A program made the translations under genes and the position numbers. 64,000 bases of DNA. Origin: Octopus vulgaris. Lineage: Eukaryota. Each line of letters starts with the position of its first letter. Within the stretch, counting starts at the first letter, position 1. The stretch lies in the NCBI GenBank assembly GCA_951406725.2, contig OX597824.1:95170001-95234000 (forward strand). Reading direction: 5' to 3'. The notes under the pieces were generated by a model. The model had not been told where the DNA came from. It was given only the letters and a program-made list of their open reading frames with translations, and searched no databases. Of the stretch, positions 1-64,000 are shown piece after piece.

Positions 1-151
1 CCAGGGGGTATTTGATTTGTGTGCAATGAACCACCCTGTACTTGTGCAGGGTGTATTTGACCACTAGAAATTTGACTCTGGTGTTGCTGCTGCTGGTGTT
101 GTTGTTGTTGCTGGTGTTGTTGTTGTTGCTGGTGTTGTTGTTGTTGCTGGT

Positions 152-182
<31 letters not shown>

Positions 183-1334
183 TAATGTACTAGGTAACAT
201 CTGGCCATGGCTTGTTTTCAGAGCATTATTTTGCATATGACTGGGTGTCAACAAAGCATTATTAGGATTTACTGGGTTGACCATATGACCTAAATTCATC
301 GATCCCTCAATACAATGGCCAGAAGTAACAGAACTACTTGAGATATGACCCTGGTTCAACGAACTGGATTCCAGATGTCCAGAACTTACAGAACTAGATA
401 ATATATGACTTGGACTAACAGAAATGGGCCTCATCTGGCCAGCTTTCTTGGAACCAGCAACCATATGAATCACTGAACTGCTCGGCATTTGTCCAGCACT
501 CACAGAACTATTTGAAACCTGAGTTATGTTCATAGAGTTAATATCTGGTGTGGACTGTTGATAACTTTCCGTCGAAGTCACCCCTACCGGACTGTCATTA
601 CTATGAGATAACTGCATCGAATTTACTGGAGTTGAAAAACTTTTTGAAATAATCGTGGGTTCTGTTCCAGAATTTGAAAAGTTCGGAACAATAGAGCTAA
701 TGTTACTTGATGTTATTAGGCCAGATGGTTTTCCAAGACTCTGAGCAGAATATTTAGGACAAGGATTCATTAGCGGGTTTGTTGAACTTGTAGAACTAGC
801 AGAAGTTGTAGTGAACCCTATCTGACCTAATGTTGAACTGGGGAAACCAGCAGCGGTTTTACTATAAGTACTAGAAGCAGAGAGAATTTTAACAGAATTA
901 TTCTTTTTGGAGCTGGATGTTGGACTGAAAAATGGAACTTGATTACTTGTAGGAACTTTTTGGATACTATCAGAATAGGTAGGTCCTTTGAGGTTTCCAC
1001 AACTAGATAATGGTAAACTATTTGAACTGTTGGGTAATAAATAAGAGTTTACTGGATTAACATTAGGATAGTTATTTGCTGAGGACTGGGTTGGCATGTT
1101 GTAGTTTTTAGTAGATGGTACAGAAGCAGCTGTGCTCATGACCAAGGTTTCGGGCCAAGGAGGTGGAATTTGACAGCCAGGAACTGAATTCAAAGAACTA
1201 GAAGCAGTAGATGTCATATGAGCTTGAGACCACATATTTCTCACAGAATCTGGTTCAGTGTTGTTCATTTCTCTTGTACTGTAAGCTGTACTGTGGACTT
1301 GTATATTCCTGGGTTGCAAACCACTGTCCCCTGT
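1..1334 (-). CDS. Large internal coding exon of an unidentified Ser/Pro/Gln-rich, probably disordered protein; runs off the window's left edge
   Basis: Acceptor ctttttctttatctag at 1335-1350 (minus), then an uninterrupted phase-0 frame TGDSGLQPRNIQVHSTAYSTREMNNTEPD...QQQHQQQ...QIHPAQVQGGSLHTNQIPP of about 444 codons with no stop. The ORF track missed it because no stop codon falls inside the window. Confidence 0.85.
78..182 (-). repeat. Coding polyglutamine tract (about 35 codons) with regularly spaced His
   Basis: CAA/CAG run containing repeated CAC-CAG-CAA-CAA-CAA-CAA units, in frame with the exon. Confidence 0.9.
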
Positions 1335-2459
1335 CTAGATAAAGAAAAAGAAAATAACATATTAAAGGTGATAATTTTACTAAAATATTTAGCATTCATG
1401 CTTAAATGGAAAAATTAGTTTCCATAAATCTTCAAATCATAATTTTACAAGATAATCCATAAAAGTTTAAAATAGAATCATTTCTCAATAATGATGAACT
1501 AATCAAAACAATGTTACTGACAAAGAAAGGATATGAGTTTTTGACTGTGAAAAGGACACTGTTTATAGCTTTAAAAGGGACCTGAATACAAGATGGTAAG
1601 ACTAGTATGGTTAAAATGGGGGTTTAAAAATCCAATGTGGCTACACATCATAGGAACGAAAAAATACAGTTATAAAAAATACAGCAATAGAAGATCTATG
1701 CAACAAATCGCTGCATCTTTCAGATGGAGGTTGAAAGTCGTTTATTTGGTAATAAATGACTTTCTTCTGAAGACCATTTAGATTTGTGGTAACTGAAAAA
1801 AACCCCAAAAAAACTGCATCTCATCTAAAAACTAAAACTGGTTTAACAGACATTAAAATCCTATGTCCCATACTACTGTAAATGAAGAACATTTTAATCA
1901 ATGGATGTTTGTAAAATATCTGGTGGTGTTTTTTAATTAATTATGCAATGAATTCAGACTTATACTTATTTTTATCTTATTTGGCTGAATTGAAACTTGC
2001 CTAAAATTAAAGAAGTAAAATAGGATAAACATTGAATTTAGTAGGCTTAGAATATATCATCATCAGCATTTAATGTCTGTTTTCCATGCTGGCATGGGTT
2101 GAACAGTTTGACTGAAAACTGTTAAAGCTGGGGAGCTCCACCACGTTTCAATCTGATTTGGCAAGGTTTCTACAGCTGGATGGCCTTCCTAACGCCAACC
2201 ACTCCAAGATTGTAGTGGGTGCATTTAACGTGCCAATTACGAAACACCAGCATATATATATATATATATAATTAAGATTCAGTTGGATTAAATACTTAAA
2301 TTGAAGTGCCAAGCCAGTTTGGTATAGTCTGCACAGCTCCAAGGTAGGTGAACAGAATGTAAATAAGTAACAAATACCTGGACATCCTTCAATATACAAA
2401 GTGTATTTCATGCATTTAATATACTTTGTATATTGACCTGCCTAACTTACTTATTCTTA

Positions 2460-3620
2460 CATTTATAAGCAATATTCATTGTAAATCAGTAATTGGATTT
2501 CATTCTTAGGAGATTTTTCAAAAGCAATATTTAAACTTTGGCTATTGATTTTACAACCAATCAAAATTAATACATCAGTGTTTTTCCTCTCATATCGATG
2601 ATTAATTATGGATAAAATGGAATGGCCTGGTACTTTTTGATGTCCATTAGGCTATTTTGATGGTGCTAATGTTTACAACTTAATTTGTTTATTTATTTTA
2701 GACATCCTACAATCAAAATTTGATTATATAATCTGGGCCTGTACAGAGATGATGGTTAAATTTTAATCTGTAATAGGAATTGCAGTTAGTTAAATGGAAT
2801 TAGAAAATACTTCATTAACCCTTTTGTTATGATATTTCTAACCAAAATACATCCCTTATGTACTTCAATTACATTCTAAAATAATTGTGAATTTATACTG
2901 GTTTCATAAAACAACTCTTTGTTATTGCTGAATTAAAAAATCTTTTCAAGCACTTTATAAAATGTATTCATAAAGACTCTAATCACCCCACTACTATTCT
3001 GAGAAATTTGCTTAGAAATATCAGAAAATGAATTTCCAGAATATCTTCCAATAAGCAGTTTCACTAACAAAATTAAAAACAGACCCAGACAAAATACTTT
3101 TAATGATAACAGTACCAAGAGAATTACAGTCATGGTTTAACCCACCTATCAGTTTAAATGTTAGTTCTAATATTGGTTCTTCCTTTCTAAATTTAATTAG
3201 TAAACACTTTTCTACCAGCCATAAGTTTCATAAGATTTTTAATACAAATAATGTTAAGTTACAACTACACATACCATTTCACTACCCACTTAGTATGTAT
3301 CAATATAAGAACATTAGCATACCAATCACACAAGATTCTTTACCATATGCAACTACCATACTAGCAACACTTAGCCTATAAAAAGTAAATACCTTCAAAA
3401 GAAGCTGTTGAGTGTGCTAAAGTCCTGAGGATACTTTTATATTCATACATAACCATTTAGACATGATGATAGAAAAGACACAACAATGCTCTCCAAGTAC
3501 ATCTGGGATTTAAAGAATAAAAGTAGCTTTGATTACAATATTAATTCAGCAATAATTAAAACTATTCCTACACGTATCAATAGCTTTAAGAAGTACAAAA
3601 ATCTGATAACTTCTACAGCT
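2460..3620 (+). mobile_element. Decayed Penelope-like retroelement (RT and downstream region) with an internal inverted piece
   Basis: FDG..LFILDIL and GLYRDDG (2736-2756); WFNPPISLNVSSNIG..FLNLISKHF..HKFHKIFN.NNVKL; LSKYIWDLKNK; many frameshifts. Confidence 0.75.
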
Positions 3621-4261
3621 TTTAAATTCAAAACTGGAGTTGGTTCCCTCTTGCCTTTACCCAAATAAATTCATCTTATATAACTTTCACGTTGTCTACT
3701 GAATAATATTGTTCTAGCTTTTAAGAACTTTTGAACTTGTCACACATCTGTCCTTGTCTACAAATTTCCAGGTTTTGCTCATTATCATCACCTCTTTTAT
3801 ACCTTGCCTTACCACCTTTTGAAATTCCATCTCTAACATTGATCCACTACTCTCCCTTTGGCTTGCAGTTCCAACTCATATATACAAACACACCCTTACA
3901 GGCACCTTCCACTTGTGCTACCACACACTATACACAGCAATCATTACAAATCTCATATTTTAAATTTTCTAATTTTACTATACTCTCCTTAGTGTCATTA
4001 TATCTCCTTTATGTCTGATTTACATTATAAACCCTTGTATATCTTACTTCATCATATCCTTACACTCAAGCTTCAATATTTATATGTCAAAAGAAAAAAA
4101 AAAAATCCCAGGTCGGAGGTCTACTTGGAATAAAATGGGCTCAGTCAAGAAAGATGTAAATATGGAGTGCTGGATAAGTGGCAATGTTTGTATGAGGTAA
4201 AGAAACATTAACAGTGTGTCACATTAAATTCTACATTTTTTTCACCTTCAGTATTTCTTTA

Positions 4262-4294
<33 letters not shown>

Positions 4295-5217
4295 AACATG
4301 ACCTCACTCATCTTTCATAATACACACACACACACACACATCTGTATATGAAATTTGTTGAGGTAGACTTTCTACAGCCGGATGCTCTTTCTGATGCCAA
4401 CCTTCATGTGTTTTCCCACAAGGTGATGTTTTCTACTAATCCAGATACATCTCAACATGAGGTTGCAAATAAACAGCAAAGCTTGTATGACACTGTCGTT
4501 GTTAACGATGAATGTGTGAAAACACGGAAACAAAGAAATGCAAAGATTTGCTAGAAGAGGAACAGACTAGAGAAAGCCCAGAGAGCTTTTGTCTCTGTTG
4601 GTAGCAAAAGGTTTCTCCCTCAGAGTGAAAAGCAGATTGTATGATGCTTGTGTACAAACTGCAATGCTACATGGTAGAGAGACAAGGGCCCTGAAAGCTG
4701 AAGACATGAAAAGATTAGAAAGGAATGAAGCTTAGTATTCTCCATAGGAAATATAATGTAGGTGAGCAGGCGTGGCTGTGTGGTGAGAAGTTTCTTTCCC
4801 AACCACATGGTTTCCGGTTCAGTCCCATGGTCTTAAATTTTGGCACAAGGCCAACAATTTCAGAAGGAGGGGATTAGTTGATTACATTAACCCCAGAACT
4901 TGAGTGGTACTTTGTTTTATCAATCCTGAAGGGCAAACCTGACCTTGGCAGAATTTGAACTTAGAACATAAACAGCCAGAAGAAAAGCTGTTAAGCATTT
5001 TTCTCATGTGCAACAAATTCTGCCAGCTCATCAATTTTGGGCACAAGGCCAGCAATTCTGAGGGGACGACAAAGTTGATTACATCAACCCGAGTGCTCAA
5101 CTGGTATATATTTCACTGACCCCAAAAGGATGAAAGACAAAGTCAACCTTGGTGGAATTTGAACTCAGAACATAAAACCAGAAGAAATGCAGCTATGTAT
5201 TTAGCCAGCTCGTCACC

Positions 5218-5248
<31 letters not shown>

Positions 5249-6299
5249 GGGTTTCAAATTTTGCCACAGGGGCAGCAATTACATGGGATGGGTTAAGTCA
5301 ATTACATCACTGCCTGTGTTCAACTGGTATTTATTTTATCGACCCTGAAAGGAAGAAAGGCTAAGTTGATCTCAGTGGAATTTGAACTCAGAACGAAAAG
5401 ACAGATGAAATACCACGAAGCATTTTGCCTGCTGTGCTAATAATTCTACCACCTCGCCACCTTAATGACAATAATAATCCTTTCTGTTATAGGTACAAGG
5501 CCTGAAACTTGGGGCGAGGGGGCTAGTCGATTACAATGACCCCAGTACATAACTGGTACTTACTTTATCGAACCCAAAAGGATGAAAGGCGAAGTCGACT
5601 TTGGCAGAATTTGAACCCAGAATGTAAGGACGGATGAAATACAGCTAAGTATTTTGCCCGGCGTGCAAACAATTCTGTCGGCTTGCCACCCTAATAAAAA
5701 TAATAATGATCCTTTCTACTAAAAGCACAAGGTCTGAAATTTTGGGGAATTACATTGTCGATTACATTGACCCCAGTACTCAACTGGTACTTATTCGACC
5801 CTGAAAGGATGAAAGGCGAAGTCGAACATGGTGGAATTTGAACTCAAAATGTAAGGATGGATGAAATGCCGCAAAGCATTTTGCCTTGCATGCTAATGAT
5901 TCTGCCAGCTCACTACCACATGAATAATTATAATAATGACATCAATAATGATGATATCAGTTTGTGGTCTAAACACCTCCAACTGCCCAGCTATACCATT
6001 GTTGCTAGAACCATCACCATTCAACTGTGACCACTCCTGCCACCACTGCCTCCTTTACTGTTACTATCTCCAATTATACCTCTTCACCACAACCTTCAAC
6101 CCTAGCAGCTTCTTCTACACCATAATCACCATACACAGCAACACTAAACCCACCTTTATTACCTCTTCACACATCACCACCATCAACAGCTATCCATCAC
6201 CTCAGACAGGTTACCTGGACCAAAACCACTCTTTCTCTACAAGCATTCCTGTCTTCTATTTGTAACTCTACATCACAAGAGAGTTGGTCAATGTACGTC

Positions 6300-6610
6300 A
6301 TTCTGGGTCAACTGACACGAGAATTCTCATGGCTTGGAACCCACAGAAGGAGCTCACTCGCTAATTCATCTCCGATCCGATAGCAGTCACCAGCAAATCT
6401 TGTCCTCTGCTCTCAAAGGATTGATATTATGTTGTGGACATTGTTTCCATGATCTATTGAGAACAGCATGAAACATATGTGTGTAGGTCCCAAGAAGCTT
6501 GCTATCTTTTTGTCAGAATTCATACTGACGAACCATACAGAACTGATTCTCCTATAGATCTGAAGAATTCCCTTTTCAAATGGTGTAGACTTCCAAATTA
6601 TTCTTCATTT
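6300..6610 (-). mobile_element. Decayed RTE-like non-LTR retrotransposon, 3' coding fragment
   Basis: Broken frames give IWKS..EFFRS..ESVLYGS, AVLNRSWKQ, RFAGDCYR..DELASELLLW. Confidence 0.6.
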
Positions 6611-8481
6611 TTTTTTTTTTGTGTGCTCCATGCTTTTGCTAAGTGGATTGATATACTTTTTTTGGTGGATGAATTATTTCTTCAGAGATAAGTGAAACAT
6701 TTGACTTCCTTCAGAGGTGTACCAGGTAACAAGTTGATCTACCCAGAACATCAAACTCTCCCCTTTGGGATGCCATTACAAGCTCATCCACACAATCTAC
6801 ACAAACCACCCAGGATATCTTCCGCCACCCCATTTCTAAGTCTGTATATCTGTGTTTCTACCTGGGTTCTCTATATACCTTAAATAATTACATACTACTA
6901 AGAAATATATTGTGTTGAAAGCAAAATTTGTGAATTAAACTTGCTAATACTTGGTCTTTGAGTTTGTTATTCTAAGTTGCCTGAGTATCTTTATATGAAG
7001 CTGCCATCATCATCATCGTTGTTTAACGCCTGTTTTCCATGCTAGCATGGGTTGGACAGTTCAACCGGGGTCGGGGAAGCCAGGAGGCTGCACCAGGCTC
7101 CAGTCTGATCTGGCAGTGTTTCTACAGCTGGATGCCCTTCCTAACGCCAGCCACTCCGTGAGTGTAGTGGTTGCTTTTTATGTGCCAGGGGAGGCTGGCA
7201 GTGGCCACGATCGGTTGGTGCTTTTTACGTGCCACCGGCACGGAAGCCAGTCAAGGCGGCGCTGGCATTGGCCACGTTCGGACGGTGCTTTTTATGTGCC
7301 ACTGTCACGGACGCCAGTCATGGCGGCGCTGGCATCGGCCACATTTGGATGGTGCTTTTTACATGCCACTAGCACGGGTATCACAACTACAATTTCCATT
7401 TGATTTTTATTTTGATGTTGATGTACTTGACTCAATAGGTCTCCTTAAGCACAGCCCTGGGGAATATATATGCATACACACACACACACATATGGATATA
7501 TATATATATACACACATACACATACATGTCCATACCAATACAGCCTCTCTCTTGTACACAGCACATGTTATACACAGTATTTGCCAATTTTATTCATGCT
7601 CTACTATCCATGCATGTTAACATTACATATTCAATGGAGCATACTAACCTCATTTCTTTCCAGTTTTAGTTTTTGCAAGTTTTCTGCATTCAAGGCCCAT
7701 GTCTCACTACCATAATTCTAACTTAAGCATCAATCTACCTTTCATTCTGACAAAAAAATGGCTTTAGTTGCCAGTAGATGTAATTGTGCTTTGCACTTTC
7801 CCAAAACCCTTTCTTACTCTACCTACCCTACTTACTGAAAAACCACCTCCCCTGCTCATGTCAGTTCCGTAACAGATGCTATTAACTATTTCTTGTGAAC
7901 CTGCCAAGCATTTAAGAAAGTCCATTACCAGTGAGCTCATCGTGTGTATACCTATTTCTTTACTACCCACAAGGGGCTAAACATAGAGAGGACAAACAAG
8001 GACAGACAAACAGATTAAGTGGATTACATCAACCCCAGTGCGTAACTGGTACTTAATTTATTGACCTGAAAGGATGAAAGGCAAAGTCAACCTCAGCAGA
8101 ATTTGAACTCAGAACGTAACGGCAGATGAAATACGGTTACGCATTTTGCCCGGCGTGCTAACGTTTCTGCCAGCTCGCCGCCGTATACCATATACGAAGC
8201 ATAATGCCATCTGTTTCTTGCCCCTGTGATTCCACTACATTTTATGAGTATCCTTAACTTAGAGTCTATCAGGCAAAGCAATTTTCCTGATAACACCAAG
8301 GCCCTGTCTTCTTTATTTTCTGCGATCTGTAGTTTTAGGAGAGTTTTATCTATTAAAACCTTTTGATTCAGATTTTGGTTATATGCCTGTATGCATGTGT
8401 ACACACACAAGTGCATGTGGTTTAAATTATTTATGTACACATATATATATATCCACAAAAAATTATACATACATGTATATA

Positions 8482-8517
<36 letters not shown>

Positions 8518-9225
8518 TCTGTAAAGTGGTTGGCATTCGGAAGGGCATTCAGCTGCAGAAACCATGCAAAAACAGATGACTGGGGTCAGGTGCCACTCTC
8601 TGGCTTGCCAATTCCTGCCAAACTGTCCAACCCATGCCAGCATGGAAAACAAACATTAAATGATGATGATACACGTTCATTCATAAATACATCAATGAAC
8701 CTATGAAAACACCCACCCACCCTTTGCCATACACATACATTTCTCCCTTCCTTTCACCAGATTCTCACATCACCCATGTTCACTCTTCCCCACCAGTGTG
8801 TATTACCCAACCCGTATATATATATAAAGTACATACTAGATACCACAAGATACCATTAGTTGATATCCTAAAATATGTGAATGCGTGTGTGTGTGTGTAT
8901 GGTGGATAGTAAGATGTGAAAGGACATAAGGTAATACAATAAGTGCTCAGGTCAAATCAGTGCCTAAACTCCGTTAAGTGTAGGGATGCAGGAGATGCCT
9001 AGATAAGCTGATGAAGGTAGAATATAATTGAACAGAAGCATAAACAGGCAATCACCAGGTACCAGACCAATTTATATTCACATATTACGGAGATGTACTT
9101 GCATAGCAAGTGACTTGATCTGAGATCATGTGCTGAAACAAAAACAATTGCAGCATGGAAGGTGTTTATAAGCCATTTAAAAACACACAAAAAACTGTTA
9201 GGTTCACATCAACATTTAAATTTAA

Positions 9226-9276
9226 TTTGTCAAAATATTTTCATTGATTTGAAACTGCAACCTGTTCACTGACAAA
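9226..9276 (-). ncRNA. Second copy of the G3-C8 hammerhead motif (stem II decayed)
   Basis: Same stem I, GUGAACA core and AAUAUU stem III as the 20501 copy, inside the same approximately 200-bp repeat (9085-9285 vs 20360-20560). Confidence 0.45.
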
Positions 9277-12116
9277 ATTTCGTGCAACATGAGATAATTA
9301 TGTCCAATTACTTCAGGTCGGGTAACCATGTATTTCCATCTTCATTCCTGATCTCTCTCTCTCCGGCCGGATAACCTTGTACCTTCTCTACAGCAAGACA
9401 CCTGTTTGTGTCTCTCAGTCTCACTATAACCTTTCATCATCCAAGATCACCTCCTCCAATGCACCCTCCCACTCTTAATTTTTTTTTTGTCTTGCAAGTA
9501 CTTGGTGACCCTGTCAGTGCAGTGCCACTTCAAAGCACTGTCGACACTGTAAAGTGGTTGGTGTTCAGAAGGGCATCCAGCTGCAGAAACTGTGCCAAAA
9601 CTGACTTCACCTGTGCTTGTGCCATATAAAGATAGACAAATATAAGACTAGACGGATATACAAATAGACAGAAATCTATATACCAATATATATCAAATTA
9701 GGTACAAACAAATCCTTGGATAATCATATACATGAGCATCATCATTATCATGCTTTCATGTCTACTTTCCATGCTGGTAGGAGCTGGAGGGGCTTCCACG
9801 GACTGAGTTGGTTCTTTTCACAGGAGCTGCTCTTTTTAGACAAAAGGATCACATTTTGCAGTTTCATTTTACTTGCTTTTTTTATTATTTTGTTGTATTT
9901 CTTTGGCTGGATGTTCTTCCTAGAACCAATCCTCCACTGCACTTAACATTGCATTAAGTGTGTTTCATTATGGCACCAACACAAGAGGTTGACATGCCCT
10001 CAACAAGACTAAATATAGTTTTCAAAACACTCGTCAACCTCTTTATAGAGTGTACTAGGTTCATTTTATTATGATTTTGTGAGTGAATTTGGTAGACAGA
10101 AACTGAAAGAAGAAGCCTGTCATGAGTGTGTGTACATATATGTATGTATCATCATCATCGTTTAACATCCGTTTTCCATGCTAGCATGGGTTGGACAGTT
10201 TGACCAGGGTCTGGGAAACCAGGAGGCTGCACCAGGCTCCAGTCTGATCTGGCAGTGTTTCTACAGCTGGATGCCCTTCCTAATGCCAACCACTCTGTGA
10301 GTGTAATGGGTGCTTTTTATGTGCCACTGGCACAGGTGCCAGGGGAGGCTGGCAAACGGCCACATTCAGTTGGTGCTTTTTACATGCCACCAGCACGGAA
10401 GCCAGTCAAGGCGGCGCTGGCATCAGCCACATACGGGTGGTGCTTTTTACGTGCCACCGGCACAGGTATCACAACTACAATTTCCATTTGATTTTTTTTT
10501 TTTGATGATGATGTACTTGACTCAATAGGTCTCCTCAAACACAGCAGGTCGCCCTACAATCCAAGGTAATCACAGCAGGCTGTCCTGCAATCCAAGGCAC
10601 TTTGGATGGGCTGGGGCTTCTATGTGAAGCTGTTGCAGGAAACAGCCATGAACTCACATTATTTGTCGGGTCTTATCATGTATGTATGTATGTAAATGTG
10701 TGCGTTAGGATGTACCTTTGTTGTGACATTATGTAATGGTTGTAAGGGAGCTTCACCCTCACATAATTGACGTTATTCATTCCTCATCTTTTGTTAAAAA
10801 TATGTTTAACTATGGGGAAATATTACCTTGCTTGAGAACTGGTGAAGGTTGGTGACAGGAAGAGCATCTGGCCATAGAATAAAAAAATCTGCCTCATCAA
10901 ATTCCATCCGAACCGTGCAACCATGGAAAAGTGGACGTTTTGTGACGATGGTGAGGAATAAAAGTTGTTGGTAATCTACAAAGTGGTCAACATCCTCATC
11001 ATCGTTTTAACAATCCGCTTTTCCACACTCGCACAGGCTGGACAGAGTTTACTGTGGCAGATTCTCTTACAGCCCTCCAGTAAGGTATTATTCCCCCATG
11101 GCCAAACATATTTACACAAAATACTGAAAAAGAATGGCACTACCTGCTGGAAAGTGACACTCAATTACAACCATGACGCAATGCCCAAACTAAAAGACAC
11201 GCGCACACATCTCTCTCTCTCTTGATATATATATATATATTTCTCTCCTTGTTTCTTTCTTTGGAAGAGCGTAGGCTCGAAACGTAGAGGACTTTTTTTA
11301 ATTCCCGAGCGTTATACTAACACATCTGTTTGTTTTCTACACCACCTGTCTTCGTCTTTTGTTTTTTTTTCGTAAACTCTCCCTATATATACATATATAT
11401 ATTTATATCGTTTGTAAAAAAACATAAATTCAGAGAAGCTACAGAGAAGATGTAGAGCAGTTTATATTTTAATGAAGAATGCCGGTTTCTGAGATTACCC
11501 TGGGTTTCCCCGTCCATAAAGGCTTTTTAGGTCCATGGAGTATCGTCAGACACCAAAACCTGTTGGCCTAAGACCTCACACGGTGGGCTTCTCTCAGCTA
11601 CCGTCCACCAAATGCACAAAGGTATCTCGAAGCAGGGCTGAACTTGTAACCATGTGGTTGGGAAGCGAACATCTTAGCCACGCGGGCACATCGGCATCCC
11701 TTGACAGTTTCATCGAAATCAACGCGTGAAGGACCAGAATACCATAAACAAACAAGTGTTGAAGACGGAACGGCACATGGTCAAAGAGTACTGCCTCAAT
11801 AAGTCTCTCGTTCAACCCATACCAGCATGGGAAAAATGGATGCAAAGATGATGACGATGGTCACACACATTTCTATTTTTAATTATATATATAAACACAC
11901 CACTTTTATACACAGTATATATTAAATAATTTTTCCTTTTTTATATAGATCCTTTTGGTGAGCGCTTACTCAGTATTTTGTTGTAAATAACATATCTTAA
12001 ATATATGAAAATAAGTTATATGATCCACAACGGTTGCAAAACTCGGAGTAACCGAGTTTAATCTCAGCATCACAATGAATTTGTACATGTAATATATATA
12101 TATATACATTTATTTA

Positions 12117-12392
12117 ATATATATATACACACGGATGCTACATAATTATATACACATACGGAAATGTGCACAAGCATGGATATATAATATATATATACAC
12201 ACACGGATGCTACATAATTATATACACATACGGAAATGTGCACAAGTATGGATATATAATATATATATACACACGAATGCTATATAATTATATACACATA
12301 CGGAAATGTGCACAAGCATGGATATATAATATATATATACACACGGATGCTATATAATTATATACACATACGGAAAAGTGCACAAGCATATT
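12117..12392. repeat. Minisatellite, about 70-bp unit x4
   Basis: acacggatgctacataattatatacacatacggaaatgtgcacaagcatggatatataatat repeated. Confidence 0.9.
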
Positions 12393-13729
12393 ACTATTAT
12401 ATATATATATATACAATCACACTTCTATGTAGTTTCAAAAAGCATATTATTTCATATTCCTATATACATACACACACACTCATCTAAGTAAACTGTATCC
12501 GAGAAAAATTATCCCATTGTAATTAGAATTTCAGCAAATATATATTTATATATAAATACAAGATGAAACAGAAAAAAACAAAAAATAAATAAATAAAACA
12601 ATTCTTTCTTCAAAGGTAAATATTTACTGTGTAAAAATAGAACAGCGATTACACAAACAAAGAAAGAAACAACAACAATAATATTAAAATTAGTTGAAAG
12701 CTGGAAACGAAAGAAATAATTTGGGGGAGAAAAAATGGGAAAAAAAATTAAGAAAAAAGAAAATGGGGAAAAAAAAAAAAACGTAACCTAATAAAATAAG
12801 AAACCATTGTGCGAGGTTCCTATGATTGATTAAAGAACACATATATGTATATATTTATGGTTAATCGATAGTGGGGGAATATATAATCGATAGATCGCCT
12901 TCTGCCGGATGAGATATTGTTTAATATTGCATTATTTCGAGGTGGATTTTAATGGTTTTTCGCCAGCGAAAGCAGTTAATTGAGTTGGACCCCCTCCGCC
13001 TCTTCACTCAAGATTAAGAGTCTCCCTAACAAAGCATAATATTTTGAAAAAAAGAAATAGGGTCCACCCTCGTACTGTTGATTTCCTGACTGTCAGCGAG
13101 ATCACCAAGCGATCGCCTTGCACAGTAAATGTTATCAATGGCATGGAGATATAAAGAAGCGACAAGCCATAACCGTGCAGAGAAAATAAACGACCAGCAA
13201 GAAATTAACAAAATGATCGAGAGCGGGTTTAATATGTCGTCAACGAATAAAAGAAGCAGGAGATAGGAATATATATAGATATATCCTGCTTGTTTCCCAG
13301 TTTCATTGACCGATTTTACTTGTTTATTTATTCGTTTCTCTAACTTGGTGTCGTAGTTTTTTGTAAATCAACAAAAACAAGCGAGGAAAAAAGGGGAAAA
13401 TGTATGATATTTGGTGAATAAGGTGCATCAGTGTAGTGGCGTGGGTGGAATTTTGGCTGCAACCATCGAGATCTGGAGACAAAATCTAAAGAAATCGGTT
13501 TAAATTTAACATAGATTTTACAATTAAAACATCCACCTTCGACAAAGCGACAATAAATTCACGATTTAATAAAGAAATGCGAGAAATGTTTTGAGCAAAG
13601 AGGAAGAATTTGTTGTTGGCTTTGATCAAACAATAAGTAACTGAAACCACCGAAACAAAATCGAACGTAGAGCGCAGATTTAGAAATAGTAGCGAAGGAG
13701 ACAAAAATGCATGTGTTTATTGCACTAAC

Positions 13730-13846
13730 CTTTTTCATCTGGGAAAGAGCGAGCTGGTCGTTGTTTTTAGCTGTACATTGTTCGCTTAAGTCGGCTTCCA
13801 ATGAACCCGAAAACGACGAGTCCTCTCTTGGCTCATTCGAGGCCAT
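13730..13846 (-). CDS. Probable first coding exon of the same gene (MASNEPREDSSFSGSLEADLSEQCTAKNNDQLALSQMKK)
   Basis: Strong start context acaATGg; AAG|gttagt donor at 13724-13729; phase 0 matches the phase-0 exon starting at 1334; lies in a CpG-rich, repeat-free block. Confidence 0.65.
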
Positions 13847-14170
13847 TGTTGAGCATTCACCACAAAATTACTTCCCTTGACGGTTGCGTCTATAATTCTT
13901 TCAACCAAAAGAACATAATGCTACTCGCAAAAACACGATCTGAAACGAGCTACATGCAGGCAAACGAGTCTGCCGTACATTCTAATGTCTGTTTTTTTTT
14001 CTCTACCCACTTTTCATGAAAAGTAGTTTTAAAGAAAAACGATGTCAATGGAACAAAGTGTAAAATGAAGGTAAAGGGGGAAGTAGTAGACTGCCATCTA
14101 CAGGAAGGAAAAAACAGTAAGATAGCCAAGGGGAGATAAGAGGCGTTAGAACCAAATGACTAAGCGACTA
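13847..14170 (-). promoter_or_regulatory. Probable promoter/5' UTR of the left-hand gene
   Basis: CpG-retaining, repeat-free sequence directly upstream of the ATG; TSS not defined. Confidence 0.4.
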
Positions 14171-15526
14171 AATTTGATTAAAAATTATTTTTCGACATTA
14201 ATTAGTAATTATCATTCCATCCATGATTCAGCTTCCATGTTTAAAATGAATCATAGCATTCTGATTTTTAATTGTTATTTCATATATGCTTAGAGAAGGA
14301 GCATTTCTTATTTTACTTATAAGCTTTAAAATTTCTGTTCTATATAAATAAATTTATTTATCACTTAACATAAATATGCAAAATTTTATTTGCTTCTGTG
14401 TTTAGCCATGTGCAACGAAAAGAATAAAAGACATCGTTTAATGAGAAGAGAAAATGATACTAAAAAACAAACAAACACTCTTATGGTGTGTTTATAAATA
14501 CAGATACGTTTCTACACTAACTTGATAAGCGAAATAAAAAAAATACGTAACGATCTGAAATTCGTCAGAATTAAAGCGAATAAAATATTTCTGTGCGTGC
14601 TTAACCGTTATTAAGAACATTAAATTCTTTACATAAAGACATTTTGTCCAGATTTAATTCATAAATATTTTCTGTATCAGATATCCATTACGACGAGAAG
14701 TCGTTGATGAAGACTAAATAAGATTAAACAAAGTAATAGGCTTTGTTTTACAAATAAAACAAATATATTACACGAGCAAATCGCCAGATAATTATTCTGC
14801 AAAAAACTTGTCAGAAATGAAGAATTTTTGGCGAAGATTTTGAAGCAGAGGTCGAAAACGAGGCTACAGAAGTCTCCAACCCAAAATAATTTCAGGAAAA
14901 TTCAATCAGCTTTGAATATTGAAGAATACAAAGTCTTTAATTGTGTGTTGTTCTGTACTTAGGAATGGATCAGAAATGAAATATGTTTTTAAGGACGGGG
15001 TTAAAAAAAAAAAATTCATTTACTATTTCTGTTATATGAAAACGAAAAATTTGAAACCTATCATTCTTTATTAACACCTGTTATCTTTTTTCATTGTTCA
15101 TTTTATGCCAGAATTTAAATAAATTTCAAACATAATGCTTTGAATGGACTTTTTGAATTGGTTTGTCGTTTCATGATAAAATTCATGCTTACTTATGTCC
15201 TCCAGTCCCTACAGAAGCACTTATGAGAATAATTTTTCCTGAAACCAATAAGTTTGAGTTTTCTTTTATTGATATCATCATCACCATCACCACCACCACT
15301 ATCACTATCACCATCACCATCATCATCGTTTAACGTCTCTTTTTTCTATGCTGGCATGGGTTGGACGGTTTGACATGGAGCTGGCCAGACTCCAGTTGTC
15401 TGTTTTGGCATGGTTTCTACAGCTAGATGCCCTTCCTAACGCCAACAACGTAATGTAGTATGGTGGGTGTGTGGCATGGGTGCGTTTACACGTCACCGAC
15501 ATGGGTGCTTTTTAAGTGGCACCAGC

Positions 15527-15581
<55 letters not shown>

Positions 15582-16814
15582 TCACTCTTTTACTTGTTTC
15601 AGTTATTTGACTGTGGCCATGCTGGAGCACCGCCTTTAGTCAAGCAAATCGACCCCAGGACTTATTCTTTGCAAGCCTAGTACTTATTCTATTGGTCTCT
15701 TTTGCTGAACTACTAAGTTATGGGGACGTAAACACACCAGCATTGGTTGTCAAGCGATGTTGGAGGGACAAACACAGACACACACACATATATATACATA
15801 TATACGACAGGCTTCTTTTAGTTTCCGTCTACCAAATCCACTCAGAAGACACTTGCCCAAGGTGCCACGCAGTGGGACCGAACCCGGAACCATGTGGTTC
15901 ATAAGCAAGCTACTTACCACACGGCCACTCCGGCGCCTGTATATTGCCTGAGGTTGTAGTTGAAGACACCTATCCAAGATGCCACAGAGTGGGACTGAAC
16001 CCGGAACCATGTCGTTAAGAAGCAAACTTCTTACCACACAACCACACCTGTTGTTTTTCCTTTGTTTGTTTGTTTTTTTTTCACATTGTATTTTTTGCCT
16101 ATCTGCAGAATGTTCTTTGACAAATTTGCTTTGACCAGTCAACCATTTCTGAATTATTTCAGAAATAGCAGTCATGCTAGTACAGCCATATAAATCAAAT
16201 GGGCTATTCAAAGTTGCCACAGGAACTTCTGCCTTCATGCCTTCAGTTCCAGGAATGTTAAGTGCACAAAAGAGCCCTTATAAAGACCTGCTTGAAAATG
16301 ATTTAAGAAAGAAAATCATGAGAATCAAGAGAAAGCCTTCAATAATGCTTGATATCTCATTAAAAAAAAAAAAAGTGGAAATGGAAAGAAATTCCTCTTG
16401 AATTACTGGTACCTAAGCATTAGAGATGTGTGAGGGAAAACAGATTAAGACCATTCTCCACCTAAAAGATTCAGGAATAAACCTAAGAGACCCTGTTTCT
16501 GTGGGACAAATTGTAAATGAAAAGATTAAGTACCGAAAAGTTTAGATTCGTTCATTTGTTGGTATTACCGTCTGCAGTGGGTACCAGATTCTGACTGAAT
16601 TCATTGAACTATACAATCAGAGGAATGTGGCTTTTTTCTAACAAATAGATGATTGTACTATCCATGTTGGAATGGTATTAATTGTTAAGCTATTGATGAA
16701 GTATTAAAGAATGTGGCTCCTCCAGTAATATACAGCAACATATATGGCTTATATATATATCCAGGAATTTTTAATGTAATTCATACTAATTGTGTATGCA
16801 TCTGTATACTGTGG

Positions 16815-17244
16815 GTTCCTAATCATGAAATTTCAGAAAAAAGTTCTCATGAATTAAATGTGTACAGAAAGACCATTCTAAGTTGAAAGACATGAAATCC
16901 TGACCAAAGGTCTGCAAGAATCCAGAAAATACTTTCTAAATTTTATTGTGTCTGGACAGAGTCATTCTCTTTTAGTGCCTTATTTTTCAACACACTCACT
17001 GGTTTGATTTCCACTCACTTATTTCTTTTTGCTAAAATTTTCAAGTAAATGAATGGAAATCAAACCAGTGAGTGTTAAATAATAAGGCACAAAAAGAGAA
17101 TGACTCTCCCCAGACACAATAAAAGTATTTTCTGGATTCTTGCACAGACATTTGGTCAGGATTTCATCTCTTTCAACTTAGAATGGTCTTTCTGTACACA
17201 TTTAATTCATGAGAACTTTTTTCTGAAATTTCACGATTAGGAAC
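16815..17244. repeat. Long fold-back palindrome (arms about 200 bp)
   Basis: gttcctaatcatgaaatttcagaaaaaagttctcatg... is the reverse complement of ...catgagaacttttttctgaaatttcacgattaggaac. Confidence 0.9.
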
Positions 17245-18107
17245 TTGCGCTGCAGGGTCTCGGAGGAGATAGTGTTAGTTGAAGGCTACCAAACCTGCTA
17301 TACAGAGACAACTTCAGCTTTATATAAAGAGAGGGATTAAATATAAATGGAACCTGAGTCAAAAACAGTGAAAGGGAAAATGACTGGAACGAAACAGATA
17401 ATTCTTGACATTCACCACCACAAAAAAAAGAAAAAATTAACATAGCTCAGTCAGCAGACTGTGTTAATTCTTGAAGGTTGTGGCTTTATGTCCCTCTTCT
17501 GGAACATCCTTTGCTTATAAGAACAGGCATGAATGTATACTTAAGAAGCTTACTTTCACCCATGTGGTTTCAGGTTCAGTCCCATGGACAAGTGTCTTCT
17601 ACAATAGCTCCAGGCTGACCAATTCCTTGTGATTGAATCTGCTGGAAACAGTGTGGAAGCAGGTTCCCTACATTCAGAGCCCTTATCTCACTACTACATA
17701 GCATTGCTGCTTGGGTACAAGCATCTTACAATCTGTCCTTCACTCTGAGAGAGAGACATTTTGTTTCCAACAGAGATAATAACACTCTGAACTTTCTCCA
17801 TCCTGTTCTTATTCTAGAAACTATATCTTCAGAACATCCTCTTCCACTACTAATTAGGTCACCCAAGTAACAGAAACCATCTACTACCTCTAGGGAACTT
17901 CCTGGGCATTCAAGAAAATCTAGTTCCTATGTGTTCTTAGTATACATTGCTCCTACATCTCTGCCACATACAAAATCTATTTTCTCTGTTAACCTTCCTT
18001 GATTCCATTGCGTTTCTTGTTTGTTCATTGCTTGCACTGAGTGCCCTGAATGGAATTTCTATCTAGATCATTTCTAGGTATCAAGCAGAACTTTTTTCAC
18101 ATATATA

Positions 18108-18990
18108 TACAGGGTGTGGTGAATAAACTGTCGTCTAAATTACACAAAAATGAAAATAATACTGACATCTCATTTTAACAGATATATTTACCAAAATTAC
18201 ACAAAAATATCTTGAAATTCCAAAGAATAAATTTATTCAATAAAATCACCATTGGCTTCAATGGCCTCCAGATGACTTCAGAATCTCCTGCAACTCTTCT
18301 GGATGGTTTCCTTGTTTCAGTTGGTGAATGCTACCATAATCCTTGCCTTCAGTTCATCTTTGGTGTTACAAGGAGTTTTGTTGGTCTCTTGCTCAATTGT
18401 GCCCCACACATAATAATCAAGGGTGTTGCAGTCTGTGGAGTTAGGTGGCCAGATGTTAGGGGTGATGTGGTCACAGAAATTGTCTGACAGCCATGACTGG
18501 GTTCTTCTGCTTGTGTGGCATGGTGCAGAGTTCTGTTGCCATACATAAAGCCTTCCAGCAGCCAGCCTCTTGACCCAGGGCAGCACTACCTCCTCCAGGT
18601 ACTTGATGTAGGCCACCGTGTTGAGTGTGAGGCCATGTGGGAAGATGAATGGAGGCATATCATTGCCATCACTAGTGATCACTGCAAACACCATGATGTT
18701 GACTGGATGTTTGATTCTTATCACTCTCAGTACGTGTTCTCAGATTACACTGTCCTCAGATTGACACCCACACACTCTGAAGTGTTCATATTGGAACTTT
18801 TGGCATGAATGCCAAGCAGTACAGCATATTGTTTCCAAATTCCTGGCAGAGTGAATTGTGTCATGATGCTGTTGTTTTTCTCACAGCCAATGCCCAACTT
18901 GACCCTACTATACTGAGTAGTTGACAAAAATCAAAAACAAACAATGCACATTCGCAAAATAAAAAATATAAAATGGCAACAATTTACAGA
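18108..18990 (-). mobile_element. Tc1/mariner-superfamily transposon remnant
   Basis: ta-cagggtg terminus; WQQNSAPCHTS..WPPNSTDCNTLDYYVWG DDE-region motifs; related fragment at 32250-32460. Confidence 0.85.
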
Positions 18991-19994
18991 TTCTTGACCA
19001 GATTTCTTGAGCAATGAAACCATGAAACAGTTGTGGTAATTGGTTTGTGTGAGGGTGGTCTAGTTGTATTTTAAGTTTTGCTTTGTATAAGTCAATTACA
19101 TTGACCCCAGCACTCAACTGGTACTTATTCTATCAACTCCAAAAGGATAAAAGGCAAAGCTGACCTTGACGGCATTTGATCTTCGCTACTAAAAGATATT
19201 CCTTTAATAATGGTTTCAAACCATGGCACATGTAAAGCAATTTTGAGGGTTGGGGTGGGGTGGAGGTGTAAGTCAAATACATTGACCCCAGCACACAACT
19301 GGTACTTAATTTATCAACCTCGAAAGGATGAAAGGCAAAGTTGACCTCAGTAGCATTTTAACTCAGAGGGCAAATCAAATTCTGCTGAGCAATTTGTCTG
19401 ACATCCTAACAGTTCTGCAACCTTGCTGTCTTATTGTTTTGCTCACGATCACAATGTATTGCATGGTCCAGGAATTGAAACCATGCTGTTGCAATTGTGA
19501 GTACAACACTCTAACCACCAGGTCATACACCTTTGCAAAGCATGTTAATACTACATGATTAGCCCCACCCCAATGTATAGGTTTGTAATTACAAATAACA
19601 CTCAATACACGAAGTAGAGCTTATATATATATAAGGAGTGGCTGTGTGGTAAGTAGCTTACTTACCAACCACATGGTTCTGGGTTCAGTTCTACTGCACG
19701 GCACCCTGGGCAAAGTGTCTTCTACTATAGCCTCAGGCCAACCAAAACCTTGTGAGTGGATTTGGTAGATGGAAACTGAAAAAAGCCCGTCGTGTATGTG
19801 TGTGTGTGTGTCTCCCCACCATTGCTTGACAACCGATACTGGTGTGCTTATATCACCGTAACTTAGCAAGTCGGCAAAAAGAGACTGATAAAATAAGTAC
19901 TAGGCTTACAAAAAATAAGTCCTGGGGCTGATTTGTTCAACTAAAGGCAGTGCTTCAGCATGGCCATAGCCAAATGACTGAAACAAATAAAAGA

Positions 19995-20041
<47 letters not shown>

Positions 20042-20500
20042 TGTATATGTTTTTTTAATATAATTCGAAGCCAAAATTTAAAATTCTATGTAATAATAAT
20101 AATAAAATTTATATATAAAATACACATATAGAGATATCACAGATTTTCAATAACTGTAGACACAATAATTGCAATCTTTATAACAGATGTATGTTAAAAA
20201 CAATATCATAGGAAAACAAAAGAGCACCTCAGCAGCGACCAGCAAAAATGCTTGGTGCATTTTAGCCTTTTCGGGTCTTTAATGATGTGTACTCATAACC
20301 AGCTACATGTTTAGACAAAAATTCATCACCCCCAATATACAAAATACTATATATAAGTTTTATGGAGATGTACTTGCATAGCAAGTGACCTGATCTGAGA
20401 TCATGTGCTGGAACGAAAACTATTGCAGCGTGGAAGGTGTTTATAAGCCATTTAAGAAACACACAAAAACCGTTAGATTCACTTCAACAATTAAATTAAA

Positions 20501-20551
20501 TTTGTCAAAATATTTTCGACGCTTTGAGACCGCGACCTGTTCACTGACAAA
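20501..20551 (-). ncRNA. Hammerhead motif, G3-C8 core variant
   Basis: UUUGUCA-GUGAACA-GGUCGC(ggucucaaa)GCGUC-GAA-AAUAUU-U-UGACAAA. Confidence 0.55.
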
Positions 20552-20680
20552 ATTCTGTGCTGCACCTGAGCATCTGGTTTATATCTATGTTAATTTTAGT
20601 GAAATTTAATCTCATTTTCATAAGGGCAACTATGTTGTAATATTTGAGTTAGCTTTACTGATTAAACTGATTAAATTATC

Positions 20681-20897
20681 ATTAACCCATTCATTACCAT
20701 ATTTATTTTGAGATGATCTGTGTTTCTTTCAATTAATTTTAAATATAACTAAGAATTTAGTAAAATAACTTAGTTATCATTAAGCTAATGTTAGAACATA
20801 AATTGTGACTAAGATTTTAATTCAAAACTTATGAAAATAAGACATTTGTACTCAGAGCCAGAGCCGGTTTCAGCTGGGTTGGTAACGAAAGGGTTAA
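20681..20897. mobile_element. TTAA-flanked MITE (piggyBac-like ends); further copies at 33317-33544 and 33687-33907
   Basis: ttaaccc(tt)...aagggttaa termini and a shared body of about 220 bp. Confidence 0.75.
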
Positions 20898-21439
20898 ATA
20901 TACTCTAGATATAATAATTATTTAACATAACACAGGAAATACTAATTCTCCAAACAAATAAATTTCTAGCCTTGCTTTAAAATAATTTTTGTGGTTATAA
21001 TCCCTTGAGGGAACATGCAGGTCTAACAACTTAGACCTGCAAATTCTCTCATGGGATTATAACTTGAGGGTTGTTATTTCAATCCAGTTGAATCACATTC
21101 AGTTTCAGGAAGAAGTTACAACCATATGTTTTTCTCACTGAGATTATATATCACCAGAGTAATTAGGGTAATGGAGATTTGGTAATTAGGTTGAGGATAT
21201 TTATATAGATCACAGTGCGTATAAAATATATAATTCTATAAAAGAATTTATCTCTAAATATAGCCAGCATTATAACTGAATAATATAAATGGTTCATGAG
21301 ATCCATCACAGCTTGGAAGATATATAAATTTGTAAAAGAATGAAGATACTTTTACTAAAATACTGAAAGAGTATACTGATTTATGTTGTATAGCTACATG
21401 TTTTAATTTTTTTAGTGATGTTGATATGTTTACAAAGTC

Positions 21440-21755
21440 AGAAAACAGCACAGCTCCTTCCATGACTTTCGGAAACATTTTTTCACGCTAAGAGTTGCTG
21501 AAGCATGGAACAAACTGCCGGCATCAGTTGTTAGTTGTCGGAGCACTGCATCCTTCAAAACTTCCATGCTTCCTGAGATTCGCCAATACTACACCTGATT
21601 TTTCTCCCCTCCAAACACACTCAAGCATGTATCTCACTCATACACTGCTCACTTTCCAAACATTTGTACATTACTGCATATGCTTTATACGCACTTTTGA
21701 CAAGTTGTGGTGCACCTGAGCACTGCATACAATAATTTCATTATCATTATAATTG
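21440..21755 (+). mobile_element. CR1-like LINE 3' end
   Basis: HDFRKHFFTLRVAEAWNKLPASVV, then 3' UTR and a (att)-type tail. Confidence 0.7.
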
Positions 21756-22489
21756 CAAATAGGGTCATATTGCTAGCAATTTTATCAGCAAAAAAACAAT
21801 GAAAAATGAACAAACAAAAAAAATCCACCTCCCTTTCAGAATTGCAAGTTAGTGAAGCATGATTCAAATTTACCTGTGTGCTGTTGCATCTAGTGGTTAA
21901 CCAGTCCACCCGATGGTCCCTACATACAAGCCATAAGAATTAGATCACTGAAAGTGAAGAGTCTTGGCTATGAGCATATGTATAGCATTTGTAACCCTTT
22001 AGCTCAGTGGTTCTTAACTATTTTTTTTATCTCAAGACACCTTTGATTACCATTTTATTCTGGTGGACCCCAAAAGCCTTCCGATGTTTGAAAATCTAGT
22101 TTTGTAGATCTTTCTTTCAAAATTCCTATTTTCCCTATCAAACATTCCCTTTTGTAGGATGAATCATGTAAAGTACTACTTAACTGTTTTTTGCAATAAA
22201 TACAACTGAAGCAAAATCTTTTTCACAGACCCAATATGCTATTTGGCTTAGGGACCCTAGCTGAGAACTACTGCAGCTGGTTGTCCAATACTTTATTTAC
22301 TCATCCATCTGCAGTTACTCTCCATATAGATAAAATAACATGAAAACAAAGCAAAGAGTTTGATTCACCCATCGTACACTGGTACAAAAAAGAAACCACC
22401 TCAGAAATACGCACAGTAACAGCACAGGCAGCAGTGGTTAACAAGAGGTTAGTAAACTCAAATTCGTAAAGAAAATTTTAGAAGTTGTT

Positions 22490-22665
22490 TTAGACTTTAG
22501 TAGGATCAATATCTTCTAGGTTATGTGAATATTTAGAGTTCCAGTCTCTTTGAAAGACTGCTTCCAGTTGATGGTGGAAATTATGTTTTTGTGCTTTTGT
22601 TGATCTGACAACCAATCCGAGGCCCACAGCAGGTGTAAAGTAATCCCCACTCCAACTAGATGTCC
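22490..22665 (-). CDS. PLD3: PLD3-like B terminal exon
   Basis: GTSSWSGDYFTPAVGLG...VFQRDWNSKYSHNLEDIDPTKV*; TAA at 22490-22492. Confidence 0.92.
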
Positions 22666-24893
22666 CTGAAACAAGATAAAGATTTATAATTAATTATTTT
22701 TATGTAAACAGTAAATGGAATGTTTGCTGAAGCACATACCTATTTCTTTACTTACCCACAAGGGGCTAAACACAGAGGGGACAAACAAGGACAGACAAAC
22801 GGATTAAGTCGATTACATCGACCCCAGTGCATAACTGGTACTTAATTTATCTACCTCGAAAGGGTGAAAGACAAAGTCGACCTTGGCGGAATTTGAACTC
22901 AGAATGTAACGGCAACATCTTGGATGGATGATAATACATATGTATACACATAAATGTATACACACACATACACATATACATATACATGCATACACATACA
23001 CACACATTTATACATACATGTAGATATATAACTATTGTTGAGATTACGGCTGTATGTAGATTACCATAAACCAGTCTGCTTTCTGTATCGTGCTGGCTTG
23101 TGATATGCAGAGCAAATGTGGGAGAGAAATTATGCTAAACACAAGTGTATATAATGTGTTCCCTGCATACATTTCACCAGTCACAATGGTGAAACATATA
23201 TAAGGAGCAAATGATACAAACTTTTGCTTATATCATTTGTTGTCGAGTACCACTGCTTGACGTCTGGCGTGTGTTGATTTGCTCAGCTAAAACCTTCTCG
23301 GTGGTGCCCCAGTCCAATGTTTGAAACAAGTAAAAGACAAAACTGAAAGATAAAAGTTTGAAAAGATATCTTACCAATAAAGGCATCAGTGTCTGTGACC
23401 ATGAATTTGTTATGGTTAATACACAAAGAAGGAATCTCTTTTTGCTCCTTGGTAAAATATGGTACTTCCAACATTTTCTATAATTTAGAATCAAAGTAAT
23501 AATTATGTTACAATAATGAATACAGCAGTTTGTCTGAGATTTTTAATAAAAGACTAGCACTATGACCTGGTGTTGCCAGGTCATAGTGCTAGTGCATGCA
23601 TATACAGCTGCGTGTGTGCACACATACATGCAAGTACTGTCCAAATCTCCAAGCAATCACATACAGCTAGCTGGCATTCAATTGGCGTATCAAGTTTCGG
23701 GCATTTTGATTGAGTTTTGGATAGAAAATTCACAAAAAAGACACTTCTATTGATTTTTAATGGCTTTGCAAGGTGACTGGGGAAATGTAAAGATGTGCAT
23801 GACCACCTTTGGATGGTTTTGAATGACCATAGAAAGTGCGAGCCCTCTAACTGAAAAATTGTAGATTTGTATAAAGGACACACACACAGACAGACATTTT
23901 GCCGTTTATATATAGAGAGATTATCTATTTTCATTATAAACAAAAAATGTCATTACAATGAACAACGAACACTGAGACAGTTTGAAGCTTATTGTTCTAG
24001 GACCAGGTATGACAGTAGCCACTGTTGTGAGTTTCTTGATGTTAACTGATCATTGTCTGTTGCTGTTGTTACCGTCCATTGTTTTTGTGTTGTTACAGTG
24101 TTCTGGTCCGCTGCTGGTTGTGCTACTGTCTGCCATCTGTCCATAGTGGCTAAAATGCGCTGAATATTTGTTTTTTACTAACCCCAAGGGGCTGAACATA
24201 GAGGGGACAAACAAAGACAGACAAACGAATAAAGTTGATTACATCGACTCCAGTGCGTAACTGGTACTTCATTTATCAACCCCGAAAGGATGAAAAGCAA
24301 AGTTGACCTTGGCGGAATTTGAACTCAGAACGTAACGGCAGACGGAATACGGCTACGTATTTCACCCGGCGTGCTAACGTTTCTGCCAACTCGCCACCCT
24401 TAAAATGCGCTGAATATATATTGGTGGTCTTACTCAAAAAAAGTGTGCCAAAGATGCAATTGTTAGATTCCACACAAAGTCTTGAGTGGTCAGATTTTTT
24501 TTGATGACATAGGTAATATTCTAGCAAATTGTAATCATATTCTTGGATTGGTTTTTTGTTTTTTTTGCCTTGGATATAGTGATCCAAGCTTTATTGCTAA
24601 ATATTCCTGCAAGATTTATGAAATTAACTTATTTATATTTTAATATTTCTCTTATCTCGGTCTTTATAACATGAAAATTGGTGAGGTGTTTAAATAACTA
24701 AAAACATCAGTTAAATGAAGAAGGACATCAACGTCATCATTTAATCTATATGTTCCATGCTGGCCAAAGGACTGCATTGGGCCCCAGGATCAACTTTGGC
24801 AGAGTTTCTAAAATCAACCGTTTGCATTATATACCAGGCAGCTTCTTATTTTGTGCCACTACCATTAACGGTACTTAATACTCTGTGTGTGTT

Positions 24894-24944
<51 letters not shown>

Positions 24945-25946
24945 TATTAAAACATTATTTAAGGCAGTATTGAGTCAGCAACGCCAACTAAAAATTGCCA
25001 AAATATCCCAGACCCTAACTGGGAGATTTTATTTATTTATTTATGTGCCCTTTTCAAGCCTAGCCAGGCTCATGGGCCCGGTTTCCCGGTTTCTATGGCG
25101 TATGTGTTCCCCCCAGCTGGATGGGATGCCAGTCCATCGCAGCGTTACACAACAAACAGGAAGAAAGAGTGAGAGAAAGTTGGGGCGAAAGAGTACAACA
25201 GGGGTCGCTGCCACCCCCTGCTGGAGCCTCGTGGAACTTTAGGTGTTTTCACGCAATAAACACACACAACGCCTGGTCTTGGAATCGAAACTGTGATCCT
25301 CCGACCGCAAGTCCACTACCCTAACCACTGGGCCATTGCACCTCCAATCGGGAGATTACTTCAATATTAATAGACAGGTGTTGTTTCTAGTCTTGTCCAG
25401 ATCTCCTATCGTTATTTCATCCAATTCCAGACAATATTTTCATTTGACTGATGTTAAAAAGACTCATTAATTTATTGTTTAACACACACACACACAGTAA
25501 CATTATTTTATGTATCAAAATATTTCGTGTGTTGACATTAATTAGGAATTTGAGTTAGAGAAAGAATTCTTGTTTTTCAGAAAATGAATCGCTTACCACT
25601 TGCATTTTAGCCTTTGAGGCGCTGTTTAAGTTAGCCAAAGATTTGAGGAAGTTGAACATACTGGCTTTGTTGTGCTTCCAATGGCTACCAAGTAGAAAAA
25701 CTTCAATGCCTTTGGTGAATGATACATTTCTAAGAGCTCTGTCAATAATTGGCCAAAACCTATAAATACAATTATTAATTTCACAGAATTATTATCAATA
25801 ATATTATCATTGGAATAAAGAAAGAAATCTGTATAAACCATAATATTTATCAACATTTATATCTAATTCATATTCTATTCACCACATGCCTTGAGGGGCC
25901 ACATGTACTGTAAACTCCATGGTTTTATGTTTATATTAATCTTTAT

Positions 25947-25994
<48 letters not shown>

Positions 25995-28201
25995 CCAACA
26001 TTATGGAATAACAACAGAAAAAAGATGGTATAGGCACACACCAGAAAAGGTCACAAAAAAAGAGAAAGCAACCATACTCTGGGATAGGCCAATACACACA
26101 GATAGAGAAATTAAGGCCAACAGACCAGATATAGTTGTCAGAGATCATGAAGAAAAAAATGCTTTTCTAATTGATGTATCAATACCGGCAGATGACAACG
26201 TGTCTCTAAAAGAAATGGAGAAACTTTCAAAATACAAAGACCTGGAAATAGAGGTAACCAGAATGTGGAATCTAAAAACAGAAACAATTCCTATCATAAT
26301 AGGTGCATGATAAAAAAATATTCAGACAAATACATAGCAAAAACACCAGGACTTACAAACACATATAACATACAGAAAATTGCACTACTGGGCACTGCAC
26401 ACATCCTACGCAGAACACTTTCCATACAATAACGATCAGAGCACCACAACAAATCACAGCACATACCCAAGGCACACAGAGCTGCGCTCGGTAGTGAAGT
26501 GAAAGCACGCTATAAAAATAAAACTACTGAATAATAATAATAATAATAATAATAATGAAATTATTGTATAGATTAATTATAAAACAATTTACAAATTATT
26601 ATGAAATTATTATAATAGGGAGCAAAGCTGCCAGAATTGTAAGTGTGTTGGATGAAATTGTTAGTGTGTTGGATGAAATTTTTAGTGGTATTTCGCCTGT
26701 CGCTACGTCCTGAGTTCAAATTCCGCTGAGGTTGACTTTGCCTTTCATCCTTTCAGTATAAAATAAATACCAGTGAAAAACTGAGGTCAATGTAATCGAC
26801 TAGACCCCTCCCGCCAAATTTCAAGCCTAGTGCCTTTAGTAGAAAGGATTATTATTATTATTAATATTATTATTATTATAAAATATAGGCGCAGGAGTGG
26901 CTGTGTGGTAAGTAGCTTGCTTACCAACCATATGGTTCTGGGTTCAGTCCCACTGTGTGGCACCCTTGGGCAAGTGTCTTCTACTATAGCCTTGGGACAA
27001 CCAAACCTTTGTGAGTGGATCTGGTAAATGGAAATTGAAAGAAGCCCGTTGTGTATGTGTGTGTGTGTATGCATATGTTTGTGTGTCTGTGTTTGTCCCC
27101 TGCAACATCGCTTGACAACTGATGGTGGTGTGTTTACGTTCCTGTCACTTAGCGGTTCAGCAAGAGAGACTGATAGAATAAGTACTAGGCTTACAAAGAA
27201 TAAGTCCTGGGATCAATTTGCTCGACTAAAGGTAGTGCTCCAGCATGGCCACAGTCAAATGACTGAATCAAGTAAAAGAATAAAAGAAAAAATGGCAAAA
27301 AGGCAGAATTGTTGACATACTGTACAAAATGTTTTGTGACATTTCATTTTTTTCCCAACTCTTTAAGGTCTGAGTTCAAATTCCACCAATGTTGACTTTG
27401 CCTTTCATCTTCTCAGGGTTGATAAAATAGGTATAAAAATGGTTGTATTACTAAATTGAAATTCTCAATTTTTCCCAAAAATTGACAGACAGAGAGTAAT
27501 TTGCTTTGGAAATATCTTTTACCTTTTACTTGTTTCAGTCATTAGACTGCGGCCATGCTGGGGCACTGCACTGAAGTATTTTTAGTTGAATGAATCAACC
27601 CCCCAGGGCTTATTTTTTCTGTCAGGCAAGGTTCTTTTCTATTGGTCTCTTTTCTCTGAATTTCTAGGTCATGGGGATGTAAACACACCAACACCAGTTG
27701 TCAAGTGGTAGAGCAGGACAAACACAGACACACACAGATATAAATATAAATATATATATATCATCATTTAATGTCCGCTATATATATATATATATATATA
27801 ATAGTAATAATTTGAGGGAATATTATTCCAAACTTACAGGGAAAAATTCAATTTAGAAATACTAAATCAAATTTCACAAAATATGACATATATATATAAA
27901 TTAGAAAAAACCACCTTTTATCAATTCAAAATGAAAAATTAAATTACACCATCTAGAAAATTACATATAATAGAAATATTAAATATAAGATAAAAAATAT
28001 ACCGATGATTAAGTAATGTGCAAAATAATAAATAAAATGTTATTCTACCAAATATATATGTTTTATTTATTATTTTGCACATTACTTAATCATTGGTATA
28101 TGTTTTTATTTTATATTTAATATTTCTATTATATGTAATTTTCTAGATGGTGTAATTTAATTTTTCATTTTGAATTGATAAAAGGTGGTTTTTTTCTAAT
28201 T

Positions 28202-28237
<36 letters not shown>

Positions 28238-28433
28238 TATTCGCCATGATAGATCACCAGCCACTACACATTCTTTATTTTCTCTCCTTGTTTCTTTCTG
28301 TGTTCCTTTCTGTTGGAGAGCGCAGGCTCGAAACATTAAAGACTTTTTCACTTCCCAAGCGTTATACTAATACATCTGTTTGTTGTCTACACCACCTATC
28401 TTTGTCTTTTGTTTTTTTTTTGTGAATTCTCCC

Positions 28434-28467
<34 letters not shown>

Positions 28468-30331
28468 GTAACAGAAAAGAGGAATTTCGGTTGTCCCCAC
28501 ATGGTGGATTGTAATGTATATAAGAAAAATAAAAACGGAAAATACGCACACTTACATGGTTATAGTATAATTTTTAATGTATCGACCGGTTTCGCAATCG
28601 CTATTCATGATACAATGTTTAATTTATATGAAAATATTTTTTTTCTTAAGAAGAAAATGGGTTCATGTTTTTTATAATGAGATTCGAAACCGTCGATACA
28701 TTAAAAATTATACTATAACCATGTAAGTGTGCGTATTTTCCGTTTTTATTTTTCTTAAGTATATATATATATATATATGGGTTTTTTTTCAGTTTATGTT
28801 TACCAAATCTACTCACAAGGTTTCAGTTGGCCCAAGATGCCATGCAGTGGGACTGGACCAGGAACCAAACTTCTTAGAACATAGCCATGCCTGCATCTGC
28901 ATGTTTGTGAATGAGTTAATGTAGAGTGCAAGGTGTAACATAAAATAACATCAATGTGAACTCAGTGAAATAAAATCTTAACAAAACTTAAACCAACAAA
29001 GGAGTAAAAAAACCACACAAAAAAAAACTTACACTGGAGGATGTTGAAATTCCAAAGCAGGAGCATAATCCATGACAGCAATGTGGATAAACTTCTTAGC
29101 AGAATTGATAACGTCCAGAATTGCATCGATGTCACCTGTTCGGCCATTTGCACAGAAAGCAGGTGGGGAAATCTGGGAAAGAAAAACAAATGATTTTTTT
29201 GATTGACCTCATGAAACAACCAATATCTGGGGTCGACTGAATTTATGTTGTTAGCTAAAATGTTTCAAAAAACTTTTTCCAAAAAGTGAAAAAGAAGGAC
29301 TGGAGATTTGGTCTCTACAAAACCCAATGGAGGTAATTTGTCAAGGAGAATGGTGACTCTGAATGAAAATAGAGTTGTGTTGCAGAAGAAAGGCATTCAA
29401 TCATAAAAATCATGCCCCAAAAATATAACATACTCAATCAGGAGTGGCTGTGTGGTAAGTAGCTTGCTTACCACAAGGCGGCGAGCTGGCAGAAACGTTA
29501 GCACGCCGGGCGAAATGCTTAGCGGTATTTCGTCTGCGTTACGTTGTGAGTTCAAATTCCGCCGAGGTCGTCTTTGCCTTTCATCCTTTCGGGGTCGATA
29601 AATTAAGTACCAGTTACACACTAGGGTCGATGTAATCGACTTAATACCTATGTCTGTCCTTGTTTGTCCCCTCTGTGTTTAGCCCTTTGTGGGTAATAAA
29701 GAAATAGGTAAGTAGCTTGCTTACAAACCATTCTATGCTCTGAGAGAGAGAGAGAGGTCCACTTTCCCAATCTTTTTCTTAAATTATTTAATGTATAACA
29801 TAAAAATCTATAACTAAAAACATACCATAAAAATCATAAAGAACAGACAAACAAAATAACATTGTTTTCTTCTCTTGCCTGCTGGTCATGTGATAGTTTG
29901 TCTACCAATTAATAAGGTCATGTGATACGTGTTGTCACATTCCAACAGTCTCTGTCTTTAACTACATATCTCCTATTTCCATCCCCCCGTCCAGCATTGC
30001 TACCACGCTCCTTCCCCACCCCCTTTCTTTCCCCCTTATATCCTATTGTTTATGAACAAATACAAAATGTCCCACCTACGATTTTATGATGGTTTGGCAT
30101 TTCATTCTTTGGAGTACACTGAATGACATTTTAAAACTGCTGTCTCTTACTTGGTTCAGTCATTGGACCGTGGCCATGCTGGTGCACTGCACTGAAGGAT
30201 TCTGGTCAAATAGACCCACTCCAGTTCTATTGTCCTTCACTCTGACATTTATTCTACTGATCTCTTTTGCCAAGCTTTTAAGTTATGGGGATGTAAACAA
30301 ACCAGTGGAGGTTGTCAAGTAGTGGTGGACA

Positions 30332-30378
<47 letters not shown>

Positions 30379-33300
30379 CAGGCTTCCACACAGTTTTTGT
30401 CTACGAAATTCATTCCCATTGGTTAACTTGGGGCTATAGTAGAAGACACTTGTCCAAGATGCCATGCAATGGGAGTGAACCCAAAACCATGTGATCGCAA
30501 AGAGAGATCCTTAACTGCACAGTCATGCCTCAATGAGATTTGTAATGGAAATCAGTGGACCAATAATGAAAAGCAATGGAAGAGAAGGTACACAAACTAT
30601 GAGTTTATTTTCCACTGGTGTTATGATTTGTTCTCTGAGTAAGTCTGAACATTTCAACAAATAAACAGTTAAGTAGATATCATGGAAACTGTGACCGATT
30701 CCTCTCCAACAGATGTGAGACATGTGTCCCTATTGACTGCTTTTAAAGACATTCAGAATAGATATCATGATTTACTGTTTGTTTTCCATGTCGGCATGGG
30801 TCGGATGGTTTGACAGGAGCTGGCAAGTCAGAAGATTGCGCCAAACTCTGCTGTCTGTGCTTTGGAATGGTTTCTACAGATGAAGGCTCTTCCTACTGCC
30901 GATCAGTTTACAGAGTGTACCGGGTGCTTTTTACATGTCACTACCACCAGTAAGGTCACCAAGAAACTTGCAAGACAAGACTCCTCGACTGAGTTGGGGA
31001 GTAGTATTGAGGGACATCTTGTAGTAGATGAGAAGCATAGCTACCTCAGGTGAAGAGAAAGGCGTCAAGCTGGCAGAAACGTTAGCACGCCAGGCGAAAT
31101 GCTAAGCGGTATTTCGTCTGCTGCTACGTTCTGAGTTCAAATTCCGCCAAGGTCGACTTTGCCTTTCATTCTTTCGGGGTCGATAAATTAGTACCAGTTA
31201 TGCACTGGGGTTGATATAATTGACTTAATCCATCTGTCTGTCCTTGTTTGTCCTCTCTGTGTTTAGCCCCTTGTGGGTAGTAAAGAAATAGGTATTTTGT
31301 CTGCTGCTACGTTTTGAGTTCAAATTCCGCCAAGGTCAACTTTGCCTTTCATCCTTTCGGGATGTACCAGTTATGCACTGGGGTCGATGTAATCGACTTA
31401 ATTTCTTTGTCTGTCCTTGTTTGTCCCCTCTATGTTTAGCCCCTTGTGGACAATAAAGAAATAAGAAAGGGGAGAGGAGGAGAGAGAGAAGATGTGTTGT
31501 GGAAGGGGGTTCACACCCAGGTTACAGGGAGGTGTATATAGTGAAGTGGACTGAAGAGGGTAAGTGGATGGGTAAGTTCATGAGATTGTGATCTCAGCCA
31601 CCTCAACATTCTCTCATCTCTCTCTCTCTCTGACCTGTCCCCACAATCTTCCCATATCTCTCTTCTTTTTTCAATGACTCTCTCAGGATCCTTGCCACCC
31701 TCATCGATTTCATGTCGCCTTCCTTCCACACCTTCTACCCATAATATGACCCACCCTGCCACCCACCTCATCACTCCCACCATGCTGATGCTCCCTTTCT
31801 CTAATCCTAACACTCATCCTTTCCTCCTTCCCCCTGTACCCTCAGTACTCCCTCTGCCCATAGTCTCTGCTCTGTTCCTCTCCCTACTACCATTCTCTCA
31901 CAACTATAAATCTTTTCCTTTCATCATATTTTACTCCTTCTCACCACTTCACCTACAATCATCACACTCTATCACTTACTCTTTTAGTAGTGGTGGCCCT
32001 TTAAGGACTTTAGTTTCAAAGTAACCTCACTAGAGCTGGTGCCATGAAAAAAACAAAAGCACTTAGTACACTCTGCAAAGTGGTGGCATAAGGAAGAGCA
32101 TCCGGGGCAGTGGAAATCATGTCGCATCAAAGACATCGGAGCACAACATGATTCTCCTTTAACTTGTTGGATCCTGTCACACTGTTTAACCCTATTAAGG
32201 GCAAACTGTAGCCTGCAGGGCTTTCTCAATGGCATGTCAACATTTTTAGTAGAGTTCTGTTGCTTGACATAAGGTCTTCCAGCAGCCAGTATCTTGACCC
32301 AGGGCAGTACTACCTCCTTCAGGTACTTGCTGTCGGCCTCCGTGTTGAATCTGAGGCCATGTGGGAAGATGAATGGAGGCATTAAATCACCATCACTAGT
32401 GATCACTGCAAACACATGATGTTGACTGGATTTTTGATTCTTATCAGATTGACACCCAAATACTCTGAGTTTTCCAGTGTTGAGCTAAATTAAACTGCAG
32501 GCTCCATTCCTGGTGGAACCTTTCCATCAATTCCTTTAAGTTTCTGTTTTGCACCCATACTCCCCCCCGGAACTGACTATGGTTTCCTGCACAGGCTCCC
32601 CGCCAGGTTGTCGAAGCGAATGCCAGTGGAGCACCAGTCGGCCTCTTTTGGAGTCTGGGAGGCCAGGTGGCAGCACCAGGCTCCAGTCTGATCTGGCAGT
32701 GTTTCTACAACTTGATGCCCTTCCTAACACCAACCACTCCATGAGTGTAGTGGCATTTTTAGCAGTGAGGCTCATCTGATGATGAACAATGTCTCACACA
32801 GCCTGCTTCTCGGAAAAGGTTGCCGATGCCTGGTTTAAGCTATGCCAACATGGTATGTGAATGTAAAATGAAGACAATGATTAGTTGCATGTTATTCTGA
32901 TAAGTAGAGAACTTACCGATAAGTACACGTTGCTATTGCTGTCATTGAGATTGATGTTCAAAGGTTTTTCTTTATTGGTTGTGGTGTTGTACACGTATGG
33001 CCATGGTTTAGGAATTGCATCAACTTTTGTCAGATACCAAAAGGTATCGAATATTTTGCCCATGTCTTCTGCGAGTGATTTGCAGTTGGAAATTATAACC
33101 CCGAGATCTTTCACCTAAAACAGAAAAGACAATGAATGAATGTACTGGAAAACAAAACAGATAAAAGCTAACAAATAGTTGAGAACAGTGAGCAACTAAA
33201 TGTCTCCCTAGTGAGGTACCCTTCAGTATAGTTTAGTGGTTAGTACAAGGTTTGATCAAAAAGTATCAGGAATGGTACTGTAAAAAGAAAACTACAACAT

Positions 33301-35801
33301 ATATCAGTCCGGCATTTAACCCTTTCGCTACCGTATTTCTGTTGAGATGGTCTGTGTTTCTTTCAATTACTTTAATTATTAACAAAGAATTTAGTAAAAT
33401 AACTTAGTTATCATTCAACTAGTGTCAGGAACATAAATTGTGACTAAGGTTTGGTGGGAGATTTTAATTGAAAACTTACGAAAACAAGACATTTGTACTC
33501 AGAGCCAGAGCCGGTTTCAGCCAGGTTGGTACCATAAGGGTTAAACAAACCTCTACATTTAGTCAGATATACATTAGAAGCAATTGGAAGGGTATGGATT
33601 GAAAGAAATATAGGCTATTATTTCTAGCATATAGAGTGACCACAACGATGTCTCCTCTTATGTGTTCTGCTCATTATTCTTCTTCTTAACCCTTTCGCTA
33701 CCGTATTTCTGTTGAGATGCTCTATGTTTCTATTTATTACTTTAATTATAACAAAGCATTTAGTAAAATAACTTAGTTATCATTCAGCTAGTGTTAGGAA
33801 CATGAACTAAGGTTTGGTGGAAGATTTTAATTCAGAACTTACGAAAACAAGACATTTGTACTCAGAGCCAGAGGTGGTTTCAGTCGGGTTGGTATCAAAA
33901 GGGTTAATCTCTTTTGAAGTAGACCCCTTCGGAAGCCACACACTTTATCCAGCATTGCTTCCATTGATGGAATGGTGAGAGCTGCCTCATTGCATTCTCT
34001 TGGATTTCTTCAATGTCTTGAAATTTTTTTCCTTTCAAGTGGGATTTGATTTTTGCCTTTGGTTTCAAGGTTACAGCCATAGACCCATGGTTTGTCACAT
34101 ATGACCATTTTCAAAGAGTTTTTGTCTTCCTTAAATTAACAGTTCTGGTTCTCTGAAACAACCAACTCCTGTGCCAGTGGCACGTTAAAAAGCATCATTC
34201 GAGTTTGGTTGTTGCCAGTGTTGCCCAATCGGCTCCCTTGCCAGTGGCACGTAAAAAGCATCATTCAAGCATGGCCAATGCCAGTGCCGCCTGACTGTCC
34301 TTTGTGCCGGTGGAATGTAAAAAGCATCCACTATACACTTGGAGTGGTTAGCATTAGGAAGAGCATCCAGTTGTAGAAATGTTGACAGATCAGAATGGGA
34401 CCTGGTGCAGCCTTCTGGCTTGCTAGTCCTCATTCAAACCGTCCAACCCATGCCAGCATGGAAAGCGGACGTTAAATGATGATGATGATGATGATGATGA
34501 CTTGTTTCTCTGGGATTAGTCAAGTGAGGGTGAAACCACTGATGAAACCCCAATAAGGATCGAAACATTGATTAAGACTCTTTTCATCATCTTTTCAATC
34601 TACAGAGAAATTTTACATGATTGTATATTTACTACACAGGTTTATAAATATTAAAAGCTAAATAAATATACATGAAATTTTTTTTTAATGAAGAAATTAG
34701 AGAAAAAATTAAGCCAAGTATTTGAAAAAAATATCTCTTACTTGAGCGAGAGAGCGCCAATTAAGATTAGAACTGCCAATATAGAAATGCCTTCTGTCAA
34801 TAATCCATATCTTTGTGTGCATAATTCCACCTCCCAACAGTTTTTTCATGTCAATGTGTCGAACTGAAGCATGAGCTGAGAAAAAAAAAAGAAAAAAAAG
34901 AAAAGAATTTTCATCTTCAACATCATCATTTAACATCTGCTCTCCATGCTGGCATGGGTTAGATGGTTTGACTGGTACTGGTAAGTGGAGAGCTGCACCA
35001 AGTCCCAGTCTTATTTGACATGGTTTCTACAGCTGGATGCCCTTTCTAACACCAACCACTCCAAGAGTATAATGGGTGCTTTTTACATCCAGCGGCACAG
35101 GTGTTTCTGTGCTAGCGACACAGGTGCTTTTACATACCCTTGGTATGGGTGCCAGTTATATGATACCAGCATCAGCCAAGACTATGATTTCACTTGGCTT
35201 CACAAGTCTTCTGAAGCTCAGCATGTCACCTAAGGTCCCAGTGACTTGTCATTGCCTCCGTAAAACCCAGCATTCGAACATCATGCTTTACCACCTTGTC
35301 CCATGTCTTTCTGGGTCTACTTCTTCCCCAGGTTTGTGTCACAGTTACATATTGGCACTTCTTTACGCAGCTGTCCTCGTCCATAAAATTTTGAGATTGT
35401 AATTTCTATTTCTTTATTACCCACAAGGGGCTAAACACAGAGGGGACAAACAAGGACAGACAAACGGATGAAGTCGATCATATTGACACCAGTGCATAAC
35501 TGGTACTTATTTAATCGACCCCAAAAGGACGAAAGGCATGCTAACGTTTCTGCCAGCTCGCTGCCTTAAAATATGCAGTTATATCATCATAATCTCAAAG
35601 CTATGAGATAATGCATGATTATTTCAAAACAATGTGAAGGCGCAGGAGTGGCTGTGTAGTAAGTAGCTTGCTAACCAACCACATGGTACCGGGTTCAGTC
35701 CCACTGCGTGGCATCTTGGGCAAGTGTCTTCTACTATAGAACCAGGCCGACCAATGCCTTGTGAGTGGATTTGGTAGACGGAAACTGAAAGAAGCCTGTC
35801 G

Positions 35802-35832
<31 letters not shown>

Positions 35833-38800
35833 ATATATATATATGTATGTGTGACACGTAAAAGCACCGTCCGTTCGTGGCCGTTTGCCAGCCCTGTCTG
35901 GCACCGTGTCGGTGGCACATAAAAGCACCATCCGTTCGTGTCCGTTGCCAGCCTCGGCTGGCCCCCGTGCCGGTGACATGTAAAAGCACCGTCCGTTTGT
36001 GGCCGTTTGCCAGCTCTGTCTGGCAACCGTGTCGGTGGCACGTAAAAGCACCATCCGTTCGTGTCCGTTGCCAGCCTCGGCTGGCCCCCATGCCGGTGAC
36101 ACGTAAAAGCACCATCCGTTCGTGGCCGTTTGCCAGCTCAGTCTGGCACCTGTGTAGGTGGCACGTAAAAAACACCCACTACACTCGCGGAGTGGTTGGC
36201 GTTAGGAAGGGCATCCAGCCGTAGAAACACTGCCAGATCTGACTGGGCCTGACGAAGCCTCTCCAGCTTCACAGACCCCAGTTGACCCGTCCAACCCATG
36301 CTAGCATGGAAAGCGGACGCTAAATGATGATGATGATGATGATGATGTGTGTGTCTGTGTTTGTCCCCCTAGCATTGCTTGACAACCGATGCTGGTGTGT
36401 TTACGTCCCCGTCACTTAGCGGTTCGGCAAAAGAGACCGATAGAATAAGTACTGGGCTTACAAAGAATAAGTCCCGGGGTTGATTTGCTCGACTAAAGGC
36501 GGTGCTCCAGCATGGCCGCAGTCAAATGACTGAAACAAGTAAAAGAGTAAATAAGGAATACATTTTGACAGAATAATCTCTGAGTGCCAAAAGGGTTAAA
36601 GGTGTCATAGCACAATAATCTGGCATCCTTTTGCAAACTGTCTTACATTAAAGAAATATTTAAATACTATTATTTTATGGTTGCATGGTAAGAAGCTTGC
36701 TTCTCAACGACTTGATTTTGAGTTCAGTCCTACTGCAAGGCACCTTGGGCACTGGCAATGACCTTGATCTACTGTAATTTCAAGTCAATCAAAGCTTTGT
36801 GAGTGGATTTGGTAGATGGAAACTGAAAGAAGCCCATCGTGTATGTATGTGTGTGTGTATATGTATATATGTATGTGTGTGTCTTTGTGTCTGTGTTTGC
36901 CCCCACGACCACCACTTGACAACTGTAACTAAGCAATTTGGCAAAAGCAGTTGATAGAATAAATATCAGGGAATGGTTTGTTTGTCAAAAATTCTTCAAG
37001 GCAGTGCCCCAGCATGGCCTCAGTTTAATGACCGAAACAAGTAAAGGCAAAAGATAGGAAATTTTCTCACCGTCTTCAATTAATATTTCTGTATCTGGAC
37101 TTTGCATTTCAGAATTTGGTTTATTTTCAAGTAATTTGATTTCTACGTTCCTGTTTTTACCAGCTGACAAAAGATGTTGAAAAAGGTTTGTATCCTATAG
37201 AAAGAAGTGTAAAATTTTTTATCTGTTATTTTATATAATATGGTTCATAGAATATTGGTTACAAATTTTAGCACAAAGCCAGTATTTACAAGGGAAGATG
37301 CTAAGATTACATTGCCCCCAATGTGCAACTGGTACTTATTTATATCAACCCTGAAAGAATGTAAGGCAAAGTCGACTTTGGTGAAATTTGAACTCAGGGC
37401 ATAAAGATGGATGAAATTCCGCAAAGCATTTTGCCTGCTGTGCTAACCATTCTGCCAGCTCACTGCCTTATCATGGTCAACAGAATATTAAAATGTATCA
37501 AATTCGATGACTGGTATCCGTGCTAGTGGAGTGCTAAGAGCACCATCCAAGCGTGATCGTTGCCAGAGCAGCTAACTGGCTTCCATGCCGGTGGCACATA
37601 AAAAGCACCATTTGAGTGTAATCATTACCAGTGTTGCCTTACTGGTACTTGTGTCGGTGGCACGTGAAAAAAAACATTCGAGCGAGGTCATTGCCAGTGC
37701 TGCTGCTGGACTGGCTCCTGTGCAGGTGGCATGTAAAAAACCCCATTTGAGCATGGCTGTTGCCAGTACCGCCTGACTGGCCCTCATACCGGTGGCACGT
37801 AACAGCACCCACTACACCCTCAGAGTGGTTGGCGTTAGGAAGGGCATCCAGCTGTAGAAACTCTGCCAGATCAAGATTGGAGCCTGGTGCAGCCATCTGG
37901 TTCGCCAGTCCTCAATCAAATCGTCCAACCCATGCCAGCATGGAAAGCGGATGTTAAACGATGATGATGATGATGATCACACATTAATAAGTGAACAAAA
38001 AACCAAACAACTTACTTCCAACTCTGATGGCAGTTGATGTACATCTTGGGCATCCAGTGTCCAATGAAAAGAGGCTATCTCAATTGTGTCCTTGGCTTCT
38101 TCAATCAAAGACAAAAGACCGTCATAGGTAGATAGGTGTGATGGTGAACCTGGGGCATAGGTCATATCTTTGGGGACAGTCTCAACTAAGGATATCCTGA
38201 AATAGAAATATGAAAGATTCATTATCAGTTGAGATGAAAAATTTGGTGAAAGTAATTAAATAAAATGCGAATAACGAAAATAATTGTAGTAAAAATTGTT
38301 TGCCAACATAACATGGCAGTCCTAGTTTAGGATGAATGTTGCTGTAATTTAGCCCCAGGAGACACGATCTGTGTCCTTATGTTTCCGAACAAGGGAATCT
38401 AGCACCCCAACTCAGCTCAAAACAATATCTGTGTATCGCGATTTCCAGGTTATTTCCCTTCATCAGCACAGAATAATTGTTCGGCTAGAGGTGGCACTGC
38501 CAAATTCCCATTCGAAATATATAGTTTTCAAAGTGACAACTAGTCACTGATCTATAAATTAGAAGATCTTTGCCACAAAGTACTGTTGCTGAATATCTCA
38601 CGTTGTGAGATTTAAAAATAGTAATTTTTCTATGAAAATAATTGTTGTCAACTTGCTATGAAATACAGGGAAAACACCTGCAATTAATGTATTGGTATAA
38701 AAAGCATGTGCTGGGGCCACATAAAAAGCAACCCAATACACTCTGTATATAGTTACAAAAAATTATTTTTTAAATCTGTCGGTCAAAAGATAAAGATCCC

Positions 38801-38978
38801 AATTAAGTGACTAAAATATTGCAAAACTTTACAGTTAATAATTATAATTAATATAGTAATGCCATTTTGCATACATGGAATCTACTTACCAACAGTCGTC
38901 GACAAAGGCTTGACGATTTTCCAGAAGGAAAGTTAAGATAATCACAGTAAGGCTTGCAAAAAAAATAACTAAGGTCAT
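22490..38978 (-). CDS. PLD3: PLD3/PLD4-like phospholipase D-superfamily protein, paralog B (435 aa, 9 coding exons, divergent active-site residues)
   Basis: Exons 38978-38890, 38196-38016, 37194-37071, 34875-34742, 33114-32917, 29172-29033, 25759-25597, 23477-23375, 22665-22490; all GT-AG with matching phases, 1308 nt. Motifs IASFHWTL, HTKIWIID, SPPAFCANGRTGDIDAI, FWPIID, HNKFMVTD, VFQRDWNSKY. Confidence 0.92.
23375..23477 (-). CDS. PLD3: PLD3-like B exon 8 (second HKD motif)
   Basis: KMLEVPYFTKEQKEIPSLCINHNKFMVTDTDAFI; 103 nt. Confidence 0.93.
24168..24400 (-). mobile_element. SINE (ggcggcgagctggcagaaacgttagc family) with a 17-bp target-site duplication
   Basis: taaaatgcgctgaatat at 24151 and 24401; many copies of this family across the window (e.g. 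4830-5920 cluster, 7950-8182, 29477-29706, 31060-31465, 43770-44150). Confidence 0.85.
25597..25759 (-). CDS. PLD3: PLD3-like B exon 7
   Basis: FWPIIDRALRNVSFTKGIEVFLLGSHWKH...KMQV; 163 nt. Confidence 0.92.
25994..26530 (+). mobile_element. 5'-truncated R4/Dong-like non-LTR element (restriction-like endonuclease domain) inside a (TAA)n array
   Basis: NRPDIVVRD..FLIDVSIPADDNVSLKEMEKLSKYKDLEIEVTRMW..IPIIIGA..IQKIALLGTAHILRRTL; (TAA)n on both flanks. Confidence 0.8.
27891..28210. repeat. AT-rich fold-back palindrome (arms about 145 bp)
   Basis: aaattagaaaaaaccaccttttatcaattcaaaatg... / ...cattttgaattgataaaaggtggtttttttctaattt. Confidence 0.9.
28521..28757. repeat. Inverted repeat (arms about 73 bp) overlapping a hammerhead motif
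   Basis: taagaaaaataaaaacggaaaatacgcacacttacatgg...gtttcg / cgaaaccg...ccatgtaagtgtgcgtattttccgtttttatttttctta. Confidence 0.9.
28578..28614 (-). ncRNA. Minimal hammerhead motif, A3-U8 core variant
   Basis: UGUAUC-AUGAAUA-GCGAUUGC-GAA-ACCGGU-C-GAUACA. Confidence 0.55.
29033..29172 (-). CDS. PLD3: PLD3-like B exon 6
   Basis: ISPPAFCANGRTGDIDAILDVINSAKKFIHIAVMDYAPALEFQHPP; 140 nt. Confidence 0.93.
32917..33114 (-). CDS. PLD3: PLD3-like B exon 5
   Basis: VKDLGVIISNCKSLAEDMGKIFDTFWYL...VYLS; 198 nt. Confidence 0.93.
33245..34130 (-). mobile_element. Mariner remnant interrupted by two MITEs
   Basis: LKGKKFQDIEEIQENA..WKQCWIKCVASEGVYF; TIR-like tacaaggtttgatcaaaaagtatc at 33245 resembles the terminus at 52208. 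Confidence 0.65.
34742..34875 (-). CDS. PLD3: PLD3-like B exon 4 (first HKD motif)
   Basis: GIMHTKIWIIDRRHFYIGSSNLNWRSLAQ; 134 nt. Confidence 0.94.
35637..36548 (+). mobile_element. tRNA-derived SINE (aggcgcaggagtggctgtgtgg family) with a nested (ATG)n-tailed element carrying internal tandem repeats
   Basis: Head 35637-35800, insert 35852-36347, tail 36348-36548; other copies at 19630-19995, 26886-27285, 40886-41272, 42285-42660 (-), 51445-51828 (-), 53720-54118. Confidence 0.85.
37071..37194 (-). CDS. PLD3: PLD3-like B exon 3
   Basis: DTNLFQHLLSAGKNRNVEIKLL...; 124 nt; AG/GT. Confidence 0.9.
38016..38196 (-). CDS. PLD3: PLD3-like B exon 2
   Basis: ISLVETVPKDMTY...IEIASFHWTLDAQD; 181 nt; AG/GT. 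Confidence 0.92.
38428..38472 (-). ncRNA. Type I hammerhead ribozyme motif (canonical C3-G8 core)
   Basis: UCUGUG-CUGAUGA-AGGGAAAUAACCUG-GAA-AUCGCGAU-A-CACAGA: 6-bp stem I, complete core, palindromic stem III, AUA cleavage triplet. Confidence 0.7.
38890..38978 (-). CDS. PLD3: PLD3-like B coding exon 1 (signal peptide/anchor MTLVIFFASLTVIILTFLLENRQAFVDDC)
   Basis: acaATG with in-frame upstream stops; acceptor at 39016-39017; gtaagt donor; phase 2 joins the next exon. Confidence 0.8.
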
Positions 38979-39702
38979 TGTTCAAGCCTTTGATGCAGCT
39001 CACTTCATTAGCAATCTATAAAAAAACAACAACAAAATTTCATGAATATATACATAATTTATCATATGTGTGTGTGTGTGTGTGTGTGCGTGTGTATGCA
39101 CGTGTATGTGTATGTATGTAGGTGTGTGTGTGTGTATACTCTGCTGAGTGGTTGGTGTTAGGTAGGGCATCCAGCTGTAAAAACCCACCCAAAACAGCTA
39201 TAGAAGTCTAGTGCAGGCTCCTGCCTGGCCAGCTCCTTGCAAACCGTCCAACCCATGCCAGGATGGAAGGCGGATGCTGAATAATGATGATGATAATGAT
39301 GCTGATCATATGTGTGTGTGTGTGTGCGTGCGTGTATATAAGTGTATATATATATATAAATAAATATATATATATATATTTGTGCTGGTGGCACTTAAAA
39401 AGCACCAACCGATCGTAGCTGTTGCCAGCCTCACCTGGCCCCTATGCCAGTGGCACGTAAAAAGCACCCACTACACTCACGGAGTGGTTGGTGTTAGGAA
39501 GGGCATCCAGCCGTAGAAACACTGCCAGATCAGATTGGAGCCTGGTGCAGCCTTCTGGCCTCCCAGACCCCAGTCGAACTGTCCAACCCATGCTAGCATG
39601 GAAAACGGACGTTAAACGATGATGATGATGATATATATATGTCTGTGTATGTATGTATGTGCGTGTGTGTGTGTTTAAATATGAATATATATATATTTTA
39701 AA

Positions 39703-39822
<120 letters not shown>

Positions 39823-42800
39823 CAGACAGACAGACATGTAGTTAGGTAGGTAAGTAGGTATGTAGGTAGTTAGGCAAACAGACAGACAGATAGATTAAAG
39901 ATAGATAGCTAGATAGATATGATCAGGATTTATGGCGTACCCAGACTTCAGCATAAAGAAATTAGTAACAGCCATGTAGTGTACAATAACAGTAAATGTG
40001 TCAAGATTGATTTACGATTTAAAGATACAGATATGCCCATGACACCCGGTTACACACTATGGAAGGATGGATGTGTGTGTAGAGCTAGAAATGTTGTGGT
40101 GTATATAAAGAAAGAATGTTTAATACCCATAGGAGAACGTGATCATATTTGGGTATTTTAAATTTAAAGTTTCACGTTTCCACAGCGTTATAGTTCAAAA
40201 ATAAGGAACTATAATGTTCATAGGTCACCATTTGTAATGATGTGGTGTGGAAAGAAGAATGGTAAAATATGAATAAGTTGAAAAAGGGATGATTTATTCC
40301 TCTCATTATATTAATGGAAGATTACCAACGGGAATAATTTTAATACAACAGTCTAGAACAAACATTCAAATGACTACTGTGGTCTGCTGTCTGTTACTGT
40401 AATGATGAGGACGGGCTATGGTTGTTGATGTCTAAATTGCAATCAACTTCTTTATAACTTTTCATCTCTTTACTTGTTTCGACAATTGTACTGTGGCCAT
40501 GCTCGGGCACTGCCTTGAAACATTTAGGCAAAACAAATCGACCATGGTACTTGTTTTTTTTTTTAATTATTATTTTTAAATTATGTCTGGTACCTGTTTT
40601 ATCGTTCTCTCCCACACAGTTCCTGTTTATCAAATTCACTTAAAAGGCACTGGTCGACCCGTATCTATAATAGAAGACACTTGCCCAAGGTGCCGCGCGA
40701 TGGGACTGGACCATGTGATTGCAAAAAGGGGCTTCTTAACCAGTCACGAAGATACATGGCATGAACCCATACTTCGAGCTGTGACAGAGCATTGGAAATA
40801 TGCAAGACATTTCTTTAAAATCGGTACAATTGTTGATGTTCTTTAATTCCAAGAATGGAGATTTGTTTCTTAATAATCAATATCATAGACGCAGGAGTGA
40901 CTGTGTAGTAAGTAGCTTGCTAACCAACCACATGGTTCCGGGTTCAGTCCCACTGCGTGGCATCTTGGGCAAGTGTCTTCTGCTATAGCCCCGGGTCGAC
41001 CAAAGCCTTGTGAGTGGATTTGGTAGACGGAAACTGAAAGAAGCCTGTCGTATATATGTATATATATATATGTTTGTGTGTCTGTGTTTGTCCCCCTAGC
41101 ATTGCTTGACAACCGATGCTGGTATGTTTACGTCCCCGTCACTTAGCGGTTCGGCAAAAGAGACCGATAAAATAAGTACTGGGCTTACAAAGAATAAGTC
41201 CCGGGTCGATTTGCTCGACTAAAGGCGGTGCTCCAGCATGGCCGCAGTCAAATGACTGAAACAAGTAAAAGAGTATCATATAAATGAAATAGAGATTTTG
41301 AAACTCTGACTCTAACAGGAACATATTGACGGAATGAATGAATGAATGGATGAGTGTGTGTGTACGCACGCATGCAAGTCTCTTCAAATACAGAAGACAT
41401 CTACGGATCACAAATAAATGTTTACGAATTCAATACTTGAAGTATACTTTAAGCTTGATATTCACTAACAACAGAGCGACCCGCTCGAATCAAAGTATAG
41501 TTTAACTCAGGTTCTTGAAGAAAGAATTTAACCCCCTTATTATTGATACGTTACAGATGATCTCCAGATCAAAGATCTGCAGGACCTTGAAATTTAGCAG
41601 AGGAAGAACAGAAAAGATAATGCAAATTTACCGCCGGACAGGTGGGCCATTTAAAATTCACGCCGACAATCCAATCAGGAAGAGAAACCACAAATAAGTT
41701 CGCACGAATAAACTCGTGTGGAATAGAACTTCAAGAGAATTTCAAGAGCTGAGAAATACTTGTTGCATCCAACTTGAGGAATTTTAGTCGAATAAATCGA
41801 CCCCAGTACTTAATTTTTTAAAAGCTGGTTCTTATTCTATACCTGTCCCTTTTGCCGAACCACTAAGTTACGAGGAACTTCTTGAATTTTGATTTGAGCT
41901 TGAAAGTCAATGTCGGATTTCATTCATCCTTCCATGATTTCGGATTAAATATGTTAGTTCTTTCAATTGTAAAATATATAAAATAACATAATTGCAGACT
42001 TCTATCACTATTAAAAACCGGAAATTTCTCGAACAGACTATAAATACACTTGTTGCGCTGCATTTAGGCCTCTCAGGTGCTGGCAGAGGAAATTGTAGAA
42101 GCTCTACAACTCTAGAGTAGTGGACACAAGTACGGTCATGAAGTTAAGAGGTTTTTGAAATACTATCTCTAACAGAGACACATTGACGGAATTAATGAGT
42201 GTGTGTGTGTGTGAGTGTGTGTGTGTGTGAGTGTGTGTGTATGTACGTATATATGCATGCATGTAAGTATGCTTACGCTTTTATTGTTTCAGTCATTTGG
42301 TTGTGGCCATGCTGGAGCACCGCCTTTAGTCGAGCAAATCGACCCCAGGACTTATTCTCTGTATGCCCAGTACTTATTCTATCGTTCTGTTTTGCCGAAC
42401 CGCTAAGTTACAGGGACGTAAACACACCAGCATCGGTTGTCAAGCGATGTTGTGGGGGGACAAACACAGACACAAACATATACATACACACACATATATA
42501 CGACAAGCTTCTTTCAGTTTCCGCCTACCAAATCCACTCACAAGGCTTTGGTCAGCCCGAAGCTATAGTAGAAGACACCTGCCCAAGGTGCCACGCAGTG
42601 GGACTGAACCCGGAACCATGTGGTTGGTAAGCAAGCTACTTACCACACAGCCACTCCTACAAACTTTGTTGTGGAAGTCCCTTCAAATACAGGAGAAGAC
42701 ATCTATGGATCTCAGATAAAGGTTTACGAACTATGTGATTTCTAGTTCGAGCCTGCACTTTGGGTTCTGCAATAGTCCCGATTCCCTGACCAGGTGGTCC

Positions 42801-45243
42801 GGTTGTATTATTGAGCAAAGCACTTCATTTCGCGTTGCTTTGCGATCGTTTCGACACCTGACGTGTGGCACCCCGTGCACCTGTATGGAGGGAGCTAATG
42901 TACAACACAAACCTTTATTTGATCACTATAAACAAATCATCTATGAAAGTTGTTAAGCAAGAAGTTGCGGAAGCCTCGTCTGTCGTTTACGATAGGAGAA
43001 TCTACTTTAGTATCGAAACTTAAGCCGAAGTTTGCCAGCCATCCATCCTGTTTTAGAGTGATCATACCTAAATCAGTCCCTGTTTTAACATCGTATCGTG
43101 GCCCTTTAGCGGACTCCGTGGCAAACATTTTATGACCAGATCTTCGGTTTGAGGAAAACTTCTTCCTACTAGTTTACGAGGACTTGACTAATAGGCGTTG
43201 CCCTTCCTCCGCAAACTAGGCCATAAAAATAAATGAAAGTAATAATTAAAAAATTACATGGTATACCAGTAATGACATGACTTATTTTTTTTCAATTGAA
43301 GTTAACTGAATATTTATTATATTGGATATAAAAATGCAAAGATAAATAGAGCGAACATAAAGTGATATGAACAGAAAACCCAATATCAAATACTTGTAAA
43401 CATGACACAGTTTTACAAAGTTTGTGCTTTCTAATGTTACTTAGCCCCACGGCTGGCCCTACAACCAAAGGCGGCCCATCTGGCCCTTTTATATATATCA
43501 GAGACTAGATTGTCTAATGTATGCGCCTTCATATATATATCAATAACGATATGGTGTGGTCAAGGGAAATTTAGCTGCTGTTTCTAAGAACTCGAGTGAC
43601 CACATAAAGGCTCGAGTCTAGTTGGAGTTTTCAATATAAATAAAGCAAGCAGAGAAACACCATAACCATGTGGAAGAATTTCTTGTGACATATTCACTAG
43701 CAGTGCGTGTCCTACTCGCTACAGTTACCAAGCTAAATTCCCCTAAACCACACCATATATATAGCGCTTGCGCCGGGCGAAATGCTTAGCGGTATTTCGT
43801 CTGTCGTTACGTTGTGAGTTCAAATTCCGCCGAGGTCGACTTTGCCTTTCATCCTTTCGGGGTCGATAAATTAAGTACCAGTTACGCACCAGTGCGTAAC
43901 TGGTACTTAATGTAATCGACTTAATACCTATGTCTGTCCTTGTTTGTCCCCTCTGTGTTTAGCCCCTTGTGGGTAATAAAGAAATAGGTATTTCGTCTGT
44001 CGTTACGTTCTGAGTTCAAATTTGCCTTTCATTCTTTCGGGGTCGATAAATTAAGTACCAGTTTCGCACTGGAGTCGATGTAATCGACTTAATCCCTTTG
44101 TCTGTCCTTGCTTGTCCCCTCTATGTTTAGCCCCCTGTGGGCAATAAAGAAATATATAATATATACGCCTGTGTGACATCTGGGTCGTTTAGGCAGTGGC
44201 GGTAATTTTCAAACGTGAATGTCCTTTATTTATTCTGATGTGATAAAATTCAATTTTGTACTAAGAAGTTTTTGGGGATTTGACGATATGTTATAAAGCT
44301 AAACCCTTTATGGACGGGAAAGCTAAGGTAATCCCATAGACCGGCCTTCCTCATTTTTAATATATATGGAGTCGAGTTAGTTTCTCGACTCTGGTTTTCG
44401 TCTGTGAGTGTACAAGTCTTCGTAACTTGCCTGAAGACCCTCAAACAAAACAGTAGCAAGAGAGTGGACTCGATCAAAGGGAACAGAAAAAAAAAATATT
44501 AATCTTCACTATGGTATCGAATGCTCTTTTTCCTCAAAATAAACTTGTGTGCATCCACGCGCGCAAGTACATGCTTTGCAACCACATGGCACAGTTTCGA
44601 TCCCACCGCGCGGCACTTAGGGTAAATGTATTTTATTATAGTCTCGGGTTGACTTGTTGAAATAGTATAGGAGAAACAGCGGACTTCCGGGATAGTTAGC
44701 ACTACCACAGAGGGAAGAGAAATGGCAACGAATTGGAGATCAAAAGTGTAAAAAAAAAAAGCAAATTAAATTTTTTGAAAAAAAAAATAGATTAAAAAAT
44801 TCCCATCCCATGTCTTGCCCCTTTTCTTTCCCCATTGAGGGAGAGACTGATATCGCTTCCGAAAGTCCGCCGACGGAAGTTATATAGGAAACTCTGCGGA
44901 TAGAACTCATGTAATTCAACAGGACAAGCTTATCACACCGTTTCTCCCTGAAAATTACCCTGTCTTAGGAATACTCGACCACGTACACACACAACTCTAC
45001 AGCGTAAGTTCAAATGATCTAACTACAGGAGCGCTCCTGGACGAAACCATTTACTTTTAAATAGAAAACAGTATTAAGAGTAACAATTAATAATTATACG
45101 ATACATTGCTAATTTTCACGCAATTTCGCTAATTTATGATAAATTTGAGGAAAGAAAAAGTCAGTGGAGGCAATAAAATTTACTTTCTGTATGTATGAAA
45201 CTGATAAAAAAAAAAAATAAAATACAGATTTTTGTAGGGACAT

Positions 45244-46029
45244 TTAAGGGCACTTGTTCATTCAGGTGCGGATTTAATCATGCTCCATTCCGACTTATTT
45301 TGCTTTTCGTTTTCCCTAAAGTCTTAGGATTTTTATGTTTTAGCATCGACGATTGAGAATTTCTGCTTTGTTTTAAATCGGACACTGTTTTAAGTTTCTA
45401 TTTTTTTAAAACGAAATATTTTTCCGAATATAAAAGTACTTTTTCTAATATGCCTATATAAATTTTGTGTGCATTTGTAATTACACGTTCATCCTTAATG
45501 AATTTAAACTACAGTATTACAATACTGTTTTTGATATAGAATACATAATATTATTCTGTTGTGTCTGGGGAGAGTAATTTTATTTTTGTGCCTTATAATG
45601 TAACACACTCACCGGTAAAATTTCCACTTATTTCTTATTTTTATTTTCCTGAAATTTTGTTACATTATAAGGCACAAAAAGAAAATGACTCTCCCCAGAC
45701 ACTACAGAATATGCTTCAACACACGAACTCATATAAAGAATCTTGCAAACCAAGTCCAAAAACAAAACATAATATGTTGAAAAGTTATACAGCAATTACA
45801 AGATATTCTTGTTCTTTTTCCGCATCATTAATATATAGATTTAAAAAGTATTAGATTGAAAACGTTAGTTATTTCCCCAAGTTCTTTTTATACTATTTTT
45901 AAAAATTTGTTTTGAAATTTTTTTCACAGATTCTAAATCCCATAATATCCTGAAACAATTTTTAAAAAAGGGGGCGAGCAAGGGTTAAAAATATATAAAC
46001 CATGCTTAAATGAACAAGTGTCCTTTAAG
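45244..46029. mobile_element. Non-autonomous DNA element with TIRs of about 30 bp and TTAA ends (Kolobok-like), containing a nested palindrome at 45552-45711
   Basis: ttaagggcacttgttcattcagg.. vs ..cttaaatgaacaagtgtcctttaa. Confidence 0.55.
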
Positions 46030-46080
46030 TCCCGCAACTCTTACTGAAAAACACTATACATAACCCCAGTGTGTGAATGA

Positions 46081-46123
<43 letters not shown>

Positions 46124-48887
46124 CACATACATTAAGAAAATCTAGTAATGTTTGACGTATAATATGCAGACCTTAGTGGTGCGGGCGCAAAATCGTTAGA
46201 TCTTCAGGTTACGACTAAAAGTTGACACCCAAGAAGTTTCATTAGGTTGACAGTTTTCCTTCGAAGCTCCGTGGTTAAACCGTAAATGCTGTCAATTGAA
46301 ATCAAGCTGACAGCGAGGTATCATCTGCCTATCCTTTTTGATTTTGTGTGTAATACATACATTCAACAATGAAAATAACTGCAGTATTTATTTTAATTGT
46401 CATCAATTCTATTATAAAAGTCGAAGTCACATGACAACCTGTCGATAAAACGAGGGCGTCATGGTTTAACACAATTCCCCGTAGTTAGAATTGAAATAAA
46501 GAAAAATGTTTGCGGGGGTGTATTGTATGAATGCTTTAAAGTCAAAGTTTTAAATTTCAGTAGGTTTCTAGTTAATAAATGAGTCCTGGAACGATGACCC
46601 CTTTGATAAATACTTTCAAATTTTCAACGATTCAAACGCTTGACTGGATTTCTATAAAACTGTGTCAATATTATTCAATACAACCCCAAAAGTTAGGGGG
46701 ACAGGCATAATCTTTGTTCTCTTCCCTGACATTTTTAGTTCAATGCCTGTTAATATAAAATGAAGGCTTTCAATCAAGCGTGATAAAATACTTACCAGAC
46801 AACTCAAGTGGTAAGGTTGCTTCTATTGCCCATACCTGATCAATTCAAACGTACTTCCTACCAATATGAAGCAGTGTATAGAGTGTGTGTGGTGCTGACC
46901 AGCTCCTATTAAACCATCCAACCCATGCCAACATGGAAAGTGGATGTTAAATGATGATATATGAATACCTTGTTCTTTCCTGAGTTAATGTAATGGCATT
47001 TCATGAAATATAGTTTTGAGTACAAATATTATCATTGTTGTAATATCCACTTTTCCATGCTTGCATGGGTTGAATAGAATTTATTGAGACTGATTATCCA
47101 TAGTTGGATGCTCTTTTTCTCACAAAACCCTCACCTGTTTCCAAGCAAAGTAATATTGCCCCATAATAATGGAAATGCATGATATTGCTTGTATGACAGT
47201 TTTATATTCTTGTATTGGATATATAATATAATGAAGCAGGGGGAAAGAAAGTATATACATGGTGCACTACTATTTCTATTACATGAGACTCTACGCTCTA
47301 TATCACGGCTAACAGCGAACGGCTTACCAACACGAAACCCCAATTGCTCACAGTTCTTTGTTTTATAACGAGACAGCCCACCTTCATTCACTTGGGGTGG
47401 TCAGAATCCTTCTACAACAGTGACAAAACTAACGTGATGTTAAGACAAGGAGACACAAATATACACGCATAAAACTGCATATCATCATCATCATCGTTTA
47501 ACGTCCGCTTTCCATGCTAGCATGGGTTGGACGATTTGACTGAGGGCTGGCGAACCAGATGGCTACACCAGGCTTCAGTCTTGATCTGGCAGAGTTTCTA
47601 CGGCTGGATGCCCTTCCTAACGCTAACCACTCCGAGAGTGTAGTGGGTGCTTTTATGTGCCACCGGCACAGGGCCAGTCAGGTGGTACTGGCAACGACCT
47701 CGCTTGAATCTTCCACACTCGGATGGTGTTCTTAGCACCCTACTAGCACAGGGCTCGAATGCCAATAACGCGACGCTGGTAACGATCACATAAGGAACAA
47801 TTAATCTCTAAATATGGCGGATACCTGTGAAAGAGGAAGATGTGGGATGAAGTGATGAAAACTGATCTTCATTCAGATGCTGAGCCTCACAAAGGAGATG
47901 ACAAAGAACTGGGACAATTGGCGATTTGCTGTGTTTGAGAAGATTCACCCAACTGAGTAAAATGAAGGCCATAAAGGCAGGTGTTTCATATCTGTGCACA
48001 CCCACCCTACAATCTATCCCTGAGAAATCTCTCCTCCACATCCCATTTTTCTAAAACCCACCACTGTATTCTCCTCCCTTCAATCCCTCATGCACACAAT
48101 ATGTCCCTCTCAAATCATTTCCGCACAGCATATCCTCTTAATACCCCTTTCCCCTAAATGTGCCCATTCATAACATTCTCCCCTCTCCTTTCGCAATCTC
48201 ACAAACTTACCCACCCACTCTCCAAACCCCAGTCCCCTTCACTGTACACACTTTCCATTAATTTGGTTGTATGCCCCATCACATCACTATCTTGAAAAGA
48301 CATGTCAAGCTAAGTAACAAAGTGCTTACCCTTGCATACAGGCTCGTCCCCTGAAACCCTCTCCAGCTGAGCATCCCTAATTTTGTGGGCTCGTAGGTGG
48401 TGGTACCATGTAAAAACCACCCATGCCAGTGCTGTATAAAAGCACCCAGTACACTCTGTAAAATGGTTGGCATTAAGAAGGGCATCCAGCCATACAAACC
48501 ATGCCAAAACAGACGGGGCCTGAACAGCTCGTCAGCTGGCTGGCTCCCGTCAAACCGTCCAACCCATGCCAGCATGGAAAGTGGACGTTAAATGATGATG
48601 ATGATGATGATGAGAATGAGTGGATGTTTGAGAAGTTACAAAATGGAAGTTGGTATACAGCTGACACTTATGACAAGATTGTATTTATTTAACAAGAAAA
48701 TGTTGTGATGATATTTTTACAGAAATCTATGACAAGTTCTGGTAAATTATTATGAATTTAGAAATCAGAATAATTTAGCTGTTTTGTTTCCTTGAAAGTA
48801 AGAAATGATAACCTGTTGAATTATTTATAATATTACACTTGAGTATAAAATTATATTTTGGAATATTTATTGACATTTATTCTGAGA

Positions 48888-49048
48888 TTATCTTCTTTTT
48901 ACGGGATGTGAATATTTAGAGTTCCAGTCTCTTTGAAAGACATCTTCAAGTTGCTGGCGCAAATTTGGTTTCTTTGTATTTGTTGGTCTGACAATTATTC
49001 CCAAACCTCCTGTGGATGTAAAGTAATCACCGCTCCAGTTGGACGTTC
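48888..49048 (-). CDS. PLD3: PLD3-like A terminal exon
   Basis: GTSNWSGDYFTSTGGLG...VFQRDWNSKYSHPVKRR*; TAA at 48888-48890; AATAAA just downstream. Confidence 0.93.
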
Positions 49049-52000
49049 CTGCAACAAGTAAAAGAAATATAATACAATTCTTTCCAGTTTGTCAAAATCT
49101 GCATTTAGGAATTAAAGAAGAGTGAAATAAATAGAATACTACAAAAGGATAAAATGGGTTCGAATCATTGATGTTCTGGGGTGTGATTAATAAAGTGGTT
49201 ACCAGGAATTTGATAGAAGCAGATAGCATAAGTGACTGGGAATTGACAAATGGTAGATTAATAGTCATAAGAAAAAGAAAAAAACTTTCTCTGCATTTGA
49301 AATCATCATCATCATCATCATCATCGTTTAATGTCTGCTTTCCATGCTGGCATGGGTTGGACGATTTGACTGAGGACTGGTGAACCAGATGGCTACACCA
49401 GGCTTCAATCTTGATCTGGCAGAGTTTCTACAGCTGGATGCCCTTCCTAATGCCAACCACTCCGAGAGTGTAGTGGATGCTTTTTATGTGCCACCGGCAT
49501 GAGGGCCAGTCAGGCAGTACTGGCAACGGCCACGCTCAAATGGTGCTTTTTACGTGCTACCTGCACAAGAGCCAGTCCAGCGATACTGGCAACGACCTGC
49601 TCGAAATGAATTCAAATTTCTGCTATACAGGTAACAACTGAATTTCAGAGTTCATAATTGTTTTAACTTCTTGAAAAAAACCCCAAAAAACAAATGAAAA
49701 CTATCTTACCAATATAGGCATCAGTATCCGTGACCATATATTTGTCATGGTTAACACGTGCAAAAGGAATCTTATCCTGTTCAGGAGTAAAACTTGGAAC
49801 GTGGAAGAATTTCTGAAATTGCAAAAGAAATAGCAACTATTGTAGATAACATTATGTGAAAGAAACGTGATGTTTGTTGGCGGCATGCATGATGAGGGCA
49901 GAAAATTTGGTGAACATTGAAAATATGAAATGAGTTTAACCTTTTGGAGACAAAATGCTAATTTACATCAAAAGGCCGAAGAGAAGTCATCATCATCATT
50001 TTAATATCCGCTTTTCCATACTCACACGGGTCAGATGAGATTTGTTGAGATAGATTTTAATATGGCTGGATGCTCTTCCTGTCATCAACCCTCACCTGTT
50101 TTCAAGCAATGTAATATTTTCCCAAAGTGGGGGGAAAATGTTGTGAGAACTGATATGAAAACGATAAACTCCACAGTTTTTGTTTTTTATTTTAATTTAA
50201 AAAAATTTTTATTTTAAAGCATTCACTCATTACAAGGTCCTTAGACCACTGAAAATGTAAGGGCCATTAGAATAAAATGGACGCTAGGGAGAAGTCATTA
50301 GGTGGCCATGTGCATCAGACTTAAAAGACTGGCGGTCATATCGAAGAGGGAAACAAGACTGTGGAAGGGGATTCCAAAGTTCAGAGGTGCGAGGGAAGAA
50401 ACTGGTGCCGTAAAGGGCTTTACAACACTTAGGAGTTGAGATATTGGTTTCAAATTTTGGCACAAGGCCAGCAATTAGGGGATAAGTCAATTACATTGAC
50501 CCCAGTGCTCAACTGGTATTTATTTTATCAATCCCAAAAGGATGAAAGGCAAAATTAACCTCAGCAGATGCTGACGAAGAATTTGAATATAAAAACATTG
50601 ATACAAGGAAAAAAGGACTCTTTCTTATTGAAAGGAAAATAACATTCTGAAATTCACATTAGCCATTTAAATATTTTTTCCTACTCTAAGCACAGGGCCT
50701 GAAATTTTTGGAGAGTTGGGCGGGGGCAGTCAATGAGATCGACCCCAGTACACAACTGGTACTTAATTTATTGATCCTGAAAGGATGAAAGGCAAAGTCG
50801 ACCTAAAATCAAAATACATTGAAAACACAAAGTACATACCACTTGAATTCTAGCTCGTCCGGTACCATTCAGAGCAGCCAAAGAAGTCAGGTAATTGTAT
50901 ACACTCGGCTTTGTGTGTTTCCACAAGCTACACATCATGAAGACTTCAACACCTTTGTTAAATGACACAGTTCTGAGGGCATTATCAATAACTGGCCAGA
51001 ATCTGGTAATGAAAGGAATAAAAAGTTTTTTAAATTACTATATATTTTGTATCGCACTGGTATTGAATAAACTATTTTGTTGTATTAGGATGAGTTCAAA
51101 TAATTTTCACATAAATGGATAAAAATATGTCAGTTAAAAGAATGCTACTAAGTTACTAACTCCACACACACACACATTCATTCCTTTGTTTTACATCAGT
51201 ATTTCCATTGTAGTATGGGTTATGGGATTTTTTTTATTCCACTTGTCTTTGAAAGTACAAAGCTAGCAGACAGTTTCCTCATAGGAACGTCAATAAACAT
51301 CACCATCTGTAGGTCAGTTCTTAGGGTTCTAGCAGAAGACACTTGCCCAAGACGCTGAGCGATAACACTGGACCCAAAACAAAATGGATGTGAAGTGGAC
51401 TTCTTAACTTAAAGACTATACGTGTGTGTCAATATATATACTCTTCCACTCGTTTCAGTCACTTGACTGTGGCCATGCTGGAGCACCGCCTTTAGTCGAG
51501 CAAATCGACCCCAGGACTTATTCTTTGTAAGCCTAGTACTTATTCTATCAGTCTCTCTTGCCAAATTTCTAAGTGATGGGGATGTAAACACGCCAGCATC
51601 GGTTGTCAAGCGATGTTGGGGGAGGAAAAACACAGACACACAAACATATACATACACACACACACATACACGACGGGCTTCTTTCAGTTTCCGTGTACCA
51701 AATCCACTCACAAGGCTTTGGTCAGCCCAATGCTGAAGACACTTGCCCAAAGTGCCACGCAGTGGGACAGAACCCAGAATCATGTGGTTGGTAAGCAAGC
51801 TATTTACCACACAGCCACTCTTGCACCTATATATATATATAAGGGTAATGAGGGACCCCCTTTGGTTATGAATGACCATGGGATTGCATCTAGAAAGTTC
51901 CCTTCTGAGACACAAGTCTGGGCAAGGTTGTTTATGGATCACCAGCAGTCACCCATGCATACCAACCTCCCCTCTCCATGCCACCAGTGTTATCCAAGGG

Positions 52001-55000
52001 AAAGGCAAAGGGGCCGATACAGCTTGGCACCAGAGACATCGCAACACATTTCTACAGCTGAGTGAAAACTGAAACAACATGAAATAAAGTGCCTTGCTCA
52101 AGAAGACAACACACACCCCAGCCTGGGTATTGAACTCACTACCTCATAATTGTGAGCCCAATGCTCTAACTTCTGAGCCATATACAAACATACATATTAC
52201 ATATATTACACGGTCTGATCAATAAGTATCCGGACTGTTGCCATAGTAACGAAGCTAAAGCATGCTGTTTGAAGCCACTTGGCACAGATTGACCTTGGAC
52301 TCTGCTGTGCATGTACACTAAGTTTTAATGTTCTAGCTCACTTCTACCGTTTACAGCAGTGCTTGGAAAGAAGGTGTGTAGTGTGTGATCGTTGCATTGA
52401 CTGACCATGACATAGAAAGTTGTCATGGCGATACTTGTTCAGAGGCCTACACAAAGTTGCAGAAAGAGTATGGGGAGGAGTGTATGAGCTGCACACAAGT
52501 GTATGAGTGGTTCAGATATTTCTAAGATGGCCGAAAATATGTTGATAGTAACGAACGTTCTAGGAGGCCTGCAATTAGCAGAACTGTGAAAAACATCACA
52601 GATATGCATGTAGCTGTGAGGGGAAATCATTAAGTCACCACCCATGAGTTATCATGGGATGTGCAGATTAGTTATGGTTCAATTCTGTCCATTATCACTG
52701 AAGATTTGGGTATGCAACGCCTGTCTGCCAGGTTTGCACCAGAACTGCTTTCAGCTGAACAAATGGACACTCGGGGTTTCAGTTACACAAGAACCTGATT
52801 GTGTTGAGAATGATGAAAACTTTGTGTGGGCCCCTGAGCAGGTCTCACCAAGCTTTTGACAAAATTTGATGCAGATTCTCTTTACAAAAGTGAAAGAAAC
52901 TAAAATAGTGATAACATTAACAGCAACTTACTTTTTAGGATAAGCGTAGATTAGAGCAGGAGCATAATCCATGACAGCTATGTGGATAAACTTCTTAGCA
53001 GAATGGATAACGTCCAGAATTGCATCGATGTCACCTGTTCGTCCATTTGCACAGAAAGGTGGAGGCGAACTCTGGAAGAAAAAATGGGTTTCAATTCATA
53101 TATTTAAGAAATAATATATTTTCTGAGATCATAAAAAATTTTGAAAAATACTTCCGGAGGAAAGAGTTTTATGGCTACAAAAAGGGGTTTTGTGTGTTCC
53201 TTCTCGAGCCACGCCTGGCTCATAGGGCCGGTTTCTGGTTTCCTTGGCGTATAGGTTCCCTACCTGGACGGGACACCGGTCCGTCGCAGGTGAGCTGCTA
53301 GATGCAGGAGGAAAGAGTGAGAGAAAGTTGTGGCGAAATAGTCAGCAGAAGTTCACCATTACCTTTTGCTGGAGCTGCGTGGAGCTTAGGTGTTTCACTC
53401 ATAAACACACACACATCGCCCGGTCTGAGATTCAAACCCGTGATCCCTCGACCGCAAGTCCGCTGCTCTAACCACTAGGCCATGTGCCTAGTAGATAGGT
53501 GGGTGGGGTGAATACAAAAAATTCCAATGATTCCAGGATGGGGCGGTTTCACACCCACCCCTTTTTTGTGAACATAAATAGGGGTTTGCGACATATTAGG
53601 AGGTCAGGTTACTTGATTCCATGCAAAAAATCTGAGTTTTTTTTCTTGTTTCTTAGTGAAAATCATGTGGGTTAAAATATCAAAATTTACCAAATTTTTA
53701 ACTTAATTCCTAGAACAGAATAGGCGTAGGAGTGGCTGTGTGGTAAGTAGCTTGCTTACGAACCACATGGTTCCAGGTTCAGTCCCACTGCATGGCACCT
53801 TGGGCAAGTGTCTTCTACTATAGCCTCGGGCGGACCAAAGCCTTGTGAGTGGATTTGGTAGACGGAAACTGAAAGAAACCCGTCACATATATATATATGT
53901 ATGTGTGTGTGTATATGTTTGTGTGTCTGTGTTTGTCCCCTCAACATCGCTTGACAACCGATGCTGGTGTGTTTACATCCCCGTAACTTAGCGGTTCGGC
54001 AAAAGAGACCGATAGAATAAGTACTAGGCTTACAAAGAATAAGTCCTGGGGACGATTTGCTCGACTAAAGGTGGTGCTCCAGCATGGCCACAGTCAAATG
54101 ACTGTAACAAGTAAAGGAGAGCAAAGAGTTGTTTGTTTTCCTGAAAGTAGATAGAAACAAGTAAAGTGATGTGTTTTGTCCAAGAGAGTAACTTACGAGA
54201 AGCCAAGGGTGAATGTATAACTTATTTCTCTATAAACTTAACAACTTTGACACATAAGTGTTTTTGGTATGAAATAACCTTTGGCAATAGAAACTTACTG
54301 ACAAATATGTATTATAATTGGTTCCATTGAAATTCACATTCAGAGGGTTGGTTTTATTGAAGTGAGTACTGTAAGAGTTTGGCCATACACTGGGCAGTTT
54401 CTCAGTTTTACTCAAATACCAGTAGACATCAAACAGCTTCCCCATGTCTTGTGCAAGAGAACTACATTTGGTGACTATGGCACCCATTTCTTTTATCTGA
54501 AAATAAACAAATAAAATACAATGTCATTTTTTAAAAACTTATAATATACAAAAAGTGAATAATTTTTTCATTGTCTTGTTATATTATTTTTCAAAATATT
54601 TTTTACTGGCAGGATTCTTCATATCTCATAATATTCTTTTAAGTGTTTCAGTCATTTGACTGTGGCCATGCTGGGGCACTGCCTTTAGCTGAACAAATCG
54701 ACCCCATGACTTATTCTATCAGTCTCTTGTCAAACTGCTAAGTTATGGGGACGTAAACACACCGATGCCAGTTGTCAAGCAATGGTGGGGTGGGGTGGGG
54801 GATAAATAGGGATGCACACACATGCATACACATACGACAGGCTTCTTTCAGTTTCCGTCTACCAAATCCACTCACAAGGCTTCGATTGGCCTGAGGCTAT
54901 AGGAGAAGACACTTGTCCATGGTACCACATAGTGGGACTGAACCCAGAAACATGTGATTGGGAAGTAAGCTTCTTACCAAACAGCCATTGTTGCACCTAT

Positions 55001-58000
55001 ATGTTTAATTAATTTTCATTAAAAAGTCATTTGTAAGTCATATTTTCATATTGTCATTGCTTCATGTCCATGGTTGCACCAACCCAATAATATGTAAACC
55101 ATTACCCAATAATATGTAAACCATTAATATCATCATCATCATTCATTATCGCTTTGACATTGACTTTTCCATGATGGCATGGGTCAGATAGAATTTGTTG
55201 AGATGATTTTTCTATGGTTGGATTCCCTCCCTGTCACCAACCCTTATTTGTTTTCCTAGTAATGTAATATTTTGCCATTACCTGACAGGTGTTCATGGAA
55301 GATTGGAACTGAAGGATATCTGACCTGCTGTTCTTGACGAGACTTATTGAGTCAAGTACGTCAACACCAACATCAAAATAAAAATCAAATGGAAATTGTA
55401 GTTAAGACACCTGTGCTGGTGACACGTAAAAAGCACCGTCCGAACGTGGCAGATGCCAGCGCCGCCTGACTGGCGTCCGTGTCGGTGACATGTAAAAGCA
55501 CCAACCAATTGTGGCCGTTTGCCAGCCTCCCCTGGCACGTAAAAAGTACCCTCTACACTCATGGAGTGGTTGGTGTTAGGAAGGGCATCAAGCTGTAGAA
55601 AAACTGCCAGATCAGACTGGAGCCTGGTGCAGCCTCTATGGCTTCCCAGGCCCCGGTCGAACTGTCCAACCCATGCCAGCATGGAGAACGGGCGTTAAAT
55701 GATGATGATGATGATGACGACAACACTCACAATTATCACATGATGTCAAGGCAAGGAGACAGTAACACAAACCTCCTTATATACAAGGGCTTCTTCCAGT
55801 TTCCGTCTACTAAATCTACTCACAAGGCTTTGGTCACCTTCAGTAGAAGAAACTTACACAAGATGACGGGCTTCTTTCAGTTTCCATCTACCAAATCCAT
55901 TCACAAGGCTTCGGTCGGCCCGAGGCTATAGTAGAAGACACTTGCCTATGGTGCCACATAGTGGGACTGAACCCGGAAACATGTGATTGGGAAGTAAGCT
56001 TCTTACCAAACAGCCATGACTGCACCCATGGTGGGACTGAACCTGAAACCAACTGGGTGGGAAGCAAACTTCTTATCACACAGCCACATCTGAACCTAAC
56101 ACACAAGTTGGAAAAAGAAAAAATTCTTACTTGAGTGAATGAACGCCAGTCAAGGTTATTACTTCCAACATAAAAATGCTTTCTGTCTACAAGCCACATC
56201 TTGGTGTGCAAAATTCCAGCGTGCATAAGTTTTGGCACATCTAAATTCTGAACAATTGCAGAAGCTAAAGAAAGAAAAAGAAGAGAGAAAGTAGAAAAAA
56301 AAAAGCAATTAAAATCATATCATTTCCAAATTAATTATTCCTACTGTTTCCTTAATCATTTAGTGTTTGCATTATTCTGCCAAAATTAATCCTTTTTTAT
56401 CCACATTGCCTTGTGGAGGCACATGGCCTAGTGGTAAGAGCAACGGACTCGCAGACAAGGGATCGTGGGTTCGAATCTCAGACCGGGCGATGTGTGTTTT
56501 TATGAGCGAAACACCTAAGTTCCACACGGCTCTGGCAGAAGGTAATAGTGAACTTCTGCTGACTCTTTCACCACAACTTTCTCTCACTCTTTCCTCTTGC
56601 ATCTTGCAGCTCCCCTGCGACGGACCGGCGTCACATCCAGGTGGGGAACATATACGCCAAAGAAACCGGGAAACCGGCCCTTATGAGCCAGGTATGGCTC
56701 GAGAAGGAACAAACAAAAAACACATTGCCTTGAACTAATCAGGCATTATCTTGGTGCTATGAGATTTTGATGAGGAAGCTGTTCATTTTTAAAACGACAT
56801 TGTAGGGCTGGTGTGAGAGACCAGATGTGGCCAGTTTGAACATAAAACAGGCAGAATACTTTTGGCCGGATATGGCTGGTTTAAATGCTAAAGGGTTAAT
56901 CAGTAAAGAGCAGAATCGGTACATACTTCATCCGCCTTTTGTGGCACCAGGTAACCCCCAACTTCTTCTTGGAACTACTTCCTATACACAACCACCCATC
57001 ATTCTCATTATCATCCCTTCCTATACTATTTCGTACCGTGAAGGTGCGTGGCTTAGTGGTTAGGGCATTCAACTGACGATTGTAAGGTCGTGAGTTCGAT
57101 TCCCGGCGATGCGTTGTGTCCTTGAGCAAAACACTTTATTTCCTGTTGCTCCAGTCCACTCACCTGGCAAAAATGAGTTGTACCTGTATTTCAAAGGACC
57201 AGCTTGTCACACTGTGTGTCACGCTGAATCTCCCTGAGAACTACGTTAGGGGTACGCATATCTTTGGATTGCTCAGTCACTTGCACGTTAATTTCACGAG
57301 CAAGCTGTTCCGTTGATCATATCAGCTGGGACCCTCATCGTCGTAACCGACGGAGTGCTCCTCCTTAATTTCGTACCAATCACCCCCTTTCTTTGCCTGC
57401 AGTTAGCTTTCCTCCTCCTCTGAGTTACATTCTAGACCTGCCACACTTCATCTTTAATAATTCTCATATCTGCTAACATTCTCAATACTCTCTCATACCC
57501 CTATCAACGACCCCATTCCACCATTGTCACCTCATTCCCTTTAGCCAGCCTTACGTATCTCTGACCTCCATCTCTGTCACTGCATATTTCTCTACTTTCT
57601 GATCAGTCTACAGCTTTATGATAATGTTCTCTGTTGCCGCAAAGGTGGCAAGCTGGCAGAAACGTTAGCATGCTGGGTGAAATCCCGAGTGTGGAGGTGT
57701 CCGAGTAGCATGGCTCGTTACATTCTGAGTTCAAATTCTGCCGAGGTTGACTTTGCCTTTCATCCTTTTGGGGTCGATTAAATAACTACCAGTTACGCAC
57801 TGAGGTTGATATAATCGACTTAATGCTTGGTGGCGTTTCTACTGGCTTTTGAGGTTGACTTTGTGTTTCATCCTTTTTGGGGTTGATAAAATAAAGTACC
57901 AGTTGCTGCATTTGATTTGTCCTCTTCCATCAAAATTATTAGCCTTGAACCCTGCAATGGACTTGTGCCCCATTCAAAGGTAATGTTATGATCTCAGTTG

Positions 58001-61000
58001 ATTATACACCATAAAAACAAAACAACCAGCCTTATAAATTCCAGGGCTTGAAATAAACAAGAAAACTTTAACATTGAATATCATTAAATGGTCTTTGTCA
58101 TCAACTTCTGAATGTACATTGGTGTTGCTATCTCTATCAAAGTCCATCATCCGAATAAGGACAACTCACAAAATTTAAAAGCAGACCAAACCACAATATA
58201 GGAAACACATGCTCTGACTGTCATTCCGTACTTCTCACAGTCACACATCATCATCATTTAATGTCTGTCTTCTATACTGACATGGGTTGGACAGTTTGAC
58301 AGGGGTTGACCAGCAAGAGAGCTGCACCAGGCTGCAGTGTCTGTTTTGGCATAGTTTCTATGGTTGTATGCGCTTCTTTATGCCAACCACTTTACGGAGT
58401 GTACTGGGTACTTTTTATGTAGCACCAGCCCAGGTGCTTTTTATGTGGTGCCAGCATGGGTACCTTTTACATAGCACTGGCATGGGTGATTTTTATGTGA
58501 CACTGGCCCCAGGTGCTTTTTACATGGTACTGTCCTAGTGCTTTTAATGTGGCACCAGTACAGGTGATTTTTATGTGACCCTAGCATGGATGCTTTTTCC
58601 ATGGCCCCTGCACATATATATTGTTCGTTCCTGGCTGAAGGAAGCCATTGAGGGTTCAAGACTGGCATAGAAGAGAAAAGTATTGAAGAAAATTTTACAC
58701 TAGAATGAAACATTTATGATAAAGTTACCTTCTTTGCTGAGGATTTTTGTATCAGTATTAGGAAATCGTGGGTTCGGTTTATTCTGAACAATTTTTATTG
58801 TAATTTTCCTATTCTTTCCAGCATCAATGAGTTTTTTAAAGATGTTCTCTCCCTAAAGTAAAAGAAAAGTTATATACAACTAAAAAAATAAAATATAAAC
58901 ACACAGCTAAAAATGTTGAAGTTATAATCCTAGAAATGTAGAGAAATAAATAGATTTATGTAATTCCAAGACTACGCAAATGTCAAAATTGACATTTCCC
59001 AAACTGACCGTTCTATCGTGGAGAAATGGCACTTAAAAATCAGGGAAACAAATATATAACAAAAGGAATCATGCTAGCTTCATTTCTTTCACGCCTACGC
59101 GTGTCCTCCGTATTCACGGCCCATGTTTCACTGCCATGAAGCATGGCAGTTCCCACACATGCGTCGTACAATCTACCTTTCACTCTGAGTGAGAGACCCT
59201 TTATCGCCAGTAGGGGAAGAAGCTTTCTACATATCCATTATATTTTCATTCTTATTTCTTTACTGCCCACAAGGGGCTAAACACAGAGGGGACAAACAAG
59301 GACAGACAAACGGATTAAGTCGATTATAACGACCCCAGTGCGTAACTGGTACTTAATTTATCAACCCCGAAAGGATGAAAGGCAAAGTCGACCTTGGTGG
59401 AATTTGAACTCAGAACATAACGGCAGACGAAATACCGCTCAGCATTTCACCTGGCGTGCTAACATTTCTGCCAGCTTGCCACCTTTTTGTGCCAAAAAAT
59501 TGAAATCAAATGTACATTATTATTTTTGTGAATAGCTTTGTTGCATTAACAAAGGGATGTGGGTTCAAGTCCCACATGTACTGGAAAGACTACTTTTTTT
59601 CTCCTGAGGGCTTATATGTCCCATTATTCGACTATTTTCCTTAATCATTTCCATGGTGATCGCTATAAGCTTAAAAAAAATACCATTATTATTATTATTT
59701 TTATAGATGATAATATATACATGCAAGATGGTGTTGAATAAATTTTTCAGGATAATAAACATAAAAAGCAAATTAACCAGAGGTAGAAATATGAACCCTT
59801 ACTTGCCAAGATGATGAGGAATTGTATACATCTTTTGCTTGCAGTGACCAGTAAAAAGAGGCTATTTCAATTGTATGCTTAGCATTTTCAATCAGGGACA
59901 TGATGCCATCATAGGTAGTCAGGTGTGATGGTGAACCTGCAGGATAGGTCAAGTTTTCAGGTACACTCTCAGCTAAGGATATCCTAGAAATAAAGGTACA
60001 AAGGTCTTTGATTAGTCCAGTTGAGAAAGCTTACCAAATCTATCTGATAAATTGACAGTTATGTAATATATAATCACCACCGCCCACCATCACCAGGCTC
60101 CAGTCTGATCTGGCAGTGTTTCTACAGCTGGATGCCCTTCCTAATGCCAACCACTCCATGAGTGTAGTGGGTGTTTTTTACATGCCACCGGCACAGGGGC
60201 CAGAGGAGGCTGGCAAACGGCCATGATCGGTTGGTGCCTTTTATGTGCCACCGGTATGGGTATCACAACTACAATTTCCATTTGATTTTTTTTTTTGATG
60301 TTGATGTACTTGACTCAATAGGTCTCCACAAGCACAGCAGGTCACCCGACAATCCAAGGTAAGCACAGCAGGCCGTCCTGTGAGTCATGAACTCACTTCA
60401 TTTGTCGGGTCTTCGCAGTCACAGCATATCTCCAGAGGTCTCAGTCTTTCATCACTGCCTCTGTGAGGCCCAACGTTCGAAGGTCATGCTTGACCACCTC
60501 ATCCCATGTATTCCTGGGTCTACTTCTTCCCTGGGTTCCTTCAACTGTTTGGGAGTGGCAAACTCATCCATCCGTAGTACGTGACCATACCAACACAAAC
60601 GTCTCTCCTGCACGCCATATCCGATGCTTCTTATGCCCAACATTTCTCTCAGGGCGCTTACACTCTGTCCTGCATGGACACTGATATTACACATCCAGCG
60701 GATCATGCTAGCTTCATTTCTTACGAGCCTACACATGTCCTCTGCATTCACGGGCCATGTTTCACTGCCATGAAGCATGGCAGTTCACACACATGCGCCG
60801 TACAATCAACCTTTCACTCTTAGTGAGAGACCCTTTGTTGCCAGTAGGGGAAGAAGCTTTCTACATATCCATTATATTTTCATTCTTATTTCTTTACTGC
60901 CCACAAGGGGCTAAACACAGAGGGGACAAACAAGGACAGACAAACGGATTAAGTTGATTATATCGACCCCAGTGTGTAACTGGTACTTATTTAATTGATT

Positions 61001-61705
61001 TCAAAAGGATGACAGGCAAAGTCAACCTCGGCGGAATTTGGACTCAGAACGTAACGGCAGATGAAATACAGCTAAGCATTTCACCCAGCATGCTAACGTT
61101 TCCGCCAGCTCACCGCCCTATATTTTCATTCTTGTCAAATTTTGGTAAGTGCACAATTTGTCGTGGCATTACGTGCGTGTTGTAAGCGAGTGTCAGTGTC
61201 ATGCCAGTGGTAGTCTTTCTTTCCAAAGTTCTGTGAAATTGTAACTGGTCATGGGAAAATATATCAGGTTTGCTTGGGAACAGGTGAGAAGTGATAACAG
61301 GAAGGGCATCAAGGTGTAGAAAATCCATTTCAATGAATTCCACCTGAACCATGCAAGCATTTAAAGTGTGTTGTGATTTTAGTTTTGATCACGTGATTTT
61401 GACTGTCTTGATTGCTGCCATATGCCTGCAGTTGATTTGCTCAACTAAAGATGGTGCTCCAGCATGGCTGAAGTCAAATGACTGAAACAAATAAAATAAA
61501 AGAAAGCCTGATCAAATCATGTTACTCAACCTATTGATCTTTACTCAACCTATTGAGTACTACTGAGCTATTGAGTCACCTTTAAAGTATGAAAAAGTAT
61601 TAAAGTCATCTGTACTTACATACATTCTGTATTCATCTCATCAAACAGGAAGCTGTATGAGCCTAACACACTCAAGTACAGGGAAAATATAAGCTGCAAA
61701 ATCAT
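48888..61705 (-). CDS. PLD3: PLD3/PLD4-like 5'-3' exonuclease/phospholipase D-superfamily protein, paralog A (at least 429 aa, 9 coding exons)
   Basis: Exons 61705-61620, 59983-59803, 58852-58729, 56264-56131, 54496-54299, 53071-52932, 51002-50840, 49812-49710, 49048-48888; GT-AG with consistent phases, 1290 nt. Motifs IASFYWSL, HTKMWLVD..GSNNLDWRS..KEMG, IPFARVNHDKYMVTD..GTSNWSGDYF, VFQRDWNSKY. Confidence 0.93.
49710..49812 (-). CDS. PLD3: PLD3-like A exon 8 (second HKD motif)
   Basis: KFFHVPSFTPEQDKIPFARVNHDKYMVTDTDAYI; 103 nt. Confidence 0.94.
50285..50430 (-). mobile_element. LINE (CR1/L2/Jockey-type) 3' coding fragment
   Basis: SFFPRTSELWNPLPQSCFPLRYDRQSFKS. Confidence 0.6.
50840..51002 (-). 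CDS. PLD3: PLD3-like A exon 7
   Basis: FWPVIDNALRTVSFNKGVEVFMMCSLWKHT...RIQV; 163 nt; gtatgt donor. Confidence 0.92.
52208..52880 (+). mobile_element. Mariner remnant, N-terminal HTH region
   Basis: tacacggtctgatcaataagtatccggact terminus; AYTKLQKEYGEECMSCTQVYEWFRYF. Confidence 0.75.
52932..53071 (-). CDS. PLD3: PLD3-like A exon 6
   Basis: SSPPPFCANGRTGDIDAILDVIHSAKKFIHIAVMDYAPALIYAYPK; 140 nt. Confidence 0.94.
54299..54496 (-). CDS. PLD3: PLD3-like A exon 5
   Basis: IKEMGAIVTKCSSLAQDMGKLFDVYWYL...TYLS; 198 nt. Confidence 0.94.
56131..56264 (-). CDS. PLD3: PLD3-like A exon 4 (first HKD motif)
   Basis: AGILHTKMWLVDRKHFYVGSNNLDWRSFTQ; 134 nt. Confidence 0.95.
56413..56715 (+). mobile_element. 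tRNA-derived SINE (second family); minus-strand copies at 25040-25345 and 53190-53490
   Basis: A box tggcctagtgg, B box ggttcgaatct, followed by a non-tRNA body. Confidence 0.8.
57041..57362 (+). mobile_element. tRNA-derived SINE with a CORE-like tgtgtccttgagcaa segment
   Basis: A box tggcttagtgg, B box agttcgattcc. Confidence 0.7.
58729..58852 (-). CDS. PLD3: PLD3-like A exon 3
   Basis: GENIFKKLIDAGKNRKITIKIVQNKP...; 124 nt. Confidence 0.9.
59803..59983 (-). CDS. PLD3: PLD3-like A exon 2
   Basis: ISLAESVPENLTYPAGSPSHLTTYDGIMSLIENAKHTIEIASFYWSL; 181 nt. Confidence 0.93.
60360..60860 (-). mobile_element. RTE-clade LINE 3' fragment
   Basis: MLHGSETWPVNAEDMCRLVRNEASMIRWMCNIS..QERRLCWYGHVLRM; related pieces at 4540-4750, 17660-18040 and 59068-59225. 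Confidence 0.85.
61620..61705 (-). CDS. PLD3: PLD3-like A coding exon 1 (MILQLIFSLYLSVLGSYSFLFDEMNTEC); exon extends to 61744 with an open frame
   Basis: Acceptor ttgtctctttttatag at 61745-61746; gtaagt donor; phase 2; hydrophobic segment ending in the Cys also seen in paralog B. Confidence 0.75.
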
Positions 61706-62470
61706 AATGGTCCTCCACTCAGCCAATGAAGTTTTCCACAAAAACTATAAAAAGAGACAAAGAAAAAATGAATTTTGAGAATTTGAAATACTGTACCCCA
61801 TTGTTAAATAGAGTGATGCAGAAATGGGTGTTCGTTACTTGAAACATTTCTATCAATTTTGGGAGGTTTTTCTTACTTTGGCCAGGTGTTGTCTACTACA
61901 GCCTTGGACCAGCTAACCAAAGTATTGTAAGTGGATTTGGTAGACAGAAACTGTAAGAGCATATCATGTTATATATATATATCATCATCATCATTTAGTG
62001 TCCGCTTTCCATGCTAGCATGGATTGGATGGTTCAACTGGGGTCTGTGAAGCCAGAAGGCTGCACGGCCCAGTCTGATCTGGCAGTGTTTCTACGGCTGG
62101 ATGCCCTTCCTAACACCAACCACTCCGTGAGTGTAGTGGGTGCTTTTTACGTGCCACTGGCCAGACGGAGCTGGCAAACGGCCATGGACAGATGGTGCTT
62201 TTTACGTGCCACTGGCACGGGGGCCAGACGAGGCTGGCAACGGCCATGAACGGATGGTGCTTTTTATGTGCCACCGGCACGGAGGCCAGTTAGGGCAGCG
62301 CTGGCAATGGCCACGATCAGATGGTTCGCTTACTTGTCACCGGCACTGGTATCACAGCTGCAATTTCCATTGATGTTGATCAACTTCGATTTTGGTTCTG
62401 CTTTCTGATTTGATTTGATTTGACTTGACTTTGATTTTCACTTGATATATATATATGTGTGTGTGTGTGT

Positions 62471-62518
<48 letters not shown>

Positions 62519-62705
62519 ATGTATATATATATATATACAAAATTTAGAGAATTGACCTCTAAAAGTGGACAGCCTGTATACTAGAAATAGATGTCAAAAT
62601 CGCCATTTTCCATGGAGAATGTGTTCTCAAGAAAAAATTCAGCAAAAAACCAAAGTTTAAAAATAAGCAAAACAAATGAAAATATACGAAATAAAAAACG
62701 ATTAC

Positions 62706-62781
62706 CTATGTACTAATTAGTTTCACTTGTTAATAATTTACGTATATGAATACATAAACATCTGCAAGATCATCAGCATAG
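62706..62781 (-). ncRNA. Type I hammerhead ribozyme motif with extended stem II
   Basis: CUAUG-CUGAUGA-UCUUG..CAAGU-GAA-ACUAAUUAGU-A-CAUAG: 5-bp stem I, palindromic stem III, GUA triplet. Confidence 0.65.
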
Positions 62782-62907
62782 TCTGTCGTTTATGAAATAC
62801 AATTTCTAGAACTAGATACAGGGCGCTCGACCGAAATCCAGCATTGCATAGAGTTCCACAAATTATATTTATGTGTATCTTTCAAATGCCTTGACTTTGG
62901 CATTTGA

Positions 62908-63078
62908 AGTTCTATATTTAAGAGATGAGGAATTATTTACATTATTTACATTTGACAGATGTTTGTCCTCATCTTGTTTGTTGTTAACACAACGTTTCAG
63001 CTGATATACCCTCCAGCCTTCATCAAATGTTCTGGGGAAATTTCGAACCTGGGTTCTCATTCCTAAGGTATTTTTCGA

Positions 63079-63116
<38 letters not shown>

Positions 63117-63328
63117 TCACTGCCTGGAATCGAACTCGGAATCTTGAGGTTAGTAGCCTGTGCTCTTAATCACTACACCTATATGCCGCAATATGCCCAC
63201 GGGCATATAGCATAGTGGTTAAGAGTGTGGGCTACTAATCCCAAGATTCCGAGTTCAATTCTAGGCAGTGACCTGAATAATAAAAATAATAATAATAATA
63301 ACATTGAAAAATACCTTAGGAATGAGAA
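62908..63328. mobile_element. Head-to-head pair of tRNA-headed repeats; the minus-strand copy carries a hammerhead motif
   Basis: Inverted arms 63054-63185 and 63201-63328; A box tagcatagtgg, B box gagttcaattc; (AAT)n spacer. Confidence 0.75.
62985..63032 (-). ncRNA. Degenerate hammerhead motif inside a tRNA-headed repeat
   Basis: AACAU-UUGAUGA-AGGCUG(gaggguauau)CAGCU-GAA-ACGU-U-GUGUU. Confidence 0.5.
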
Positions 63329-64000
63329 TGACCATTTAGTACAGTTAGATTAATCTGTCTTCAACTGTCTCAGTCTATCTCTCACATAAATGTCACAAGG
63401 TTCATGTTCTCTCTATATGGATATAAATTCTCCCCTTTGTGGTCTTAACAACTATATATGTATCGTAACTTTCCAAGTGTCATCTGCATTGCTTTTTTGA
63501 CCTTTGTCTGTTGAGATGAACATGGATCACATGCGTAAATATATTGAAATGTTACATGACACCATCGTTTATATTCAAGATGTGTCTGAACTTTATGTCG
63601 AAATAACTGTCATCAACATCATCATCATCAGCATCTAACGTGTTTTCTATGCTAGTGTGTGCAAGCACACACAGATAGTCAGACAGACATAAAGACAGAC
63701 AAACATAAAAACAGACAGGCAGACAGATAGATAGATAGATAGGTGTGGGTGTGTGTTTGTCTGTAAAATAGAATATTGTAGCTGTGATGAAGCATAGAGC
63801 AATGGTGTTTATTTAACAAAGCCATTTAGCAAACATATTTGGTGCTAAAAGGAATGCAAACAAGAGTAAAACCAATCCAAACACACACCAACACACACAT
63901 TGTTTATTTTACAGGCGTTGTTTTTTCCTGGGTATATTGTTTTAATGGTGGAATTCATAGCAGATAAAGCTATAAATAGCATAAAGAATATTTGGTCAAA

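What the first reader, a model, noticed from the sequence alone, without database searches (positions are those of the whole stretch)
22490..38978. Paralog B: intact reading frame but a remodelled PLD3 active site (candidate pseudo-enzyme or new specificity)
Seen: B keeps both HxK(x)4D motifs but differs from A and from the family consensus at several nearby positions. These are GTSN to GTSS (Asn equivalent to human N432), KE(L/M)G to KDLG (E229 equivalent), N(M/L)DWRS to NLNWRS, IP(Y/F)ARVNH to IPSLCINH, and SFYW to SFHW. Established: the Asn of the G(S/T)xN motif binds phosphate and the downstream Glu positions the catalytic His in PLD-superfamily enzymes; PLD3/4 are lysosomal 5' exonucleases also reported to make BMP. 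Inference: 435 codons and all splice sites preserved despite roughly 30% nucleotide divergence argue for selection on an altered or non-catalytic role, perhaps as a heterodimer partner of A.
Basis: partly seen in the sequence, partly recalled or inferred. Interest (0 to 1): 0.7.

Follow-up and report, generated by a model that had tools for sequence, protein, structure and literature searches.

The report
Octopus PLD3 duplicate with eroded active site
Octopuses carry a second, intact and spliced copy of the lysosomal enzyme gene PLD3 whose nucleotide-binding pocket has been rebuilt, so it likely no longer cuts DNA well and is likely kept for a binding or partner role, as happened separately to PLD3 copies in other animals.

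Summary
Observation confirmed. B has 9 coding exons, GT-AG introns and 435 codons, and differs from tandem paralog A at 30.0% of aligned bases. All five motif changes are real. Y126H, D220N, E229D, R413C and N432S (human numbering) occur in 0 of 134 close homologs. B is octopod-specific, with orthologs in O. sinensis, O. bimaculoides and Argonauta. Its stem branch is about 4 times A's; in Octopus it then evolved at A's rate. RNA-like contigs from two studies join its exons.

Substrate-pocket changes came first. Octopus then lost N432, while Argonauta lost K203 instead.

Best reading (0.5): a nuclease-attenuated, PLD5-like duplicate kept for a non-catalytic role. New substrate: 0.3. Similar degenerate PLD3 copies recur in flies, mites, scorpions, acorn worm and fish, so the theme is known; this octopod case was not found in print. 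No activity was measured.

The parts
38890..38978 (-). B exon 1 (coding part): ATG and short hydrophobic N-terminus with no cytosolic tail (likely signal peptide or anchor); the exon starts at an acceptor near 39016, so a 5' UTR exon lies upstream
   Evidence: X1 contig depth covers 17 bases of the 39001-39055 bin
38016..38196 (-). B exon 2; His74 at 38066-38064 replaces human Y126 (binds the 5'-OH)
   Evidence: role from PMC12749308
37071..37194 (-). B exon 3
   Evidence: joined to exon 2 in contig X8/25
34742..34875 (-). B exon 4: HKD1 intact (H at 34819, K at 34813), N218 kept, D220N at 34762-34760
32917..33114 (-). B exon 5: E229D at 33108-33106
29033..29172 (-). B exon 6; 29159-29056 is a likely A/B gene-conversion tract (3 mismatches in 104 nt against A 53058-52955)
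25597..25759 (-). B exon 7: dimer helices (F341, R350, F377, S380, L384 equivalents kept), W367 and H369 kept; a cryptic GC donor lies 7 nt before the GT donor
23375..23477 (-). B exon 8: Y411S (23429-23427), R413C, V414I; HKD2 intact (H at 23414, K at 23408)
22490..22665 (-). B exon 9: N432S at 22657-22655 (AGT vs AAC in A), Y437 kept, T441A, stop codon
48888..61705 (-). Paralog A: canonical PLD3, 9 coding exons (61705-61620, 59983-59803, 58852-58729, 56264-56131, 54496-54299, 53071-52932, 51002-50840, 49812-49710, 49048-48888); all catalytic and first-nucleotide pocket residues canonical
   Evidence: 400 of 400 aa identical to O. vulgaris CAI9730716.1

Best explanation
B is an intact, spliced, selectively retained octopod-specific tandem duplicate of PLD3 that has likely lost most 5'-exonuclease activity and is likely kept as a folded, non-catalytic or weakly catalytic subunit that binds a ligand or partners A. 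Shown by sequence and tree: after duplication in the octopod stem, the pocket for the first nucleotide changed (Y126H, Y411S, R413C/W, V414I, E229D, T441A/S) while all six phosphate-binding residues stayed. Later each lineage lost a different phosphate ligand: N432S (with D220N) in Octopus; K203N (with W367L, H369Q) in Argonauta. The fold and core dimer residues were kept. Inferred: without base stacking, the 5'-OH contact and one phosphate ligand, turnover on ssDNA/RNA is low; A remains the working enzyme; B acts through the PLD3 dimer surface (A/B or B/B) or by binding without cutting, an early independent parallel to vertebrate PLD5.
For: Retention. Open 435-442 aa frame in 4 species. dN/dS A vs B 0.34. 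O. vulgaris vs O. bimaculoides differences 43 of 435 for B and 39 of 429 for A, p=0.73. They fall on 2 of 118 conserved vs 29 of 193 variable columns, p=5e-5; Octopus vs Argonauta B 35 of 118 vs 98 of 193, p=3e-4. Spliced RNA-like contigs in 2 of 2 such runs laid. Loss of nuclease function. 5 of 13 conserved pocket positions changed in B vs 15 of 105 elsewhere (p=0.044); A changed 0 of 13. Human N432A gave complete loss; K203A left 0.7% and also abolished BMP synthesis. Among 119 diverse representatives with all 7 catalytic positions aligned, 106 are canonical; N432S occurs in 2, both lacking a catalytic His. Two lineages lost different essential residues. Fold kept: TM 0.84-0.85 to PLD3 structures, model confidence equal to A's (78.1 vs 78.0). 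R350, F377 and S380 equivalents kept in all B. A/B model score 0.82 vs best control 0.02 (mark reached by 51 of 78 solved and 2 of 108 mismatched pairs; runs agree in at least 12% of contacts, partner pLDDT at least 69); PLD3 homodimers are solved, so this shows likeness only.
Against: Octopus B still has both His, both Lys and N218, plus W367, H369, F335 and Y437. None of the 6 phosphate ligands changed on the 0.53-long stem (chance about 0.04 if drifting at the mean rate), which suggests catalysis was still selected then. E229A and Y411A keep 36% and 45%; Y411A behaved like wild type in cells. N432S is untested, and Ser could keep a hydrogen bond. Argonauta B evolves over twice as fast as its A (0.67 vs 0.30), has 21 private changes at conserved columns and a deletion in a dimer helix, so it may be decaying separately and say little about Octopus B. 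The Argonauta sequence is one gene model, unchecked against DNA. Pocket enrichment is not significant for Argonauta B (p=0.28). No activity, tissue or protein data.
Confidence: 0.5

Rival explanations
1. B is an active phosphodiesterase or phosphotransferase with a new substrate, for example lyso-PG to BMP transphosphatidylation or 5'-phosphorylated ends. The stem changes opened the narrow 5'-OH pocket and removed base stacking while keeping the His-Lys core.
For: Fast stem evolution then A-like constraint in Octopus. No phosphate ligand lost on the stem. H126, D229, S411 and I414 identical in Octopus and Argonauta at 58% overall identity. Y126 and Y411 shape the space that excludes a 5'-phosphate. 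Active E. coli PssA uses Asp169 as a His partner, and the passage names one Asn at the phosphate; PLD1/2 have Asp about 2 A from E229. B lost the basic character of cephalopod PLD3 (core pI 5.6-7.9 vs 8.9-9.5).
Against: N432A kills human PLD3. Natural N432S seen only with His loss, 2 of 2. Argonauta B K203N would abolish both known activities. The lower pI is the family norm (median 6.4 of 112).
Confidence: 0.3
2. B is simply a slower PLD3 exonuclease kept for dosage or tissue-specific expression.
For: Five of 6 phosphate ligands and most contacts to nucleotides 2-3 are kept in Octopus; single E229A and Y411A mutants keep 36-45%.
Against: Changes stack at five otherwise invariant or aromatic sites; likely gene conversion with A homogenised exon 6 and part of exon 9 but not the active-site codons; the Argonauta ortholog lacks K203.
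Confidence: 0.15
3. B is a transcribed copy slowly decaying to a pseudogene, or is mainly made as the frameshifted GC-donor form.
For: Public O. vulgaris model is frameshifted after exon 7. B lineage faster than A overall (relative rate 66 vs 38, p=0.006). Argonauta B heavily eroded.
Against: Open frame in 4 species across a split older than about 46 Ma (bracket from PMC7104719); A-like rate and avoidance of conserved sites in Octopus; two RefSeq models use the GT donor.
Confidence: 0.05

Closest known systems
Human/mouse PLD3 (lysosomal 5'-3' exonuclease, reported S,S-BMP synthase; PDB 8Q1X, 8V05, 9VBH)
   Same: Fold (TM 0.84-0.85), two HxK(x)4D/E motifs, Pfam PLDc, PLDc_2 and PLDc_3 above cut-off, core dimer residues, H201/K203/N218/H416/K418, W367, H369, F335, Y437.
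   Different: Y126H, D220N, E229D, Y411S, R413C, N432S, T441A; no cytosolic tail (also true of A); C-terminus ends before the R488 region; 3 glycosylation sequons vs 6 in A.
Vertebrate inactive PLD5 (e.g. Narcine XP_069786473)
   Same: PLD3-family paralog kept with a degenerate active site, including change at N432 and at the Y126/R413 pocket.
   Different: The PLD5-like rows lose a His, K203 and N218 as well; Octopus B keeps these. B arose inside octopods, so it is not a PLD5 ortholog.
Other degenerate PLD3 paralogs: Saccoglossus XP_077865553 (E229D + N432D, His/Lys intact), seahorse XP_019725333 (a cluster member is named PLD member 7; N432D), Drosophila setifemur KAH8410066, mite KAI1294785, Centruroides XP_067136558
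   Same: Erosion at N432 and E229 of a retained PLD3 copy; the Saccoglossus protein matches B's pattern most closely.
   Different: Different substitutions in separate animal groups, so likely independent origins (not tested by tree). I found no functional study, though these proteins were not searched one by one.

Membership tests
PLD3/PLD4 family (by descent) | Two-lobed PLD fold with two HxK(x)4D/E motifs in one chain | tested here: met
PLD3/PLD4 family (by descent) | Groups with PLD3 homologs; shares intron positions with canonical A | tested here: met
   B+A clade 96/92 inside cephalopod PLD3 100/99; 7 internal exons of equal length
Active PLD3-type 5' exonuclease | Six phosphate ligands H201, K203, N218, H416, K418, N432 | tested here: not met
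   5 of 6 in Octopus B (N432S); 5 of 6 in Argonauta B (K203N)
Active PLD3-type 5' exonuclease | Glu229 partner of His416 | tested here: not met
   Asp in all B; effect probably mild, E229A keeps 36%
Active PLD3-type 5' exonuclease | First-nucleotide pocket Y126, D220, aromatic 411 | tested here: not met
   H, N, S in Octopus B; H, D, S in Argonauta B
Active PLD3-type 5' exonuclease | Measured acid 5'-3' exonuclease activity | not testable with these tools
   needs an assay
PLD3 dimer | Interface residues F341, D347, R350, Y354, E355, F377, S380, L384 | tested here: inconclusive
   F341, R350, F377, S380, L384 kept in Octopus B; D347 and E355 differ in A and B alike; Argonauta B lacks 354-355. 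A/B model passes, possibly by likeness to the solved homodimer
PLD5-type pseudoenzyme | Loss of catalytic His/Lys | tested here: not met
   Both His and both Lys kept in Octopus B; one Lys lost in Argonauta B
PLD5-type pseudoenzyme | Orthology with vertebrate PLD5 | tested here: not met
   B is sister to octopod A; no PLD5 row was in that tree
BMP synthase | Transphosphatidylation of lyso-PG with monoacylglycerol | not testable with these tools
   needs H/K of both motifs; these are present in Octopus B, not in Argonauta B

The most novel reading that the evidence does not exclude
Octopus A and B split the two disputed jobs of PLD3: A stays the nuclease, while B, stripped of its nucleotide contacts but keeping both His-Lys pairs and gaining the Asp seen in lipid PLDs, is a lipid-only transphosphatidylase (BMP synthase), perhaps in an A/B heterodimer. 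It would be a natural separation-of-function enzyme.
Probability: 0.12. Interest if true: 0.75.

Novelty: new variant of a known kind. Interest (0 to 1): 0.4.

Why it matters
PLD3 is linked to Alzheimer's disease risk, and whether it is a nuclease, a lipid synthase or both is disputed (PMC11653685 has a section titled 'PLD3 is not a phospholipase'; PMC12055030 reports BMP synthesis). B is a natural variant that removes the nucleotide contacts but keeps the His-Lys core, so an A vs B assay speaks to which residues serve which activity. If B is inactive, it is a datable early step on the road PLD5 took, with two lineages losing different residues. It also shows that databases mislabel B as a plain exonuclease and that the O. 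vulgaris model is probably mis-spliced. The impact is moderate, because degenerate PLD3 copies recur across animals.

Tried and rejected
Branch dN/dS among B orthologs: not obtained. No ortholog CDS was available, and the two related-species runs laid (X19, X20) gave only 8 listed coding differences in exons 1-3 (4 codons changed, 3 silent; the table was cut), too few to use.

Reads were laid on exons 1-3 only, so the exon 7/8 junction, RNA editing at active-site codons and expression level are untested. No listed holder was on record as RNA; the evidence for RNA is the exon-to-exon joins. A-to-I editing could not restore N432, E229, Y126 or Y411 from the genomic codons; it could in principle turn N220 (AAT) back to Asp.

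More B-type sequences from other octopods: none in the 'shorter' search (4 hits, 40-54% identity) or among the best 150 representatives, apart from P0001 itself. Further PLD3 copies in the genome: 15 matches, all in A or B.

Destabilised pocket in B: rejected as unsupported, since the A model has similar low-confidence loops. Venom or saliva role: no hit for PLD3 names or three accessions in the one salivary-gland supplement searched. Other genes in the window: 0 of 28 ORFs reached a Pfam cut-off. Earlier findings: none. Two upstream stretches were fetched and not analysed.
Full report
Gene structure. The window is G000:C11:95170001-95234000 of a 2.8 Gb genome. It holds two head-to-tail PLD3 genes on the minus strand. 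B has 9 coding exons, 1308 nt, 435 codons plus stop, and 8 GT-AG introns; its 7 internal exons match A's in length. A's exons 2-9 give 400 of 400 residues identical to O. vulgaris CAI9730716.1. A search of the genome with A gave 15 matches, all in A or B. A and B differ at 359 of 1197 aligned bases; Nei-Gojobori dS 0.85, dN 0.29, ratio 0.34.

Numbering. I mapped residues to human PLD3 by hand from the alignment with chain 8s86_A, anchored on H201; the offset reproduced every literature residue checked. Octopus B keeps H201, K203, D208, N218, H416, K418, F335, W367, H369 and Y437. It has Y126H, D220N, E229D, Y411S, R413C, V414I, N432S and T441A. B's residue at Y126, D220, E229, R413, V414 and N432 was seen in 0 of 134 non-B homologs (P0001 left out as frameshifted). 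Of 13 conserved literature-defined pocket positions B changed 5, against 15 of 105 other conserved positions (p=0.044); A changed 0 of 13.

What those residues do. In human PLD3 the scissile phosphate is held by K203, N218, K418, N432 and the two His; Y411 stacks the first base; Y126 binds the 5'-OH; D220 makes water-mediated contacts (PMC12749308, Results parts 1-2 of 3; PMC10783504, section 26). N432A lost all activity in cell lysates while reaching lysosomes. Source data for Fig. 2b of PMC12749308 (supplement 4) give activity relative to wild type: K203A 0.7%, K418A 0.8%, Y437F 3%, W367A 35%, E229A 36%, F335A 42%, Y411A 45%, H369A 62%. So N432S is the serious change and E229D and Y411S are each likely mild. 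N-to-S itself is untested. Asp at or near the E229 place occurs in active PLD1/2 (PMC11653685, passages) and E. coli PssA (PMC11654701, passages). PMC10690185 (passages) agrees that the mouse N432 and E229 equivalents contact the phospho-His intermediate and the His.

History. B orthologs exist in O. sinensis (430 of 435 identical), O. bimaculoides (392 of 435) and Argonauta hians (247 of 426; its accession is adjacent to an A-type gene). Squid/cuttlefish-type hits were all canonical. A 23-row tree places the duplication after the decapodiform split and before Octopus and Argonauta parted (A+B 96/92, B 100/100, A 97/95). That later split lies roughly between 46 and 101 Ma, bracketed by two nodes in PMC7104719 (passages). 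B's stem is 0.53 against A's 0.14. Afterwards Octopus B (0.16 plus 0.05-0.07) matches Octopus A (0.18 plus 0.04-0.07), while Argonauta B (0.67) outruns its A (0.30). Between O. vulgaris and O. bimaculoides B differs at 43 of 435 and A at 39 of 429 (p=0.73), and B's differences avoid conserved columns (2 of 118 vs 29 of 193). Y126H, E229D, Y411S, V414I and loss of R413 and T441 are shared by all B and so date to the stem. D220N and N432S are Octopus-only. K203N, R222N, W367L and H369Q are Argonauta-only, and Argonauta keeps N432. Each lineage thus lost a different phosphate ligand. No ligand changed on the stem (chance about 0.04 under mean-rate drift, a rough figure), so B may first have been an enzyme with a new pocket.

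Natural context. Of 146 new 50%-identity representatives, 119 had all seven catalytic positions aligned: 106 canonical, 13 deviant. N432S occurred in 2, both lacking a catalytic His; E229D in 2, both with other catalytic changes. Eight of the 13 were looked up: acorn worm, Drosophila, mite, scorpion, seahorse, a ray 'inactive PLD5-like', and two unnamed. Degenerate PLD3 copies are therefore a recurring theme.

Expression. Twenty of 24 listed runs hold B's last exon or part of it; none is on record as RNA. Four were laid on exons 1-3. In X8 one contig runs from exon 3 straight into exon 2. In X1 one contig at depth 66 covers exon 2 exactly, and bin depths fit cover of exons 1 and 3 and not the intron edges. 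If these contigs continue through exons 4 and 5 as modelled, they end 60 and 43 bases into exon 6. Sixty is exactly where the first 31-mer shared with A begins; 43 fits the same branch if one A/B mismatch is absent in that animal. This suggests A and B transcripts occur in the same samples (inference). Levels and tissues are unknown.

Gene conversion. Exon 6 bases 14-117 differ from A at 3 of 104 positions; 28 of 30 consecutive same-residue codons are identical (permutation p=0.009 for a 30-codon window; 0.09 and 0.03 for 20 and 35), and exon 9 has a 36-nt identical run. The tracts miss the active-site codons. They lower dS and dN locally.

Structure. AlphaFold models of O. bimaculoides B and A from the same 15 sequences are equally confident (pLDDT 78.1 and 78.0). 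B's best matches are PLD3 structures (TM 0.84-0.85). Human PLD3 needs its dimer surface to fold and leave the ER (PMC10783504, passages). B keeps R350, F377 and S380 in all species, though Argonauta lacks 354-355. An A/B model scored 0.82 against a best control of 0.02; the mark was reached by 51 of 78 solved and 2 of 108 mismatched pairs; runs agree in at least 12% of contacts, partner pLDDT at least 69, and the top-scoring run had no confident contacts. Since PLD3 homodimers are solved, this shows likeness, not binding. B's core pI is 5.6-7.9 against 8.9-9.5 for A and decapodiform PLD3; the family median is 6.4.

Annotation. The public O. vulgaris model P0001 equals a form spliced at a GC donor 7 nt early, which shifts the frame and removes motif 2. 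Two RefSeq orthologs use the GT donor. I consider P0001 a likely error or minor isoform; it was not tested with reads.

Literature. Searches for PLD3 with octopus or cephalopod and for inactive PLD3 paralogs listed no study of this gene (listings and abstract starts only). PMC12055030 was read as passages and PMC7693380 only as a supplement search. Subscription papers and other supplements were not seen and could hold expression data.

Verdict. Real, retained and likely expressed alongside A. Most likely a nuclease-attenuated duplicate with a non-catalytic role (0.5), then a new-substrate enzyme (0.3), a slower copy (0.15) or decay (0.05). A new variant of a known kind; interest 0.4.

Noticed in passing
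window 29159-29056 (B exon 6) vs 53058-52955 (A exon 6); also 36 nt in exon 9: Near-identical tracts between paralogs otherwise 30% apart, including silent sites: likely gene conversion, possibly still polymorphic.
   Followed up: partly
window 25604-25597: A cryptic GC donor 7 nt before B's exon 7 donor explains the frameshifted public model CAI9730715.1.
   Followed up: partly
window 61705-61620 and 38978-38890: Cephalopod PLD3s (A, B and squid/cuttlefish types) begin with a short hydrophobic stretch and little or no cytosolic tail, unlike the type II anchor of most homologs; they may be routed as soluble proteins.
   Followed up: no
window 48888-61705 (gene A): Coleoid PLD3 is unusually basic: core pI 8.9-9.5, while 2 of 112 other homologs reach 9. 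Octopus A also has HDK for HNK in motif 2.
   Followed up: no
P0146 (Saccoglossus XP_077865553): A PLD3 paralog with E229D plus N432D and intact His/Lys parallels B's pattern.
   Followed up: partly
window about 44600-45000: A stretch between A and B with CCGGAAG/CTTCCG words (ETS-like, recalled motif) could be B's promoter and 5' UTR exon.
   Followed up: no
window 35851-36170: Tandem array of period 61/123 in B intron 3; introns and 1-22000 are otherwise filled with dispersed repeats, and no ORF tested there reached a Pfam cut-off.
   Followed up: no
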